IMG/VR virus record: IMGVR_UViG_3300021185_003853
Location: 50,313-114,312 of that record
Source of the DNA: a virus
Strand: one strand, 5' to 3'
DNA: 64,000 nucleotides
In this document: piece after piece, positions 1 through 64,000 of the stretch
Position numbering within the stretch: position 1 is the first letter of the stretch
Layout: the number at the start of each line of letters is the position of its first letter
The notes under the pieces: generated by a model
The model's input: only the letters and a program-made list of their open reading frames with translations
Told to the model about the DNA's origin: nothing
Database searches by the model: none
Position numbers and translations under genes: made by a program

Positions 1-40
1 TACAAGTGGTTCACAAGGAGTAGCAGAAGAAGATGAGTAA
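1..40 (+). CDS. 3' end of an upstream ORF truncated by the window (possibly gp5 or a gp5-region gene)
   Basis: Frame from base 2 reads TSGSQGVAEEDE then TAA (38-40) and overlaps the next ATG at 33. Identity is inferred from position only. Confidence 0.3.
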   Translation, partial: TSGSQGVAEEDE

Positions 41-1946
41 TTGTCCAACTAGTTTACCATTAAGTCAATTAACTGATACTGATGAATTTAAAAATATTTT
101 ATCAGGCGAAGATCTATTAAACTTAACAGATCCCACAAAGCAATTGAATCAAGCATTGTTGTCTGTGACTACGGATACGATAAATGATAAATTAAATGAT
201 CAGAAGACGAAGCAATCTCCATCCGCATATACGTTTGATCAGTTTGAAGATGACTATCCTACACTAGCTAAAAAGATACAAGACGATGATATTAGTCTTG
301 GTGAAGTCGCTATATTCGCAACTGAAACAGGTGCCACCCTGCAATCCCCCTTGAATAGTGCGTTTGACGATCCTGTAGATGGCGTTGATACTGAAGGAGT
401 AACGACTGGGGATACTATTAAGGCGGGGCAAGTATCATTAGATTTTCGTGCATGGACTCCAGGATCTTATCCTACGGCACAAATTGCTGGTGCATTAGCA
501 TTGTTAGATACATTCCTTGATGATAATATAGGGTCATCATTATCGGGGGGTCAATGTGCCGCCTTTGCTGCTTTGGGTAATTCTTTACAAAGTTTATTAC
601 AATCTATGAAAGCAAAGGCAGATTCACTTGATAGCATACCTGGATTGGATCTTAAGAAGTTTACATTAAGTGAAATTTTATCAGGAGAAGTGATAAAGGT
701 CAAGTTAAAATTAGAAATGATTGGTAAATTAATTAAGGATACTGTAGAGAAAGTTATTGAAAAGGTTAAGAATCAAGCAAAGTCACTCGTTGCTTCACTT
801 AAAGATCTTCCTAATTCATTACAAGCACAGTTAAATAAGGCACAAGCGAAGGTTGCGGCATTCACATCTGACAAGAATAAGAACGGTGTGATGGATGGAA
901 TTGATAAAATGATTGCGAATGTTGGATCAATGTTCGAAAAATTAACCCCTGCTGTATTGGGTTTATTGTTGTTTCGTTTCTGTCAAGTAACAAGTGCTAT
1001 ACAAAATGCAAGTGAAACTCCTTTAAAATCATTGATGAATACAGTGAATGGCATTCAAGAAACACAAAAAATCATGAAGAGTGAGAGTGCAAAGGCAACA
1101 AAAACCGCTGTAGAGTCAGGTGCTAACCGCATGGATGCTGATGACGTTGAAAAACAAAAGGAAAAAGCGCAAACAGAAATGCGTGAACGTAGTACGAAAC
1201 TTGATGATCTCGTTGAAGGACACAAGTCTCTATACGGTGAAGGTGATGGTGTCGGTCAATTGAATACTGATAGAACGATTAATAATGATTCATTAGTATA
1301 CGATTTCATGAAGTCATATCCACGACCGAAGAGATCAAAGGATTTGCCTAAGGAATTAAGACCCTATGTTTCTAAGCTAGGTAACGATACATCTATTACT
1401 GGCGGTATTGGACCCATCAAATTTAAGGGAGGATCACAGATTGCGACTACACAATTACGTAAGAATGGTGATGATACTGGTGCTCCGGGCCCGGGTTGGA
1501 CTCTAGTACAAACGAAACTATGGGTACAGATACTAGATATGGCAAATCAATTAGATGAAGATATACTTGTAATCAAAGGGTTCGATTATGAATCTAAATC
1601 TAAATATCGTAAGAAAGGACAAATAGTAACTATAGAATTACCCTCTGATGATATAACTACACAATTAAGATATCTTATTGCCGCTTCCCGTGCAGGACTT
1701 AAAGGAATTCTTCTAGGCACGAACCCAGGAAGAATTACTGTAGGTAATTCTGCTCGTGGTGGATGGTTAAGTAAAACTTTACAAAAAGAATATGATGATT
1801 TATTTAAAGGTGCTACTGCGGATGAACGTGTTGAGTCATTCACTGCAGGAAAGGATAATACATCTATATTCGCATTAAGAAGTGCTTTAAAAGATCATAA
1901 GCGTGATGCATGGTATCCTAGAGTTGCCGTCAAGAATGATAAATAA
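33..1946 (+). CDS. Baseplate-region protein: helical N-terminal part plus degenerate peptidase M15-like C-terminal domain
   Basis: 637 aa ORF with AAGGAG upstream, directly before gp25. The C-terminal GW..V...LW...GF...KGQIVTI...AASRAGLKGI...RITVG..R.GW follows the M15A pattern but lacks the Zn ligands. Confidence 0.6.
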   Translation: MSNCPTSLPLSQLTDTDEFKNILSGEDLLNLTDPTKQLNQALLSVTTDTINDKLNDQKTKQSPSAYTFDQFEDDYPTLAKKIQDDDISLGEVAIFATETGATLQSPLNSAFDDPVDGVDTEGVTTGDTIKAGQVSLDFRAWTPGSYPTAQIAGALALLDTFLDDNIGSSLSGGQCAAFAALGNSLQSLLQSMKAKADSLDSIPGLDLKKFTLSEILSGEVIKVKLKLEMIGKLIKDTVEKVIEKVKNQAKSLVASLKDLPNSLQAQLNKAQAKVAAFTSDKNKNGVMDGIDKMIANVGSMFEKLTPAVLGLLLFRFCQVTSAIQNASETPLKSLMNTVNGIQETQKIMKSESAKATKTAVESGANRMDADDVEKQKEKAQTEMRERSTKLDDLVEGHKSLYGEGDGVGQLNTDRTINNDSLVYDFMKSYPRPKRSKDLPKELRPYVSKLGNDTSITGGIGPIKFKGGSQIATTQLRKNGDDTGAPGPGWTLVQTKLWVQILDMANQLDEDILVIKGFDYESKSKYRKKGQIVTIELPSDDITTQLRYLIAASRAGLKGILLGTNPGRITVGNSARGGWLSKTLQKEYDDLFKGATADERVESFTAGKDNTSIFALRSALKDHKRDAWYPRVAVKNDK

Positions 1947-1969
1947 TATATAAACCCAGGAATAAGTAA

Positions 1970-2377
1970 ATGGCATTAACACCTAACAGTATATCACGAA
2001 TAGTGGCAGCGGATTTTCATAAGGACATGACGATTGTTCCTGGGAAAGAAGATTTAGCACGTAAGATGAATGAGCAAGCAGTTAAAGAATCTATACGCAA
2101 TATAGTATTAACGAATAAAGGAGAGCGTCCGTTTCAACCTGAGTTGGGTTGTAATGTACGTAAGATGTTATTTGATAATGCAACACCTCAAACATTTGAC
2201 TTAGTTGAAACTGTGATATATGATGCTATTGATCTATATGAACCCCGATGTGAATTAATAGGGGTTGACGTAACGGGTGATATAGATAGCAATGCGATTA
2301 ATATATCGATTGTGTTTCGATTGATAAATACTGATACTCCAACTAAGTTTAACATAATCCTCGACAGGGTAAGATAA
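1970..2377 (+). CDS. gp25: Baseplate wedge subunit gp25
   Basis: AVKESIRNIVLTNKGERPFQPELGC and YEPR motifs; 135 aa; upstream of gp6. Confidence 0.95.
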   Translation: MALTPNSISRIVAADFHKDMTIVPGKEDLARKMNEQAVKESIRNIVLTNKGERPFQPELGCNVRKMLFDNATPQTFDLVETVIYDAIDLYEPRCELIGVDVTGDIDSNAINISIVFRLINTDTPTKFNIILDRVR

Positions 2378-2380
2378 GAA

Positions 2381-4135
2381 ATGGCAAAGATTGCACCATA
2401 TAATAAACTTGATTTCACACAAATTAAAGCGAACCTACTCGCTCATTTACAGAATCAAGATCAATTCAAGGGATTCGATTTCGAAGGATCGAACATGAAT
2501 GTGCTAGTTGATTTACTAGCGTATAACACATATAGTAATATGACTTATTATAATATGACGTTAGGAGAAACATTCCTCGATTCCGCACAGTTAAAAAACA
2601 GTGTTGTATCTCATGCAAAAGAATTAAATTATTTACCACGTTCTAGACGTTCAGCAGGGGCATTATTATCATTACGTATTACTGCATCTCAGGCAGGTAA
2701 TACATTTACAATACCTCGTGGAACATCTTTCCTAGGTAGATGTGGTAATGTGTCATATAATTTTATCACAAATAAGACATATAATGCAACTCGTGAAGGA
2801 CAAACTGCCAACGTATTTGTAGCGAATGATGTTGCTGTATTTGAAGGTCGTACTATAGTTGAAGTGCTTGATTATCAGAATACTGTATTATCTAATTCGT
2901 TTATTGATACACGATCTATTCGTTTGTTTGTAAACGGTGAAGAGTATAGATACGCTACAGGTATATTCGGAGTTGTTGAGAATGATAAAGTATTCTATTT
3001 ACAACCAGAGTTAAATGATAAGTATTCGATACAATTTGGTCAAACATTATTCGGGTATCAACCAACTGCAACCGATGTGATAGAAGTTCAGTATCGTGTA
3101 TGTTCTGGGACTCAATCAAATGGTGTGAAAGCGTTTTCTGTTGATGCGGGAGCAATAGGAGCAACTAGCGTGATTGCGACTCCTGTTGGAAACTCGATAG
3201 GCGGCGCAGATGCTGAATCAGTGGAATCGGTAAGGGAGTTTGCCCCTAAGGCGTTTCAGGTTCAGGATCGTGCTGTGACTGCCAACGATTACGAAGTTTT
3301 GCTTAAGACACAGTTTCCCGAAATAGAAAACATTAGTGTGTTTGGTGGTGATGAAGCAACGCCTCCTCAATATGGTCGTGTGATTGTTGCGGTTGATGTA
3401 CAGGGTCGTGATGGTGCTGCTGCAACTGAAATGGCATTATATAAAGATTATATTAAGAGTAAGAGTCCGTTAGCAATCGAACCAATTTTTCAAGAAGCAA
3501 AATTCTTATATGCTAAAACGAATGTCGTAGTATCTTTTGATCGTAATAATATTCTTACATCTGTTGCGGGATTAGAAGCATTAGTTCGTGATGCATTGAC
3601 TACGTATTCAAGTACAAATTTAAATAAGTTTGGTGCGACATTAGGTTCATCTGATTTAAGTTATTCATTATCATTAGCAAATGAAGCAATCACATCTGTA
3701 TCAGTAACAACAGATCCTATTATTGATTATAAACCTGTATTGAATGCAAATGAAAGTCCTACGTTTAACTTTAATCAAGAGTTATTAAAACCTTATCCAT
3801 ATAACGACACTAGTGGATTAACAGATTACAAACCATGTATTTCATCTACACGATTCACGATTGATAATACAATTGTTGAATTACAGGATGATGGTAATGG
3901 TGTTATACAAGCGATTGTATCTAGTGATGCATTACGTTCTGTGTATAAGAAAAACTTAGGTACCGTGAATTATGATACAGGCGAAATCATTTTGAAGGAT
4001 TTACGCATACGTAATTTTGAAGGTGCCGCAATTCAAATTACTGTTAAGACAAAAACTCGTGACTTTACATCACCGAAGGATCGTATCTTTAGAATAAGAC
4101 AAAGTGATACTACAGTAACAACAAGGGCAGTTTAA
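2381..4135 (+). CDS. gp6: Baseplate wedge subunit gp6
   Basis: LDFTQIKANL, FDFEGSN, LLAYNT, FLDSAQL, HAKELNYLPRS and QDRAVTANDY motifs. Confidence 0.95.
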   Translation: MAKIAPYNKLDFTQIKANLLAHLQNQDQFKGFDFEGSNMNVLVDLLAYNTYSNMTYYNMTLGETFLDSAQLKNSVVSHAKELNYLPRSRRSAGALLSLRITASQAGNTFTIPRGTSFLGRCGNVSYNFITNKTYNATREGQTANVFVANDVAVFEGRTIVEVLDYQNTVLSNSFIDTRSIRLFVNGEEYRYATGIFGVVENDKVFYLQPELNDKYSIQFGQTLFGYQPTATDVIEVQYRVCSGTQSNGVKAFSVDAGAIGATSVIATPVGNSIGGADAESVESVREFAPKAFQVQDRAVTANDYEVLLKTQFPEIENISVFGGDEATPPQYGRVIVAVDVQGRDGAAATEMALYKDYIKSKSPLAIEPIFQEAKFLYAKTNVVVSFDRNNILTSVAGLEALVRDALTTYSSTNLNKFGATLGSSDLSYSLSLANEAITSVSVTTDPIIDYKPVLNANESPTFNFNQELLKPYPYNDTSGLTDYKPCISSTRFTIDNTIVELQDDGNGVIQAIVSSDALRSVYKKNLGTVNYDTGEIILKDLRIRNFEGAAIQITVKTKTRDFTSPKDRIFRIRQSDTTVTTRAV

Positions 4136-7107
4136 TGCAATACAGACCATCAACGATAGCGCCGACTATACCCGAGCAGTTCCCAGATCACTATCGTGAA
4201 GATGGTCCTGATCTTGTTGAGTTCGTTAAACAGTATTATGAATATCTTGACGAAACAAATGATCGAAACTTTGCAGGATTACGTGACATTGATTCGACAT
4301 TAGAAAGTTTCCTAAAGTATTATAAGAACAAATATTTACACAATCTTCCTTTTGTAAATAAAGCACTTGAGGATATACCTTTCCTTGTTAAAAACATTGG
4401 CGATTTATATCGCAGTAAAGGTACGTCAGAAGCACTCGAACTGTTATTCAAAATGTTCTACAAAACGGAAGTTGAAACATACTTTCCGGCGTCTTCTATT
4501 CTGTCATTGTCTGATTCGAAATGGGCATTCTCTACATTCATTGAGTTCCTTCCTGTACAGGATGTATCAATCTTCCCTGTGAAGAAAGGAGATAGAATTG
4601 AAGGTGATACATCAAAAGCAACCGCATTCGTTGACGAAATTGTATTTTATAATATTGATGGTGTACTAGTTCCTGTAACGTACATATCAAACGTATACGG
4701 AAAGTTCACAAACGATGACGGATTACGTATAGAAAGAGATGGTGTTGTTACATATCCTGGTAAATTGATATACGGATCTATTGAATCGACAACTGTATTA
4801 ACTAGAGATGCAACAGCAAATAATGTAGTAGGTAACAAATTAAAAATTGTTTCAAGCAGAACAGGTGTTGATGGCGAAGCAACAGTTCGAACAGTATCCG
4901 ATATTCCAACGGGTGTTGTTGATTGGCAATTATTGGATAGTGGTTGGGGATATGCAGTTCCTGAAGGATCAACACAGAGTGGGAGTAATTATACAGTAGG
5001 TCCTAACTCAGTTGATACAGAAAACGAAATATTGACATCGACACAAGTATTGATTGTTGCAGGAGATGAAGTACCTGATCTTGTTCCTGGTACAACTGTC
5101 ATCGCCATCAATACACCTGTAAACGAAGTTTCAAATGGATCATCAACACCAGTAGCAAATAAGCGATTTGATGGTATTGGAAAAGTTATCGCATACGAAC
5201 ATCCAATCATTTATGTGTACGCATTTCCCGAATCGACAACAACTGATTTCGCAGATGGTGCATTTGTCGTAAGAAATACTGTTACAGGTCTTGAAGAGGA
5301 TTGGCCTTTTGCCCCAGCCGTCATTAATCCAAGAGCACAGGTTCAGGTCGGTGGTGTAGGTACGGTTGAAATATCATCGATGACACGATATAATGATTCA
5401 GCATCATTTTCGTTTGAAAAGTTTTCGAATGCCGAAACAGTATCATTCCTAGATGACATTATAAGTTTCTTTCTTTCGAAGCCGCTAGATGCATTTAATT
5501 ATAATATGGGCGGGAGAATTAATCCTAATAATAAAGATACTAAAATTCAAGATGCCCTGGGTGTAACGACAACGACTATTGGATCAATCGATGAGATCAG
5601 AGTCGAAAGTTCGGGTGATAGTTATAAGAACAATGTGAGAACACGATTACGAAACCCAACAATCTTTCCTCACGATTTAGGATTGATTGGATTGACATTT
5701 GATGTGACTAACTTCATCATTCAAGAAGGCGACATAATTGAACAAGATATTCAAATTGAAGATTTGACACGAGACAGCGAAGGTGCGTTTATAAACTCTG
5801 GTCAACAAATAACACATACGACAAGAGGACGATTTGTTCGTAGGGAAGGAAACATTTTCTATTTCCAACCATTAAGTTATTATCCCTTTAGTATTGATGG
5901 CACATCAATTACATTCAAGGGTAGAGCATTGACCGTAGAATCAGTATCTAGATTACCAGAAAATACTGCTGGCGGTAATGCTGTCGTTGAAGGTGAGGCA
6001 GAATATTTGTCAGGACAGATAACAGAAATTGATATTGCAAGATCAGGTTTCAGATATACGTCAGGTGAAACTGTTGACTTAGTTGGCAACGATGAGGATG
6101 ATGAAGACAAATATCAACAAATAGTTGCCAAGGCAAAAATTGATGTTGGGGGAATGGGAGAAACGGCAGGTAACTGGGTAACTACAACGTCACACCTTTC
6201 TGATAACAATAGATTCATTCACGATAATTATTATTATCAACAATATTCATATGATGTATCGACTATACTAGATCCTCCGGTGTATGAAAAAACAGTAAAA
6301 GATATAACGCATGTTGCAGGGACTAAGTTATTCGGCACACCTCTGATTGCTACGATTGATGATATTCGCCCAGAAATTGATGCGAGTGTTGGTCAGACAG
6401 AAACAATATTAAAAATTATTGTTGCACGACTCGAGGTAATTACTAACGCAATTTATGAAGTGTTAATCATAAATACTCAAGGTACTACTTTGCAATCTAG
6501 AGCGCCGCTATTGTATGATGTTATTCGTGAGGATGACCCTTCAGGCATACCTTATGCCACTCTTGACCCAGATGGGTTAACTGGATTAACTCAAATTCAA
6601 CTTTTAACTTTGTGGAACCTCAGCACTTTAACTTCAACTGGATATCCTGAGGTTGATGCCCGACTAGATGCACTGTCTGATCATATAACCGACAATGTAT
6701 TGTCTGTTGAAAATGGGTTTCAAGGTGTTTATGGATACGCAGTACAGTTGTTTAATTACGACTATTCGCTTGTTGAACCTAGCGATGATTATCCTGATGG
6801 ATTCTCTCCGTTAATGTTAGAAGCGGATACAACAGATCCTAGCGCATATGAAACACTTACACAAATTACTGTTGGCCCAGGAGATTTTGTCGTAGGAACA
6901 ACTTACCAGATTGTTGATCTCGGAAATCTTGCAGGCAGTAGTCCACAATGGAATGATGCTGCGGATACAGGAGCACAAACTTATTCGCAAGGATCAGTAT
7001 TTAGAGCAAATAATGACGGATCTTTATTGACAAATGCGGTTGTTATTCCTGCACTCATGGCATCAATTGTCGAAACAGGTACTGATACAGTAGTCGGATT
7101 TGATTAA
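4135..7107 (+). CDS. gp7: Baseplate wedge initiator gp7-like protein with C-terminal extension
   Basis: FVKQYYEYL, DLYRSKGT, HDNYYYQQYSY and HVAGTKLFG motifs; lies between gp6 and gp8. Confidence 0.8.
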   Translation: MQYRPSTIAPTIPEQFPDHYREDGPDLVEFVKQYYEYLDETNDRNFAGLRDIDSTLESFLKYYKNKYLHNLPFVNKALEDIPFLVKNIGDLYRSKGTSEALELLFKMFYKTEVETYFPASSILSLSDSKWAFSTFIEFLPVQDVSIFPVKKGDRIEGDTSKATAFVDEIVFYNIDGVLVPVTYISNVYGKFTNDDGLRIERDGVVTYPGKLIYGSIESTTVLTRDATANNVVGNKLKIVSSRTGVDGEATVRTVSDIPTGVVDWQLLDSGWGYAVPEGSTQSGSNYTVGPNSVDTENEILTSTQVLIVAGDEVPDLVPGTTVIAINTPVNEVSNGSSTPVANKRFDGIGKVIAYEHPIIYVYAFPESTTTDFADGAFVVRNTVTGLEEDWPFAPAVINPRAQVQVGGVGTVEISSMTRYNDSASFSFEKFSNAETVSFLDDIISFFLSKPLDAFNYNMGGRINPNNKDTKIQDALGVTTTTIGSIDEIRVESSGDSYKNNVRTRLRNPTIFPHDLGLIGLTFDVTNFIIQEGDIIEQDIQIEDLTRDSEGAFINSGQQITHTTRGRFVRREGNIFYFQPLSYYPFSIDGTSITFKGRALTVESVSRLPENTAGGNAVVEGEAEYLSGQITEIDIARSGFRYTSGETVDLVGNDEDDEDKYQQIVAKAKIDVGGMGETAGNWVTTTSHLSDNNRFIHDNYYYQQYSYDVSTILDPPVYEKTVKDITHVAGTKLFGTPLIATIDDIRPEIDASVGQTETILKIIVARLEVITNAIYEVLIINTQGTTLQSRAPLLYDVIREDDPSGIPYATLDPDGLTGLTQIQLLTLWNLSTLTSTGYPEVDARLDALSDHITDNVLSVENGFQGVYGYAVQLFNYDYSLVEPSDDYPDGFSPLMLEADTTDPSAYETLTQITVGPGDFVVGTTYQIVDLGNLAGSSPQWNDAADTGAQTYSQGSVFRANNDGSLLTNAVVIPALMASIVETGTDTVVGFD

Positions 7108-7112
7108 TAGTA

Positions 7113-7120
7113 TATAAATA
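7113..7120 (+). promoter_or_regulatory. T4-type late promoter TATAAATA
   Basis: Exact gp55 consensus in the intergenic gap before gp8. Confidence 0.85.
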
Positions 7121-7146
7121 AAACAAACACTTAGGAAAACTTTTAC

Positions 7147-8808
7147 ATGGCAAAGGTTGTAACTGAAAATTTTAGAGTTGAATCAACAAATGAGTTCGTA
7201 GATTCATTTGCGAACGCTAACGGCAATAATTATTACATTATGGCATCTTCAGTTAGTGAAGATTCAACCATCGCTAACACTCAAAAAGATATTAGAGAGT
7301 TTCAGCGTAAAGTGGTGTTCGGCAATAAGATTGACTCGAGCAATGTTAGATACATGTTTAACATTAAACCATGGGTGACAGGAACTGTATATGACATATT
7401 CGATGATACTCAAGACATGAGTACAAAGAATTTTTACGTGACCGTTCTCGATGGCACAATCAACGAAACATCATATAAGGTTTACAAGTGCTTGAGAAAC
7501 AATAACAATTCGCCTTCTGTCGATACGCCTCCTACTGCTGAGTTAGAGTCTGGGTATGAGGTAACGTCAGGTGACGGATATGTATGGAAATATTTGTTCG
7601 ATGTGCCTCCTGCGCAATACTTATTGTTTGGCACATCAAAATTCTTACCCTTTATTCCTAACTCTGCTGTTACTGCTGCTGCAACACAAAGTATTAGTGA
7701 TATTTTGATAACTGATGTCGATGCTGGCGCATTTAAACCATACCTCATAGGAGAAGATGGTACGCCCACAAAAGCAACAATTGCATCAGTATCTTCGGAC
7801 ATTATTGTTGATCAATATCAATTACAGTTAACGTGTTCTAGGGTGCCGAAAAATGCGACAAACGCTTACACTAACATGTATGTGAGAACTACCTCTGGAC
7901 ACATATTTGATATTGTCGAAAGTTCCATACCTGCTAATGTTGATTCAACAACAAACAAAACTCTTAACATATTTGTTAAGACGCCGATAAATCTAAATAA
8001 TGAAGCTGGGTTATCAGGCGGTGCTTGTTTTATTGTTCCTAAAGTTTATATAACTGAACCTGACGACTCGACAGGAACTCAGGCCATTGCGTATGGCGTA
8101 TTAAGCAATGAGGGTACATTGACGTCTATTAACTTTAAGACAAAAGGCTCAGGTTATACATTTGCGAGCGCAGAAATTAAGGCGCCACCTGCAGTGCAGT
8201 TTTCAGATACATCTGTTAGAACTATTGTATCGCCGTCAGGTGGACACGGATCAGATCCTGTGCATGAATTGTTTATGAGTAAAGTAGGAACGGTTACTAG
8301 TTTCGTTACTGATACAAATACAAGCATTCCTGATTCAAATCAATATACAAAAATAGGTCTTGTCAAAAATCCTACATTCAGAGATGACACATATCCTGCT
8401 GATTTTGATAACAGGGTGCTGGTTTCTATAGACGAAGCATTGGACGCATCACAGGTTGTTGTCGGCAGTATTGTTAAGCAAGCGTCATCTTATGATATTG
8501 ACGGAAATCCTATAGGCACAGAGGTTGTTGGGACTGTTCATGAAATTATCACATCTCACAATAATCAAACAGGTTTATATATTGTTGATAATGTTGGCGC
8601 ATATAATAAAGAATTTGAGGCAGGCGCCTTTCAAATATTTGCCGTCGAAGGAGATGCAAACACATCCTATCAAGGCGCCATAAACACTGTTAGCACACGA
8701 CATAAATATAATAAGTATTCCGGAGAAGTAATGCACTTTGTTGACTTTGATCCGATCACACGAACCGCTACATCTAAAGAAAAAGTAAAACTTATTTTCG
8801 ACTTTTAG
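7147..8808 (+). CDS. gp8: Baseplate wedge subunit gp8
   Basis: WVTGTVYDIFDD, FYV, YKVYKCLRNN, DGYVWKYLF, SPSGGHGSDPVHEL motifs and terminal EKVKLIFDF. Confidence 0.9.
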   Translation: MAKVVTENFRVESTNEFVDSFANANGNNYYIMASSVSEDSTIANTQKDIREFQRKVVFGNKIDSSNVRYMFNIKPWVTGTVYDIFDDTQDMSTKNFYVTVLDGTINETSYKVYKCLRNNNNSPSVDTPPTAELESGYEVTSGDGYVWKYLFDVPPAQYLLFGTSKFLPFIPNSAVTAAATQSISDILITDVDAGAFKPYLIGEDGTPTKATIASVSSDIIVDQYQLQLTCSRVPKNATNAYTNMYVRTTSGHIFDIVESSIPANVDSTTNKTLNIFVKTPINLNNEAGLSGGACFIVPKVYITEPDDSTGTQAIAYGVLSNEGTLTSINFKTKGSGYTFASAEIKAPPAVQFSDTSVRTIVSPSGGHGSDPVHELFMSKVGTVTSFVTDTNTSIPDSNQYTKIGLVKNPTFRDDTYPADFDNRVLVSIDEALDASQVVVGSIVKQASSYDIDGNPIGTEVVGTVHEIITSHNNQTGLYIVDNVGAYNKEFEAGAFQIFAVEGDANTSYQGAINTVSTRHKYNKYSGEVMHFVDFDPITRTATSKEKVKLIFDF

Positions 8809-8825
8809 AGGAAAGAGTAAACTAA

Positions 8826-11800
8826 ATGGGTATTAACACAAATCTAAACACAGCTCCTTACAATGATGACTTTGATGCTGACAAGCAATACATTCGTGTG
8901 TTGTTTAAACCAGCACGGGCAGTTCAAGCAAGAGAGATGACACAACTACAATCAATCCTTCAAAATCAGATAGAAAGGTTTGGTAATAATATTTACCAAG
9001 AAGGAACAATCATTGAAGGTGTGAACCCAACGGTTGATAAAAATGTCAATTTTGTCAAGATTAATGATCAATCAGGTATTGATGACTTAACAATTTATGC
9101 ATCGACAGATGATGTTTCGTATTTCATCGAAGGCCTTTCTTCAGGACTTACTGCAAGAATCGTTGCTGGGGCAAATGGATTCCAGAGTGATGCGCCTGAC
9201 TTGAAAACATTTTTTGTAAAGTATTTGCAATCAGTTGCAAACCAAGCTGGCACAGACGTTAAGCAATTTATTTCTGGTGAACTATTAAGTGTTACAAGAG
9301 AAGAAGATGGCGTAACGACAGCTGTTGCAACTGTCACAGCAAACGATGGGACTGATCATGTCGGAGAATCTTTAGCTGTTCAAGTAACTGATGGAGTAAT
9401 CTATCAGCATGGACACTTTAATTATGTTGCACCGCAACTTATCATCGCATCAAAGTATGATATTATTCCTGCTGATATCTCAGTAGGTTTTAACATCAAT
9501 GAATCAATCGTTGACTCGGCACTAGACAATACATTGCTGGACAATGCCCAAGGATTTAACAATTTTAATGCTCCTGGTGCCGATAGATTAAAACTAGAAC
9601 CTAAGTTGGCAGTATATGATACTGCAACAAGACCTGAATCATTCTTTGCATTATTGAGAATCGAAAAGGGACAGACAGTATTTGTTCGTGGCGATACACA
9701 GTTTAACTCCATTAAAAAAGAACTTGCAAAAAGAACACAAGATGAGTCGGGCAGTTATGTTGTTAGTGGGTTACCTATCACAACAGAAAAAGATTCAGAT
9801 GGGAAGTTTCAGGCTGTTATTGGTGCAGGACGGGCATATGCGTTCGGGTTCGAGATAAACAACATAGGTAAAACACGACTAGAGATTGAGCCCAGTGCAA
9901 CAACAAGCACAAAATCTTTACAATCAACAGGTGTTGAGTATGGCGGATATCTGACAGTAGATGTATCATCAGCAGGCACTGACGTTGAATCATTTAATTT
10001 CTCTGATAGATATAAATTGTGCAATTCGGCACAGCAAGACATAGGCACATGTTCAATACGAAACATTGAACCCGTAGGCAATGATAAGTTAAGAATTTAT
10101 GTATATGCAGTGCAAAAAAATGAAAATGAACAAACTACTGATATAGCATTTATTTACAAAAATGCGACAACAAAAACTGCTGTATTATCCGGCAACATCG
10201 TTGATGCGAATAAAGGATTGGCTATATTTGATACAGGCCGCCAAGGCATGAAGTCGGTTTCTAGTGTCGTATACACAGAAAGACAAAGAAAATATTACCC
10301 TATACCTGTTTCGTCATCATCTCCTATTCTGATTCCTGTTGAGGTTAACGGGCAAGTAACGACATCACCTATCACACAAGGCGGAGCTTTTGCAATTGAC
10401 ATTTCTGGGGAATATGTCGGCGCAACGATCGTAGAATCAGTCGCATCACCTAACACAGGTATCAGCATAACATTCCCAGCAGGTAAGACCCTACAATATA
10501 TCTATTACAATGCGAACATTAGTGGTGTTACACAAGACACATTAACAGCAATTGATGTTTGGGTTACTACTAGTCATTCTGCGATAAATAATTTTGCTTC
10601 TTTAGGTCTTCCTAATGCTGTTGTACTTAATCAGGTTAAGGATAGTGAAGGAAAGGATGTCACGAGCAAGTTTGCATTACAAAGAAATCAAAATGATGCA
10701 TATTACGGGCTATCTTATCTTACGCTTAAATCAGGTGAAACGCTTGGTGCGGCAACTGCAACGATAAGTGCAAACTTCACTGTTCTTCAAAGAACTGTTA
10801 ATGGTGGGTATATAACGCCGAATAGTTATAGCAATATTACTGATGTTTCTGAAAAACTTACATCATATACTGGCAGGAACGGAAAAACGTATAATCTTTT
10901 AAATTCGTTTGATTTCAGACCTTATGCAGATACAACAGTTCAATACCTGACTGAAGAGGCGGGCGCTGCATCAGTCAACATTTCATCTTTACAACTTGAC
11001 ACTTTAGGATCTGCAATTCCTGTGTCATCGAATTCTACTATACTTGCAACACAAGAATATTATTTGGGCAGAATAGACAAACTTGCAATTGACAAAACAC
11101 AACAGTTTGTGATTGTAAAGGGTCAACCTGCTGATAACCCAGGAAAAGTTGTTAACGATTCTGTGTTCGGCATAGCAGACATTTTTGTGCCTGGTGTTAA
11201 TATGTCTGTGTCAAAAGCAAATCCGATAAGAGTTGAAAGAAACACAATTAAAAATTACACTATGAAAGACATTGAATCAATTGAAAAAAGAGTTGATAGG
11301 GTTTTCGATGTGCTATCATTGAGTTTGCTTGAATCACAAACAAAAGATATGTTCATTCCCGATGCAAGCGGAAACAATAGATTTAAGAATGGCATCTTAG
11401 TAGATCAATTCAAAGACCTTAGAGTTGCGGATATCACTGACGGAGACTTCAAAGCGTCAATTGAATCAGTGCAGAAATATCTTGCTCCTGCAGTGACTCA
11501 GTTCCCTATTGATCTTAAAGTTGATAGCGCAACATCATCAAATGTTGTGTCGTATGACGATGTGACAACGCTATCAAGTTCTAGTAGAGAAACATTGCTT
11601 TCACAGGAATATGCAACAAGTTTCAGAAACTGTGCATCAAACTTTTATAATTACAACGGCACAGTTTTAATGGAACCTAAATTTGATGCTGGGTATGATG
11701 TTATTGAAAACCCTGCGGTCACAATAGATATCGATCTTGCTGGTGCTGTGCTTAGTGCAGTAGACACTATTCAACAATTCGTTCCGTTAACATCGACAAC

Positions 11801-14111
11801 GCAAACAAATAGTGTTCAGTCAGAGTTTAATCAACAAGGAAACTTTTCTGTAGCGAGTATAACAGATTCATTCTTGACTGAAACTTTGACTAGCGACACA
11901 TTTAATACGACACAAAATTTAGGTTCATTCGTAACAGATTTTTCAATGACACCCTTCATGAATTCTAAAGTCATTAAAATCGGGGTTTCAGGATTACGAC
12001 CAAACACAAGACATTATTTCTACTTTGATGAGAAACCTGTTTCTGCTCATGTTGCTCCTGGCGGCATTATAGAAAATGGCATTTCACGAAGCATTAAAGC
12101 TTCTGACATCTCTGCAATAGGGTCCAGAGGTGCTGCTGTTAAGTCAGATCAATACGGAAGATTATTTGCAGTATTCCAATTGCCCGGACAAACATTCTTA
12201 GTAGGTGAAGCAGATCTGGTTATCTCAGATGCTGATCAATTCAATAGTATTGAATCAGCAGGAACATCTTCTGCTAAAGAAACTTATCGTGCGTATGGAT
12301 TTACTGTGAACAGAACTGCAATAGGATCAGATGTCAGATCCGTTGACTTCGATATTGAATCAGACACATTCAGCACATCAAGAGAACTTAGAGTTTGGAA
12401 TCCTCCACCAAGAAGAAGAGGCGGAGATCCATTAGCGCAAACTTTCGCAATTCAACCTGCGCAAGCAGAATATGCATCGTACATCTTTACCGATAAACTT
12501 GATTTGTGGTTTAAGAAGAAATCACCTGCTTCACGAAGAAACGGAGTCACTGTCCAATTGCGTGAAGTTGAAAACGGGTATCCTACTGCTAAAATAGTGA
12601 CATTTGGTATGAAACATGTTGACTGGAGTGAAATATCAATATCTGATGATGCATCATCAGCAACTACTGTTGTTTTTGATAATCCAGTCAAACTTGAAGT
12701 CGGGAAAGAATATGCAATTGTTGTTGTTCCTGATGCAACTGATCCTGATTATTTCATATGGACGGCAAAGGTCGGAGAGAATAGCATCAATGACGATAGT
12801 GTTCAGGTTTCATCTGACTGGGGTTCAGGTGTATTGTTTACATCAACAAACAACCAAGCATGGGAATCATATCAAAACGAAGACGTCAAATTTAAGTTGT
12901 ACAAGATTCCGTTTTCCACAAATCCAGGACACATTGATCTTGTTGCTAATGACATGGAATTCATTGACATTAATCCTGATACACGCAACGGCAACTTTAT
13001 TGTTGATGAGTATGCTTATGTGTCATTATCAGGCAATACATTCTCAGGAAACTTAACATCTGAAAGAAAGATTAATGTTCCTAGTAGTTTAAGCGACTTT
13101 TCTATTGTTCAGGGTGACTTGGTCATTGTTGAAAAACAAGGAAGCACGCATGTGTCAACTGTTAAATCTTTGACAACTGTAGCATCAAATCGTGTTATTG
13201 TTCTTTCAGATTTGCCGCCATTTACTGCAGGGCCATTGACAATATCGCTAGGTGTCGGAGGTAAAGTAACATACTTCAACCAAAACAAAGGCAATGCAGT
13301 GCATATCAAAGAAAGTACATCAAGAACTTCTGCGCAATATACAGCGTCAGCAACTGTTACAGGTGCAACGTCTGGGGCAACAGGAGAAATCGTTTCTTTA
13401 TCAAGCGCAAATGTGTCTTATATTCAACCTTTCGTTATGCAACAAAATACATTGCGAACTTCTAGTGAATTGACACTATTTAAAAATACAGCAGCATTTG
13501 ATACTGCAAACTTGTCGCCTGGCCAAGGTGTTCCTTTACACTCAAACCTTTTCTTGACAGGTGAACAAAGATCAATTCCGTCAAAACAATTACTGCTCGC
13601 TGACACTGCAGGTAATCAAATTGATAGGTTTAGATTGAGACTAGATTTATCTAATAATGAATACAAATACGTAACACCTGTTATTGATAATGCACTTGCA
13701 CAACTTCAGGCATACAATTATACGATGTCGAATACTATAGGTAACACATCTAAATATGTTTCTAAGAAAGTTGTGTTGCAAGCGGGATACCCGGGACAGG
13801 GGTTGAAGGTTATTCTGTCCGCATTCCGACCAACAGGTACGAGCGTAGATGTTCAAGCACGATTCTTATATCCGTCTGATCCTGAAAATTATTCCGATTG
13901 GGTTTCATTGACGAATAACAATCCTGATTTATATTCATCATCTGCAAACATAAAAGATTTTCGTGAATTTGATTATTCGTTTACTGAAGCAGCGACTCCT
14001 TTAGAATATGATGCATTTCAAATCAAGATTATTATGAAACACGATGATGCAAACGCAAGCACAGGTCTGTTCCCACTTGTTCATGATTACAGAGCGATAG
14101 CGTTGACATAA
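8826..14111 (+). CDS. Large virion structural protein, VrlC/DUF4815-like
   Basis: N-terminal NLNTAPYNDDFD..K...VLFKPARAVQAREMTQLQSILQNQIERFG, plus APGADRLK, NRFKNGILVDQF, DPLAQTF and C-terminal DYRAIAL. Typical of marine T4-like phages after gp8. Confidence 0.85.
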   Translation: MGINTNLNTAPYNDDFDADKQYIRVLFKPARAVQAREMTQLQSILQNQIERFGNNIYQEGTIIEGVNPTVDKNVNFVKINDQSGIDDLTIYASTDDVSYFIEGLSSGLTARIVAGANGFQSDAPDLKTFFVKYLQSVANQAGTDVKQFISGELLSVTREEDGVTTAVATVTANDGTDHVGESLAVQVTDGVIYQHGHFNYVAPQLIIASKYDIIPADISVGFNINESIVDSALDNTLLDNAQGFNNFNAPGADRLKLEPKLAVYDTATRPESFFALLRIEKGQTVFVRGDTQFNSIKKELAKRTQDESGSYVVSGLPITTEKDSDGKFQAVIGAGRAYAFGFEINNIGKTRLEIEPSATTSTKSLQSTGVEYGGYLTVDVSSAGTDVESFNFSDRYKLCNSAQQDIGTCSIRNIEPVGNDKLRIYVYAVQKNENEQTTDIAFIYKNATTKTAVLSGNIVDANKGLAIFDTGRQGMKSVSSVVYTERQRKYYPIPVSSSSPILIPVEVNGQVTTSPITQGGAFAIDISGEYVGATIVESVASPNTGISITFPAGKTLQYIYYNANISGVTQDTLTAIDVWVTTSHSAINNFASLGLPNAVVLNQVKDSEGKDVTSKFALQRNQNDAYYGLSYLTLKSGETLGAATATISANFTVLQRTVNGGYITPNSYSNITDVSEKLTSYTGRNGKTYNLLNSFDFRPYADTTVQYLTEEAGAASVNISSLQLDTLGSAIPVSSNSTILATQEYYLGRIDKLAIDKTQQFVIVKGQPADNPGKVVNDSVFGIADIFVPGVNMSVSKANPIRVERNTIKNYTMKDIESIEKRVDRVFDVLSLSLLESQTKDMFIPDASGNNRFKNGILVDQFKDLRVADITDGDFKASIESVQKYLAPAVTQFPIDLKVDSATSSNVVSYDDVTTLSSSSRETLLSQEYATSFRNCASNFYNYNGTVLMEPKFDAGYDVIENPAVTIDIDLAGAVLSAVDTIQQFVPLTSTTQTNSVQSEFNQQGNFSVASITDSFLTETLTSDTFNTTQNLGSFVTDFSMTPFMNSKVIKIGVSGLRPNTRHYFYFDEKPVSAHVAPGGIIENGISRSIKASDISAIGSRGAAVKSDQYGRLFAVFQLPGQTFLVGEADLVISDADQFNSIESAGTSSAKETYRAYGFTVNRTAIGSDVRSVDFDIESDTFSTSRELRVWNPPPRRRGGDPLAQTFAIQPAQAEYASYIFTDKLDLWFKKKSPASRRNGVTVQLREVENGYPTAKIVTFGMKHVDWSEISISDDASSATTVVFDNPVKLEVGKEYAIVVVPDATDPDYFIWTAKVGENSINDDSVQVSSDWGSGVLFTSTNNQAWESYQNEDVKFKLYKIPFSTNPGHIDLVANDMEFIDINPDTRNGNFIVDEYAYVSLSGNTFSGNLTSERKINVPSSLSDFSIVQGDLVIVEKQGSTHVSTVKSLTTVASNRVIVLSDLPPFTAGPLTISLGVGGKVTYFNQNKGNAVHIKESTSRTSAQYTASATVTGATSGATGEIVSLSSANVSYIQPFVMQQNTLRTSSELTLFKNTAAFDTANLSPGQGVPLHSNLFLTGEQRSIPSKQLLLADTAGNQIDRFRLRLDLSNNEYKYVTPVIDNALAQLQAYNYTMSNTIGNTSKYVSKKVVLQAGYPGQGLKVILSAFRPTGTSVDVQARFLYPSDPENYSDWVSLTNNNPDLYSSSANIKDFREFDYSFTEAATPLEYDAFQIKIIMKHDDANASTGLFPLVHDYRAIALT

Positions 14112-14308
14112 TGAATACTGCAAATACGTTTACACGAGCAGAAACGTCAGCGTTAGTTAATACAGACGATGCTGCATACAGGGCAGCAAAGTTGAGATCA
14201 AAAAAAGAAAACGAATATCAACAACTGATTCAAAAAGTTGAAAAACTAGAAACATGTGTTGAAAATTTAAAACTTAGAATAGAAGAGATAGAAAGCAATG
14301 GCGATTAG
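14111..14308 (+). CDS. Small coiled-coil hypothetical protein
   Basis: 65 aa; TAATG coupling to the previous gene; ALVNTD..AY followed by heptads. Confidence 0.7.
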   Translation: MNTANTFTRAETSALVNTDDAAYRAAKLRSKKENEYQQLIQKVEKLETCVENLKLRIEEIESNGD

Positions 14309-15758
14309 TTATACAGCATTACAAACTACTGATACATTCCAGGAATGGTTTGATAAGACTAATGAGATCGGCGATAATTTATCTGACAATGCAGTTTGTT
14401 ATGGCGGCGCATCAGGTGATAATCGTGGTTCTGGCGGCGTTCTTATTGAAGGTCCTTTGGTCACTGAAAATACAACTGTAGGTGTTCAAACAAATATCCT
14501 TACGCCGAACACAGGCACTACAATTAAACTCGATGCCAATACAGTTGAGTTCTCTGAACAGCAAATGATATTTACTCCTGCCGAAGGTAAAAACGACACG
14601 ATACAATTCGTGAAAGGCACGACCGCTTCAGCGAATAATAAGATATGGAAAATAGGTCCTGTTGATAATCACACTGACCTAGACATTGTTGGTCGAAACG
14701 CAGACAATAATAGTGCTGATGCAATCTTTACAATTAGAAGGTCGGATGGCGAAACACTCGGTTTGATAACAGGAACTGACATTAAACTCGATACTGAATT
14801 GTTAAAAGATGATGTCGCTGCTAATACAGCCAATCAATGGGCAACAACTCGCCAAATTTCAATATCAGGTATGGTAACAGGCACTGCAGTAGATATTGAT
14901 GGAACAGGTAACATTGAAATCGCTAACACAACTGTTGACTTCAGTACTGTAGAATCTGGTGTCCAAGTGTTGACGATTGGTGATGGATTGGTAACATTTA
15001 CTCCGGTCGGAGGAAGCGCCAGCACTGCGGCAGATCCTAATATCAAACACTATGTACCTAATCCTGTCGCAACGACCACATCAAACTCTGCTGGCACCTT
15101 GATTGAAGATTTACAATTTGATGAGTTTGGTCACGTTGAATCTGTGACAACCCTTGATGCAGATAGTCGATATCTATTGCGGAATCCTACCGCAGATGCA
15201 AATAGATCGAAACTTGACGGTTCCGGGTTTGTTGTTGAATCTGCAACAAAAATATCTTTCCAAAAAGGAAATGAAACAGCAAATACTAACGCCGAAGGGT
15301 TTCTGCAATCCTCAGGCAATGATGATTTTATCGTCAGTTCAGGCGGCATGGACAATTTTAAGATACGGTCGGACAATAAAGTTTTCATCCAGAATAGGAC
15401 GGGCACTAGCAAATTTGAATTTCAAACGAGTAACGGCAACTTTATTGCGAGCGGTGATATTACAGCATTCGGTAGCGCATCCGATAAATCGTTAAAAGAA
15501 AATATTGAACCTATTGAAAATGCTCTTGAAAAGGTTGATGCGATTAACGGTTACACATTTAATTATATTGATGCGCCAGAAAAAGGAAGGGTGCCTGGTG
15601 TGATCGCTCAAGAATTAGAGCAAGTTTTACCTGAAGCAGTGTATGAAACTGAAGATGGGAAAAAAGCAGTTCGATATGATAACACTGTTGCATTACTCAT
15701 TGAAGCGATTAAAGAACTAAAACAACAGGTCGAAGATCTGAAATCAACTAAAGGATAG
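14298..15758 (+). CDS. Tail fibre protein with C-terminal intramolecular chaperone (peptidase S74)
   Basis: N-terminal TDTFQEWFDKTNEI anchor. C-terminal GDITAFGSA-SDKSLKENI...GYTFNY...GVIAQELEQVLPEAV...LLIEAIKEL. Confidence 0.9.
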   Translation: MAISYTALQTTDTFQEWFDKTNEIGDNLSDNAVCYGGASGDNRGSGGVLIEGPLVTENTTVGVQTNILTPNTGTTIKLDANTVEFSEQQMIFTPAEGKNDTIQFVKGTTASANNKIWKIGPVDNHTDLDIVGRNADNNSADAIFTIRRSDGETLGLITGTDIKLDTELLKDDVAANTANQWATTRQISISGMVTGTAVDIDGTGNIEIANTTVDFSTVESGVQVLTIGDGLVTFTPVGGSASTAADPNIKHYVPNPVATTTSNSAGTLIEDLQFDEFGHVESVTTLDADSRYLLRNPTADANRSKLDGSGFVVESATKISFQKGNETANTNAEGFLQSSGNDDFIVSSGGMDNFKIRSDNKVFIQNRTGTSKFEFQTSNGNFIASGDITAFGSASDKSLKENIEPIENALEKVDAINGYTFNYIDAPEKGRVPGVIAQELEQVLPEAVYETEDGKKAVRYDNTVALLIEAIKELKQQVEDLKSTKG

Positions 15759-15768
15759 AATCGCTCAC

Positions 15769-17904
15769 ATGCCTATTAAGCCATATGTAGATGCAGATGA
15801 TGTTTTAGCAACCTTTGATCCCGCATCGTCTTTAAAAATGTCTGAAATAAAGGCAGAATTTACGGGCGATAGTACTCCTTCTTTAGGTGAGTATTTTCGT
15901 GAAGGTGATAATGTAAGGTCGCATGATTTTCTTCACACATATAAAGGTGCATATTATTTAGGTTTTTATGCTGTAATAAATTCCGGCAATAGCGCCAAAA
16001 TGGATATTAAGTATCATATACCAGGTGTTACCGCTGCAGGAGCAATAACAACACTATCTGCACAAAGTGTACAACCTGGCGGCACATTGACGTATGGTGA
16101 CAATTCACAATATCAGTTTAAAATTAGTACCGAATTTATGGATGGGTCATCTACTAGGTATGGCATTAAACTTAGAATTGTTAAAAATATTGCTATTCCT
16201 ACTAAAGCATCAGGTAAACCTGTACCAATCTCATTCAGTGATTTTTATGGAACAGAAAAAGCAACCGCCGTCCCATTAGACGCACAGAAATTAACAATCA
16301 CTGTGCCGGTTAATTTTGGACATGCTTATGACGGATATAATTTAAAAGACGAGCTTGAACGATACAGCGCATGGGATGATCCCAATGTGATTGTGAGTGA
16401 AGTTGTTTTGAATATAGATAGCGGAACTGTATTGGGATCAACAAACACTTCTGTCGCAGGCCTTACTATTGCAAATTTGCCTGACCAATTAAAGGTTACA
16501 GTTAATCTTAATGTAGGCGCCATTATTTACGGATGCGGCGGAGACGGAGGTGATGTTCCGGTAAATAATCCGATGTTTGATGCTGCTGCGAAAGAACTAG
16601 CTAAAGGTAAACCTGGCGGGCCCGCAGTAAAAATAGATCATCCTGTAGGTAAAGTTTATTTTAATATGGAAGATAGAACTGCGTTTAACAAAAATTCATA
16701 TTCAATACTTGGCGGTGGCGGTGGCGGCGCTGCGGGATATACTACTGACTCAAATGGCACGGCATATGGAAGCGGCGGTGGTGGCGGCGCAGGCGGCGGC
16801 AAAGGTGGCAATTGTCGATCCGGTGGGAGTGTAGTTCAAATGACTGATGCTGGGCATCGTTCTGATTTTCAGGAATGGAAAGGTCTGCCCGGAATCTCTT
16901 CTAGACGCAACACAAATCCTGATGATGCATTCTATGTAGAACCCAAAGAATCAATTTGTGGCGGCGCCGGAGGAAGTGTTGTAAGAAACCTTAAAAGAAA
17001 TGGCAAGATTGATTGGTATTACAAAGATAACTTGTCTACCACTAACGGACAAACTGTAGAGCAAGTTTTGCGAGCATTTCACGGAGGGCAGGCAGACAAC
17101 AGTAAAGTGGGCGCAGGAAATAATATTGATGTTCCTATTCCAAATCTCGCTGGTAGTGCTTTCGTAAGACATAATTATTCAGGTAAGCATACAAGAGTTT
17201 TTGTCATTGTGGACGGGCGCATTAAATATGCAGATGTTGGCAGCAGAAACAACTGGGTCTATACTGCCAACAATGGTTACGGGCTGCAACTGTATGCTCA
17301 AGCCATAGGTACCCATATATCTCACAGCAACGGGCAATTTTCGCATAAATGGATGGAATATAGATTGAATAGAAAAAATGTACCGATAAGCCCAACATCA
17401 TATACAACAAACTTTACTGTAAGCACAGGGGCGAATGGTGGAGTGATTCCTGCGTACAATTCTCCTGTCGGGACCGGCATAGGAAGGAATCATTGGTCTG
17501 GAACAACTGTTGTAGAAGAAGCTATCGATATCTCAAATATTGATTTATCCGATATTAATTTTGGTGGGCCAGGGTCGGGAAGGCCTTTATTTGACCTCAA
17601 TCACATATCTGATGAAAACTTAAAGCAAAATATTAACAATGTTAGTGGTGCTCTAGATAAAGTTTGTAGCTTGGATGGTGTCACATTTAATTATAAACAT
17701 GACGATAAGGAATCTGCTGGTGTGATTGCTCAACAGGTGGAGAAAGTATTGCCTTCAGCTGTGTTAATTAACAATACTAGTGATGAGGAATATAAAACAG
17801 TAGAATATCATCAGTTATCAGCATTATTCATTGAATCAATTAAAGAACTCAAAACACAAAACGAGGAATTAAGATTGATGATTAAGGATTTAAAGGAGAA
17901 ATAA
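15769..17904 (+). CDS. Glycine-rich gp38-like adhesin (N-terminal part) fused to an S74 chaperone domain
   Basis: SEIKAEF...SLGEYF...ISFSDFYG N-terminal domain; IYGCGGDGG, GGPAV and GGGGGGA motifs; C-terminal SDENLKQNI...GVIAQQVEKVLP. Confidence 0.75.
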   Translation: MPIKPYVDADDVLATFDPASSLKMSEIKAEFTGDSTPSLGEYFREGDNVRSHDFLHTYKGAYYLGFYAVINSGNSAKMDIKYHIPGVTAAGAITTLSAQSVQPGGTLTYGDNSQYQFKISTEFMDGSSTRYGIKLRIVKNIAIPTKASGKPVPISFSDFYGTEKATAVPLDAQKLTITVPVNFGHAYDGYNLKDELERYSAWDDPNVIVSEVVLNIDSGTVLGSTNTSVAGLTIANLPDQLKVTVNLNVGAIIYGCGGDGGDVPVNNPMFDAAAKELAKGKPGGPAVKIDHPVGKVYFNMEDRTAFNKNSYSILGGGGGGAAGYTTDSNGTAYGSGGGGGAGGGKGGNCRSGGSVVQMTDAGHRSDFQEWKGLPGISSRRNTNPDDAFYVEPKESICGGAGGSVVRNLKRNGKIDWYYKDNLSTTNGQTVEQVLRAFHGGQADNSKVGAGNNIDVPIPNLAGSAFVRHNYSGKHTRVFVIVDGRIKYADVGSRNNWVYTANNGYGLQLYAQAIGTHISHSNGQFSHKWMEYRLNRKNVPISPTSYTTNFTVSTGANGGVIPAYNSPVGTGIGRNHWSGTTVVEEAIDISNIDLSDINFGGPGSGRPLFDLNHISDENLKQNINNVSGALDKVCSLDGVTFNYKHDDKESAGVIAQQVEKVLPSAVLINNTSDEEYKTVEYHQLSALFIESIKELKTQNEELRLMIKDLKEK

Positions 17905-18564
17905 ATGGGATCACATACTCCAGGCTCGAGTTGGAGCACTGGCAGCGGCGGTGGTAGCACCACTGACTTTGACGGCCTTGGTTCGCTTGACCTCGCTCTA
18001 GTTTCTTTCAATACCTCTACAGAATTTTATCCAGATTATCCTAGTTATGTCCCTGAAAAGGGCGACAGAGATGTTCATGCAGGAGGGTATGGCGGATCGT
18101 TCTTAAATAACACAGCACCCGTAGTTGATATGCTTGGTACGGGGCAAATATCATCTTGGTATGGCGGCACAGCTGGTGATCCTGATCCTCATGAACAAAA
18201 CGGATCAGGAAACCCCAATCCGACTTCATCAAATAGTTTAGCGGGTTTAAACACAAAAACGAGAATAAAGTACGTTGATAATGCTCTCGGAGGCGCAGGC
18301 GGCGGCGGCGGGGGATACGGCTTTACAGGCGGCAAAACATTTGTTCATGTTAATGGCGTAGAACAAGGTCGATCGATAGTGACTACCGCCCCTGAACTAA
18401 TATCTGGAGGCTCAGCAGGAGCAGCCTTTGCTGTCAACGATGCAGGACACTTGGATGCCGAATATTCAAACGTAGCTGCAATCAACAAAAGTTCATTCGG
18501 CAGAATCGAAGGTCCTTTAACAGACCTTACCGGAAGTATTATCAACCTTCGAATAGGATCTTGA
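17905..18564 (+). CDS. Glycine-rich protein resembling the C-terminal part of a gp38-like adhesin
   Basis: AAGGAG RBS; GGYGG, GGAGGGGGGYG and GGSAGAA...GRIEG motifs. Confidence 0.65.
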   Translation: MGSHTPGSSWSTGSGGGSTTDFDGLGSLDLALVSFNTSTEFYPDYPSYVPEKGDRDVHAGGYGGSFLNNTAPVVDMLGTGQISSWYGGTAGDPDPHEQNGSGNPNPTSSNSLAGLNTKTRIKYVDNALGGAGGGGGGYGFTGGKTFVHVNGVEQGRSIVTTAPELISGGSAGAAFAVNDAGHLDAEYSNVAAINKSSFGRIEGPLTDLTGSIINLRIGS

Positions 18565-18600
18565 TGCAAGGTTGTATCGAAACACGCTTGTAGGCGTATA

Positions 18601-18608
18601 TATAAATA
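18601..18608 (+). promoter_or_regulatory. T4-type late promoter TATAAATA
   Basis: Exact consensus in the intergenic region. Confidence 0.85.
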
Positions 18609-18640
18609 AACATTATACTTAAAAGGAAAGGCACAACCAG

Positions 18641-21600
18641 ATGGCAATAAAATTTAGTCAACTACCAGCAACCACAACGCTTGCGAACAATGATTTGTTT
18701 GCCGTAACATCGACAAGTGAAAATACTTCAGTAAGTATTTCGTTCGCTAGCCTTAAAAATATAATGGTTGACGCTTCAACATTCACGGATAATGTGAATG
18801 ATGTCGTGAGTGCATTGAACTCATATACGGCCGCAGGAACATCACCCGCATTAAACGCAGGAACACTTGGCGGATTTGATAGTGCGCATCATTTAAATTG
18901 GGATAACCTAACAGGTGTTCCGACTGTTCTGTCTAACATGAAAAATGTGCCATTAGATTTACATGATTTTGATAATAGTAAAGACGGCGGCGGGTTTATT
19001 AAAATTGTTTCTGATGGAATTACAACTTCATTAGCATTTGATCTTGTCGATCAAGGTGTGACACAATCCACGACTGCTGTTACAACCGATTATGTGTCTG
19101 AAGGCACTCAAAATTTATACTACACCGATGATAGAGTAGAAGAATATTTTGATTCTAATTTTGCCACGTTTTTCAACAGCTATAGTACAACATTCGATCA
19201 AGGTGAAGTGACTGATAGTTATTATGATACTGTAGGATTCGCACCTTCAGGTACCCTTAGTGCAACGGGCTTGGGCAGAGTTATCAGGATTAGAAGCCAA
19301 GGACAGATTCCAGGCATGTCTGCTGATTATGTAAAAAGAGATCAGTCAGGCAGATTTGCGTCTTATCAACCAAATAAAGTCGTTCGATTATACGGCGCAG
19401 ATTTGCCATCAAGAGAAGACCTAACAAATCAATTAAACGTGACTGGTGAAACAGTCGGGTTTACAGCTGTGAGTGATGGCAATGCAGGCATTACTCCTGC
19501 GTTTGACTCTGCTAATGTTGATGTTGCCACTAATACGATCACATTTACCAGTCCTCATGGTCTTGTGACAGGCAATGATATTGTCTATAATTCTGGTCAA
19601 GGTACTGCTTTAGGTAATCTGACAAGCGGCGCAGCGTATTATGTTATTAAAATTAGTGAAACCGTTATTCAATTGGCTGATAGTTATGCAAATTCTGGCG
19701 CAGCTGGCGGCAGTGCAACGCCACGAACAATCACTACTCAAGGTACAGGAACAACTCATACAATAACCCCTATTGTTGTAAATAATCCATATCAAAGATT
19801 TACATATAGAGTGTGTGAATTTGATATGAACACTGGGCAAGTTGCGCCTGCAGCAACACCTGTTTCTATTAACGTAAGTGTTCCTGCAACAACTGATCCC
19901 GCAAATGTCACAACATTCTTGCAAGAAGATCGTGATGCGCTATTGAAATCCTTTAGCGTTGAAAATTTTGTAAAATTAAATTTTACTCACGTTATTGAGC
20001 TTGCAGTTGCTGACGGCGTATCTCCTAATCGAGGACTTGCTGTTTATAGGTCAATAGCACAAGTAAATACTGTTGATTCAACTTTGCAAGGTGTGAGTAA
20101 ACTTGTTGCTGTTTTAGGTCCTAAAGATTTAGTTAACGATTCATGGATCGATTATTACACTGATGATATTTTAGATTATTCACTTAAAGATCAAGACGAT
20201 AATTCATATATTCCTGAAAATACTGTACACTTTAAACCATTTAGTGAAGGCGCTGATTCCGAACGAGGTTGGGTAGACGCAACAATTGAAAGTGTACAAT
20301 TCGAAGATGAAATTAATGAATCGTTAAGTACCTTCATTGATGTTACGCTGAAATCAAGCGTTAAAATGAACTCAGGTGAAGTTAACGGTGTTTGGATCTC
20401 ACATAATGATACAAATGCAATCCAGACAGGCATTCTAAACAATGCAGGTCGTGGGCAAAAAGCAGTTAGGTTAAATCCTAAAAATTATGTCGTCTCGGGA
20501 ATAACTGTTCCTGCAAACTTCAGTGTCGAAGGATTTTCATATAATACAAAATTAACCAAGTTGCCTTGGTCAGGGTGGAACGGATCAACAACCGCATCCT
20601 CATCAAAAATAATTACTGTTCAAAGCGAGACGGTCGGCACACGAACAGTTACAAATTCAAGTTTTGTAGGATTTGATATTGACGGCAATGCTGTAAACTC
20701 AATAGCGTTCGATGACACAACATTTAAAGGCAAAAACTCTGCGATTGATTGTGGGCAAGGGTCTACTGGCGTATTGCTTGACAAAATCAGAATGACCAGT
20801 CCTATCGGCGGCGGAATTTATGCACCAGATTCAAAAAACCTTAAAGTTGTTTCATCAGAAATGGTAAATAGTGGTGTCACGGATAGACATGTTTTCTCGC
20901 CACTTGTCGCTGACGGCGGAGAAAATACATCAATTTCATCTAATAGATTTGAAAACTTCTCAGATAGTTTAGATGCATCTGTAACAAACAAGGGGGTTAT
21001 TGAAGGCAATATTATTTCAAATTGTGGTTCAGGTTTACTGATGTATGGGTCAAGATTTATGATCACAAGTCCTAACGTATTGACAGGACCTGCAGGTGAA
21101 TTCTTGCCACAACCTGATAGTTATAATTCAGAGTTTGATTCAATTAATATTGATCTCACATCTGCATCTATTGGTATTCCTATTACTGATTTCAATTCAG
21201 GTCCGTTTAAATATCAAGAAAACGGTGAAGTGTATGATCTTAGTACATCACCCCCTACATATAAAATATTTGCTATTAAGAAATCATCTCTCGGGGAAGA
21301 GTCAATTTGGATTGAAGATTTGCGACCACCAGAAAGTGATGCTGCAGACAAACAAACAATCGTAAATGTTTTCAATGCTGGCGCTGGTGGTGCAGCTATT
21401 AATACTGGAAGTGACACGATACCTTTACCAGATCACGATTTAGTTACGGGCGATCCTGTTGTCTATAATGAAAATGACGGAACGTACACATCATTAACAG
21501 ACGGTACAACGTATTTCGTTAATGTTGTAGGGACTGGTAATGATATGATTAAATTGTACGACACTCAAGTAAATGCGCTTGCTGGCGGTAGTGGCGGCCG

Positions 21601-22312
21601 AGTAAATCTTGGTGCTGTAGGGGGTGCTAGCAATAATGGAGCAAATCATACATTGACACGAAGTGCATATGTTGAAATGCGACCTGGCTCTGAAGGTGAC
21701 AATCCTCCTTCTGAGGGCGGATTCCAGTGGACAATACCATCTGCATCAGTACGCAGAATGAAAATTGCTGGTCAGCAATATACTGTTGATTACATGAAAA
21801 ATCCGAATAATACAATTTATCATACTTCTGGTGACCCTGATAACGATATACCACTCGGCACACCTTCAACCACCGTAGGTGATGCGGATCATGTTGGTTT
21901 AGGTTGGTCAGCATCAGTAACACAATATGTACTCAACGGCATCATTCAAAATGACCCGAGTGATCCTGCTATTTGGAGTGCGCAATATAACGACAACGGA
22001 AAAGATTATGCTAACTATACAGTTAAAGTTTCTGATTATAAATACTTAGCAGTAGGCCGTAAAGTTCGACCAACAGCAGCAGGCGCAACAGCACATGACA
22101 ACTTCAGTGCAGGTGACAATACTGTCGTTCCACCTCCTGCAGATTTTGGCGTCATTGAAAGCATTTCAGGGTCTGAAACATTAAAAGAAGTTGTAATAAA
22201 ATGGGAAAATGCAAATCCTGTTGTTAATGCAAGCCAAACAGCAGCGGTAGGATCAAGTGGAACATTAGAAGCAGAAAATAGTTTTGTAATCGCAACCGGA
22301 AGGATTAAATAA
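18641..22312 (+). CDS. Large virion/tailspike-like protein with probable beta-helix and two HG-L-x-TG module insertions
   Basis: MAIKFSQLP...DLFAV fibre-type start; NDTNAIQTGI and ISSNRFENF...IEGNIISNCGSG beta-helix-like repeats; follows a late promoter. Confidence 0.7.
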   Translation: MAIKFSQLPATTTLANNDLFAVTSTSENTSVSISFASLKNIMVDASTFTDNVNDVVSALNSYTAAGTSPALNAGTLGGFDSAHHLNWDNLTGVPTVLSNMKNVPLDLHDFDNSKDGGGFIKIVSDGITTSLAFDLVDQGVTQSTTAVTTDYVSEGTQNLYYTDDRVEEYFDSNFATFFNSYSTTFDQGEVTDSYYDTVGFAPSGTLSATGLGRVIRIRSQGQIPGMSADYVKRDQSGRFASYQPNKVVRLYGADLPSREDLTNQLNVTGETVGFTAVSDGNAGITPAFDSANVDVATNTITFTSPHGLVTGNDIVYNSGQGTALGNLTSGAAYYVIKISETVIQLADSYANSGAAGGSATPRTITTQGTGTTHTITPIVVNNPYQRFTYRVCEFDMNTGQVAPAATPVSINVSVPATTDPANVTTFLQEDRDALLKSFSVENFVKLNFTHVIELAVADGVSPNRGLAVYRSIAQVNTVDSTLQGVSKLVAVLGPKDLVNDSWIDYYTDDILDYSLKDQDDNSYIPENTVHFKPFSEGADSERGWVDATIESVQFEDEINESLSTFIDVTLKSSVKMNSGEVNGVWISHNDTNAIQTGILNNAGRGQKAVRLNPKNYVVSGITVPANFSVEGFSYNTKLTKLPWSGWNGSTTASSSKIITVQSETVGTRTVTNSSFVGFDIDGNAVNSIAFDDTTFKGKNSAIDCGQGSTGVLLDKIRMTSPIGGGIYAPDSKNLKVVSSEMVNSGVTDRHVFSPLVADGGENTSISSNRFENFSDSLDASVTNKGVIEGNIISNCGSGLLMYGSRFMITSPNVLTGPAGEFLPQPDSYNSEFDSINIDLTSASIGIPITDFNSGPFKYQENGEVYDLSTSPPTYKIFAIKKSSLGEESIWIEDLRPPESDAADKQTIVNVFNAGAGGAAINTGSDTIPLPDHDLVTGDPVVYNENDGTYTSLTDGTTYFVNVVGTGNDMIKLYDTQVNALAGGSGGRVNLGAVGGASNNGANHTLTRSAYVEMRPGSEGDNPPSEGGFQWTIPSASVRRMKIAGQQYTVDYMKNPNNTIYHTSGDPDNDIPLGTPSTTVGDADHVGLGWSASVTQYVLNGIIQNDPSDPAIWSAQYNDNGKDYANYTVKVSDYKYLAVGRKVRPTAAGATAHDNFSAGDNTVVPPPADFGVIESISGSETLKEVVIKWENANPVVNASQTAAVGSSGTLEAENSFVIATGRIK

Positions 22313-22318
22313 AAAAAT

Positions 22319-25300
22319 ATGTCTAGTTTAACGAATATTAATAATAACACAAGGGTAGTCAATGTAGGTAGAACAACCCCAGTTGCTCCAGGTCAACAAC
22401 CTGCATCAAAATCAATTCCTGTTGTTCTGGCTACTGATCAAACCGCTATTCCTGTTGTTGAGCAGAATAAAGTTCAATCAGAAGTTTCATTATCTTTGTT
22501 GGGTATTCCTCGATCAGAAGTTGCCTTAGGTATTTTTGCAGACGTTAATACTTACGATGTAAACCCATCAGAATGGTCATCGAGTCCTCAATACTACATT
22601 TCGGGTGATATTGGCGGTCATGGTATTAAACATTTGCCGACTGAAGCGGGTGCGCTTGTTGAAGCACCTCGTGATGAAAGTGCTGTACTGACTTCAAAGC
22701 GTTTCTTCAGATATCAACCAGGTCGTGTATCTGCGGCAACATTCGGCATCAAGTCATCTATTTCAACTGCTGATTACGCAAGAAATCCTGCTATTCGCAA
22801 ATATGGCATCTTTGATAACTTTGACGGATATTATTGGGAAACAAAACAGTCAGGTAAAGGTGATAACTTTAATGTTGTGCGTAGAACACAATCTTTAATG
22901 CACTTTCCACCTTCGCCGTTTGGTTTAACTAATGAGGTTTTACGTAAACCCAACCCTGCTGCAGACGATGAACCTATACCGTACAATCAAACAGATGATT
23001 ATCGCATCATCGGTAAGGAAGGAAAAGAATTAAAAACAGATGTACTTGAGCGTGATAGACAAGTATTAAGTGATAATATCCTTAGTATCGCTAAAAACGC
23101 ATTCAATAATCTATTAACTGCATCTGGTGGCACCAACGACTTCGCTGATTTTTATAATAACACTAATGGTAATGGTAATAATAGTGCCAACGAAGGCCTT
23201 GCCACTCCTTATGACAGATACGAATTTAAACAAAAGTGTCATCGTGACGTTCAATTTGCTCTTAAGATGATGTTGATGGATCTTGAATGGGGCGGTGATG
23301 CACATACAAGAATCAATACAAAAAATTATCAAACAGGACTTTTCAACTCGTATTTTCCAAATACCGCCACCGGCACTCCTGTACCTCCGGGGCAATTTGA
23401 ACTTGATTTGCATACTAATGCAAGAGCGATTGCTGTCGGTTTGCCGGGATTGACTTCACCGGGTGTAAGTAAGATCGGAGCATTATACGACTTTTTAGTT
23501 AAAGTTTCTGGAACAAACAATAAAGGATTCTTTAACAGAATAGTTGCTGGCGTATCGGCAACCAATGCGTATCCGCCAATCACAGGCACCAATGCTTCAT
23601 TAACAACGCTAAGCTATGGGTCAAAGAGTAAAGTTGATACGCTCATTGATACAAGAAAGCATTATTGGTCGTATTTTGTATCGTCATTTGTATTTGTGAA
23701 TAATGATCCCGATAACACTGCCACTAAACAAACATACAAATTTAATGCATTTGCAAATTATCTTCCTGAAGGTTACAATGCTTCGTTGATAGGTAAAGAA
23801 TTAAGTGGGTCAAATTATCCTTATGCATTGAACGAGTCAATAGACGGTGTTCCGCTTGCTGACGCTGCTGACGTTCTTGCTGTAAATGAATTTTACAGAA
23901 ACATAAAATATAAATGTGCTCGAGATCTCGAATACATTGTCAACGGGTATAAGGATGATATTGTTGGCGGCGGTAATGCTCAGACCCTTTACAACGCATC
24001 AATGTATTATAAAGCTGCGGGGTTATCAATCTTTACACAGGAAGACAGTGATATTCCTCGTGAAGTTGCGAAACATAATCATCTAAAACAATGGATACAA
24101 TCAGATTTTGAGGATTCAGATATTACAGGATTTGATTTACCTGTCACATCACCAGAAATTGTTAAGTTAAACTCTTTGTATGGCATCATAGATTCCAACT
24201 TCGTTAGAGAAACAAAAGAAGGTGTTGAGTTAGGTAGTCGTGGATTCGCAGGTAACCTGATTGCATTTAGAGACGGATTGTTGATGACACATGCAGCCGT
24301 CAATGACCCTAGCATGCTGAAAGACGCTAAACAAATAAGAACAACTGTTAAAGAACAATTTGATGATAGTCAACCTACATGCTTTAAGTTGGCAACAGGT
24401 AACGTGACTTTCGGGCAAAATGTTAAGGTTCTAACAACAGGAAATGAAACGCAAATTAGTGACGGAAACAACTTCACTTCAGATACAACAGGCAATGTTG
24501 TCGAAACTGTTGTTGCTGAATACGGAGGCATTTATAAGGTCAGTCGTGTTTACGGTCCTACAGGCAGTGAATTTACTCTACAGGATCAAGACGGAAATGA
24601 TATCTATGCTATGAGAGGTTCTGCTGATAGTGGCACTCTTATCACAGATACAATTGTTATTGAAACTGTTGTTGCGTTTATTGGCGATGTTGTATACAAT
24701 CCTGCTGAATATAGATTGGCAACTGGCATCCGTGCAGAAAGAACGATTCAATCGTATGACGGCACCGATGATACTATTCAATACACAGAAAATACAGACC
24801 CATTCCCGAAAGGTATGCAATGGCCGTATCGATATTCATCATCTGCGCAATTAGGTGATGCGACTGCTAAGTTTATTGGGCACATCGATACCTCTTTGAG
24901 TCCTAATGATGCTACTGAAATAGGTACAATTCGTCAACAATATGATGAAATTAATTTTACACCTGAATATATTAACTGGATTAAGAATAATGTTAAACCA
25001 GAATATTGGGGTGTTTACGAATATCGTGTGCCACGGTCAAGATTCAGTCATGACAAATTAGACGGCAAAACGTCTAAGAGAGTTTACAGCGATTTAGCAA
25101 CAGGTAATACTGGTATTGTTCGTCCGGGCATGGAAGTGCTAGACGAAGACGGCATCTGGACAGATGCTGTATCAGAATATGATTTTGACTTCACTAAAGT
25201 AACGATGCTTAAAATTGAGTTCTCGTGGTATGGTGCGGTAGGTGCATTGTTCCTTGCTTATGTTCCAATCGGTAACGGCGAAGCACGATGGGTAAGAGTA

Positions 25301-26593
25301 CATCACCTAAGAGCATCGAATCAGTTGAAGATCGCATCTCTTGGTAACGCAACACTACCAATCACATACAATGTATATGGCGGAGGATCGCCAGCAGCAT
25401 TTGGTGACGGAGAGGTTGCAACGCATACTTACGGAAGTTCACAGAGCCACCATATTGTAAAATACGGTGCTTCATACTACATCGATGGTGGTGACCGTGG
25501 CACTGTTCGTCTGTACAGCCATAATAATAATAGCCCCGTTGCTGCATATGGCAAGAAATGGGAAATGGGACAAGCAATCACCAGCGGCGTTCTTAATTTG
25601 AATGGGCAAACTCAAACATCGGGTGGCGAAGCATTGCCAATGCTAGCTGGCGGCAATAATGATTTGTCGTTACAATACTTTATGGGTGCAGAGTTAAAGA
25701 CTAACAGTGCTCTTGATGCAGGCATTAAAGTTGTTTGGGTCGATACTGCTACTGATAGATTGTATTTCTCAAGAAATCCTATAGGAACTGGTGTTACATT
25801 GATTCCTGATCGTGGTGAACTTGTTTACGGATTAGAGACAAAAGATTTCATTCTAAGCACTGTTGAAGGAAACCCTGTACGTAACAGAGTACAAGTGTAC
25901 CCAACAAAGTTATCAAGTGCAAATCTTAACTCTGGTCCTGTTCGATTAACTATGAAAAGAACTCCGATATTCCAGACCCTTACAACTATTGATTCAAGTT
26001 CAGCGCTCGCAATAGGATCAGATCCTTATATTGTAAGTGCTTCTAATGACCCATTGAACGTAGCAGAAACGAATACATATTTACAAAACGGCGAATCAAT
26101 TTACGGATGGTTCCAGGGAGTTATCGGCGCAATTGACGAAGAAACAATTTTCGGCAGATTGTATAAGAAAACAAATAGTTATTATTTTGAAGTTTTGCAA
26201 TCATTTGGTGATACAATCACGCTCAATGCTGATGGCAAATTTCTTCCTGATGTGAGGTATGTGAGAAACCCCTCAGGTGAAATTACCGGCCTTGTTGCCG
26301 ACACAGTAACAAAAACAGAAGTTCCTTTGCAGGATACATTGACATCAATTAAAGTGTTTGATAATCCTGTTACACCCATTCCGGGTACAGGTGCCAATGT
26401 CGCTACGCTATACTTAGCACAAAATGGAACAGAGCAGTTAGATCTCGATACGTATTTTGATTATAATAAAGAATATCTATCCTACCCACTAACAGATGAA
26501 GCGGAAACATTGTATTTTGTTGTTGATAAAGATACAGCAGCAGATGCTACCCCGAATGAAATAGCAATAGGATTGACATGGGAAGAACAATAG
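22319..26593 (+). CDS. Large virion structural protein with an insertion carrying two KCxRD helical repeats
   Basis: 1424 aa; shares FRYQPGRVS, KIExSWYGA, RWVRxH and YYIDGGD with the next gene; ends WEEQ. Confidence 0.75.
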   Translation: MSSLTNINNNTRVVNVGRTTPVAPGQQPASKSIPVVLATDQTAIPVVEQNKVQSEVSLSLLGIPRSEVALGIFADVNTYDVNPSEWSSSPQYYISGDIGGHGIKHLPTEAGALVEAPRDESAVLTSKRFFRYQPGRVSAATFGIKSSISTADYARNPAIRKYGIFDNFDGYYWETKQSGKGDNFNVVRRTQSLMHFPPSPFGLTNEVLRKPNPAADDEPIPYNQTDDYRIIGKEGKELKTDVLERDRQVLSDNILSIAKNAFNNLLTASGGTNDFADFYNNTNGNGNNSANEGLATPYDRYEFKQKCHRDVQFALKMMLMDLEWGGDAHTRINTKNYQTGLFNSYFPNTATGTPVPPGQFELDLHTNARAIAVGLPGLTSPGVSKIGALYDFLVKVSGTNNKGFFNRIVAGVSATNAYPPITGTNASLTTLSYGSKSKVDTLIDTRKHYWSYFVSSFVFVNNDPDNTATKQTYKFNAFANYLPEGYNASLIGKELSGSNYPYALNESIDGVPLADAADVLAVNEFYRNIKYKCARDLEYIVNGYKDDIVGGGNAQTLYNASMYYKAAGLSIFTQEDSDIPREVAKHNHLKQWIQSDFEDSDITGFDLPVTSPEIVKLNSLYGIIDSNFVRETKEGVELGSRGFAGNLIAFRDGLLMTHAAVNDPSMLKDAKQIRTTVKEQFDDSQPTCFKLATGNVTFGQNVKVLTTGNETQISDGNNFTSDTTGNVVETVVAEYGGIYKVSRVYGPTGSEFTLQDQDGNDIYAMRGSADSGTLITDTIVIETVVAFIGDVVYNPAEYRLATGIRAERTIQSYDGTDDTIQYTENTDPFPKGMQWPYRYSSSAQLGDATAKFIGHIDTSLSPNDATEIGTIRQQYDEINFTPEYINWIKNNVKPEYWGVYEYRVPRSRFSHDKLDGKTSKRVYSDLATGNTGIVRPGMEVLDEDGIWTDAVSEYDFDFTKVTMLKIEFSWYGAVGALFLAYVPIGNGEARWVRVHHLRASNQLKIASLGNATLPITYNVYGGGSPAAFGDGEVATHTYGSSQSHHIVKYGASYYIDGGDRGTVRLYSHNNNSPVAAYGKKWEMGQAITSGVLNLNGQTQTSGGEALPMLAGGNNDLSLQYFMGAELKTNSALDAGIKVVWVDTATDRLYFSRNPIGTGVTLIPDRGELVYGLETKDFILSTVEGNPVRNRVQVYPTKLSSANLNSGPVRLTMKRTPIFQTLTTIDSSSALAIGSDPYIVSASNDPLNVAETNTYLQNGESIYGWFQGVIGAIDEETIFGRLYKKTNSYYFEVLQSFGDTITLNADGKFLPDVRYVRNPSGEITGLVADTVTKTEVPLQDTLTSIKVFDNPVTPIPGTGANVATLYLAQNGTEQLDLDTYFDYNKEYLSYPLTDEAETLYFVVDKDTAADATPNEIAIGLTWEEQ

Positions 26594-29500
26594 ATGCCAA
26601 GACAGGTCAAAATTGGATTTGATAAGGTACCATCACCTCCAGTAAAAACGTATCATCAACTTACCGACATTTTCGGTACGCCGCTAGAAGATCTAGCAGG
26701 CAACCCTCTTGTTACAGAAGAAAATTCTGTAATATCTACCTTCGCACAGGCAAACAATTCATTATCGAGTTTTGTTGCTAATAAAGAATCGTCAGAAAGC
26801 ATTCCTATAGCAGAGAAATTTGGCACTGACTCAGAGGTAAGTACTACACTCCTAGGTGTGACTCGTGCCGAAGAACAGTTGAGTTTATTTGCCGATGTAT
26901 CGACATATGGATTAGATGCATCTAATTGGAATTATTATACTGTAGGTCAAGGCAATTATCCTGTGCAATGGTATAGTAGAAAACATCCCGTTTTCGGCAA
27001 ACGAGGTTTTGCGGCATTTAAAGAAGAGACAAATGAGCAGGCATTGTACCTGAAATCTTTTCCTACGCAATTTCGTTATCCTCGTCATCCGAGCAAATCA
27101 ACTGACACCTTCTCTCCGACAAGTGATTTCGGTAAATACATAAGATTTATTGCTTTAGGAAGATGGCTATTTGAAATATGGAAAGATGTAGATCCTGTAT
27201 TTGCTGAAAACAACTTCTTGACAGATTGCTTGACTATTATCAGCTCATCAAAACAGCATATCCCAATAACAAAGCAATCATGGAACATGACTCCTGCGGG
27301 CGGATTTGCGTCTGAAGCACAATTCCATAATATAGTATACACATCAGATTCAAATAATGGCGATGACGATATACAAATTGCGATGGATCAAATTGAAAAA
27401 TGGACTCTGTTCTATTTCAGAATAAGAAATGAAACAGACACATATCCAAAATATGTGATTAATAACGGAGATGGATCAACGACAACATATCCTGTATTCA
27501 ATCTTGAGGTGTTTACAAATAATCCTATCCCAAATGTAGGACAATACTTGTATATTCGTGACTATGTAAGCGCTGAAGTAACACGTCCAGGAGGATCTTC
27601 AATAAACTCTTCAATAGGAGTTTTAGAAAGTCGAAAAACATTTAGGTATCAACCTGGTCGTGTATCAGGATTCACATTCGGATTAAGGTTAAAGAATAAT
27701 CCGGGGTCATCGGCGGACAAAATTGAATGGGGTTGTGCAAACCAGACAGATCAATATATGTTCCAGATTTCAGGTACAAAATTTAATATTGTTCGCAGGT
27801 CAACTATTGCGATTCCTAATGATGTTGTTGAAGAAGAAGGCGGCATGAACCTTGTTCCTGCTTCAGATTTCCAGACGGATGAACCAGAAGTCCCGCCAAG
27901 TCGTGATAACTCAAAACCTATGTACACTCTCACAATTCCTCGTGACAAATGGAACGGAGATAGATTAGACGGAAGTGGTCCCTCAGGGCATATCATTAAT
28001 CCTGAAAATGTTACAATGTACAAAATTGAATATTCATGGTATGGTGCAATTGGCGCAAAATTCTATGCATATGTTCCGATAGGTGGTGATGAATGCAGAT
28101 GGGTACGTCTACACACATTTGTAATCGAAAACAAATTACCTAATCCTGTTTTAGAGAACGCTGATTTTAAATTCAGATATGTGCTTTATAATAACGTAAC
28201 CGAGAATTTAACTGAACCTACGTTCATTTACAAATATGGGTCGTCATATTATATCGATGGAGGTGATGAAGGAAGTATTACTCTAAATTCAGTCACATCA
28301 GGTACAAGAACATTTGTAAACCCTAATAATACTGGCGCAATTATGGCGCTTCACCCCAAAGATTTAATATTTAACTCTTCAACAGATACGATATATGGCG
28401 GAACGGCTAACAATAAAAAAATATATCCGTTGACACTATCTGTATTTTCAAGTGATAATGTGCGTATTGATGTGAGTAAGGTTAAAGTTAGTCCTGATGG
28501 TCAACACGGCACAAAGTCGGTTGATCTTATAGCAGGCACTGCGTTCGAAAAAGATATTAAATTTACGATAACTGATAGAAGCCTTATAAATTTAACTGGT
28601 GATAGCCCGTCTTCATTTGATGTGCTAGACACAAACGCAAAGATTATCGGAGACGGTCTTTATAACATTTATACCGGCACTCTTTTCAACGCATTAAATG
28701 AAGTAAACACGACAAAGGCTGAGATACTGAGAAGAGAACAATATCGATTAGGTGCTGACACAATAGGTGAAGCGGTAAGGCTTGTTGACGACACAAGTAT
28801 TAATATTAATCCCACTGTAGACACAACAGTTTTCAATGCTAAACTTACTTCATATAGGAGTATAGTTGCATCTGACACTCCTATTCGAACTAATAGATTT
28901 AAAATACACTTCTTGAATCCCACAAAACGTGACTCGAGATATTCTTATTTTCATTGGGCTGATTTCGCAATAGGTGTTACTGGTGAAGCGCCGACAACAA
29001 CTGTTGAGAATACTCAAGCCGGACAACAAGGATATCTAAAATTTGGTGCATATGATCGTGTTTATCACGATACTATTCCTGAATCAGATTATGATAATAA
29101 TTATTATTTTGATATTAATAAGCAATTAATGGTTGAATGGACGAATCAACATCATGTTAATTCATTAAGAGATGTTGCTGATCTGCGTGAAGTAGAAGGA
29201 GCCCATGGCACCCGTCTCGAGCAAGATTATCGTATTCGGGGCACTGATCTACCTATGAGCAGAAAATTGTCTACTGGAAGAGTTAGCACAAAAGGTGTGC
29301 TAGGATGTGTTAAAGGTGAAGTGAGGGTTATAGAGTACCCGATATCTTTAATTGATGATCAAAATGTTCCCGTAAATGCTGACTTGAGGGTCGTCTTCAG
29401 TACTGCCGCATTTCCTCCTGTAACACAAAATACACTAGGAATTGCTGAATTAGGATTTAATGAGACAGGGTCGGGATATGTATTCATGACTGCGCCTGCT

Positions 29501-30190
29501 GTGCAGATAATAGACGGCGCACAGGTGTATGTTGCATATATCAAAAAACTAAACGGTGCGGCATCAGTAGCCGATTTTGCATTAACAGGAAGTTCGACAA
29601 CTTATGATCAGTCAACTCATGTCACATCAATTCAAGCAAAAGTTATTACACTAGAAGATGATAATAAAATTTCGAGTTCTGATAACGCAAAAGATTTTGT
29701 AGTACAGGACGTATATAGATTTAATATTCAGCCTTTGTATTTGTTTGTTGCAATGAAGTCAAACGCTCGAATAAATAATATCATCGTTGAAGAAATTACA
29801 TCAACTGAAAGAACGTCACATGTACCTAACTTTATAGGTACTACTAATGATATAGGATTTGATGATACATCGAACATAACAATAGAAAAAGATGTGTTGA
29901 CATCACATACCTTGTCACCTTCAAATTTTGTTCCTAAAGATGGATTATCAGGAATAAAGTTTGATATTAACACAAGCAATCCTGTTGCAGACGAAAAAGA
30001 AAAATTATATTCATTTTATGTGGGGCAAAACGAAGCTGTGAAATTTGGATTACAAGAAATATTTGATATTGATCGTGCTTACTTGACGAGCGGATTATAT
30101 AACAATGAGGCATTATATTTCAATGCGGTTCCCGTAGGCGATAATACGTCTGCTGATGTTCAAATGACATTAACAGTTAAGGAGCAGTAA
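26594..30190 (+). CDS. Large virion structural protein, paralog of 22319-26593
   Basis: FADVSTYG, FRYQPGRVSGFTFG, KIEYSWYGAIGA and YKYGSSYYIDGGD; ends VKEQ. Confidence 0.75.
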   Translation: MPRQVKIGFDKVPSPPVKTYHQLTDIFGTPLEDLAGNPLVTEENSVISTFAQANNSLSSFVANKESSESIPIAEKFGTDSEVSTTLLGVTRAEEQLSLFADVSTYGLDASNWNYYTVGQGNYPVQWYSRKHPVFGKRGFAAFKEETNEQALYLKSFPTQFRYPRHPSKSTDTFSPTSDFGKYIRFIALGRWLFEIWKDVDPVFAENNFLTDCLTIISSSKQHIPITKQSWNMTPAGGFASEAQFHNIVYTSDSNNGDDDIQIAMDQIEKWTLFYFRIRNETDTYPKYVINNGDGSTTTYPVFNLEVFTNNPIPNVGQYLYIRDYVSAEVTRPGGSSINSSIGVLESRKTFRYQPGRVSGFTFGLRLKNNPGSSADKIEWGCANQTDQYMFQISGTKFNIVRRSTIAIPNDVVEEEGGMNLVPASDFQTDEPEVPPSRDNSKPMYTLTIPRDKWNGDRLDGSGPSGHIINPENVTMYKIEYSWYGAIGAKFYAYVPIGGDECRWVRLHTFVIENKLPNPVLENADFKFRYVLYNNVTENLTEPTFIYKYGSSYYIDGGDEGSITLNSVTSGTRTFVNPNNTGAIMALHPKDLIFNSSTDTIYGGTANNKKIYPLTLSVFSSDNVRIDVSKVKVSPDGQHGTKSVDLIAGTAFEKDIKFTITDRSLINLTGDSPSSFDVLDTNAKIIGDGLYNIYTGTLFNALNEVNTTKAEILRREQYRLGADTIGEAVRLVDDTSININPTVDTTVFNAKLTSYRSIVASDTPIRTNRFKIHFLNPTKRDSRYSYFHWADFAIGVTGEAPTTTVENTQAGQQGYLKFGAYDRVYHDTIPESDYDNNYYFDINKQLMVEWTNQHHVNSLRDVADLREVEGAHGTRLEQDYRIRGTDLPMSRKLSTGRVSTKGVLGCVKGEVRVIEYPISLIDDQNVPVNADLRVVFSTAAFPPVTQNTLGIAELGFNETGSGYVFMTAPAVQIIDGAQVYVAYIKKLNGAASVADFALTGSSTTYDQSTHVTSIQAKVITLEDDNKISSSDNAKDFVVQDVYRFNIQPLYLFVAMKSNARINNIIVEEITSTERTSHVPNFIGTTNDIGFDDTSNITIEKDVLTSHTLSPSNFVPKDGLSGIKFDINTSNPVADEKEKLYSFYVGQNEAVKFGLQEIFDIDRAYLTSGLYNNEALYFNAVPVGDNTSADVQMTLTVKEQ

Positions 30191-33100
30191 TGGCTATATA
30201 CACAGGTCTTAATGTATCATTACACCTAAATGATTTAAATAATTCTAGCGAGTCTTTAAGAAACTTGGGAATGGATCGCAAGGATTTTGATCATATTCGT
30301 GGGCTCAGTAATGTTTTAGAGACAAGGAACCAGCTTCATTTGCTAGGAAACCTTGACGTTGATCAACAAAAACAAACATATCTAATGTATCGATCAGCAA
30401 CCAGTATGAGTGCAGAATTAGATAATATTGATGACACGAACAAGCCGTTACCTTACGATATTCGCATCAATAATCAGTTACGTGCTGGCGCAATAAAATA
30501 TAAGTATTTAGACGGATCAAATACAATTAAAAGTGCTGATATTTCGACAAGTCGTGTATCTTCGTGGTCGCAGATAGGTGACGGGCCGATCTTTTACGGC
30601 GCTGATGTAAATATTAATCCTTATGATGGATCTGATGCTTCAACAGGCGATCCCAACAAAAGCATTTTAAAATTAAAAGATATCGTATTTAAAGGCGAAT
30701 TTTCTCCTAAACGATTTGCCGCTGAAGTTCCTACGCACACGGTCACTGTAAATGTAAACGGAGTTGATCGTGAATTATATGCTATGCGCAACATTCCTAT
30801 GCGATTTGAAGGTAATTTTTCTAGTGCAAAAGTTACATATTCAATTGATAATGCATCTATTGCGCCGACAGTTTTATTTGTAGATCCTCAAAATTTTGAT
30901 CCGCAGTTAGAGATTGCCGTAACAGGTCCTACGAGTACACTAAATCATACCGCTGAAGTAACAAACATCAAAGGCGGCGATAAATTTATTGATATTTACT
31001 ATAGACCTGATGGGTTAAAAAAGTTAACATTGCCTGCTATGCAACTGTTTGATTTCCCTGCAATAGAGTTAAGGAATTTAAATTCAATATCTGTTGCAAA
31101 TAATAAATTAGAAAATATGCCCGATTGGTTTGCTATCAGCGGAGGCAACCTTACTGGGCATACACAGGCATTAACAACAGTTACAATGTCAGGTAATCCG
31201 CTATATAAATCTTCTGATGTTGCCAACACACAATTGCAAAAACTGCCCAGGTCAGTGCAAACATTAAATATACATGGATGCTTTTCTGATTCAACTCCTA
31301 TTGATATAAGCCAATTAAAACAAGGTGGAGGATCAACAACTTTAGTCGACTCGAATTTAAAATATTTCAGGTTTAGTGGATGGAATAATAATAAAAGAGT
31401 TGACATGAAAGATACAGGCACAACACCAAAGGTCAATGTTTCTACGATTCTGAATTATCAAGTCAGATATCATCCGTATACTCGTTTAAGTTATAGTGCA
31501 GCAGGCGCACCAAATTTGAACAGCTTAGATCTTTATGGAATGAATATAAATTCAGCAGAGCAAGCAAATGGATCAACAACATCAACGATCACAATTGCTT
31601 CTTCAGGCATTCAAACTATAAACATGGACTATAATGCTATAGACGTAATAGACGTCTCGGGTAAACAAGAACTTACATCTTATACACACAGACATAATCA
31701 CAATAGTGCAAACAATAATATAGAAACATTGTTTACTGGATGTGTTGCGTTATCTTCTTTAGATTTTGAAAATTCGAGTGTGACAGGAAACTTAGACAGT
31801 ATTTTCACGGGACTTCCTGAACTATCATTACTAGATTTGCGAAACACTAGATTGACGGGAAAGATGACCGCTAACGCTTTCGCCGGAACGAAATTACAAG
31901 AATTTAGCTGTACAAATGGCCAATTTGTTACTGCAGCCGGCCAAAACAACTTTTTCGGCAACGACCATATCCCTATAGCAAATGAACCTCCCGGAGCAGT
32001 AGGGTCAGATTATGCTGGTGGTTATTATGCAGGAACAATTGTTGATAACAGCAACGAAGAGTATTGGTTAGTTGTTTCAGATAAAAGTCACGAAGTCATA
32101 CGTTCACGATATGCAATTCTTGGAGGTAACGGAACTTCTGGGTCAACAGATGCAAGGACTGGCTTAGATAATACTACTGTTGAATTTAATACCTCAGATT
32201 ATGAAGCAGCGAGTTATGCTTTGGGATTGAGTGTTACAGATGGCGATACAACATACGATGATTGGTATATTCCGTCAAAAAGTGAACTTGAAATGATGTA
32301 TCGGAATTTCAAACCGACATCAACACCTAATGACACATCAAGCGGGAACAATCCTCATTCTAGGCCAACATATACGACAACCTATAATGATAACCCGATA
32401 AATCCCACACAAACGCCTTTCAGTGCTTTTCAGACAGGTGGCGCACAAGCATTTTCAACGCCTGCGCCTCAACAATATGTGTCTAACTTCAATTTCTCTT
32501 CAGGGACAACTGGGTGGACAGGGTTTAATGGCGCAACAATATCTGTGCCACAAGGAAGCAGTAATAAGATTCGTGTAGCGCAAGATTCTGCCGGAACTGC
32601 CGCATCAGGAACGCCAAGTGCAACCGATGCAGTTGCCGGTAACGCAGGTGTATTCCAGACGGTAACTCTACCTGCTGGGACATATGATTTTGATTTTGAA
32701 TTTGCTGCTTCTAGAGCAACAATCCCTTCTGGGTCATTTGTTTCTGGTGAGACATATGAAATTGTAAGTTTAGGAATTGCACCAACATTTAATAATATTA
32801 CATATTCAAGCATCAATCAAACCAATGATAGAATCACGCTAGGTTCTGGGCACGGATTAACTAACGGAACAATTGTTACATTTAGTCATGTTTCAGGTGT
32901 CACAGAAAGTTTTACAAATTTAGCTACTGGGACAAATTACAGGGTTGTTGATACAGCGGCCGCTTCTATTAAATTAGAACCTGTCGGTGGCGGTGGCGCA
33001 ATTGATATTGCTCAATCTGCAGATGTGACTCATGCATATACAATTACTGCCGGTGACGGAACTGATTATACGTTTGATGCAGGAACGGATCGATCTGCTG

Positions 33101-34608
33101 CTGCAACCGGAACAACAGATCCTGACATTATCATACTTTTAGGTGATACAGCAACATTTGATTTAACCGCTTTGGCAGGCGCTCATCCTTTGTATATAAA
33201 AACAGCATTAGGTTCAGGCACAACAAATCAAATAACAGATGCAACTGTAACAGGTCAAGGCACGGACAATGTCTCATTCACTCCAACATCAGCAGGACAA
33301 TATTTTTATCAATGTTCTGCTCATCCTGATATGGAGGGAACAATTACTGTACTGCAAAGAACAGGAACATTTGGTATTGCTGTTGATCTTGCAGAGAATT
33401 GGAGTGATATTGGTGCAAGTACTGTTGCTGTGGGAGCAAACTTCGATGCTTCAGGGTCATATGCTACAGGAACTACTCTTTACGGTGCATCTGTTGCACT
33501 CGCAAGTAGCAACGACCTTTATGAGCATTATGTGTACGGATTAATATCACCAGGAACTGACCCTGATGCTTCAACCATAGGAAATTCAGTTGCAAGCTAT
33601 TCATATGATGTTATAAACGATACTGCTACGATTTCAGGTAATGGGACTACTTCTGCAAGCACATTTACTGTTGATGCGCAAGCAACATATGTTGTAAGTT
33701 TAAAATCATTTGCATTTGATCTTGATGTCACAAAAATATCAATTCGAAGCAGAGAAGGATATTATTGGACATCAACTAGCTCATCAGCTGTTAATACTCA
33801 GGGTATTGCACAAAACTTCGACAATGGTGAACAGGTTGATGTGCATAAAGATCACAGATATTTGGTGCGCCCAGTTAGGCGAGTAAGTAAAAACTCTGAC
33901 GTATCTGCTGAGCAACAAGGCACATCATTAACATTCCAACCTGTTCAATCAACTTTGGTTAATTTTACGCTTGAAGGTCAAGGAAGAAATGCATCGACAG
34001 GGCCTAATGTACGAGGCAAGATGCCTAATACTGCATATCTTGCACAAATACAAACCTTTAGTTTGACCAATACGCAAATCGAAGGAATTATTCCTGATTT
34101 CAGCAACTCTCTGAACTTGAATAAGTTGATTTTAAGCAATAACAATTTTACAGGTCCTTTTGCAATTAACAATCCTTCAGTGGCGCAAGTTGAAATTCAA
34201 AATAACAACTTGACAGGGATAGGGTCACTATTTGCTGCAAATATGTGGAAATTGCATGGTCAGGATAACGATTTTGAAAATGCTGTGCCGTCTTTCGTAG
34301 CGTGTCAAGATATATCTGATATAAATTTAAGCAGGAATCAGTTTACTGGGTATTTGGCAGGGTCTTTGTCCACAAACCTCGAATTGAAAAAATTAAATTT
34401 ATCAGAGAATGCATTAACAGAGGGTGCTGCACAGAGAATATTCGAAGACATGATGACAAACTGGACTGCTAATACACGAGATGGAGTGACTGTAAATCTA
34501 TCGGGCAATCCTCAAGTGAGAGAATCTAGATTAATTAAAAACGCAACCACAGGCGGAATTATACGAGAGTTAAGATCTGTTGGTTGGACAATATTGCTCA
34601 ACGCATAG
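30190..34608 (+). CDS. Leucine-rich-repeat virion protein with nested DUF1566-like, CBM-like and cupredoxin-like domains
   Basis: LRR units (LNSISVANNKL, LSLLDLRNTRLTG, LNKLILSNNNFTG, LKKLNLSENAL); DWYIPSKSEL and YYWTST...VRPVRRV; YFYQCSAHPDMEGTITV. Confidence 0.75.
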   Translation: MAIYTGLNVSLHLNDLNNSSESLRNLGMDRKDFDHIRGLSNVLETRNQLHLLGNLDVDQQKQTYLMYRSATSMSAELDNIDDTNKPLPYDIRINNQLRAGAIKYKYLDGSNTIKSADISTSRVSSWSQIGDGPIFYGADVNINPYDGSDASTGDPNKSILKLKDIVFKGEFSPKRFAAEVPTHTVTVNVNGVDRELYAMRNIPMRFEGNFSSAKVTYSIDNASIAPTVLFVDPQNFDPQLEIAVTGPTSTLNHTAEVTNIKGGDKFIDIYYRPDGLKKLTLPAMQLFDFPAIELRNLNSISVANNKLENMPDWFAISGGNLTGHTQALTTVTMSGNPLYKSSDVANTQLQKLPRSVQTLNIHGCFSDSTPIDISQLKQGGGSTTLVDSNLKYFRFSGWNNNKRVDMKDTGTTPKVNVSTILNYQVRYHPYTRLSYSAAGAPNLNSLDLYGMNINSAEQANGSTTSTITIASSGIQTINMDYNAIDVIDVSGKQELTSYTHRHNHNSANNNIETLFTGCVALSSLDFENSSVTGNLDSIFTGLPELSLLDLRNTRLTGKMTANAFAGTKLQEFSCTNGQFVTAAGQNNFFGNDHIPIANEPPGAVGSDYAGGYYAGTIVDNSNEEYWLVVSDKSHEVIRSRYAILGGNGTSGSTDARTGLDNTTVEFNTSDYEAASYALGLSVTDGDTTYDDWYIPSKSELEMMYRNFKPTSTPNDTSSGNNPHSRPTYTTTYNDNPINPTQTPFSAFQTGGAQAFSTPAPQQYVSNFNFSSGTTGWTGFNGATISVPQGSSNKIRVAQDSAGTAASGTPSATDAVAGNAGVFQTVTLPAGTYDFDFEFAASRATIPSGSFVSGETYEIVSLGIAPTFNNITYSSINQTNDRITLGSGHGLTNGTIVTFSHVSGVTESFTNLATGTNYRVVDTAAASIKLEPVGGGGAIDIAQSADVTHAYTITAGDGTDYTFDAGTDRSAAATGTTDPDIIILLGDTATFDLTALAGAHPLYIKTALGSGTTNQITDATVTGQGTDNVSFTPTSAGQYFYQCSAHPDMEGTITVLQRTGTFGIAVDLAENWSDIGASTVAVGANFDASGSYATGTTLYGASVALASSNDLYEHYVYGLISPGTDPDASTIGNSVASYSYDVINDTATISGNGTTSASTFTVDAQATYVVSLKSFAFDLDVTKISIRSREGYYWTSTSSSAVNTQGIAQNFDNGEQVDVHKDHRYLVRPVRRVSKNSDVSAEQQGTSLTFQPVQSTLVNFTLEGQGRNASTGPNVRGKMPNTAYLAQIQTFSLTNTQIEGIIPDFSNSLNLNKLILSNNNFTGPFAINNPSVAQVEIQNNNLTGIGSLFAANMWKLHGQDNDFENAVPSFVACQDISDINLSRNQFTGYLAGSLSTNLELKKLNLSENALTEGAAQRIFEDMMTNWTANTRDGVTVNLSGNPQVRESRLIKNATTGGIIRELRSVGWTILLNA

Positions 34609-34617
34609 GTATCATAA

Positions 34618-35754
34618 ATGGCAATCGGATTTGCAAAAACATCAAACTTATTCGAATCGCAAGATTCAAATTCTGCGACTAAAATATTTAACAATCTTGC
34701 AGGAGAAGGCATTTCTTCTGATATTGCGTTATTTACGAATAACTTACGCACAGTAACTGAACTTGATTACACAAATTTCAAAGCAAGTGCGCAATCTTTT
34801 CCTTCTCCAGATGAGGTTTTTTATACTGTAGGAAATGCTGCCGCATACGAGTTTATAGTCATTCCTTCTAGCGACTTCGGCAAAGTTCCGTTTAGTAATA
34901 ATTCGATCATATATGTTGTACAGAATAATAGTATTAAAACTTCGTATATAGTTGACGACAGCAATGGCATCGATAGGTTCAGACTTTATGCTTGGAACGG
35001 CACAACAAAAGGTGCTGTCGCATCATGGGACGATTTTAAGGATCTTGCAACCAAAAAGTTTTTTAGGCCAGATCCTGTCACATTTGCTAACATAACCAAT
35101 TACTCTAAAGATCGCATAACAATGAACGATGAGTCAACATCTTTAGAGAATCCGTATTCATTACCAGAAGAGTTACAAACTAGCAATAGAGATCGGTCAC
35201 AACAAGTAACATTTCTAAAAACTCTTACGCCACAAAGTTTGAATAGTCGAATTGATAGTGCAATAGAGAGTTTTCAGTATAAAGAATCAAGAAGTATACT
35301 TACACACAGAAAGGCTATACTTAATAAATTATTGAACGTGGGCGGCACTTTGCAAATAGCAAATGATGCTGGCTTAGTGCTAGGCACTACAGCAACCAAT
35401 GACACGATGCCAGGATTATATATCATGGCTGATGGCGTTAAGGAAAGAGCGTTTTCTGACACGAACAACCCATGGGTTGTAGGGACTGAAGATTTGATTT
35501 CTTATGATACTGATGACACTGTGCTCGCAACAGAAAGTTTTATAAAAACTGCTTCGACAACACAAGATGCACAAGTGTTCAATCTGCTTTATAAGGGTCC
35601 CAATCCACACATAATAACAACAAACGCTTCAGGTGTCAGGACAACCAATGGTTCAAAAGTAGTCGACTCAACATGGACACATAAAGCGAAAGTTGAAATT
35701 AATGGCGAAGCATATTATATATTACTAACCGATCAAGCAAGCACCTTTACTTAA
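34618..35754 (+). CDS. Hypothetical virion protein related to both neighbours
   Basis: 378 aa; N-terminal GF...NLFE......IFNNLAG; C-terminal THKAKVEINGEAYYILL. Confidence 0.65.
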   Translation: MAIGFAKTSNLFESQDSNSATKIFNNLAGEGISSDIALFTNNLRTVTELDYTNFKASAQSFPSPDEVFYTVGNAAAYEFIVIPSSDFGKVPFSNNSIIYVVQNNSIKTSYIVDDSNGIDRFRLYAWNGTTKGAVASWDDFKDLATKKFFRPDPVTFANITNYSKDRITMNDESTSLENPYSLPEELQTSNRDRSQQVTFLKTLTPQSLNSRIDSAIESFQYKESRSILTHRKAILNKLLNVGGTLQIANDAGLVLGTTATNDTMPGLYIMADGVKERAFSDTNNPWVVGTEDLISYDTDDTVLATESFIKTASTTQDAQVFNLLYKGPNPHIITTNASGVRTTNGSKVVDSTWTHKAKVEINGEAYYILLTDQASTFT

Positions 35755-38300
35755 TCCATTAATATCCAATAATCTTTGTAGGTGCTTGCGCCTGTTTTCT
35801 CTTTTAACAGCAACCCTTTACTTGCTGTTGCTGCTGTAGGAGAACTGACCTCTGTTGTATCTGCCTGTTCAATATTGATACCGGTTATTTCAAAGTCTCC
35901 GCCTATGGATAAATGCGGATGCGATGCAACTGTTGATAGTCCCAAGTCAGTTCCTGCAAAAGGTGGTGCAGTATTTAATGGGATAATACACAATTCTTTA
36001 TCGCCGGTTGACGGATCGCTTCCGGGATCATTCGCATCTTTTACAAATATTAATGTTCTTGAAGCAGGCAAACTGCCAATAAGTCCTGTTGATAATGTAA
36101 TTGACGGAGGATTTGTTGCACTATTTACGCTAGAAACTCGAGTCGTATTTGTCCCTGAAACTATTCCCGGGAGTTGTACGAAATCACCGCTACTACCTGA
36201 AGTAATATTACTCACATCTGTTAAGAATATTTGCGTGGCGCCAGAATTTGCTGTAACAGCGACTTCTTTTCCGTAAACACCTTCACATTGTGCAGACGTT
36301 GAATGATCAGATAGCCCACGATGAGCATATACAAGACACCAATTGTACGCATCACTATTAAATGTTTCGTTTCCTATAGGATTTGACGTAACTACAACAG
36401 TATCCATGCCTTGTGAGGTAGTAATACTAACGATATCTACTAATTTCCTGCATGTATTTTGCGTAGTGTTTAATGTTATCAGAAGATCATCCGGACGCAT
36501 ATCACTTGAGTTGTATTGGTGTCCTGTATAGGGTGTTGTAACCGTAGCATCTCCAGTCCATGAGTTACCCGCTTCTTTTAAAAAATGATTAGTCTCTGTA
36601 GCTGATGATAAATTGCGATCAAATTGATGTTGAAAGATGCCCAACAATCCTTTTGGCTTAACAACAAAATAATTTTGCGATTGGCCGATTGGCATGGCTC
36701 CTGCGATAGCAGCCAGATCTTCGACCATCGACCCCTTAAAGGGTTCCGTGATAATAATATTATCTCTTACTTCATGTACTTGAAAATAGTAGTAGTGAGT
36801 GCCATCGGCAAAAGCAGGCAACAATATATCACCTTCTTCAACAAATGTTGCTGATGTGACAAACGTCTTTCCGCCTAAATATGTAAAGGGATAATTTGCA
36901 CCGCTATTTTTAACATAATCATTTACAGAGGTTGTCGGCGCATAATCAATGTACACGGGTTTTTCGTTCTGTAGATACTGATCAGTCTTTTTCAATCTAC
37001 CGCTGATTCTATTTCTTTTGAAATGATCAAATGTGTTCACCTTTGCTACGCTATCAGGTGTCAATTGCGGCGTTTTATACCAATAGTTAAAAGGTGTGGT
37101 GCTTGCGGAAGTTTCAGCTGTATCATGTATGTTGAAAAAGAATTTTAACGGGCCATATGTAGTCACATCAGTTTTAAAGTTTGAGCTGCTTCCGTCTGAC
37201 ATTCCCGGAATAAGAGTGTGGTCTCCCCCAAATTGCTCTGGACGTGGGTACCATACAGTTAGTCGTATTCTATTCGTTTGTCCTTTGGCTTTACTGCCAA
37301 ATGGGTTAAAGTCGACACGTAAATCATCTTCACCTATATTCCATGTAAATCCCAATCCCGCCCCGGCAGATACATCATTTAACCCTGATCCTGGTCCGTC
37401 AATTTTTTCAATATCGATTGTGTTAGCAGAGTGATTTACATCTATTATTTTGTATGTGCTAGACCCCTGAGTTATTTTCATTCCTTCCCATGCATATTGC
37501 ATAGATGTGGAAGTGATTTGAATTCCGGTCAGCTGGTTTGCATTATTGGCAATACCGACTTCTAGTTCGAGCATCACCTCATCAAGACCTTCACCTGATA
37601 CACGCTTTATAGTTTCCCATGCTGAGGTTGATTCATTGTATTCTTCGAATAAGCAAAATGCATTAGTAATAATTGATAAATCATTATTATGATATGCTGA
37701 AAAATGTCCTTCCCAGCACAGAGCGCCAAAAGATGATGTAAATGTCGGATGCAATGGTCCACTGAATGCAAATCTGCCGTCAATCCAATAATCTTCATCC
37801 GTTAATATTCTTCCTGCTGCATTTGTTGTATCGAAAATATCATCAGCAGTAATAGTATGGCCCGTATCGCTAGCCCACTGTTCAATAAACAGCCTACCTG
37901 CCGCATCTTTTAATGCTTCGGGGGGAACAACAAATGCATTCGGGCCCGTACCGCCTAAGTGATATGCGGGATCACCTAACACAACTTTCTTTGTTTGGAT
38001 TATGTCTTTAATTGTGATCAACGGCTCAACAGGTGCAGGAACACCTATAGTGAGTCCGCCAGTATTAGGATCAGTTACAATTGGAGTATATAACACTTCG
38101 GTGTTTGCAAGAGGCGCTAAATCTTCAGCAAATACATTTGTAGTTTTTAATCCGTTGATTACTGTTAGATCTGATGGCGTAAATGTTTGCCCAGGTGTAA
38201 AGTCATCTAGGATATTTGCCAATGCCTTTGATTTATTTGTAAGATCTGATAGATTTCTATCTGCTCTTAATCCGAACCTTGTATATTTTGAAATTGCCAT
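35751..38300 (-). CDS. Reverse-strand virion protein, possible PA14-like domain
   Basis: 849 aa with GAGG RBS and a late promoter on the minus strand; GLRADRNLSDLTNKSKALANIL start. The YWIDG...LCWEGHF...RIRLTVWY PA14-like pattern is tentative. Confidence 0.75.
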   Translation of the reverse strand: MAISKYTRFGLRADRNLSDLTNKSKALANILDDFTPGQTFTPSDLTVINGLKTTNVFAEDLAPLANTEVLYTPIVTDPNTGGLTIGVPAPVEPLITIKDIIQTKKVVLGDPAYHLGGTGPNAFVVPPEALKDAAGRLFIEQWASDTGHTITADDIFDTTNAAGRILTDEDYWIDGRFAFSGPLHPTFTSSFGALCWEGHFSAYHNNDLSIITNAFCLFEEYNESTSAWETIKRVSGEGLDEVMLELEVGIANNANQLTGIQITSTSMQYAWEGMKITQGSSTYKIIDVNHSANTIDIEKIDGPGSGLNDVSAGAGLGFTWNIGEDDLRVDFNPFGSKAKGQTNRIRLTVWYPRPEQFGGDHTLIPGMSDGSSSNFKTDVTTYGPLKFFFNIHDTAETSASTTPFNYWYKTPQLTPDSVAKVNTFDHFKRNRISGRLKKTDQYLQNEKPVYIDYAPTTSVNDYVKNSGANYPFTYLGGKTFVTSATFVEEGDILLPAFADGTHYYYFQVHEVRDNIIITEPFKGSMVEDLAAIAGAMPIGQSQNYFVVKPKGLLGIFQHQFDRNLSSATETNHFLKEAGNSWTGDATVTTPYTGHQYNSSDMRPDDLLITLNTTQNTCRKLVDIVSITTSQGMDTVVVTSNPIGNETFNSDAYNWCLVYAHRGLSDHSTSAQCEGVYGKEVAVTANSGATQIFLTDVSNITSGSSGDFVQLPGIVSGTNTTRVSSVNSATNPPSITLSTGLIGSLPASRTLIFVKDANDPGSDPSTGDKELCIIPLNTAPPFAGTDLGLSTVASHPHLSIGGDFEITGINIEQADTTEVSSPTAATASKGLLLKEKTGASTYKDYWILMD

Positions 38301-38333
38301 TCTTTTCCTCGAGAGTAGGACTTGTGTTTATAT

Positions 38334-38345
38334 TATTTATAAATA
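38334..38345. promoter_or_regulatory. Bidirectional late promoter, palindrome TATTTATAAATA
   Basis: TATAAATA at 38338-38345 on + and at 38341-38334 on -, between divergent genes. Confidence 0.85.
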
Positions 38346-38371
38346 CTAATTAACATTGATTGGAGAAACTA

Positions 38372-38761
38372 ATGGCTGTTAAGGCAAATATAACTATAGA
38401 TCAAGGCACAGATTTTGATGCAACCATAGATTTAACAACACCTGAAGGTTTGCCTGTGAACTTAACAGGATTTACTGTTGCTTCACAGATGAGAAAAAAT
38501 TACGCATCAGCGACTGAAACGACAACATTTCAAGCATCACACAATAATTTAGCAGGGCAAATAGTCGTGCAACTTCCTAAAGATGATTATGTGACGGGTG
38601 CAGGAACTGAGTCAGAGAAAACGCATCTTGGCACTAATTCACTTGAACCAGGAAGATATTTATATGATGTCGAAATAACATCTCCTGTTGCTGACGGATC
38701 AAAAACAAGTCGTGTTGTTCAAGGAACAGCAACTGTGACTGCAGGCATAACAAGGATTTAA
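38372..38761 (+). CDS. Conserved small virion protein (beta-sandwich, BppU-N-like)
   Basis: ANITIDQGTDF...NLTGFTVASQMRK...GRYLYDVEI...RVVQG. Start moved to ATG 38372 because GGAG lies at 38362-38365. Confidence 0.75.
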   Translation: MAVKANITIDQGTDFDATIDLTTPEGLPVNLTGFTVASQMRKNYASATETTTFQASHNNLAGQIVVQLPKDDYVTGAGTESEKTHLGTNSLEPGRYLYDVEITSPVADGSKTSRVVQGTATVTAGITRI

Positions 38762-38762
38762 C

Positions 38763-38987
38763 ATGAGTGATATAAAAGCAACTCTGACACCATCAAATCG
38801 ATTATTAGTAACAAACTACTCAGTTGGAGGCAGTGTTGCTAGTGTCACTCTTAGTAACTTAATTGACGTAGATGCAACAGGTCTTGCTGACGGAGCACTT
38901 CTGATCTATAACGCATCAACAACCCAGTGGGAAGCATCAGTTGAGTTAGATAACGAAAGCACTGTGCTTGAAGGAGGCACTTTCTAA
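38763..38987 (+). CDS. Small fibre-associated protein
   Basis: LSNLIDVD....DGALLIYNA....W repeat unit and terminal EGGTF. Confidence 0.65.
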   Translation: MSDIKATLTPSNRLLVTNYSVGGSVASVTLSNLIDVDATGLADGALLIYNASTTQWEASVELDNESTVLEGGTF

Positions 38988-40846
38988 TGAGCACTATTAA
39001 ATTAAGACGATCATCACTAACAGGCACACCTATTGTCGGTACGCTCGGCGAAGGCGAAATCGCATATTCTTTTTTAGCAAATAATGGGTCGAATGGCGGT
39101 GACATTTTATACATTGGTACAACTGATGATGCATCATCTTTATCTGTGCCGATAGGCGGTAAATATTTTACTGACCTGTTAGGAGCATCGGCAGGAACAT
39201 TGCCTGCAAGTAAAGCAATTATAACAGACGCAAACTCTCGTGTCAACGAAATAAAAATCGGTGACACCACAAACCATTTACAATTCATTGCAACAACCGG
39301 TGAAACTGCCGCTCTAAATTTAACAATTAGCGCAGGTGGATTAAATTTCTCTGGCGGCAATCTTGTGTCGGATGGCACCGCAACAATTACTGGTTTGCCC
39401 ACTCCCACAAATGATTCTGATGTTGCAACAAAAGGATATGTCACAACTGTTGCATCAGGTCTTAATATCTCTGCCGGAGGACAATCAGGAACGGTTGATG
39501 GAGGTCAAACTTTCTCATTTGCTGGCGATCAGGGTGTAACAGCAATATTCGATGACGCTACTGATACTTTAACAATTGGATTGCAGCAAGTTCTGGACAC
39601 AGATGCAGATGTTGCATTCGGATCAGTCACGGTTGGTGAAACATCGGATAGGATAAAAATTAGCAATGATACTGTCGAGCAAGTAGAACCGCAAATCTAC
39701 GTAGAATTTGACGGGTCAGACACTAGTGTTGTGGACTTAACAACAAATACGTTTACTGTTAACAATCATGGATTATCAGATAACGATGTTGTCACCTATA
39801 CTCACGCTGGGACAGGTTCAGCATTTGATGCATTGACTCCAGGAACTTCTTACTATGTTGTGAACTCGGATATCAACACATTTAAATTATCTGCTCAACT
39901 GGGCGGATCGATTCAAGATATTCATTCACAAGCAACTGGTGGCGGAACATCAGATGTAATAAAAACTGCTTCAAATCCTCTCAATTTATTTGCGACAACT
40001 GATCAAATCACATTAGGTTCAAGTGTTAATAGTACAGTTGCAATTCAAGATAATCTAACAGTCGGCGGAAACGCAATAATCACTGGCGACTTAACTGTAA
40101 ACGGAACAAGCACCACTGTTAATTCAACGGTTGTTCAAGTTGATGATCCTATACTCGAACTTGGCACAAACTCAGTTGATTATGACGGATTAGGTCGTGG
40201 CGTCAAGTTCAATTATAGCGAAAGTGGAAATAAAGTCGGTTTCTTCGGTTATGATGTTAAAAACGCTGCTGACGACACATCAGACGGTTCAGGTAAATTT
40301 AGATTTTTGACTGATGCAACAAATGTTGATGCTAATAATTTAGGTGGAACTGTAGGAACCATTATAGCAAATGTTGAGGGTGACGTTACAGGTAATGCTG
40401 ATACCGCAAGTGCATTTGATAGTGACAGATCTATAACAATAACAGGTGCCGTAGAAAGCGGTGCTGATGCCGGTTCGGGTTTTGTTTCAGGTGCTGTTAC
40501 ATGGGATGGTTCTGGCGCATTAACGATTGACACAAGATTAACATCATCAGTCGGTTCACTTTTAGGATCTTATGTTGAAAATGTGACGATCCCGGGAACA
40601 TACGATGGCTCATCTGTTTTCACTGCAGTAACTGGAGGTAGTGCGATTGTTGTTGATAGTATCAACAGTCAAACTTCAGGTAACAGAATAAGTGTTGATG
40701 TTAATACGGCGACAACAAGAGCAAACGCAACAGGTATCACAAAAGCAGAATTAGGTGTTGCATCGTTTAGTGCTACATCATTCAGTGTTACTGATGGGTG
40801 GGTTGATCTGAATATCGTAGACGGCGGGTCATACGGCACTGGATAA
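38987..40846 (+). CDS. Tail fibre-like protein
   Basis: IKLRRS...LGEGEIAY start; PTNDSDVATKGYV; GDLTVNGTSTTVNST; one HG-L module; terminal DGGSY. Confidence 0.75.
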   Translation: MSTIKLRRSSLTGTPIVGTLGEGEIAYSFLANNGSNGGDILYIGTTDDASSLSVPIGGKYFTDLLGASAGTLPASKAIITDANSRVNEIKIGDTTNHLQFIATTGETAALNLTISAGGLNFSGGNLVSDGTATITGLPTPTNDSDVATKGYVTTVASGLNISAGGQSGTVDGGQTFSFAGDQGVTAIFDDATDTLTIGLQQVLDTDADVAFGSVTVGETSDRIKISNDTVEQVEPQIYVEFDGSDTSVVDLTTNTFTVNNHGLSDNDVVTYTHAGTGSAFDALTPGTSYYVVNSDINTFKLSAQLGGSIQDIHSQATGGGTSDVIKTASNPLNLFATTDQITLGSSVNSTVAIQDNLTVGGNAIITGDLTVNGTSTTVNSTVVQVDDPILELGTNSVDYDGLGRGVKFNYSESGNKVGFFGYDVKNAADDTSDGSGKFRFLTDATNVDANNLGGTVGTIIANVEGDVTGNADTASAFDSDRSITITGAVESGADAGSGFVSGAVTWDGSGALTIDTRLTSSVGSLLGSYVENVTIPGTYDGSSVFTAVTGGSAIVVDSINSQTSGNRISVDVNTATTRANATGITKAELGVASFSATSFSVTDGWVDLNIVDGGSYGTG

Positions 40847-40876
40847 ATATAATTGTATTATACAAGGCGATCATAG

Positions 40877-43800
40877 ATGTCAACTATTAAATTAAAAAAT
40901 AGCATTGTTCCAGGCGAACGGCCAGTTGTTGCTCCTTTAGACGATGAAACTAATGAGCTGATTCTCGGAGAAATTGCAATCAATACGCATGACGGTAAAA
41001 TGTTCATGCGTAAAGATCAAGACGGCACTATCTCTTTGCAAGAGGTAGGGCAGCGTGATATTGCTGAAAATGTTTTCTATGTTTCTAAAATAGGTGACGA
41101 TTCGAATGATGGTAAAACTATCGGCACAGCATTTGCATCAATTGAACAAGCGTTATTGAGAGCAACACCTATAACAGTCACATTTGATGTTCGTTCAGGT
41201 GCAACAATTGATATTGATGTTGCAACTAACACTATTCATTTGCCCGGTCATGTTTTTGACGATGGTGATGAAGTCATATATAGAGAAAATCTAGGATCTT
41301 ATTCTTCATTAACAAATGGACAACAATACTTCATAAGAAAGTATCCTAATCCATCAAACCTGGAAATTCTTCGAGAAAAGGTTCAACTGTATACAACTAG
41401 AAATGGCGCAATATCAGGACTATCTGCAGATTTAGTTACACTTGCAGTTTCAGGTTTAGGTAATGCGCATTCCTTAACACGAGACACAAAGCAAACCACA
41501 ATCTTTGTTAAAAGTGGGACGTACACTTTAAATAATGTTGTTCGTGGCACTGCACCAATGGGTGGCATTGTTGTTCCTAAAAATGTTTCAATTGTAGGTG
41601 ATAACTTAAGAACAACAAGAGTCAAAGGGTTACATGCAGGAAACGATCTTTTTTATGTTCAAAATGCGTCTTATATAACAAACCTAACATTTGAAGGTAT
41701 GCAAAGAGATGCCTCGCAACCTCGAGATCCTGCTGCTGTTTCATTCCCACCTATTGCGTTACAAGAAGGCGGTGTTGCTAATCCGATTTCAACAAGTCCT
41801 TATATAGAAAATTGTACAGCGTTTAATACGACTGCAACAGGCATGTTGATTGACGGAAGTTTGACTACAGGATTAAGATCAATGGTATCTGATTCGTTTA
41901 CGCAAATCAATGCTGGCGGTACAGGTGTTCACATCGTTAATCGTGGGTATGCTCAACTTGTCTCCATCTTTACTGTTTCATGTGATCACGCTGTATTATG
42001 TGAATCAGGCGGACAATGCTCATTAACAAACTCAAACGCATCGTTTGGTAATTTTGGATTAAAGGCAACTGGTGCATCTGAGTCATTGTATAGAGGTGTT
42101 ATTAACGCTAACGCAGTTCCGTTTGCCGACTATCTTGAAATAACAACACCAACACCTCCTAAATACGGAGATGCATTCTTGGTCAATGATGTTGATCGAC
42201 AACTGATTTCAAAATGCTCTCGTGACACAGGATTAATTGTAGATGCGGTTGCTCAAGATTTAGTATTGCAAACCAATTTCAAATCTATCTACGCAGGTAT
42301 CGCATATCAACGTAAAAATGCATTAGCAGATGCACAAATGGTTGAAGATACAGCAAACGCATTGCTTGAAACAAAACGCCTTGTAGGATTGTTAGAAAAT
42401 GTCATTCCTGTAAAAACAACAAGTGATATAAGTTTTGATGTCATAACAGACATTATTAAGTTTGGTACGGTTATCGATAATGCGGGTCTAGGTACTGCGA
42501 CAGAACCAGAATCAACATTAGTAAACGGAGCATCCTCAGTCGGAACTGTTCCTGCATTGACATTTGTTGATGTGCTGAATCGAGGTTCTGGTTTTGAAGA
42601 TGCAAAAGACAGATTAAAAACCAACAGATCATTTTTGCAAGAAGAAATAACAGCATACATTGCTGTTAATCATCCAAGTTTGACGTACAACACAAATAAA
42701 TGCAAAAGAGATGTTGGGTATATAATCGATGCACTACAATATGATTTGATGTATGGCGGAAATTCTGCAACAACTACCGCTGCTGAAAGTTATTTTGTGG
42801 GTGCAACATCGCAACTTGGCGCAGGGCAAAAAACAGCAACTGTAGATGCTTATGGTCGATTAGCAGATGTCTGTCAGCAAGTAATTTTAGGGACAACTGT
42901 TACTAAGTCAACAGGCAATAATGATGTTCAAGATATTTCAGGTTCTTCGGGTAGTGCATCAGCAGGCACAGCTGCACACGATTTAGTTGAAATTATCAAA
43001 GGTGTTATTGATGACGGAGACCTTGAAGCGTTACCTACAACGGTTCTTCCTGCATTTCCTACCACAGGAACTAACGCAGACGCAAAAATAGAAATAGATG
43101 GCAACAGACGTGCATTGAGAAATGCGACAACTGATTGGGTTATAATCAATACAGGATCAACTGATGATGGTAGCGGAAACGGTGATGGTAATGTATACTA
43201 CACTGTTGAAGGAATACAATCATCTCTTGACTTCACAGGAACTGATTTCAATGGTAACAATTTACCCGTATTTAATTCAAGTGGCGTACAAACAGGAACT
43301 GACACAATTCAAATAGCGAGTCATGGGTGGAAGCAAGGTCAACCTGTCAAATTCACAAAAGGGTTGACCGCCGGTCCTGGAGGATTGGTTGACGGTACAG
43401 TATATTTCATTAAGTATGTGACTGATGACAGTTTCAAACTTGCTACCGACTCAAATGATATAGATAATAGTATTCAGGTTCTATCGACACAAGGTACAGG
43501 TAATCACACACTGACGCCTAAGTTCTTTTATAACACAACAAAATGTCAAAGAGACGTAGGACTAATCCTTGATGCTGTTAAAGATGATGTATTGTTAGGC
43601 ACAAACTTTAACGCTGTGTATACCGGTATTGCATATCAACGTGCGAGCGCATATACTACAGTTACAAACTCAAATCAAAAGAATCCTACAATCGCTTCAA
43701 TGTTGGATACAAAACGTCTTGTTGGTCAATTGTCTGATATTTCATCGGATCCAGATGTCCTCGCAAGAGCGAATCATGCGTTTGATGAAATTATACACAT

Positions 43801-44815
43801 CTTCGAAGACGGAACTGTAAGTGTTTCAGAACCCGGAGACGGTGTTGCAGATGCATTATTCTTACCTAACACGTTAAATGCAAGTGCTGCTATTGTCACA
43901 TCAAAAGACGAATTGATTGCAAATAGATTAGCGTTACAGGATTTTGTGATAAATGAAGTTACAACAAACCATTCTGGTATCTTAACTAGTCCTAATTACA
44001 ATGAAACAAAGTGTAGGAGAGATGTTGGGTACATAGTTGATGCATTGTGTTATGATTTACTATACAACACAAATTCAGCGACATTGCGAGTCGCAGAAAG
44101 TTATTATATTATTAATGATGCAGGACAAACAGTTGCACAGTTAGGAAATGACCCAGCAACTGTCGATGCAACTGAAGCAGTATACACTGCATTAAAAAAT
44201 GAACTTGCAAACGTGATAACTGATTCAGGAGCAACAGCAACTGCTCAGGCGCTGATGGATCAAATTATTGGGTACATAGATTCTTCTGCATTTGAATTAG
44301 ATGAACTAACTGAATTATCGACAACAGGTGTTGTTGTTAAATTCATCGCAGGTCAGACGGCGATAACAGATAACAGATCACAAATTCAAGCAACATCAGG
44401 ACAAGGAATCGATGTATATCGTGTTACGCCACTTGAAGATGTGCGTGATGCATTTGTTTCAGGCCATGGCGTAAACTTCAGAAAACGAAGTTTGATCGCC
44501 GCTAGTTCGATGACATTCGAGTATGTCGGAACAGGCATTGAGATACAAGGTCTAACAGACGCAGGTGCAAATACGGATGATTTATATAACAGACCTCGAA
44601 CAAATGACTTCCCGAAAACGGAAAATGAAGTTATATTTGACGAGGACACAAACTTAGGTGCTGTTTATTTCACATCCACAGATCATAAAGGTGATTTTAG
44701 AATCGGATCTGAAATGCGCATAAATAGAACTGCGGGTAGAATCGAAGGAAATACTTTCGACAGATCATTATTCTCAGTTATGACACCATACATATTAGCA
44801 ATCGAAGGCAATTAA
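40877..44815 (+). CDS. Tailspike/fibre with pectin-lyase-like beta-helix, two HG modules and four KCxRD phycobiliprotein-like repeats
   Basis: VFYVSK.GDDSNDG....AFASI; IFVKSGTY; SIVGDNLR; SPYIENCT; FTQINAGG; GYAQLVSIFT; C-terminal VYFTSTDHKGDFRIG. Confidence 0.8.
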   Translation: MSTIKLKNSIVPGERPVVAPLDDETNELILGEIAINTHDGKMFMRKDQDGTISLQEVGQRDIAENVFYVSKIGDDSNDGKTIGTAFASIEQALLRATPITVTFDVRSGATIDIDVATNTIHLPGHVFDDGDEVIYRENLGSYSSLTNGQQYFIRKYPNPSNLEILREKVQLYTTRNGAISGLSADLVTLAVSGLGNAHSLTRDTKQTTIFVKSGTYTLNNVVRGTAPMGGIVVPKNVSIVGDNLRTTRVKGLHAGNDLFYVQNASYITNLTFEGMQRDASQPRDPAAVSFPPIALQEGGVANPISTSPYIENCTAFNTTATGMLIDGSLTTGLRSMVSDSFTQINAGGTGVHIVNRGYAQLVSIFTVSCDHAVLCESGGQCSLTNSNASFGNFGLKATGASESLYRGVINANAVPFADYLEITTPTPPKYGDAFLVNDVDRQLISKCSRDTGLIVDAVAQDLVLQTNFKSIYAGIAYQRKNALADAQMVEDTANALLETKRLVGLLENVIPVKTTSDISFDVITDIIKFGTVIDNAGLGTATEPESTLVNGASSVGTVPALTFVDVLNRGSGFEDAKDRLKTNRSFLQEEITAYIAVNHPSLTYNTNKCKRDVGYIIDALQYDLMYGGNSATTTAAESYFVGATSQLGAGQKTATVDAYGRLADVCQQVILGTTVTKSTGNNDVQDISGSSGSASAGTAAHDLVEIIKGVIDDGDLEALPTTVLPAFPTTGTNADAKIEIDGNRRALRNATTDWVIINTGSTDDGSGNGDGNVYYTVEGIQSSLDFTGTDFNGNNLPVFNSSGVQTGTDTIQIASHGWKQGQPVKFTKGLTAGPGGLVDGTVYFIKYVTDDSFKLATDSNDIDNSIQVLSTQGTGNHTLTPKFFYNTTKCQRDVGLILDAVKDDVLLGTNFNAVYTGIAYQRASAYTTVTNSNQKNPTIASMLDTKRLVGQLSDISSDPDVLARANHAFDEIIHIFEDGTVSVSEPGDGVADALFLPNTLNASAAIVTSKDELIANRLALQDFVINEVTTNHSGILTSPNYNETKCRRDVGYIVDALCYDLLYNTNSATLRVAESYYIINDAGQTVAQLGNDPATVDATEAVYTALKNELANVITDSGATATAQALMDQIIGYIDSSAFELDELTELSTTGVVVKFIAGQTAITDNRSQIQATSGQGIDVYRVTPLEDVRDAFVSGHGVNFRKRSLIAASSMTFEYVGTGIEIQGLTDAGANTDDLYNRPRTNDFPKTENEVIFDEDTNLGAVYFTSTDHKGDFRIGSEMRINRTAGRIEGNTFDRSLFSVMTPYILAIEGN

Positions 44816-44816
44816 A

Positions 44817-45161
44817 ATGGCACAATTAAATACGTTTAAGTCAGTACAACATAAATTCAAATTATCTTCAGCGGGAGATTCTGATAAATTAGTTTACAAA
44901 GCACCGTTCGGATATACAGCAATTGTTCTGAATGCACAATGTGCAAATATTGGTGCGGCAGATAGAACTGTCACATTTAAACTGAAAAAAGGAACAACAG
45001 AATCTATATTGGTTGATGAATTGGTTATCCCGCCAAACGATGCTGCTAACTTAGCAACAGGTAAATTAGTTCTACAAACAGGTGATGAATTAATCGGGTT
45101 TGCTAGCGATGCAAATGATTTAGATTTAACATTAAGTTTCTTGGAAACATTAGATGCGTAG
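44817..45161 (+). CDS. Conserved small virion protein
   Basis: LNTFKS...VYKAP.GYTAIVL.AQ.AN...IPPNDA...GKLVLQTGD...LSFLET; 114 aa following the spike gene. Confidence 0.7.
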   Translation: MAQLNTFKSVQHKFKLSSAGDSDKLVYKAPFGYTAIVLNAQCANIGAADRTVTFKLKKGTTESILVDELVIPPNDAANLATGKLVLQTGDELIGFASDANDLDLTLSFLETLDA

Positions 45162-48135
45162 ATTTGCGAGTAATTATCTTTCAGGTCGTGTAAAAACCAC
45201 GCCACGAAGCGAAGTTACTGCTGATCGATATGACTATTTAGGTCTAGATCAAGCAGAACCTAATTTCGGTTTACCAATTTCGCCCAATAATGGGGCAAAT
45301 TGCTTCCTTATGTCAACCGGTGGAACCGGCGATAGATTTTTCGTGGGATTGGGCACCGATCTTGCTTTAGAAGATGCAGGTAACAATCAATTCAAAATAG
45401 GTATTAGTGGAGAAGCAACATCAACGATTACACAAACATCTATAAACGCATCTTCATTGCAATTAACAAGTAATGTAGGTGCAACAACAGATCGCCCGAT
45501 ACAAATCACAAGCACACAGGACATTACTGAAACTGAAGTCACTTCGGGTAATTTTGTTGCAGGCGAAACATATAGAATAACTGTTTATGGTAGTGATGGC
45601 GACACAAACTGGGACGCAATAGATGAAACTAGCCAAGCAAATAAATCATATCAAGTCGGCACATTGTTTAAGGCAGGCGCAGGACAGGTTGGTTCAGTTG
45701 GTTCAACCCCAGGCAAAGCAGTTTTACAACCCGCTTTAGATGTTGCAGGTGGAGGCAAATTCCATAAATCTATTAACATATTAACTGGCGGATTACAATT
45801 ACAAAATTCAACGTCAATAGATTTAATTGCAGGTGACATTAGTGCTGTGCCTGACTTAATTGGGACATATGATGGCTCTATAAAATCTAACTGGAATTCC
45901 AGTCATATTGACTTCACCCAAGGAATTGAGTTTCGTCCCGCAAGCTTTGAACATACCCCAGCATATAATATTGCAGCCCCTAATGATGCTAATAGTCTAG
46001 CGTTTAAAATATGCAAAAATATAAATTTAGATAATGCTATTACTCAAGGCAATACAATAGTATTCGGAAAAAATGAGCAATATGAGGTCAATGCTGACGG
46101 CAACCTTCCGACCACCCCTTCATATACTCACTTTCTGACAAATCAACATCTTAAATTGATACCGGCGCAAGTTTCTGCGGCCACAGAAAATGATCCCGCA
46201 GTTCCCGGGACTGTTTTTATCGATGGTAATTTGGTTGTTAATGGGACACAAACAACGGTCAATAGTACAGACCTTTCAATTTCTGACAAAACGATTGTTC
46301 TTGCAAACGGTGCTAGAGATGCAGTCGAAACAGATGGCGCAGGAATAATATTCGGCGATACAACAGCAACGGGTTCTTATTGGACTGATGCAACTGTTCC
46401 TGCAATAAAATATGATGCTGATTCATCGACAGGTGCGACAGCGACTGATGGACAGTTTACAGTCAACAGAGTTATTGAGGCAACAGGATTTAGTGTACCT
46501 GGGGGAACTGCTGGTCAAATCGTTACTATCGGCGGAACAATAGATAATGATTTCTCGACAACCGACACATTATTTACACTTGGAACAAATACTAGTGGCG
46601 CCAATGCAAGTGACCCAGGATTATTAACATTAACGCCATCATCAGGATCCACAGACACTGTTGAGTTTCATGGAAATAATGGAATTGAAATAACATCAAC
46701 TCCTGAAGTAACAACGCAAGGATCAGAGGCGAATGCCAAGATTACGATTGACGGATCACAAGTTACTGGTACGGTTTATGGTTTTATAGCTGATAATTAT
46801 CCAACTGTTGGTGGCGCTATTGCCTTTGGGATTAGTGGAACACAAGGAACAACGCAATTACCCGCTGATCTCATGCCGTTTATTGGTGCAGGTAACATAG
46901 ATATTTCATATAATAGTAATGATGCAACAGTCAATGGACGTGCAGTCACAATTAAAGATACAAATACGCCTTCATATAGTGCAGCAGACGCATCATTGAC
47001 GGTGAATAATAATGAAGGGACTACCGATCCTGGTATTATATGTTCACTACAGGCTACTCACAAATTTGCGAATGTGTTAAAGGCGAAGAGAGTAAATTCT
47101 AGGACAGCAGTTGGCGGTAGCAGTGATGATGCAATTGTTGAAATTGAAATGACTCGTGATGTCGGCGACAACGCATTAGGCACTCAAAAATGGCTATCAT
47201 TCCGAAATACTGGTAGCGGTAGAGCCAATTATGGCGGGAATAGTGATTACGAGCAAGGTTCAATTGCAGCTGTTCAACCCGATTCAACAACAATCACTGG
47301 ACCACAGGCAACAAAAGAATGGTCAGGGATAAGAGTTTGGGGAAGAAATAATATTCATTTTGATGTGCTTGATTGGTCAAGCATAAGCAATGGTCCTGCT
47401 GAGGGTCCTAGCTGGCTATTAACTCATCCTCAAAGAAAGTTGAGTATCACTGAAGGTAATGTAATTTTATCTAACGGCACGAATATTGAATCAAAAGGAA
47501 CGAATTATAATACAACCTTAGCATTCCCAGATGCCGCTACAGCAGACATAACATTAACTTTACCAGATCAAACTTCAACACTTGCAACCCTTGCTGATCT
47601 TGCTGGTGCAGCTGGCGGAGAGTTACATACTGAAGACGGCGGAACCACGGATATAGAAAATTATATCGTCTTTGCATCTACTGGCGTTAGTGATGATGAT
47701 ACGACACAAGACCCATTAACAAGCACAGGATTGAGATACAACACATCAACAAGTAGTTTAACGGTTGGCGGCGATGTTACATTATCAGGAACATTGACTG
47801 CTGTGACCAAGTCATTCTTGATTGATCACCCAACTAAAGACAACATGAAGTTACAATATGCATCTTTAGAAGGACCTGAAAATGGCGTTTACGTCAGAGG
47901 ACGATTATCAGATAATAATGTTATTGAGTTGCCTGATTATTGGACAGGTTTAGTTGATGAGTCAACAATTACTGTTAATCTCACACCCATAGGATCACAT
48001 CAACAACTATACGTTGAAGATGTTATTGACAATACTGTTGTCGTGGGTTCAAATGACACAATTAATTGCTTCTATACCGTATTCGCAGAACGAAACGATG
48101 TTGAAAAATTGGTAGTCGAATACGAGGATGTGTAA
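45154..48135 (+). CDS. Long tail fibre-like protein
   Basis: YLSGRVK...RYDYLGLDQAEPNFG start; GNLVVNGTQTTVNST; C-terminal KSFLIDHPTK..LQYASLEGPENGVYVRG..IELPDYW domain. Confidence 0.75.
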   Translation: MRRFASNYLSGRVKTTPRSEVTADRYDYLGLDQAEPNFGLPISPNNGANCFLMSTGGTGDRFFVGLGTDLALEDAGNNQFKIGISGEATSTITQTSINASSLQLTSNVGATTDRPIQITSTQDITETEVTSGNFVAGETYRITVYGSDGDTNWDAIDETSQANKSYQVGTLFKAGAGQVGSVGSTPGKAVLQPALDVAGGGKFHKSINILTGGLQLQNSTSIDLIAGDISAVPDLIGTYDGSIKSNWNSSHIDFTQGIEFRPASFEHTPAYNIAAPNDANSLAFKICKNINLDNAITQGNTIVFGKNEQYEVNADGNLPTTPSYTHFLTNQHLKLIPAQVSAATENDPAVPGTVFIDGNLVVNGTQTTVNSTDLSISDKTIVLANGARDAVETDGAGIIFGDTTATGSYWTDATVPAIKYDADSSTGATATDGQFTVNRVIEATGFSVPGGTAGQIVTIGGTIDNDFSTTDTLFTLGTNTSGANASDPGLLTLTPSSGSTDTVEFHGNNGIEITSTPEVTTQGSEANAKITIDGSQVTGTVYGFIADNYPTVGGAIAFGISGTQGTTQLPADLMPFIGAGNIDISYNSNDATVNGRAVTIKDTNTPSYSAADASLTVNNNEGTTDPGIICSLQATHKFANVLKAKRVNSRTAVGGSSDDAIVEIEMTRDVGDNALGTQKWLSFRNTGSGRANYGGNSDYEQGSIAAVQPDSTTITGPQATKEWSGIRVWGRNNIHFDVLDWSSISNGPAEGPSWLLTHPQRKLSITEGNVILSNGTNIESKGTNYNTTLAFPDAATADITLTLPDQTSTLATLADLAGAAGGELHTEDGGTTDIENYIVFASTGVSDDDTTQDPLTSTGLRYNTSTSSLTVGGDVTLSGTLTAVTKSFLIDHPTKDNMKLQYASLEGPENGVYVRGRLSDNNVIELPDYWTGLVDESTITVNLTPIGSHQQLYVEDVIDNTVVVGSNDTINCFYTVFAERNDVEKLVVEYEDV

Positions 48136-51100
48136 GTGCCTGCTCAATATAATTCACGTAAAATACCTCATCTAGAAAATATTTCAGTTTGGTATGATGT
48201 TTCGAACCCAAAATGTTTTAACATAACCGAAGCGATATACGGCGGCAATCAACCATTGCCGTATACTACCGAACTTCAAGCATCTCAACATTTTGAGAAG
48301 TATGTAGGCACATCAACTAACTATGACTTTTCACATTTAACACTTTCTACTAACGGGCCATATACCGATGCCGGTACAGGTAATACCCTACATATCAAGT
48401 TTAATGGACCTTCACGCCCATATTTAGGTTTGCGAGATTTATCGGGCAACAACAGGTCAGCAACCCTTTTTACAAATCCGTTAACCGCTATCAGTTCCTC
48501 AAGTTTTTCGGGGTATGATGAATCAACAAACAAAAGTCGCACAGTTATTTTACCTTTAAAAGGCAAGTGGTATTTCGAACCTTGGGATCTAAAACATAAA
48601 GAATGGCACGCTGCTGAGATTGGACATCTCATTGAAAATGAAGAACCTGATAGAGAACATAATAATTCTGACACAGACCACCTTAAATTTCACATGGATA
48701 ATGCTCCAGCTTTTGCAGAGTTAGAAGAGATTGGTGTTCCGGCCGGGGTAGGCGGCAACACAAGACATCATGATGAATATTCATCTGATACTATGTATGG
48801 TTCGCCGTATCAAAAAAAATCTACATCGAGTAGCGGCGGCACCACAATAGACTTGTATTCAGCAAGACAGCAATATTGGTTAAGTAACTGGGAAGGGTTC
48901 AAAAACAAATACGGTTTGGTTGGTGGTCGTCCCGCTGGTGCTTTTTATGCAGCTATTAAATTCGGATATGTGACAAATTCAAATGCGGATACAGACGAAA
49001 CCCGACATAAAAGAGTTAATGGGCATAATAGTTGGAGGCTTGTAATAGACGGAATGCAGGTTCGAAGCAGGTCTTTAAAGGATCAATCTGACACTGGGTG
49101 GGTTCAGGGACAATTAAAACCAGGAGATGTTATAGATTGTCAATATATTTATCAAGATCACTTTAAAGCTGACCAATATGATTTTGAATATAGAGCATTG
49201 GGAATGTGGGAAATTGGTCCTCCAGTTCTTGTTGATTTTGATCAAAGTCAAACAAACAATACTGACGGATTCTTGAGTAAAGGAACAGCATACCATGCAA
49301 TCAGGCCATGGAGGAGTAGCCCTAATGATTTCGGCCAGTTTCCTGATCCTAAATATACTCCCGGACAATTTCATCATCCTGACCCAAGACTCATCTTGAT
49401 GCATGAAAATAGTGTAAAGATTGAAAATTTAACATGTGAAAATGCATATACATCGCTCACACAATGGGATAGTGTAAAGCCTGCCGGACAAGGGACACCA
49501 GTAAACGGATATCTGTATGCGAATGGAGATTCTGATGTCGCAGTAAATAGTTTTGTGTGCGCTACAGGAATGCCATATGAGGATATTGATTTAAGAGCTG
49601 ATGTTAGTAACTCTACGTCTAGTAACAGTAGATTTTACAATGACCCTTATGGTTACAAATACGATTTCGAAAGAACATTATTAGTAAATAATACTACATT
49701 TCAAAATATAGTTGATCTTGATGATGACTCTGATTACGTTTACCACGTTTTTCTGTATACAGATGAAGGCGTTCTCGCATTATATGAGATAATGAGCTAT
49801 AGGTACCCATTAGACAACTCGGGTTCGAGTGGGATCACAAACCACCTGGTGCGAGGAGTCAGTTATCATGATGGCGGAAGTGTATATAGAGTGAATACAA
49901 GGCAGTATGAAAATAAAAGCTTATTAAAAGCCGGCGTAACTGGGTACACGATGATAATTGTTCGTGAAGATGAGGATGGTAGTTATCTTGAAGCTGGTGA
50001 CAACTATAATGCGTTTCCTCCTGTATATTATCCCGAAAAAGATTTACCTGGGTTCATTCAGTTAAATGCGGGATGTCACGCAGCTATGGGTTTAACTAAT
50101 CCAGATGATCCGTCAACTCCCCCATTGTGGGATGACCCAAAACATCCGTTCGTAGGAAAGGCACTATATGATCCTGAATCAGGACCGGCAGGCGATTTTG
50201 CAAGAGATTTTGACGAACTGTCAGAATTTTCTATATTCACCTGGGTGAGAAAATCTACTTTACAAAAAAGGGCATGGGAAGGCAAGGATGGCGGCAGTAA
50301 TTTTACTGCTAGTGACGGGGTTCGTTACAGTTATTATTCCCCGATAGTTAGTGCAGGGATACATCACTTCGAATTTATATTTAATAATTATGGTCAACTA
50401 CAGTTTCATATGTCACAAGCATCAAACCGAAGAGGGTCTTGGGTAGACACTACGGGCGATTATCCTGATCTGAACGTCTTAAGAACAACTAAAAGAGTTA
50501 TGTGGGGATCTCCGGAATGGGTTTTAGTGGGTATGACTTATAGCGCTAGCACTAATAAACTTAAGTTATTTGTGAACGGAAAAGTAGAAGCAGAGTTGAC
50601 AGGACAAACTTTATTCCCTATAGGCGGAACCGCTCTTTCAGGCGATTATGAAGGATATAGTACAACGGTGGATGATTGGGGAAATAGTGCTCATCCTACA
50701 AGAATAATGTTAGGTACTAGTTCGGTTAATAGTGAATATCGTACTGCCACCGGGTTTACAGTTGGCAGCAATTCTCTTACAAAACCACACTTATTTAAAG
50801 AACCTGATTCAACAAATAATTTAAAACCATACTCTCAATCAAAAGTTGCAGATATGCATATGAGTCAATTTTATATGTGGCACGATACTGTATTGTCTGA
50901 ACAAGATGCTGATCAATTATTTGTATCAACAAAAGGAAGATTCGGATTAACTGATTTATCTGTCCCATCTGTTTTGCCTGGCGCTAGTGCAATTAATTCT
51001 AATGTTCCTGGCGACCAAACTGGCGGTGGCGATACTGGCGGTGGCGATACAGGCGGCGGTGATACCACCACTACGCAACCCATTTATGAAACTATTACAA

Positions 51101-51933
51101 ATCTTATTCAAAATTATGATGAGGATACTCCATCAGGGGTAGTTGCTGCAGCGCTTGAAGACACTGTAAATGGTGCTGGCGTGAGAGTGCTTGCTGTTGT
51201 TGATAAAAACAGACAAATAGAAAAACTTGAAAAAATTAATAGTATTGCGGATTTACCTCAACCGGGAAGTTCTAATAATCTCGCTAATGATTACGGCACA
51301 GGTTGGAATGATAGCCATTTTAGTGCTAATATTGAATTAGGAGAAATTGCTAATTTTGATGATGTCGATCTTGACGGCAAAAAGTATTTGGGTATCGCTG
51401 GGTTCCACGATGGCAACTTCTTAGGCGTAACATTCTTGATTTTCAATGATCAATCTAATTCTACAATGGATGATCCTGTTAATGTTGTTGATTTAATTAA
51501 TCATAACGAAATGACGGGTTCTAGTACCCAATTAGGACATACCAGAGCGTTTCAGATAGAAGGGTTCACATATGACGTTAATCCTGGTAATAATAATAGC
51601 ATCGCAAGTCCAGACATTATTAAAACAACAACCTTAGGTACAAGTCAAAGTTGGATATTATCAACCAATCCACAATTGGATTCAGGGATAAATGCAGGTG
51701 CTGGTATTCCGAATTACTTCTACAGCAGTGCAACTCGAGATGTGCTAAGTAAAGATGACGGCGCTTGGGCGTGGCAAGCAGGCGTGGCTATACAAGGTAA
51801 TGGCACTCAACATTCCTTGAACGGTGGGTATGGTGTTGCAAACTTTAATAATACAGACGGCACATCAGCCATCAAAGCATTTTGGGGCACTGATAATGTT
51901 TATTCAAGTTTTAGATATTACATATTTACATAA
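48136..51933 (+). CDS. LamG/concanavalin-A-like domain protein with large insertions (putative receptor-binding)
   Basis: GTG start after GAGG; WYDVSNPKC, DLSGNNRSATL, FSIFTWV, WVLVGMTY..KLFVNG, VLSEQDADQLF..KGRFGL. Confidence 0.7.
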   Translation: MPAQYNSRKIPHLENISVWYDVSNPKCFNITEAIYGGNQPLPYTTELQASQHFEKYVGTSTNYDFSHLTLSTNGPYTDAGTGNTLHIKFNGPSRPYLGLRDLSGNNRSATLFTNPLTAISSSSFSGYDESTNKSRTVILPLKGKWYFEPWDLKHKEWHAAEIGHLIENEEPDREHNNSDTDHLKFHMDNAPAFAELEEIGVPAGVGGNTRHHDEYSSDTMYGSPYQKKSTSSSGGTTIDLYSARQQYWLSNWEGFKNKYGLVGGRPAGAFYAAIKFGYVTNSNADTDETRHKRVNGHNSWRLVIDGMQVRSRSLKDQSDTGWVQGQLKPGDVIDCQYIYQDHFKADQYDFEYRALGMWEIGPPVLVDFDQSQTNNTDGFLSKGTAYHAIRPWRSSPNDFGQFPDPKYTPGQFHHPDPRLILMHENSVKIENLTCENAYTSLTQWDSVKPAGQGTPVNGYLYANGDSDVAVNSFVCATGMPYEDIDLRADVSNSTSSNSRFYNDPYGYKYDFERTLLVNNTTFQNIVDLDDDSDYVYHVFLYTDEGVLALYEIMSYRYPLDNSGSSGITNHLVRGVSYHDGGSVYRVNTRQYENKSLLKAGVTGYTMIIVREDEDGSYLEAGDNYNAFPPVYYPEKDLPGFIQLNAGCHAAMGLTNPDDPSTPPLWDDPKHPFVGKALYDPESGPAGDFARDFDELSEFSIFTWVRKSTLQKRAWEGKDGGSNFTASDGVRYSYYSPIVSAGIHHFEFIFNNYGQLQFHMSQASNRRGSWVDTTGDYPDLNVLRTTKRVMWGSPEWVLVGMTYSASTNKLKLFVNGKVEAELTGQTLFPIGGTALSGDYEGYSTTVDDWGNSAHPTRIMLGTSSVNSEYRTATGFTVGSNSLTKPHLFKEPDSTNNLKPYSQSKVADMHMSQFYMWHDTVLSEQDADQLFVSTKGRFGLTDLSVPSVLPGASAINSNVPGDQTGGGDTGGGDTGGGDTTTTQPIYETITNLIQNYDEDTPSGVVAAALEDTVNGAGVRVLAVVDKNRQIEKLEKINSIADLPQPGSSNNLANDYGTGWNDSHFSANIELGEIANFDDVDLDGKKYLGIAGFHDGNFLGVTFLIFNDQSNSTMDDPVNVVDLINHNEMTGSSTQLGHTRAFQIEGFTYDVNPGNNNSIASPDIIKTTTLGTSQSWILSTNPQLDSGINAGAGIPNYFYSSATRDVLSKDDGAWAWQAGVAIQGNGTQHSLNGGYGVANFNNTDGTSAIKAFWGTDNVYSSFRYYIFT
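51020..51066 (+). repeat. Three 15-bp in-frame tandem units encoding a (GGGDT)3 linker
   Basis: ggcggtggcgatact ggcggtggcgataca ggcggcggtgatacc. Confidence 0.8.
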
Positions 51934-51943
51934 GGATAATTGA

Positions 51944-53209
51944 ATGGCATCAAAATTCGGAAAAGTTTTACCTGCACAATCGAATTTAACAAATTTGATA
52001 CTTCCTCATGTGTCGAAATGTTATCCCGGCACAGGGTCTATTGTAATTGATCTTGCTTCAAAGGATGAATACACATTCTTTTCGCCTGATGGATCAGACA
52101 TCGTTACTGGCGGCGATGATAGTTTGTTGTCAATTGCTACAGAAAATGCATCATCGGGTTTTTTCACATTTAATAGGGTGCATAATCCAGGTTATTCAGG
52201 TCAAAGGAAGTGGATAAAACATTCTGGGCCATTTAACTTAACCGAATCTGGCCAGATTGACGGAACTTCGTATAGCGACATAAATCCGTATGGTTATCCT
52301 AAAGGAAAGATAGCGTTAAATGCGTCTTCGCTCATATTGTCGGGAACTGATGATCAAGGTAAGGATCCTGAGTGTTGCATGATGATATGGATGAATGTTC
52401 CGAACTTTATAGGAGAACTTGCATTATTTCACGTACAAGCGAATGCTTATGACGGTGCAAATCAAAATGAAAACTGGAGTGAATTAAAATTTCATGCAAG
52501 AAATCATAATAATCATGATCAATGGTCTTTTGACTCTGAAGATTATGATTCATTAAATGTTAATAATCCCCATTTTATTTTGTTGCGTAGTGGTAGGTTT
52601 ACTAAAAGCACAGGCGTGAGAGGACAGGAGGCATTTCGAGTTCAAAAGGATGATTGGGTTTGTTTATTTGTAAATAGATCGAGAGTTGATTTGGGCAACC
52701 AAGGCGCAAACGGCGATTCTGATACAGATTATGATCCAGGGGGATCAGGTTCCGGCGTTCAAACAGGTGCGCAGGCAAACTATTATTCTATTCAAACACA
52801 TATGCAGATTCTAGCAGGTAGGAAATATAATTCTCCGCTGCAAAATAAGACTGAAACGATTCGAGTATCAGCTGATCTAACCGGCTCGAATCGTTTTAAA
52901 GCAAGCAAGGAAGACCAATTAATTGACGACAAAGATATACCGGGTGATCTTCCATTTAATTCTATTGGTAGTGAGTTTTGGGGGCATGTGGGTGTTATAG
53001 CAAAATGGGACAGAGCACTATCACAAGAAGAAATAAGAAAGGCGTATGACGTATACAGATCTATTTACGATAAACCCGAAGCAACACAAAGAACGTATAA
53101 ATGTCAAATAATTGATGGTGATGGGTTCCCTATAATTGACTCACAAAATCAATCAATAAACACAAATGATTTGAATTTATCAACCGCTGAGTTTGAAATA
53201 GGGTTATAA
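51944..53209 (+). CDS. Divergent LamG-like protein
   Basis: KCYPGTGS...DL start; MMIWMN; FWGHVGVIAKWDRALSQEEIRKAY. Confidence 0.65.
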   Translation: MASKFGKVLPAQSNLTNLILPHVSKCYPGTGSIVIDLASKDEYTFFSPDGSDIVTGGDDSLLSIATENASSGFFTFNRVHNPGYSGQRKWIKHSGPFNLTESGQIDGTSYSDINPYGYPKGKIALNASSLILSGTDDQGKDPECCMMIWMNVPNFIGELALFHVQANAYDGANQNENWSELKFHARNHNNHDQWSFDSEDYDSLNVNNPHFILLRSGRFTKSTGVRGQEAFRVQKDDWVCLFVNRSRVDLGNQGANGDSDTDYDPGGSGSGVQTGAQANYYSIQTHMQILAGRKYNSPLQNKTETIRVSADLTGSNRFKASKEDQLIDDKDIPGDLPFNSIGSEFWGHVGVIAKWDRALSQEEIRKAYDVYRSIYDKPEATQRTYKCQIIDGDGFPIIDSQNQSINTNDLNLSTAEFEIGL

Positions 53210-53212
53210 GTT

Positions 53213-54214
53213 ATGGGTGTAACTTCATCAGGATTTAGCTTACCAAAAACAGAAAAATTGGTTCACTATATAGATCTCAATAATCCTAAGTGTAACAAGT
53301 CATCAAACACAAATCCTTATGCGTTTAATGATATGTTAGTACGACAATTTTCATCAGATGGATTATCTTCAGATGAAAAATATTTGTGGAGAGCAAGAAG
53401 AGGAATACATAATGACCCGAATAATAACTATGAATTTCACCAGACGATATCAATTAGTTATCCGAACCTAGTAACAAACTATCTCGATTTTTCAAGATTG
53501 GTTGGGTTGCCTCGTGGTGATAGATGGATAAATTGCGCTACACAGGAGGATGGGTATAACGGCTCAACGAACAAGTTATTCTTAAATTGGTGGAATCCTG
53601 AAGGTTTTACTTTTACAATTTGGCTTAGACCTCAACCTGAGAGTTCTGATACAGGTAACCAGCATATTCTTTTCAACCAGAAAAGTTCGGGCGGTGATTC
53701 TCCTTACCTCATGCAATGGGATCCTGTTAACGAAAAAATTATACTCAACCCAGGGACATTTAATAACACCAATGCAGGGTCAGGAAATGGCGGCAGTAAT
53801 TTTGAAATAATCAATGCATCCGATAACATCATTGCTGAAGAGACAAAGTGGACTTGTTTAACTGTCGCAGGCAAACCCAGAACAATACAAGATTCAAACG
53901 AAGGTGTCCCTGAAATAGATGTATATGTCAACGGCGAAAAAGATTTCAGATCAAACTCTAGAAGACTTTTCGGGTGGTCGATTCCCGGCCTCAATGCCGG
54001 TAATGTATTTAATGGTATTGGTGCTACTAGATGGGTTGGTGACGCTTCGTATATGGTTGGGGGTATCCACCCCTCATTTGAAGGAGATATAGGTCCTTTG
54101 ATTATGTGGGAAACATTATTGACTGATGACGAAATAAAAAGTGCTTATGAACACACTAAAAAAACTGCTTTATATAAGAATTCCGGTGATCTTCAATATC
54201 AAGCAAATCCTTAA
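53213..54214 (+). CDS. LamG-like protein
   Basis: LVHYIDLNNPKC; FTFTIWLRP; WTCLTV; VYVNG; FEGDIGPLIMWETLLTDDEI. Confidence 0.7.
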   Translation: MGVTSSGFSLPKTEKLVHYIDLNNPKCNKSSNTNPYAFNDMLVRQFSSDGLSSDEKYLWRARRGIHNDPNNNYEFHQTISISYPNLVTNYLDFSRLVGLPRGDRWINCATQEDGYNGSTNKLFLNWWNPEGFTFTIWLRPQPESSDTGNQHILFNQKSSGGDSPYLMQWDPVNEKIILNPGTFNNTNAGSGNGGSNFEIINASDNIIAEETKWTCLTVAGKPRTIQDSNEGVPEIDVYVNGEKDFRSNSRRLFGWSIPGLNAGNVFNGIGATRWVGDASYMVGGIHPSFEGDIGPLIMWETLLTDDEIKSAYEHTKKTALYKNSGDLQYQANP

Positions 54215-54224
54215 CAACACATTA

Positions 54225-54232
54225 TATAAATA
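54225..54232 (+). promoter_or_regulatory. T4-type late promoter TATAAATA
   Basis: Exact consensus in the intergenic region. Confidence 0.85.
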
Positions 54233-54260
54233 CTTAAATAAACTATTTTAAGAGTGCGAA

Positions 54261-54800
54261 ATGGCAAATTCAGATAAAAATTTAACGATAACACCAGCAA
54301 CTGATTCAGGCGGATTGCCCACCATTGAATTTACGGGCGGTGATAATAATCCTAGCATACTTTTACGAGTTACAGATGATGGATCTTTATCATTTGAAGG
54401 CACCGCAGGACAACTTTTTAGTGTTGATAATAGTTTTGACGGAACTCTTTTTTCTGCTAATGACATTTCAGGTATTCCTAGTATTGATGTTGATTCTTTA
54501 GGAAAAGTTAGATTAGCACCATATAATGGGTACGTTGTAATAGGTGCGATAAATCAAGATACCGCAACGACAGGTGCCAGTATTAATGATGTGTTGCAAA
54601 TAGATGGCAATTGCTTTATCAACGGAAATGAATTTGTGACAGGGACTGTAACAGGAAGTGTCAACTTAAACGCAACTGCACCTGCAACCGATACAGAAAC
54701 AGGAACACCAGGCGAAATTAGAGTTGACGATCAATACATTTATGTATGTACTGCAACAGATACATGGAAGCGTGTACAACTCAATTTGACCAGTTGGTAA
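54261..54800 (+). CDS. Short fibre/whisker-like protein in the position of T4 wac
   Basis: GSLSFEGTAGQLFSV...DISGIPSIDV and C-terminal GTPGEIRVDDQYIYVCTATDTWKRV..W fibre motifs; immediately before gp13. Confidence 0.65.
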   Translation: MANSDKNLTITPATDSGGLPTIEFTGGDNNPSILLRVTDDGSLSFEGTAGQLFSVDNSFDGTLFSANDISGIPSIDVDSLGKVRLAPYNGYVVIGAINQDTATTGASINDVLQIDGNCFINGNEFVTGTVTGSVNLNATAPATDTETGTPGEIRVDDQYIYVCTATDTWKRVQLNLTSW

Positions 54801-54818
54801 TAATAATCGGAGATAATA

Positions 54819-55844
54819 ATGGCGCAGCCAACAACTAAAAAAGAATTCAAAGAATGGTGCCTCAGGAAACTAGGTAAACCAGTCATTGAGATTAATGTTG
54901 ACCAGGATCAAGTTGATGATCGTGTTGAAGAGGCATTGTCTTATTATTGGGATTATCATTTCGATGGTGCGGAAAGAACATATTTTAAGCATGAAATACA
55001 ATACTCTTATGTACAGGTCAGTACAGCATATTTCATTGACCCTGATGACCCAGCATTTAAAGTCGGCGATGTCTTAAGAGAAGTATCAGGGTCTTTGGCA
55101 GGACAAGAACAAGGCACTGCAACTGCAACTATTGCTAAAATAGATGCATCTGAAGGAAAGCTATTCTTTGCCAAACCGACCAAAGGAACATTTAGCGAAA
55201 GCGGATACGTGACAAGCGATACTTTCATAGCTAAACTTGCAACAGGCGGCAATTATCCTGCTGCAAGTATTGTTAGCAGATTTCAAAACTCAATAGAATT
55301 ACAATATATCGATGTGCCTGAAAACATAATCGGCGCAGTTAAGGTTTTTGAGTTAGGATCTAATATCACTGCTGGTTCAGGTATGTTTAATGTTCAATAT
55401 CAATTTGTTTTAAACAACTTACACGATATTGTCAACTACAATTTAGCACATTTTTATATGTCAATGCAAAATTTGCAGTTCATGGAAGAGTTGCTTGTCG
55501 GCATGACACCTATGAGATACAATCGACATATAAATCGAATTATGCTAGATACAAAATGGGATAGATTGCAAGTCGGACAACATATTGTTGTTGAAGCATA
55601 CAAGATCGTTGATCCTGAAGTGTATCAAGATGTTTATAAAGATCGATGGCTGCAAAACTATGCATCAGCGAAGATCAAGTATCAATGGGGTTCAAACCTT
55701 ACTAAATTTAATGGCATGACATTACCTGGTAATGTGCAGTTTAACGGCGAACAAATTTTAAACGATGCTCGAGAGGAAATACAACGGCTGGAAGAGGATA
55801 TGATTACTTCATACTCTTTGCCCGTTATGGACATGATAGGATAG
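54819..55844 (+). CDS. gp13: Neck protein gp13 with ~95 aa insertion
   Basis: CLRKLGKPVIEINV, DYHFDG, QWGSNLTKFNGMTLPG and terminal DMIG. Confidence 0.95.
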   Translation: MAQPTTKKEFKEWCLRKLGKPVIEINVDQDQVDDRVEEALSYYWDYHFDGAERTYFKHEIQYSYVQVSTAYFIDPDDPAFKVGDVLREVSGSLAGQEQGTATATIAKIDASEGKLFFAKPTKGTFSESGYVTSDTFIAKLATGGNYPAASIVSRFQNSIELQYIDVPENIIGAVKVFELGSNITAGSGMFNVQYQFVLNNLHDIVNYNLAHFYMSMQNLQFMEELLVGMTPMRYNRHINRIMLDTKWDRLQVGQHIVVEAYKIVDPEVYQDVYKDRWLQNYASAKIKYQWGSNLTKFNGMTLPGNVQFNGEQILNDAREEIQRLEEDMITSYSLPVMDMIG

Positions 55845-55848
55845 CTTC

Positions 55849-56853
55849 ATGGCTAAAAATTATTATTTCGAAAATTTTGAAAACTCGATGGAGCAAACTC
55901 TTATTGAGGACCTCGTTATAGAGTCAATTAAAATTTTCGGCGTTGACTGCTTCTATGTCACCAAAACAAAGAAAACGAAAACTGCTGTATTAACAGTAGG
56001 TGCTAATGCGATTTGCACTCTTGACAATGGTTCTGTTGTGACTAATGATTCTAATGAGTTGCCGACATTTCTAAACAACGGATACGGATATCTTGCAGTA
56101 CCCACAGTTACATTTGAGGAACCTCCTGCAGGCGGAACTCGAGCAGAAGGCGTAGCAACTATCGTTCGAGGAATAGTAACAAAAATAGATGTCACTAATG
56201 CAGGAACCGGGTACACTTCTGTACCGTCAATTACGATTCAAACTCCTGATGATACTAATGTGGGACAACACGCCTTTGTAGATGGCGGATACGATGATTT
56301 GTTAAATGAAGACGATCTTCCCGGGTATAATTCAGCACTAGAAGTTGAAATGTATGTTAAAAATGTTGACGGATTCGAAGGTGAAGGCGACTTCTTGTCA
56401 AAATTCGGTTTACAAATTCGTGATTCAATGACGCTAACAGTTGCAATGAGAACATGGGAAAATGAAATAGGAGCGAATATACAAGATGATCGCACTCGTC
56501 CATTTGAAGGCGATTTAATATATTTCCCATTGAATAAAAAAGTTTTCAAAATCATGCATGTTGAACACGAGTCTATTTTCTATCAAATGGGATCGCTGCA
56601 AACATATGATTTAAAATGTGAATTGTTTGAGTACAGTAACGAACAATTTAATACAGGTGTACAGGAAATTGATACGCTATATGATGCATATAAAACTGTT
56701 GTTACTGGAGCGACATCTGGCGTTGATACCCCAGCCGCAAATGTAGAATCAGTTGATACCCTTGCAGACAACTTTACAATAGAACAAGTAGGAGATAATA
56801 TTCTTGATTTCAGTGAAGGAAATCCATTCGGTGAAGGCGAGGATTGGTTATAA
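55849..56853 (+). CDS. gp14: Neck protein gp14 with ~105 aa insertion
   Basis: EQTLIEDLVIESIKIFG, GDFLSKFGLQIRD, RPFEGDLIYFP, FYQMG, CELFEYS and DFSEGNPFG. Confidence 0.95.
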   Translation: MAKNYYFENFENSMEQTLIEDLVIESIKIFGVDCFYVTKTKKTKTAVLTVGANAICTLDNGSVVTNDSNELPTFLNNGYGYLAVPTVTFEEPPAGGTRAEGVATIVRGIVTKIDVTNAGTGYTSVPSITIQTPDDTNVGQHAFVDGGYDDLLNEDDLPGYNSALEVEMYVKNVDGFEGEGDFLSKFGLQIRDSMTLTVAMRTWENEIGANIQDDRTRPFEGDLIYFPLNKKVFKIMHVEHESIFYQMGSLQTYDLKCELFEYSNEQFNTGVQEIDTLYDAYKTVVTGATSGVDTPAANVESVDTLADNFTIEQVGDNILDFSEGNPFGEGEDWL

Positions 56854-57800
56854 TGTTCGGAAATAAATTCTATCATCAAACAACTCGCAGGTATGTTGCA
56901 CTTTTCGGAACATTATTCAATGATATTATAATTGAACGAAAGGACAATTCTGGGCAATTAATTCAGTCAATGAAAGTGCCTATTCACTATGCTCCTATGG
57001 AAAAAATCCTTGCGAAGATTGAGCAAGACCCTGGTCTGAATAACCCTGCAGGAATGACGTTGCCGAGAATGTCATTCGAAATAGTTAATATGAATTTTGC
57101 TCCAGAAAGAAAATTAACATCATTGACTAAAAACACAAGGGTCTCAGATACAAATGATATACAGTCGTCTCAGTTCGTTCCTGCGCCATATGATATTGAA
57201 TTTCAACTAAATATTATGACAAAGCATACTGAAGACGGATTGAAGATCATAGAACAAATTATGCCTTTCTTCAAACCTGATTTCACAGCATCTGTAAAGT
57301 TGGTTGATGATATGGATTTATATGTCGATGTTCCTGTCATAATGAATAATATAACGATGAGCGATGAGTACGAAGGTGATTTCACAACAAGGCGTGTTTT
57401 AAATTGGTCGCTAAGTTTTACTATCAAAGGTTATTATTTTGGGCCTGTTACAAACAAAAAAGTTATTAAGTTTGTTGAGACGCAAACATACGAAGATTTA
57501 CCTTTCGTAAATCCTGCAGATCAACCCGCATTGCAACAATATACAGTACAACCAGGTGATCGTGTTACTTCAGGATCTTTCCAGGCAGCGAAAACATATA
57601 GGATATTAAATCTTGGCCAAGGCACATCACAGCAATGGAATGATGTTGCAGGAACAACTGGCGTAACATATGATATTGGAACGCAATTTACAGCGCAAAA
57701 CGATGGCAGTGCGATAACCGGCGGCATTGCAACATTAACATACTCTTATTTTGATGAAGATGATAATTGGAGTGCTATTGTAGTAATTGATGAGGATTAA
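56853..57800 (+). CDS. gp15: Tail sheath stabilizer/terminator gp15 with C-terminal module
   Basis: MFG..FYH, FGTLFNDI, VPIHYAP, LPRMSFE, QIMPFFKP. Start is ATG 56853, overlapping the gp14 stop (TAATG). Confidence 0.95.
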   Translation: MFGNKFYHQTTRRYVALFGTLFNDIIIERKDNSGQLIQSMKVPIHYAPMEKILAKIEQDPGLNNPAGMTLPRMSFEIVNMNFAPERKLTSLTKNTRVSDTNDIQSSQFVPAPYDIEFQLNIMTKHTEDGLKIIEQIMPFFKPDFTASVKLVDDMDLYVDVPVIMNNITMSDEYEGDFTTRRVLNWSLSFTIKGYYFGPVTNKKVIKFVETQTYEDLPFVNPADQPALQQYTVQPGDRVTSGSFQAAKTYRILNLGQGTSQQWNDVAGTTGVTYDIGTQFTAQNDGSAITGGIATLTYSYFDEDDNWSAIVVIDED

Positions 57801-57803
57801 AAT

Positions 57804-58208
57804 ATGAAGGAAATTAGTGACTCATTAGGAATGGTTCCTTTGCCCGAAAATGAGACTACAACATTAACTAGAGTTCCTGCGAGTGATTCTAAAGTTGAAA
57901 ATGCTGATAAGGATTATGAATACGCAAGAGAAAACTTTTATAATGTAATTGAAAAGGGCACATATGCGCTTGAAGAGATGTTAGAAGTTGCGAAGGCATC
58001 AGAACATCCTCGTGCATATGAAGTCGTATCTACGATTATGAAAACTCTCGTTGATGCTAACAAAGATCTTGTCACAATGTCTGATAAGAAAGTTAAAGAT
58101 GCACCACAAGAAGAGCAAACTCAAGGCACAGTCAACAACAACTTGTTCGTAGGTTCAACAAACGAACTACAGAAAGTGTTGAAGGATATTCGTAAAGATG
58201 AATCTTGA
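57804..58208 (+). CDS. gp16: Terminase small subunit gp16
   Basis: DYEYAREN, SEHPRAYEV and NNLFVGSTNELQK. Confidence 0.95.
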   Translation: MKEISDSLGMVPLPENETTTLTRVPASDSKVENADKDYEYARENFYNVIEKGTYALEEMLEVAKASEHPRAYEVVSTIMKTLVDANKDLVTMSDKKVKDAPQEEQTQGTVNNNLFVGSTNELQKVLKDIRKDES

Positions 58209-59811
58209 GCGAGGATATAACGGCAACGTAAACCTGAAACGAAAAGGGACTTCGATTGAGTTCTCTCAGGATATGGTTGCTGAATTTATCAAGTGCGCTC
58301 AGAATCCAACATACTTCGCAGAAAAGTATATTCAAATCGTTCATGTAGATAGAGGATTAATACCGATATCTTTGTACGATTATCAGAAAGAGATTGTCGA
58401 AAAGATAACAAACAATCGTAGAGTAACAGTTGTAACATCAAGACAGGCGGGTAAAACAACAACTGCTGTTGCTGTGATTCTGCACTATGTTCTATTTAAT
58501 GAGCATAAGACTTGTGCTTTACTTGCTAACAAAGGCGATGCGGCTCGTGAAATACTTGATCGAATTAAGATTGCATACGAAGCATTGCCTAAGTGGTTAC
58601 AGCAAGGTGTGATCGAATGGAACAAGGGTTCTGTTGAATTTGAGAACGGATGTAAAATCATCGCAGGTGCAACATCGTCAAGTGCGATTCGTGGTAAGTC
58701 GATTTCGTTCTTGTATATTGATGAAACAGCATTCGTAGAGAACTGGGATGAGTTCTTTGCATCGGTATTTCCAACGATTTCATCTGGTGAAACAACAAAG
58801 ATGTTATACACATCAACACCAAATGGGTTGAATCACTTTTACAAAACATGTGAAGGTGCAAAAGAAAACATCAACGGATTTGAGTATGTTGAAGTGCCCT
58901 GGCAACGTGTTCCTGGTCGTGATGACAAATGGAAAGTAGAAACACTCGCCGCAATGGATAACGATACGCAAAAGTTTACGCAAGAATTTGAATGCGGATT
59001 CTTAGGATCTTCAGGCACATTGATCGAAGGAAGTAAACTCAAATCAATGGTTATACGTAATCCTATACATGAAACAAAAACTCTTAAAATGTATGAATCG
59101 CCTGAAGAAGAAAGGGTGTATGTTTTAGTTGCAGACGTATCAAGAGGCAAGGGACTAGATTACTCAGCATTTACCGTTGTAGACGTCACGACAACCCCGT
59201 ATAAGCAAGTTTGCACGTTCAGGGATAACATGACAACCCCTATGGACTATGCTGAAATTATATATAGAGTAATAAGCAATTATAATAATTGTTATGTTCT
59301 GATTGAAATTAACGATATTGGCGAACAAGTATCTGATATTCTCATCAACGAATTTGAAGTCGATACGTTATTGTTCACAGAACATGCAGGAAGGTCGGGA
59401 AAACGAGTAACAACAGGGTTTTCAGGCAAAGGAGCAGATAAAGGCATACGTACAACCAAAACTGTTAAATCGATAGGTTGTAATACGCTAAAATTATTAG
59501 TTGAACAGGATCAACTTATAATAACAGATTTTGATACGATTAACGAACTTTCTACTTTTTCAAGAAGGAAGAATTCTTATGAAGCGGAACCAGGAGCACA
59601 CGATGATACAGTAATGTGTTTAGTGCTCTTCGCATGGTTGTCAACTCAAGCATATTTTAAAGAATTGACTGATATTAATACTATGCAACTATTAAAGGAA
59701 GGTAAGGATGAAGCAATGATGGAAAGCATGCTTCCAATGGGATTCAACACATTAAATGACGCTGAAGAATCGTTTGTCGATAACTCAGGAGATCGTTGGT
59801 TTACTTTCTAA
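58198..59811 (+). CDS. gp17: Terminase large subunit gp17
   Basis: Walker A SRQAGKTT, Walker B LYIDETAF, STPNG, ADVSRGKGLDYS and HDDTVM. Confidence 0.97.
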   Translation: MNLERGYNGNVNLKRKGTSIEFSQDMVAEFIKCAQNPTYFAEKYIQIVHVDRGLIPISLYDYQKEIVEKITNNRRVTVVTSRQAGKTTTAVAVILHYVLFNEHKTCALLANKGDAAREILDRIKIAYEALPKWLQQGVIEWNKGSVEFENGCKIIAGATSSSAIRGKSISFLYIDETAFVENWDEFFASVFPTISSGETTKMLYTSTPNGLNHFYKTCEGAKENINGFEYVEVPWQRVPGRDDKWKVETLAAMDNDTQKFTQEFECGFLGSSGTLIEGSKLKSMVIRNPIHETKTLKMYESPEEERVYVLVADVSRGKGLDYSAFTVVDVTTTPYKQVCTFRDNMTTPMDYAEIIYRVISNYNNCYVLIEINDIGEQVSDILINEFEVDTLLFTEHAGRSGKRVTTGFSGKGADKGIRTTKTVKSIGCNTLKLLVEQDQLIITDFDTINELSTFSRRKNSYEAEPGAHDDTVMCLVLFAWLSTQAYFKELTDINTMQLLKEGKDEAMMESMLPMGFNTLNDAEESFVDNSGDRWFTF

Positions 59812-59822
59812 ATCAAGTATAT

Positions 59823-59830
59823 TATAAATA
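59823..59830 (+). promoter_or_regulatory. T4-type late promoter TATAAATA
   Basis: Exact consensus upstream of gp18. Confidence 0.85.
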
Positions 59831-59891
59831 ATAGAACAAAACAAAAACTTGAAAAAGTATTAACTTATAATAAAAAAGGGAGAAATGACAA

Positions 59892-62033
59892 ATGGCTTTT
59901 CAACTAAGTCCAGGCATAAATGTCAGCGAAATTGATTTAACAAATGCTGTGCCTGCTGTTGGTACTAGCGAGGGTGCTTTTGTAGGTACTTTTCGTTGGG
60001 GTCCAACGAATGAAAGAGTGCTGATTAGTTCAGAATCACAACTAGCAGCAAGGTTTGGTAAACCATACATCAGTGCAGATGGCACATGGAGTAACCAACA
60101 ATCATTCTTTTCAGCGGCCAACTTTTTATCATATAGCAGTGCACTGTATGTGACACGAACCGATGATGCTACTGCCGCAAAAGGCGGTGCTACAATATTT
60201 AGCGCAAAATATAAAGGGTTATTAGGTAATTCACTAAAGGTGATTGCTTGTGATGACGGCGTTAATAGTTTTTTTGATGCAAATGGCGCACCTAGCTCTA
60301 CAATTGCATTGACACAAGGATCATTCAGCGCAACAGTTACAGGTGCAACCCCTAGTGTGGGTGTTGCAACAACTTTTGATGCTTCAAGCGCTAGTGTTGT
60401 TCGTACTGACGATGCTGCAGATGGCGATACCCCAGGTAACAGTTTCACTATCGCAGCTCATGGGTTTACTACTGGTCAACCCCTAGTATACAGTAACGGC
60501 AGTGCAGTTGATAGTGCAGACACTATTGGCGGATTAAGCACTGGGCAGACGTACTATGCTGTTGTGACAGGAACTGATTACATCCAACTTTCAAATACTG
60601 AAGCAAATGCGCTTGCTGACACACCTCAAGTGCTTGACCTATTCGGTACCGGTGCCGCCGGCTCGTCATTTACAACTATTGCATCAACTTCAACAGTAAA
60701 TAATTATTTTGAAGCTGGCGGATATATTGTTATTGATGATGATGAATATGAAATCGCATCAGTGGGTGTTCATGAATCTAACGCAAACACAATTTCATTA
60801 AACCTACAAAACAAATATTGGGGCCCAACCCAAACTGGCGTATCATATGGATACCAGTGGGAAGGATCAGGTGTATTTGACAATAGTCCTACAACAGGTC
60901 GTGTTCATGTTGCAGTAATTGATGTAACCGGTACGATTTCAGGAGTTGCAGGCACTATTTTAGAAACCTATGATAGTGTTTCAATTGTCGATACAAGTGC
61001 AAAACAATTCGATGGAACAAGTGCATATCTTCGTGATCTATTAGAATTGAATTCAGATTATATTGAATTCCAGGCTGATGTTGAAGATGCTGCTGCAGAC
61101 ACTGCAATCTTAGGCACATTCACTGAAGTGTTTACCGGAGGCAATGACGGGCAATCTGAAACAGCAGGCGATTTCACAACAGGAAAGGTGATGGCGGGTT
61201 GGGATATATACAAGAATCCCGAAGACGTTGACATTTCATTAGTTATTACAGGTATGGCAAATGCTGATATTCAAAATTATGTAATGGACAATATTGCAGA
61301 ATCACGAAAAGATTGTGTCGCATTCTTATCTCCACGCAAAGAAGATGATACCGCTCAAAAGATTGTTGCATACTCTGTGCCATTATCAGGAAGTTCATAT
61401 TCCGTTATTGATAGTGGGTATAAATATCAGTATGACAAATACAATGACAAATATGTTTGGATTCCATTAAATGGTGATGTTGCCGGGTTGTGTGCAAGAA
61501 CTGACGAAGAAAGAGATCCGTGGTTCTCACCTGCTGGTTACAACAGAGGTCAAATTAAGAATGTTGTTAAACTTAATTTGAATCCGAATAAAACGCAACG
61601 TGACTTATTGTACAAAAACAATATCAACCCAGTAATTATTGAACCTGGTTCAGGCGCAATCTTATTTGGTGACAAAACAATGCAAAGAAATCCAAGCGCA
61701 TTTGATAGAATCAATGTACGTAGATTGTTCATTGTACTAGAAAAAGCAATTGCATTAGCATCTAAGAGTACATTGTTTGAGTTCAATGATGAATTTACAC
61801 GAGGCACTTTCAGAAACATGATCGAGCCGTTCTTACGTGATGTGCAAGGTAGACGAGGCATTTATGACTTTAAAGTGGTTTGTGACGAAACAAACAATAC
61901 TGGCGAAGTCATTGATACGAACAGATTTATCGGCGACATTTACATTAAACCTGCTCGTTCTATTAACTTCATTCAGTTGAACTTTGTTGCAGTACGAACT
62001 GGTGTAGAATTTAACGAAATTATAGGTCAATAA
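59892..62033 (+). CDS. gp18: Tail sheath protein gp18 with inserted accessory domains
   Basis: MAFQLSPGINVSEIDLT, WFSPAGYNRG, FDRINVRRLF and KPARSINFIQLNF. Confidence 0.97.
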   Translation: MAFQLSPGINVSEIDLTNAVPAVGTSEGAFVGTFRWGPTNERVLISSESQLAARFGKPYISADGTWSNQQSFFSAANFLSYSSALYVTRTDDATAAKGGATIFSAKYKGLLGNSLKVIACDDGVNSFFDANGAPSSTIALTQGSFSATVTGATPSVGVATTFDASSASVVRTDDAADGDTPGNSFTIAAHGFTTGQPLVYSNGSAVDSADTIGGLSTGQTYYAVVTGTDYIQLSNTEANALADTPQVLDLFGTGAAGSSFTTIASTSTVNNYFEAGGYIVIDDDEYEIASVGVHESNANTISLNLQNKYWGPTQTGVSYGYQWEGSGVFDNSPTTGRVHVAVIDVTGTISGVAGTILETYDSVSIVDTSAKQFDGTSAYLRDLLELNSDYIEFQADVEDAAADTAILGTFTEVFTGGNDGQSETAGDFTTGKVMAGWDIYKNPEDVDISLVITGMANADIQNYVMDNIAESRKDCVAFLSPRKEDDTAQKIVAYSVPLSGSSYSVIDSGYKYQYDKYNDKYVWIPLNGDVAGLCARTDEERDPWFSPAGYNRGQIKNVVKLNLNPNKTQRDLLYKNNINPVIIEPGSGAILFGDKTMQRNPSAFDRINVRRLFIVLEKAIALASKSTLFEFNDEFTRGTFRNMIEPFLRDVQGRRGIYDFKVVCDETNNTGEVIDTNRFIGDIYIKPARSINFIQLNFVAVRTGVEFNEIIGQ

Positions 62034-62047
62034 AGGAGTAGTAACAA

Positions 62048-62602
62048 ATGGCTTTCAACATTAATGAAATGAGAAGTCAGTTAACCGCTGGTGGCGCTAA
62101 AGGGTCTCTTTTCCAGGTACAGATCACAAACCCTGTAACTGGCGTAGCAGACATCAAAGTGCCGTTTATGGTTAGGGCTACTCAGATTCCAGAATCGAGT
62201 TTAGGCACAATTGAAGTACCATACTTCGGGCGTAAACTTAAATTAGCTGGTGATAGAACATTCCCACAATGGACTGTGACTATCATCAATGACGAGGATT
62301 TCCTTGTTCGTGATGCGATGGAACAATGGAGTGCAGCAATAAACTCACACGTAGGTAATCTACGAGGGTTAGGAACAGCATCTCCTTCACAGTACAAAGC
62401 ACAAGCGCAAGTGATACAATATTCCAAGACAGGTGTTCCACTTCGCACTTATCAGTTTAACGGAATTTATCCTCAGTCAATTGCATCTATTCCGTTAGAT
62501 TGGGAAACAGTAGATGCTATTGAAACATTTGATGTAACCTTCGACTTCGATTATTGGGAAGTAGTTGGTGGTATTACCGGAACTGGCGGAACTAACGCTT
62601 AA
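62048..62602 (+). CDS. gp19: Tail tube protein gp19
   Basis: VPYFGRKLKLAGDRTF..WTVTIINDEDF..R..ME.W motif. Confidence 0.97.
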   Translation: MAFNINEMRSQLTAGGAKGSLFQVQITNPVTGVADIKVPFMVRATQIPESSLGTIEVPYFGRKLKLAGDRTFPQWTVTIINDEDFLVRDAMEQWSAAINSHVGNLRGLGTASPSQYKAQAQVIQYSKTGVPLRTYQFNGIYPQSIASIPLDWETVDAIETFDVTFDFDYWEVVGGITGTGGTNA

Positions 62603-62604
62603 TC

Positions 62605-62637
62605 GAGAAGGGGCAGTATTGCCCCTATCTCTTTCTT
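62605..62637 (+). terminator. Rho-independent terminator after gp19
   Basis: Stem AGGGGCA-GTAT-TGCCCCT, extended by GAGA/TCTC, followed by TTTCTT. Confidence 0.7.
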
Positions 62638-62651
62638 AAGGAGTATATATA

Positions 62652-64000
62652 ATGGCGATTGAACTTTTTGGTTTTCAAATTCAGAGAAAAGAAGAAGAGA
62701 ACAAAAACGTAAAATCATTTGTTGAACCGACCCAAGATGATGGTGCGGTTAATGTTTCTGCCGCTGGCGGAGCAATCAGTAGTTTCCTTGATTTAGAGGG
62801 TGCTGCAAAATCCGAAGCGGAAGTGGTTCAGAAATATCGAACCATGATGCAACAACCCGAGGTGGTTGCTGCTGTAGATGATATTGTAAATGAGGCAGTC
62901 AACATAACCTTCAACGAAAAACCTGTTGAATGCGTTACTGATGATTTGCCTCTATCTGACGGCATTAAGAAAAAAGTCAGAGAAGAGTTTGATACAATTT
63001 TGCAAATGCTTGATTTTTCAAACATCGGTTATGATATTTTCTCAAAATGGTATGTAGATGGGCGATTAAACTATCACGTACTAATTGATGAAACCGCTCC
63101 AAAGAAAGGTATACAAGAATTACGTTACATCGATCCACGAAAGATTAGAAAGATTCGTGAGTACGAAAAAGAGAAAGTAGGATCAACGGGCAATCCCGGA
63201 TTCGTAAAACGAATTAAGAATGAGTATTATATCTATAATGAAAAAGGATTTAATGCTACACAGAATACAAGCATCACAAACGGTCCTGCAACATCAGGAT
63301 TGAAGATTGCTAAAGATTCAATTGTTCATACAAACTCAGGTTTGATGAATGAAAATAATTCATTAGTATTGTCGCATTTACATAAAGCGTTCAAACCATT
63401 GAATCAATTAAGAATGATGGAAGATGCGGTAACGATTTATCGTATCTCTAGAGCACCAGAACGCAGAGTGTTTTATATTGATGTGGGTAATTTGCCTAAA
63501 ATGAAGGCAGAGCAATACTTGCGTGATATGATGACAAAACACAAGAATCGTGTTGTATATGATGCGAGTTCAGGTGAAGTACGTGATGACAGAAGACATA
63601 TGTCAATGACTGATGACTTTTGGTTGCCACGTAGAGAAGGCGGAAGAGGAACAGAGATTACAACATTACCAGGCGGACAAAACCTTGGTGAAATGGAAGA
63701 TGTGCTATACTTCCAGAAAAGATTGTATAAAGCGTTAAATGTTCCTATTTCACGATTAGAATCTGATTCAGGTTTCTCGCTAGGCAGAGCATCAGAGATC
63801 AGTCGTGATGAAGTTAAATTCTCGAAGTTTATTCGCAGATTACGAGCAAGATTTTCAATATTGTTTGATAAAGTGTTAGAGAAACAGTTAATCCTAAAAG
63901 GTGTTATTTCACCTGAGGATTGGAACGAAATCAAACAAAATATACGATATGATTTCCAGATTGATAATCATTTTGATGAATTGAAAACTGCAGAAATTTT
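62652..64000 (+). CDS. gp20: Portal protein gp20, truncated by window end (absent from the ORF track)
   Basis: AAGGAG RBS, then MAIELFGFQI...WYVDGRL...ELRYIDPRKIRK...IYRISRAPERRVFYIDVGNLPK...DFWLPRREGGRGTEITTLPGGQNLG. Confidence 0.97.
   Translation, partial: MAIELFGFQIQRKEEENKNVKSFVEPTQDDGAVNVSAAGGAISSFLDLEGAAKSEAEVVQKYRTMMQQPEVVAAVDDIVNEAVNITFNEKPVECVTDDLPLSDGIKKKVREEFDTILQMLDFSNIGYDIFSKWYVDGRLNYHVLIDETAPKKGIQELRYIDPRKIRKIREYEKEKVGSTGNPGFVKRIKNEYYIYNEKGFNATQNTSITNGPATSGLKIAKDSIVHTNSGLMNENNSLVLSHLHKAFKPLNQLRMMEDAVTIYRISRAPERRVFYIDVGNLPKMKAEQYLRDMMTKHKNRVVYDASSGEVRDDRRHMSMTDDFWLPRREGGRGTEITTLPGGQNLGEMEDVLYFQKRLYKALNVPISRLESDSGFSLGRASEISRDEVKFSKFIRRLRARFSILFDKVLEKQLILKGVISPEDWNEIKQNIRYDFQIDNHFDELKTAEI

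Follow-up and report, generated by a model that had tools for sequence, protein, structure and literature searches.

The tail or baseplate protein encoded at positions 22319-26593 of a marine phage genome fragment contains two tandem globin domains that are homologous both to cyanobacterial phycobiliproteins and to four further domains in a second protein of the same phage (40877-44815). The fragment, hereafter referred to as the window, is a stretch of 64,000 nucleotides from the 114-kb IMG/VR record IMGVR_UViG_3300021185_003853, and the window features given with coordinates below lie on its + strand. Fold, homology, conservation of the chromophore attachment motif and genomic co-occurrence with bilin synthesis are established by the analysis. 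Beyond these observations, the reading that we favour on balance, albeit with limited assurance, is that the inserted segment, in which a beta-rich part comes after two globin domains of phycobiliprotein type, has these domains chromophorylated during assembly; a light-absorbing bilin may thus be part of the virus particle. No experiment shows a bilin on a phage particle, and no paper describing phycobiliprotein-like domains in phage virion proteins was found in the literature searched.

Phycobiliprotein-type globin domains in two virion proteins

The ORF at 22319-26593 (1424 aa) encodes a virion structural protein (phrog_1645) that is an ortholog of S-TIM5 gp120 and hosts the insertion, while an adjacent paralog of 1198 aa (26594-30190) lacks it. 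A first-pass annotation of this DNA had described the insertion as ~700 aa long, which is borne out by BLASTP of the two paralogs: aa 123-190 pair with 343-403 of the neighbour and aa 889-1067 with 437-566, so that the interval between FNVVRR and YRVPRSRF (aa 190-901, 22886-25021) comprises ~712 aa as opposed to ~43 aa between FNIVRR and TIPRDKW in the paralog. In an AF2 model of aa 191-900 (pLDDT 79.8, pTM 0.80), the segment is composed of two globin domains and a subsequent beta-rich, non-globin part, the latter delimited by the secondary structure of the model (aa ~640-890, 24236-24988). No fold was identified for this beta-rich part in the fold searches because the globin domains filled all of the result lists. 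Against the closer ortholog S-TIM5 gp120, the missing piece covers only ~aa 233-617—exactly the two globin domains. The start of the beta-rich part is common to gp120, with BLASTP pairing aa 618-674 with gp120 206-256, and the non-globin rest of the '700 aa' insert is at least partly shared with this ortholog.

Each globin domain carries one KCxRD motif, K306-C307-H308-R309-D310 in domain 1 (23234-23248, Cys codon 23237) and K532-C533-A534-R535-D536 in domain 2 (23912-23926, Cys codon 23915), and both strings, as first read from the DNA, are found exactly in the translation of 22319-26590. A six-frame scan of the whole 114-kb record returned exactly six such motifs, whereas 0.022 would be expected from composition and 2000 shuffles yielded a maximum of 2. 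The remaining four reside in the 1312 aa product of 40877-44815 (Cys codons 42215, 42701, 43544 and 44012), a beta-helix, tail-fibre-like protein whose scaffold is unrelated to that of the phrog_1645 protein. The proposed presence of one domain family in two otherwise unrelated virion scaffolds, which a failure of the repeats to align would have refuted, withstands profile–profile comparison via hhalign: domain 1 aligns with domain 2 (97.7%, E 2.4e-12) and with the second repeat of the fibre protein (97.1%, E 5.9e-11, 124 columns), and domain 2 aligns with the first of these repeats (96.5%, E 1e-9).

Domain 1 (aa 239-406, 23033-23536) is supported by VIA superposition, a PDB profile and hhalign. 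Its helix B reads RQVLSDNILSIAKNAF, and KCHRD lies on helix E. VIA superimposes the AF2 model of this domain on APC, PC, PE and smURFP with Z 11.5-12.9 and an rmsd of 2.6-2.8 Å over 124-130 residues; 231 chains reach a Z of at least 8, and in an unbiased search of 48,161 PDB representatives the top 7 matches are all phycobiliproteins or ApcE. Domain 2 (aa 438-627, 23630-24199), a second member of the same family according to AF2, VIA and hhalign to domain 1, contains a beta-hairpin insertion of ~60 aa between its first helix and helix E. Modelled alone (pLDDT 88.4, pTM 0.85), it superimposes on the ApcE bilin-binding domain 4xxi with Z 10.4 and rmsd 2.7 over 114 aligned residues, while far-red APC (Z 10.4) is tied with the sensor globin pXO2-61 (Z 10.4). 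Structure prediction of the insert thus returned a phycobiliprotein/globin fold for both domains, whose helical core (helices A/B, E, F, G and H) can be superimposed on solved phycobiliproteins. Foldseek alone matched neither model at E<=0.001, its phycobiliprotein rows combining high 'prob' with weak E-values; the case is built on the VIA alignments together with the sequence profiles. As a caveat, VIA scores of Z 10-13 for an all-helical domain may also reflect a common arrangement of helices. The superpositions of domain 1 with low rmsd start at chain residue ~32, and those taking in residues 13-15 have an rmsd of ~7 Å, which suggests, as far as the model goes, that the N-terminal X-Y helix hairpin is absent from domain 1. 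This hairpin, which serves alpha-beta pairing in phycobiliproteins, is unmatched in the superpositions of the phage domains, for which, unlike for phycobiliproteins, there is no evidence of assembly into discs or rods.

At the sequence level, an HMM built from the six repeats and searched against all PDB sequences gave 36 matches, 35 of them phycobiliproteins (best E 0.0014, PC alpha), in whose alignments the repeat Cys falls on phycobiliprotein Cys84 and helix B is aligned as well. Likewise, a profile of the ortholog family retrieved only PC and PE alpha chains from the PDB sequences, HMMER placing the family KCxRD on the KCARD of C-phycocyanin alpha, and hhalign to 40 CpcA sequences, the cpcA loci having been collected by DNA pattern, yielded 82-92% (91.6% for domain 1). 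Single sequences do not reach as far. A phmmer search of the PDB sequences with the whole window proteins found no matches, only profiles reaching phycobiliproteins; the ESM Atlas returned no usable match for aa 235-690; a Pfam search of three window proteins gave no matches, and PF00502 (Phycobilisome) in particular has no significant match on the window's own two domain proteins or on the genome. It is profiles and related proteins that carry the sequence link. Against a PF00502 gathering score of 22.2 bits, proteins homologous to the 40877-44815 fibre product (E<=1e-100) score 25.5-33.8 bits and S-PM2 ORFs 30-31 bits.

The strongest profile–profile alignments to CpcA span only 27-61 columns around the motif, as could be expected if a short helical motif had arisen by convergence on an unrelated helical bundle. 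We consider this explanation highly improbable, given that the superposition takes in the whole globin core (124-130 residues, 2.7 Å), that the PF00502 matches in relatives, above the curated threshold, extend over up to 107-119 profile positions and that both helix B and helix E align. The likeness of KCARDLEY to the phycobiliprotein chromophore site, noted in the first-pass annotation, represents real homology rather than a chance motif, because the AF2 fold, the placement of the six-repeat HMM on Cys84 and the relatives passing the PF00502 gathering score all point the same way.

Conservation of the attachment site

In phycobiliproteins, the Cys of the K83-C84-x-R86-D87 site, to which K306-C307-H308-R309-D310 of domain 1 corresponds, forms a thioether with the bilin, while the Arg and Asp hold it. 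The alpha subunits (CpcA, ApcA and CpeA; PF00502) share with the phage domains the globin-type core fold, the K-C-x-R-D of helix E—the phage residues aligning to Cys84/Arg86/Asp87—the Gly-Gly turn after helix E and an alignable helix B. They are, however, free subunits of 160 aa, whereas the phage domains are tandem parts of virion proteins that are 1,300-6,000 aa long.

Across the 36 orthologs of the 22319-26593 product, the K, C, R and D of both motifs are invariant without exception, even though identity within the insert drops to 30%, and several of these proteins (~1400 aa) contain no Cys besides the two motif Cys. All four Cys sites of the fibre protein are equally invariant in its orthologs (14/14). 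The Cys is kept in all six copies, as the first-pass annotation had noticed, and the variability among orthologs that would have spoken against a function of this residue was not encountered. The annotation took such retention as an argument for a function of the Cys. In a wider survey, 1032 of 1068 domain copies from 156 relatives (96.6%) retain it, and among 140 representative proteins 52% of the Cys residues belong to a CxRD motif.

What the Cys is kept for is a matter of inference. Foreign domains are often taken up by phage fibres and multiplied there to serve structural or adhesive purposes, and with 2-34 copies per protein the domains described here could be phycobiliprotein-derived apo-proteins that provide the baseplate or fibre with rigid helical spacers or with modules for receptor binding, KCxRD being retained for folding or a non-bilin contact. 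The loss of the Cys in about 3% of copies would be compatible with this reading. Yet, the buried free Cys and the bilin-holding Arg and Asp are the most conserved positions, while the rest drifts to 25-30% identity; conservation thus picks exactly the chromophore triad, which disfavours a purely structural role. Overall, we regard the apo-protein reading as unlikely but not negligible.

A ligand other than a bilin, for example heme as bound by sensor globins, or another use of the Cys, be it as a redox switch or for a disulfide that links paired domains, appears more doubtful still, and we would give it little weight. Domain 2 matches sensor globins (pXO2-61, RsbR and globin-coupled sensors) about as well as phycobiliproteins, and the even copy numbers in the window would suit Cys pairing. 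The sequence signal, however, is specific to phycobiliprotein alpha chains rather than heme globins, CxRD is the bilin motif common to phycobiliproteins and BBAG-1/3 (PMC10151467), and odd copy numbers in 28 of 156 relatives argue against obligate pairing. A proximal-His pattern as expected for heme was neither sought nor seen among the invariant residues. Covalent binding of a bilin by the KCxRD Cys, inferred in the absence of binding data, remains the function that we hold to be probable, if only moderately so.

Bilin synthesis, proposed attachment and host

The genome encodes a heme oxygenase and a PcyX-like bilin reductase (FDBR) about 37 kb upstream of 22319-26593, and hemO-pcyX is non-adjacent to the domain-bearing genes, the distances being 37-57 kb. 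Under the favoured reading, these two enzymes would supply phycoerythrobilin as the chromophore. The closest relative of the FDBR is the hemO-adjacent FDBR of pelagiphage Mosig, which has been taken to represent the marine hemO-pcyA/X cassette (PMC11480375). According to that paper, the purpose of heme oxygenase plus PcyX/PebS and of cpeT in phages is open, notably in non-cyanobacterial phages and where the host is non-photosynthetic. Three related contigs contain an FDBR, and each of them extends 33 kb or more upstream of the ortholog; of the 12 PcyX contigs that are 50 kb or longer, 10 carry the domains. Conversely, S-TIM5 and S-TIM54 are devoid of both the domains and the bilin-synthesis genes. 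This strong co-occurrence with PcyX on uncultured contigs speaks against the apo-protein reading, in favour of which it can be noted that S-PM2 carries the domains without a bilin reductase. A strict one-to-one link between FDBR and domain is ruled out by S-PM2 (domains present, FDBR absent) and by P-SSM2 and pelagiphage Mosig (FDBR present, no detectable domain).

A second point in favour of apo-proteins is that no lyase gene was found: the profiles PF06206 (CpeT) and PF09367 (CpeS) have no match in the 114-kb record (67% complete), in a search that did not extend to E/F-type lyases. Without an S- or T-type lyase, bilin attachment would need autocatalysis or help from the host, of which we think the former probable, by analogy with the BBAG globins and with ApcE. 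The latter needs no lyase to attach its bilin; its attachment Cys is located elsewhere in the domain and not at the position-84 site. As in the phage proteins, its phycobiliprotein domain is part of a large multidomain protein, and it has, like domain 2, a loop between helices B and E; the ApcE bilin-binding domain 4xxi is among the best structural matches to the phage domains (Z 10.4-11.3). ApcE, however, anchors an antenna in the cell and has only one domain of this type, whereas the phage proteins carry multiple copies.

The BBAG globins are phycobiliprotein paralogs outside phycobilisomes in non-photosynthetic bacteria, and BBAG-1 and BBAG-3 combine a CxRD motif and self-assembly with bilins with a genomic tie to heme oxygenase and FDBR (Rockwell et al. 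2023, PMC10151467). They differ from the phage domains in being small, cytoplasmic and encoded beside the biosynthesis genes, while the phage domains are built into structural proteins about 37-57 kb away from hemO-pcyX. In the same kinds of phages, the auxiliary genes hemO-pcyX, ho1-pebS and cpeT supply bilin, together with a homolog of T-type lyases in the case of T4-like cyanophages. They have so far been interpreted as support for the host antenna; no phage-encoded bilin acceptor protein was found in the searched literature.

The host of the phage is not settled by any of the available clues. psbA and psbD are absent from this record, from 31 related contigs and from 10 PcyX contigs (one of them 262 kb long), whereas S-TIM5 has both genes. 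Terminase and sheath are nearest to those of Sinorhizobium and Caulobacter phages, while the fibre and baseplate proteins are nearest to those of TIM5-like and T4-like cyanophages. A contig flagged as 'provirus' (G073) carries genes of phage type at either end and offers no host clue.

Light-dependent adsorption and the virus-borne branch of the family

If the domains were chromophorylated during assembly, the released particle would display biliprotein domains on its baseplate or fibres, and the most attractive use of these would be a light signal or light gate for adsorption. Several cyanophages adsorb in the light only, independently of host photosynthesis: S-PM2, P-HM1 and P-HM2 require light for adsorption, while P-SSM2 and P-SSP7 adsorb in the dark (PMC6628666). 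Adsorption is reportedly not triggered by dim red light. Domain copies number nine in S-PM2 and three each in P-HM1 and P-HM2, with none in P-SSM2 and P-SSP7, making the domains a candidate for light-dependent adsorption (3/3 light-dependent versus 0/2 dark-adsorbing phages checked), albeit in a correlation over five phages of which two are near-identical. A light-dependent role in adsorption is an inference that we can put forward only tentatively. Phycobiliproteins are mostly light harvesters, not photoswitches. With the tested BBAG holoproteins being photoinert as well (PMC10151467), a sensing mechanism is not obvious. The most specific version, in which phage- or host-made bilin on arrays of baseplate and fibre domains forms photoreceptors that gate adsorption by light, is slightly more doubtful again. 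Another computational report of a phage fold resembling bilin photoreceptors concerns cyanophages that encode cyanobacteriochrome-like folds, of the GAF rather than the globin type and in a different protein; it does not mention phycobiliproteins or globins and refers to tails once, in passing (PMC12481020).

If true, the photoreceptor reading would explain why cyanophages such as S-PM2 and P-HM2 depend on light for adsorption, and also why phages, among them some that seemingly do not infect cyanobacteria, possess hemO-pcyX, ho1-pebS and cpeT. For heme oxygenase plus PcyX/PebS and for cpeT, a concrete hypothesis is offered by an acceptor that is encoded by the phage on the same contigs and whose attachment site is intact, and both questions, light-dependent adsorption and the purpose of phage bilin genes, become directly testable. 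Should the particles indeed carry bilins, this property would be new among bacterial viruses, and compact fluorescent tags that assemble by themselves might be derived from them.

Finally, the phycobiliprotein fold has a large virus-borne branch of about 1,200 representative proteins with 2 to 34 domain copies each, which bears on the evolution of this pigment–protein family. Within the window, the copy numbers are 2 and 4.

Two KCxRD repeats in an insertion of a virion protein

Both KCxRD strings claimed by the first-pass annotation were found in the translation of the virion protein ORF at 22319-26593 (1424 aa), namely KCHRDVQFALKMMLMDLEWGGD with Cys307 (codon 23237) and KCARDLEYIVNGYKDDIVGGGN with Cys533 (codon 23915), which between them hold two of the protein's three cysteines. 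Scanning all six frames of the 114-kb record turned up KCxRD six times in total, twice in this ORF and four times in the fibre protein (ORF 40877-44815), compared with 0.022 occurrences expected from composition and a maximum of two in 2000 shuffles; what the annotation describes is genuine and lies far outside chance expectation.

The ORF and its neighbour at 26594-30190 are paralogs of PHROG family 1645 ('virion structural protein') that share N-terminal blocks, the C-terminus and, strongly conserved, a central block at 35% identity (E 3e-23). The interval from FNVVRR to YRVPRSRF spans ~712 aa in the former versus ~43 aa in the latter, bearing out the proposal of a ~700 aa insertion without counterpart in the adjacent paralog. 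Within the paralog, the two N-terminal blocks are themselves separated by an insertion of ~225 aa (aa 119-342), against ~26 aa in the first protein, so that each of the pair carries a different lineage-specific module. The closest cultured relatives are TIM5-like cyanophages: S-TIM5 gp120 (1058 aa), which has no CxRD motif, aligned to aa 14-232 and 887-1424 of our protein and, with its residues 206-256, to aa 618-674, meaning that the extra piece relative to the S-TIM5 ortholog comprises approximately aa 233-617.

A search of 5.8 billion proteins returned 36 full-length orthologs that contain the insert, with identity over it down to 30%. K306, C307, R309 and D310 as well as K532, C533, R535 and D536 are invariant in all 36, the third cysteine is variable, and in several orthologs the motif pair contributes the sole cysteines in ~1400 residues. 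Within IMG/VR, no fewer than 146 contigs code for the insert. In profile-profile comparisons, the first globin domain of the insert (D1) matched the second (D2; 97.7%, E 2.4e-12) and the fourth fibre-protein repeat (97.1%, E 5.9e-11, 124 columns), and D2 matched the second fibre-protein repeat (96.5%, E 1e-9); across 14 orthologs of the fibre protein, KCxRD is kept without exception at each of its four sites. Neither outcome that would have refuted the earlier reading, i.e. a failure of the two insert repeats to align significantly with the four in the fibre protein or a variable motif cysteine, was thus encountered.

Homology to phycobiliproteins

An AlphaFold2 model of aa 191-900, built from the ortholog alignment, reached a pLDDT of 79.8 and a pTM of 0.80. 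Foldseek returned no match to this model at E<=0.001, and listed many phycobiliproteins at probability 0.93-0.98. When re-aligned by the structure alignment tool VIA, protein aa 239-406 (residues 49-216 of the model) superposed on allophycocyanin, phycocyanin, phycoerythrin and smURFP, an APC derivative, at Z 11.5-12.9 and an rmsd of 2.6-2.8 A over 124-130 residues; a total of 231 chains reached Z>=8. In an independent scan of 48,161 PDB representatives, the top seven were phycobiliproteins or ApcE (Z 10.7-12.4), followed by an RsbR-type globin (matching D2) and then by photocobilins and sensor globins. D2 modelled alone (aa 425-645; pLDDT 88.4, pTM 0.85) gave a tie at Z 10.4 between the ApcE bilin-binding domain (rmsd 2.7 A, 114 residues), far-red allophycocyanin and the sensor globin pXO2-61. 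Since helical domains can reach such Z scores through a common arrangement, as the tool itself warns, the case for homology was not rested on structure alone.

Searching the complete set of PDB sequences with a 36-ortholog profile yielded 22 matches at E<=10, all of them phycocyanin or phycoerythrin alpha chains, in alignments that cover helix B and helix E and place the family's KCxRD on the KCARD bearing Cys84. An HMM built from the window's six repeats only retained the same register, and 35 of its 36 PDB matches were phycobiliproteins (best E 0.0014). Against 40 CpcA sequences taken from cyanobacterial genomes, hhalign gave 91.6% for D1, 87.8% over 61 columns for fibre repeat 2 and 82% for D2. 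The window's own proteins stay below the Pfam threshold for the phycobilisome protein family PF00502. Among 320 homologs of the fibre protein's repeat region, many have a precomputed PF00502 match, and the six that were re-scanned scored 25.5-33.8 bits versus a cut-off of 22.2, covering as many as 119 of the profile's 155 positions. We therefore regard homology of the repeats to phycobiliproteins as established, with very little room for doubt. The likeness of KCARD to the phycobiliprotein chromophore site, as previously put forward, gains support from the PDB profile matches, the register on Cys84 and the fold. The earlier reading that a single domain was recruited into two unrelated virion proteins is supported as well, and can be made more precise: the insert consists of two phycobiliprotein-type globin domains in tandem, with the residue triad for bilin attachment intact. 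In D2, a beta-hairpin of ~60 aa is additionally inserted after the first helix and before helix E (window 23690-23890, aa ~458-515), the position at which ApcE has its PB-loop.

In the literature, no account of phage virions or tail fibres with domains resembling phycobiliproteins was found; coverage was incomplete and a prior description is not excluded. The nearest published item concerns GAF folds (PMC12481020).

Bilin synthesis, host and light

A cell-wall hydrolase (Hydrolase_2), a heme oxygenase and a PcyA/PcyX-like ferredoxin-dependent bilin reductase (FDBR) are encoded at G000:C1:34312-36133 (G000 being the record itself), ~14-16 kb before the window start. The latter two genes, whose stop and start codons overlap, lie behind the hydrolase gene and ~37 kb upstream of ORF 22319-26593, and the three form a translationally coupled trio. 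The best isolate match of the reductase is the hemO-adjacent FDBR of the Pelagibacter phage Mosig (47% identity). No T- or S-type bilin lyase was found in the 114-kb record. BBAG globins (bilin biosynthesis-associated globins) are phycobiliprotein paralogs with CxRD that adjoin heme oxygenase/FDBR genes in heterotrophs and self-assemble with bilins (Rockwell et al. 2023, PMC10151467), and a 2024 study of phage tetrapyrrole genes left the purpose of hemO-pcyX open, naming a BBAG-like acceptor as a possibility (PMC11480375). Chromophorylation of the virion domains is somewhat favoured here, as an inference without bilin-binding data.

The reductase gene was present in three of 49 insert-bearing contigs, all three of which extend upstream of the ortholog by 33 kb or more. 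It is absent from contig G040 despite an upstream reach of 36.6 kb; in G037, the closest relative of G040, it lies ~49 kb upstream. Conversely, of the 27 PcyX contigs with a length of 28 kb or more, 12 carry the domains, as do 10 of the 12 measuring at least 50 kb, the latter being only 14-73% complete. Reductase and domains are both absent from the complete S-TIM5 and S-TIM54 genomes. A strict pairing of reductase and domains among isolates is broken by S-PM2, with nine domain copies and no reductase, and by P-SSM2 and Mosig, with a reductase and no detectable domain copy.

The structural-fibre/baseplate genes of the record are closest to those of TIM5-like and T4-like cyanophages, whereas its large terminase (58198-59811, 59% identity) and tail sheath (59892-62033) are closest to those of phages of alphaproteobacteria, namely Sinorhizobium phages phiN3/phiM12 and Caulobacter phage Cr30. 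Judged by these affinities, the genome looks mosaic and the host remains uncertain. Neither psbA nor psbD was found in the record, 31 related contigs or 10 PcyX contigs (one of 262 kb); S-TIM5 has both. With a non-cyanobacterial host, no obvious acceptor for phage-made bilin would exist other than the domains that the phage itself encodes.

Adsorption fails in the dark for S-PM2, P-HM1 and P-HM2, an effect that does not depend on host photosynthesis, whereas P-SSM2 and P-SSP7 adsorb without light; dim red light has no effect on adsorption (PMC6628666). The three light-dependent phages carry nine, three and three domain copies, respectively, and no copy was seen in dark-adsorbing P-SSM2 and P-SSP7. 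In the cultured phages S-PM2 and P-HM2, the domains sit in giant fibre ORFs 3,340-4,458 aa long, at 55.6-57.9 kb and 166.2-170.2 kb of S-PM2 (NC_006820.1) and at 54.7-57.4 kb and 83.0-83.9 kb of P-HM2 (NC_015284.1). As five phages provide approximately four independent points, this correlation is a lead only, and a role of the domains in light-dependent adsorption is a tentative inference that may well prove wrong.

A virus-borne branch of the family

The insert belongs to a large virus-borne branch of the phycobiliprotein family. Among 1.84 billion proteins, the six-repeat HMM matched 1,176 representatives (50% clusters) at E<=0.001, of which 782 reached E<=1e-10. As a rule these are giant proteins, and copy numbers run up to 34. 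The cysteine is kept in 1,032 of 1,068 copies (96.6%) across 156 proteins examined, nearly always as [K/T/S]-C-x-R-D, and 52% of all cysteines in 140 representatives lie in CxRD. In tblastn searches of 50,697 sequenced phages, the repeats matched 203 records, 202 of them named Synechococcus phages, Prochlorococcus phages or cyanophages (the exception is named 'Marine'), with matches located in tail-fibre, short-tail-fibre or structural proteins; BFVD structure matches agree with this picture. Some of the insert- or domain-bearing contigs appear to derive from much larger genomes, estimated at ~350 kb, so the module would not be confined to the ~170-kb TIM5-like phages. The contigs in question are G036 (IMGVR_UViG_3300018426_001942) and G074, which measure 152 kb at 43% and 262 kb at 73% completeness, respectively. 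The giant predicted proteins P0158-P0160 (4,800-6,400 aa) carry 30-34 tandem CxRD globin copies, far above the arrays in the window.

Follow-up and report, generated by a model that had tools for sequence, protein, structure and literature searches.

Results

Gene, product and layer map

The window examined here is a stretch of viral DNA of 64,000 nucleotides, within which a single ORF on the + strand (30190..34608) spans an entire region of nested domain insertions; residue n of its product corresponds to nucleotide 30190+3(n-1). From PHROGs context, the ORF lies among the tail-fibre and baseplate genes of a marine T4-like myovirus, and about 25 orthologous contigs were found. The features are listed below, with their supporting evidence in brackets.

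30190..34608, +: whole ORF, 1472 aa (P0001), in the tail-fibre/baseplate gene block
30190..31005, +: N-terminal domain without known family, aa 1-272 (conserved)
31006..31980, +: layer 1, LRR solenoid part 1, aa 273-597 (Pfam LRR_8, VIA-align)
31981..32469, +: layer 2, Lcl_C/DUF1566 (C-type-lectin-like) N-part, aa 598-760 (PMBT3 protein, HMM, 8q4e_A)
32470..32724, +: layer 3, CBM-like beta-sandwich N-part, aa 761-845 (2zew_A; uninterrupted in L008 and P0026)
32725..32778, +: layer 4, GSFV mini-module N-terminal strand, aa 846-863 (HMM positions 1-17 of 60)
32779..33027, +: layer 5, HG-L module main body, aa 864-946 (HMM, 44 bits)
33028..33354, +: layer 6, intact cupredoxin, aa 947-1055 (Foldseek, VIA-align, ligands)
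33184, 33313, 33322 and 33331: predicted type-1 copper ligands H999, C1042, H1045 and M1048
33355..33387, +: return strand RTGTFGIAVD, aa 1056-1066, read as the HG-L closing strand (both models, comparison)
33388..33504, +: layer 4, GSFV mini-module C-part, aa 1067-1105 (HMM positions 24-57 of 60)
33505..33750, +: layer 3, CBM-like sandwich C-part, aa 1106-1187 (2zew_A; L008/P0026 alignment)
33751..33927, +: layer 2, Lcl_C/DUF1566 C-part, aa 1188-1246 (Pfam Lcl_C, PMBT3, HMM)
33928..34605, +: layer 1, LRR solenoid part 2 and C-terminal cap, aa 1247-1472 (Pfam, orthologues, VIA-align)
6874-7056, 45541-45678, 57567-57746: uninterrupted GSFV copies elsewhere in the window
19538-19786, 39749-39976, 43316-43507, 60444-60701: uninterrupted HG-L copies elsewhere in the window

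The explanation that we favour, and consider probable as a whole, is that the gene encodes an LRR protein of the virion (tail or baseplate) whose layers are nested in the order LRR > Lcl_C/DUF1566 > CBM-like > GSFV > HG-L > type-1-copper cupredoxin. The nest is five or six layers deep with the blue-copper domain innermost; layers 1-4 and the innermost cupredoxin are confirmed. The original prediction, drawn from the letters of the window, had placed all layers correctly to within a few residues, with the LRR break at 31985 and 33930 (31980 and 33928, aa 597 and 1247, from insert-free orthologues), the DUF1566 halves up to 32460 and at 33760-33885, the CBM halves at 32470-32710 and 33500-33750, the GSFV halves at 32731-32775 and 33397-33500, and an intact cupredoxin at 33020-33355; the uninterrupted GSFV and HG-L copies on which it drew are likewise present. 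For HG-L, predicted at 32785-33018 with a strand near 33361, the body agrees and the closing strand is a comparative assignment. The N-terminal domain is the most conserved region among orthologues, gave no match in a Pfam search, and is presumably the part that attaches to the virion.

Split domains within the solenoid

Pfam LRR_8 matched the protein with 28.9 bits (cut-off 27), and an AlphaFold2 model of aa 273-1472 had a pLDDT of 89.0. Aligned with VIA-align to this model (1..1200), TDR (5jfi_A) gave Z 25.4 and rmsd 4.0 over 468 residues, and YopM (4ow2_A) gave Z 24.8 with 412/448 residues aligned; as modelled, one LRR solenoid is confirmed to be continuous across the 650-aa insert. The top structural match was the BRL2 ectodomain (9u0g_A). 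In plant LRR receptor kinases of the BRI1/BRL family the island domain is likewise a folded insert in a loop of a long continuous solenoid, and participates in ligand recognition, but it comprises about 70 aa in a single layer, whereas the phage insert is itself nested. BRL2 and the phage LRR are 18% identical and have the repeat fold alone in common, with no sign of common descent.

Another AlphaFold2 model, of aa 590-1250, had pLDDT 87.5 and pTM 0.73, and in the models the separated halves fold together, in agreement with the original prediction. The Lcl C-terminal domain (8q4e_A) aligned by VIA-align with Z 13.1, rmsd 2.7 and 24% identity (124/131 residues, model 5..643), and CBM16 (2zew_A) with Z 13.5 and rmsd 2.7 (130/146 residues, model 169..599). 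Contacts between halves were inferred from such end-to-end alignment to solved single domains, and in the models the halves of DUF1566, like those of the CBM-like domain, are confirmed to form one fold. In the AlphaFold2 input alignment the stand-alone DUF1566 proteins were already aligned as two blocks, a bias toward that fold; the CBM fold was obtained without such two-block help. Of the stand-alone DUF1566-like proteins, 26/26 aligned as two blocks across the same 430-residue gap, and because of these alignments, together with the solved structures matched end to end at Z 13.1 to 13.5, the nesting is far above chance.

Layer 2 has the C-type-lectin-like ligand-binding fold of the Lcl C-terminal domain/DUF1566 (PF07603; PDB 8q4e), and the motifs DWYIPS..ELE and RPVRRV of stand-alone phage and bacterial proteins of about 215 aa; unlike these, it is split once, by 427 residues, between HMM positions 168 and 169. 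A custom DUF1566 HMM (212 positions) stopped at position 168 in the N-part and resumed as 169-210 in the C-part, and residues 12-168 and 170-212 of a 217-aa PMBT3 protein corresponded to the same two parts. When the inner layers were excised, the two HMM fragments of the intact sequence (141.6 and 26.8 bits) became a single 181.9-bit match to positions 18-210, and the PMBT3 protein gave a single alignment (E 4e-25). Pfam Lcl_C, matched over profile 74-117 of 117 at aa 1187-1230, missed its cut-off in the intact sequence (25.3 vs 34.9). Excision was also necessary for the end-to-end alignment of the CBM-like layer with L008 and P0026; no Pfam CBM family matched by sequence, even with the naturally uninterrupted copy, and the CBM label is a fold-level assignment only. 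A GSFV HMM of 60 positions, made from uninterrupted copies of this 45-60 aa module, scored 37.0 bits over positions 1-57 after excision, against 19.2 bits in the intact sequence. The excision predicted to restore full-domain matches thus did so for DUF1566 and GSFV.

HG-L and the cupredoxin

The HG-L body was recognized by an HMM of eight uninterrupted modules. Pfam E1_FCCH matched it weakly (E 0.1) and a protein atlas lead for an E1-FCCH-like assignment stood at 0.91; HG-L is possibly an E1-FCCH-like barrel.

Foldseek matched the innermost domain to pseudoazurin, rusticyanin, amicyanin and AcoP, and 6tfd_A aligned with Z 9.9 by VIA-align (model 355..468). Copper-family Pfam cut-offs were missed (17-21 vs 21.2 and 27). 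The four ligands are invariant in alignment A1 and kept in every cupredoxin-bearing orthologue inspected, and the predicted type-1 site would bind copper. With blue copper proteins of the amicyanin/plastocyanin type the domain has in common the eight-strand Greek-key sandwich, and with amicyanin the ligand set His + C-x2-H-x2-M; those proteins carry electrons in solution, whereas here the domain is part of a virion protein. The same cupredoxin is present on tail-fibre and baseplate proteins of cyanophages (e.g., P-SSM2 'putative T4-like proximal tail fiber' Q58M57; PHROG 9158). Those domains belong to the same family at 32-44% identity, superimpose with rmsd 1.7 over 114 columns, have the HP...YYYQC..H..M pattern and are likewise carried by virion proteins; there, however, the domain is terminal in a linear chain, and in the window protein it occupies the deepest level of a nest.

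Layer number among orthologues

Orthologues lacking inner layers, for which the original prediction had suggested a search, exist. The LRR layer alone, with no insert, was found in L009-L013 and L020; three layers (LRR>DUF1566>CBM) in L008 and P0026; four, with an uninterrupted GSFV, in P0010 and P0011; six in P0007-9, L003 and P0002-5; and seven in P0006, which has a second HG-L inside its cupredoxin (against an 87-position HG-L HMM from which it had been left out, this 109-aa insert scored 34.5 bits at positions 6-85). Forms of the LRR protein with two or five layers were not found among the orthologues. The LRR site is a hot spot that is empty, holds a three-, four-, six- or seven-layer stack, or holds an unrelated 490-aa insert.

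In a scaffold tree, four-layer and six-layer forms were interleaved. The window protein is 85% identical to P0005 over aa 881-1066, with flanks at 37-60%, and RTGTFGIAVD forms the right edge of this mosaic block; by these comparisons HG-L and the cupredoxin recombine together and move as one cassette. Because of this cassette, the interleaved tree and the missing two- and five-layer forms, growth was not strictly layer by layer. The repeated loop insertion originally proposed holds for the nested architecture, though not strictly for addition of one layer at a time, and its step from HG-L to cupredoxin is supported by comparison.

Discussion

The models, the excisions and the naturally peeled orthologues confirm nested insertion in the LRR protein. 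That the region might instead consist of ordinary linear domains, the halves being independent small domains and the nesting a product of motifs picked by eye or of the AlphaFold2 input alignment, is hardly credible: Pfam does detect fragments alone, and split-aligned DUF1566 proteins were in the alignment for the model of aa 590-1250, but single domains of solved structure can be aligned over their full length across gaps of about 430 residues, all 26 stand-alone DUF1566-like proteins bridge that same gap, single full-length matches return on excision, and orthologues carry each host domain uninterrupted, which together contradict it. The inner step is less settled, since HG-L and the cupredoxin might lie in tandem within the GSFV loop, giving five layers with RTGTFGIAVD a mere return strand or linker. 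AIDIAQSADVTHAYTIT does resemble the ends of uninterrupted HG-L modules (e.g., IQVLSTQGTGNHTLT), the first HG-L profile in P0008 was aligned through cupredoxin strand 1, and many homologous cupredoxins stand at the C-terminus, simply behind other domains. The profile alternatives for the closing strand, RTGTFGIAVD versus cupredoxin strand 1, scored 44.7, 42.8 and 44.0 bits, so that tandem and nested readings differ by <2 bits, and global alignment slightly preferred nesting (118 vs 114). Against the tandem arrangement, THAYTIT falls within the stretch of the cupredoxin that matches solved structures and homologues found in other settings; uninterrupted HG-L in P0006 and in the L021 downstream ORF enters and exits through one loop, so that its final strand has to return to where the module begins; every six-layer orthologue keeps a strand that follows the end of the cupredoxin and precedes the GSFV 'NW'; and uninterrupted GSFV modules have nothing at that position. 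Both models place a confident strand of 6 residues in RTGTFGIAVD, whose counterpart is GTGYKLTVD in the L021 downstream ORF, where GSFV is split by an uninterrupted HG-L whose final strand directly precedes the GSFV 'W'. We regard the tandem as unlikely, and it is fairly probable, from these sequence comparisons, that the cupredoxin is nested inside HG-L and not behind it.

As to function, the stack may serve as a host-recognition or adhesion branch. A doubtful, though possible, alternative is decoration, either a Hoc-like particle or mucus adhesin or an ornament that lends stability, has a structural metal site and plays no part in host specificity. Related phages do without the insert, and the LRR solenoid itself could be the binding surface. 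However, exchange of the insert takes place at a hot spot within the tail-fibre block, as is usual for receptor-binding parts; the copper ligands are conserved wherever the cupredoxin was inspected; and ligand binding is typical of the DUF1566 and CBM-like folds. In phages, diversity-generating retroelements are known to target DUF1566 as a ligand-binding domain (PMC5758913, PMC8143477).

In the arrangement that we favour, one solenoid loop bears a stack of unlike domains, each in a surface loop of its outer neighbour, and every host still folds from two separated halves because each guest is compact and enters and leaves via one host loop. The recognition or adhesion branch plausibly projects with the predicted copper site at its tip, and it would display, at a distance from the solenoid, two folds of the glycan-binding type together with a copper domain.

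Six-level recursive insertion is known from SI3 of the cyanobacterial RNA polymerase beta' subunit, rpoC2 (Protein Sci 2026;35:e70586, PMC13114784). SI3 and the phage nest are of equal depth (a host and five successive insertions), both are lineage-specific elaborations of a simpler relative, and in both the guests are smaller than their hosts. In SI3, one fold (the hybrid motif) is inserted inside itself in an essential cellular enzyme, whereas the phage nest combines five different folds in a virion protein; unlike SI3, its one-, three-, four-, six- and seven-layer forms co-exist among relatives, P0006 being one layer deeper. What is new relative to SI3 is the use of different folds and the location in a virus. 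The series of layer counts in relatives shows that construction and exchange of the stack are modular; module recombination, not one-residue growth, assembled it and still reshuffles it, and exchange of the branch would alter what the phage binds.

Gene and domain architecture

The nested stack (LRR solenoid, Lcl_C/DUF1566, CBM-like sandwich, GSFV module, HG-L module and cupredoxin, with layers counted inward from the LRR) is contained within a single plus-strand ORF. The window is a series of large plus-strand genes assigned by PHROGs to baseplate wedge subunits, tail fibres and virion structural proteins. The nearest cultured relatives of the gp6-like wedge protein are the Sinorhizobium phages phiN3 and phiM12 (39% identity), and the contigs related to the window originate from marine metagenomes. 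From the structural gene block, the gp6-like relatives and the marine contigs, we infer that the phage is a marine T4-like myovirus and the LRR gene one of its late virion genes.

Genes in the window
2381..4135, gp6-like baseplate wedge (PHROGs, phrog_219, E 1e-130)
22319-26593 and 26594-30190, neighbouring virion proteins, paralogous to each other (phrog_1645); one of the two has a large additional stretch
30190..34608, plus strand, the LRR protein carrying the stack (1472 aa)
35751-38300, minus strand, 849-aa ORF without a PHROG match

The 849-aa ORF, within the otherwise plus-strand structural block, is the sole minus-strand ORF of at least 197 aa without a longer overlapping plus-strand ORF; it has a counterpart in equal place and orientation in three orthologous contigs (L003, L004, L005).

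On the intact LRR protein, Pfam recognised pieces only: LRR_8 (aa 521-565), the final third of Lcl_C/DUF1566 (aa 1187-1230, profile positions 74-117 of 117) and the closing part of a cupredoxin (aa 1018-1054); the N-terminal domain was without a Pfam match. In the analyses below, excision tests used custom HMMs in scripts, and the Pfam and AlphaFold2 runs used unaltered sequences only. Models were obtained for aa 590-1250 (pLDDT 87.5, pTM 0.73) and for aa 273-1472 (pLDDT 89.0).

Discontinuous outer domains

The LRR_8 match scored 28.9 bits (E 9.9e-7), above the curated Pfam threshold of 27. Six orthologues, L009 to L013 and L020 (789-841 aa), are insert-free: in them, aa 597 is followed directly by aa 1247, and both flanks align. 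Contiguous LRR ectodomains aligned across the entire span of the larger model. Because just ~550 model residues fall outside the insert, yet LRR chains align throughout, the LRR stretches are predicted to form one continuous solenoid that spans the insert.

LRR chains aligned with the model of aa 273-1472
TDR (5jfi_A), Z 25.4, rmsd 4.0, 468 aligned, model 1..1200
YopM (4ow2_A), Z 24.8, rmsd 4.1, 412/448 aligned, model 1..1199
BRL2 (9u0g_A), Z 27.2, rmsd 7.4, 465 aligned, model 1..1200

The second layer missed the PF07603 gathering score in the intact protein (25.3 bits versus a cut-off of 34.9, over profile positions 74-117 only), and its N-half alone gave 13.4 bits over positions 23-97; the score probably falls below the cut-off because the domain is split. 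A 217-aa protein of Pseudomonas phage PMBT3, which itself matches Lcl_C positions 27-117 in Pfam, aligned with the window protein in two blocks (residues 12-168 with aa 595-757, residues 170-212 with aa 1191-1233), and joining the halves produced a single alignment to it at E 4e-25. Stand-alone proteins of ~215 aa drawn from a 1.8-billion-protein library aligned in the same two blocks in 26 of 26 cases; the one of these scanned with Pfam (P0028) matches Lcl_C positions 23-117. A custom HMM of length 212 built from the 26 proteins gave one match of 181.9 bits, over positions 18-210, to the excised construct (halves joined in silico, inner layers removed), versus two fragments of 141.6 and 26.8 bits for the intact sequence, placing the split between HMM positions 168 and 169. 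The DUF1566 match was thus strengthened by excision, as the original prediction had proposed. The solved Lcl C-terminal domain 8q4e_A aligned across model residues 5..643 (Z 13.1, rmsd 2.7, 124/131 aligned, 24% identity).

For the third layer, the CBM16 structure 2zew_A aligned over model residues 169..599, or aa 758-1188 (Z 13.5, rmsd 2.7, 130/146 aligned), 8xmz_B aligned to the sandwich nearly as well (Z 13.4, 129/137 aligned), and many CBM4, CBM22 and CBM61 modules also aligned over 169..599. On the model, then, the jelly-roll sandwich covers a whole CBM and would be one single domain spread across 431 residues. Two homologous sequences (L008 and P0026) hold an uninterrupted sandwich of ~138 aa, which aligned end-to-end with the window protein solely once aa 846-1105 were removed. 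Pfam CBM families matched neither the window protein nor the uninterrupted L008 copy, with a weak match to DUF5013 (E 3e-4); "CBM" is therefore used here as a fold-level name.

The GSFV module and its loop

The GSFV module (45-60 aa) reads GSF..G.TY.I..LG, followed after a loop by W.D..G....G..F.A..GS. Uninterrupted GSFV and HG-L modules had been claimed elsewhere in the window, and they were found there in three and four ranges, respectively. Whole modules of both types are spread across at least six other virion genes of the phage. Pfam gave nothing for the whole modules. The protein atlas lead for GSFV was CBM_5_12 at 0.76; the module is too small for fold searches, the lists of which were dominated by CBM, LRR and cupredoxin matches.

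Whole modules in the window
6874-7056, GSFV
45541-45678, GSFV
57567-57746, GSFV
19538-19786, HG-L
39749-39976, HG-L
43316-43507, HG-L
60444-60701, HG-L

Whole GSFV modules also occur in tandem in contig L005 and, at the identical position of the stack, in the orthologues P0010 and P0011. An HMM from seven whole copies gave 37.0 bits over positions 1-57 of 60 for the excised construct and 19.2 bits for the intact sequence. By this profile comparison, the GSFV module is split by its guest, which occupies the variable loop at HMM positions 18-23. Downstream of the LRR gene in contig L021, a 582-aa ORF has a GSFV module interrupted by a whole HG-L (aa 342-497), so insertion into the GSFV loop is recurrent. 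That ORF corresponds by synteny to window ORF 34618..35754.

Position of the cupredoxin relative to HG-L

An HMM built from eight whole HG-L modules gave 44 bits for the HG-L stretch at aa 864-946, which also showed a weak Pfam match to E1_FCCH (PF16190; E 0.1, 20 residues), with a protein atlas lead of 0.91. Judged from sequence comparisons, the cupredoxin is probably nested inside HG-L, the return strand RTGTFGIAVD (aa 1056-1066) closing the module. An arrangement of HG-L and cupredoxin in tandem, followed by the return strand, draws on the HG-L profile, against which alternative closing strands score 44.7, 42.8 and 44.0 bits, i.e., less than 2 bits apart; semi-global alignment gave 118 with RTGTFGIAVD closing HG-L versus 114 with the cupredoxin first strand in that place, a slight lean towards nesting. 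We consider the tandem arrangement unlikely, since the strand THAYTIT is part of the cupredoxin in alignments to solved structures and homologues, and since all six-layer orthologues have an extra strand (RTGTFGIAVD in the window protein) ahead of the GSFV 'NW' that whole GSFV modules lack. Furthermore, the last HG-L strand of the L021 downstream ORF, GTGYKLTVD, lies immediately before the GSFV 'W', and in both models strands 866-871 and 1060-1065 match in length and are predicted confidently. Nesting of the cupredoxin within HG-L accordingly remains our preferred arrangement.

The homologue P0071 was considered as a second carrier of GSFV[HG-L[cupredoxin]] and was rejected; its cupredoxin is without the ligands and lies amid other repeats.

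Cupredoxin and putative copper site

The cupredoxin itself is intact (aa 947-1055). Foldseek matched it to pseudoazurin, rusticyanin, amicyanin and AcoP at probability 1.00, and alignment of 6tfd_A over model residues 355..468 (Z 9.9, 96 aligned) supported the Greek-key cupredoxin fold. A type-1 ligand set is present (H999, then C1042, H1045 and M1048 within CSAHPDM), with the Cys1042-x2-His1045-x2-Met1048 spacing of amicyanin. Pfam cut-offs were missed (Copper-bind, 17.1 to 19.6 bits versus 21.2; Cupredoxin_1, 21.0 versus 27); the homologue P0153 was above the Copper-bind cut-off (27.0 versus 21.2). The ligands are invariant in six orthologues and persist in P0007-9 and L003, which are more distant; such conservation would argue that metal binding matters.

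The same cupredoxin domain, ligands included, also terminates proteins of tail-fibre, baseplate-connector and peptidase-S74 type in many cyanomyoviruses, and a virion-borne predicted blue-copper domain seems to be widespread. A literature search on virion cupredoxins found no relevant description.

Cyanomyovirus records with a terminal cupredoxin
P-SSM2, P-SSM5, P-HM2 and S-CAM4
BFVD Q58M57 and R9S891

Variation of the stack among relatives

Natural forms with one, three, four, six and seven layers occur among the relatives. The seventh layer is found in P0006 (1577 aa, 47% identical), where 109 additional residues lie in the cupredoxin (aa 1017-1125); these scored 34.5 bits over positions 6-85 of 87 against an HG-L HMM built without them, and constitute a whole HG-L-type module (…LIFSSPHGFTDGDEV…) inserted past the HPLRI strand, which bears the first copper ligand.

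A scaffold tree was computed after removing the insert columns. The insert-free forms were the first to branch, and the next clade (100% support) comprised all forms with an insert at the LRR site. Within that clade, contig L004 carries in the same LRR loop an unrelated insert of ~490 aa (L004:4900-6375). By eye, this insert has repeated FG-GAP-like motifs (FGASVAMNDDYVFVG, YGSDVICDN, FGRAAAIAQLDDG). Neither the L004 insert nor the L021 insert had a Pfam match. The four-layer P0010 and P0011 were interleaved with the six-layer P0007 (98-100% support), and strict layer-by-layer accretion was rejected as a full account for this reason.

A mosaic block at 32830-33387 (aa 881-1066) is 85% identical to P0005, with flanks at 37-60%, which implies recent exchange of an HG-L plus cupredoxin cassette. 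Taken with the interleaving, it indicates that HG-L, cupredoxin and return strand come, go or are exchanged together, as a single cassette. No orthologues with two or five layers were found, which suggests that pre-nested pairs moved. The solenoid has a second insertion site at aa 379-397 (window 31324-31380); it is empty in the window protein, is occupied by a whole HG-L in P0008 and P0009, and holds tandem GSFV-type modules in L005 and L016.

Discussion

Nested domain insertion is known, and deep nests are very rare. A 2026 survey, covering 2.7 million classified domains, gave the six-level SI3 nest of cyanobacterial RNA polymerase as the case of extreme complexity (PMC13114784). Its depth is probably equalled by the window protein and exceeded by one relative; whereas SI3 repeats one fold, the window protein nests five unrelated folds, in a virus, and with natural intermediates. 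The natural series is a ready test set for domain parsing, structure prediction and the folding of discontinuous domains, and protein design by way of loop grafting can take the nested stack as its template.

The stack may act as an exchangeable host-recognition or adhesion branch, because it lies in a tail-fibre gene block, is built of ligand-binding-type folds, and has an insert exchanged at a hot spot. Among those folds, the C-type-lectin-like DUF1566 is targeted by phage diversity-generating retroelements (PMC5758913, PMC8143477). A bolder proposal, which we hold to be quite improbable, is that an exchangeable receptor-binding branch carries a working blue-copper redox centre at its outer end; infection would in that case require copper or electron transfer with a partner at the host surface, and the LRR with its guest loops would be a natural plug-in, in which recombination swaps pre-nested cassettes to retarget the virion. 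The nested protein suggests that abundant marine T4-like phages have an exchangeable host-recognition branch built on an LRR, and a conserved putative copper site on their virions.
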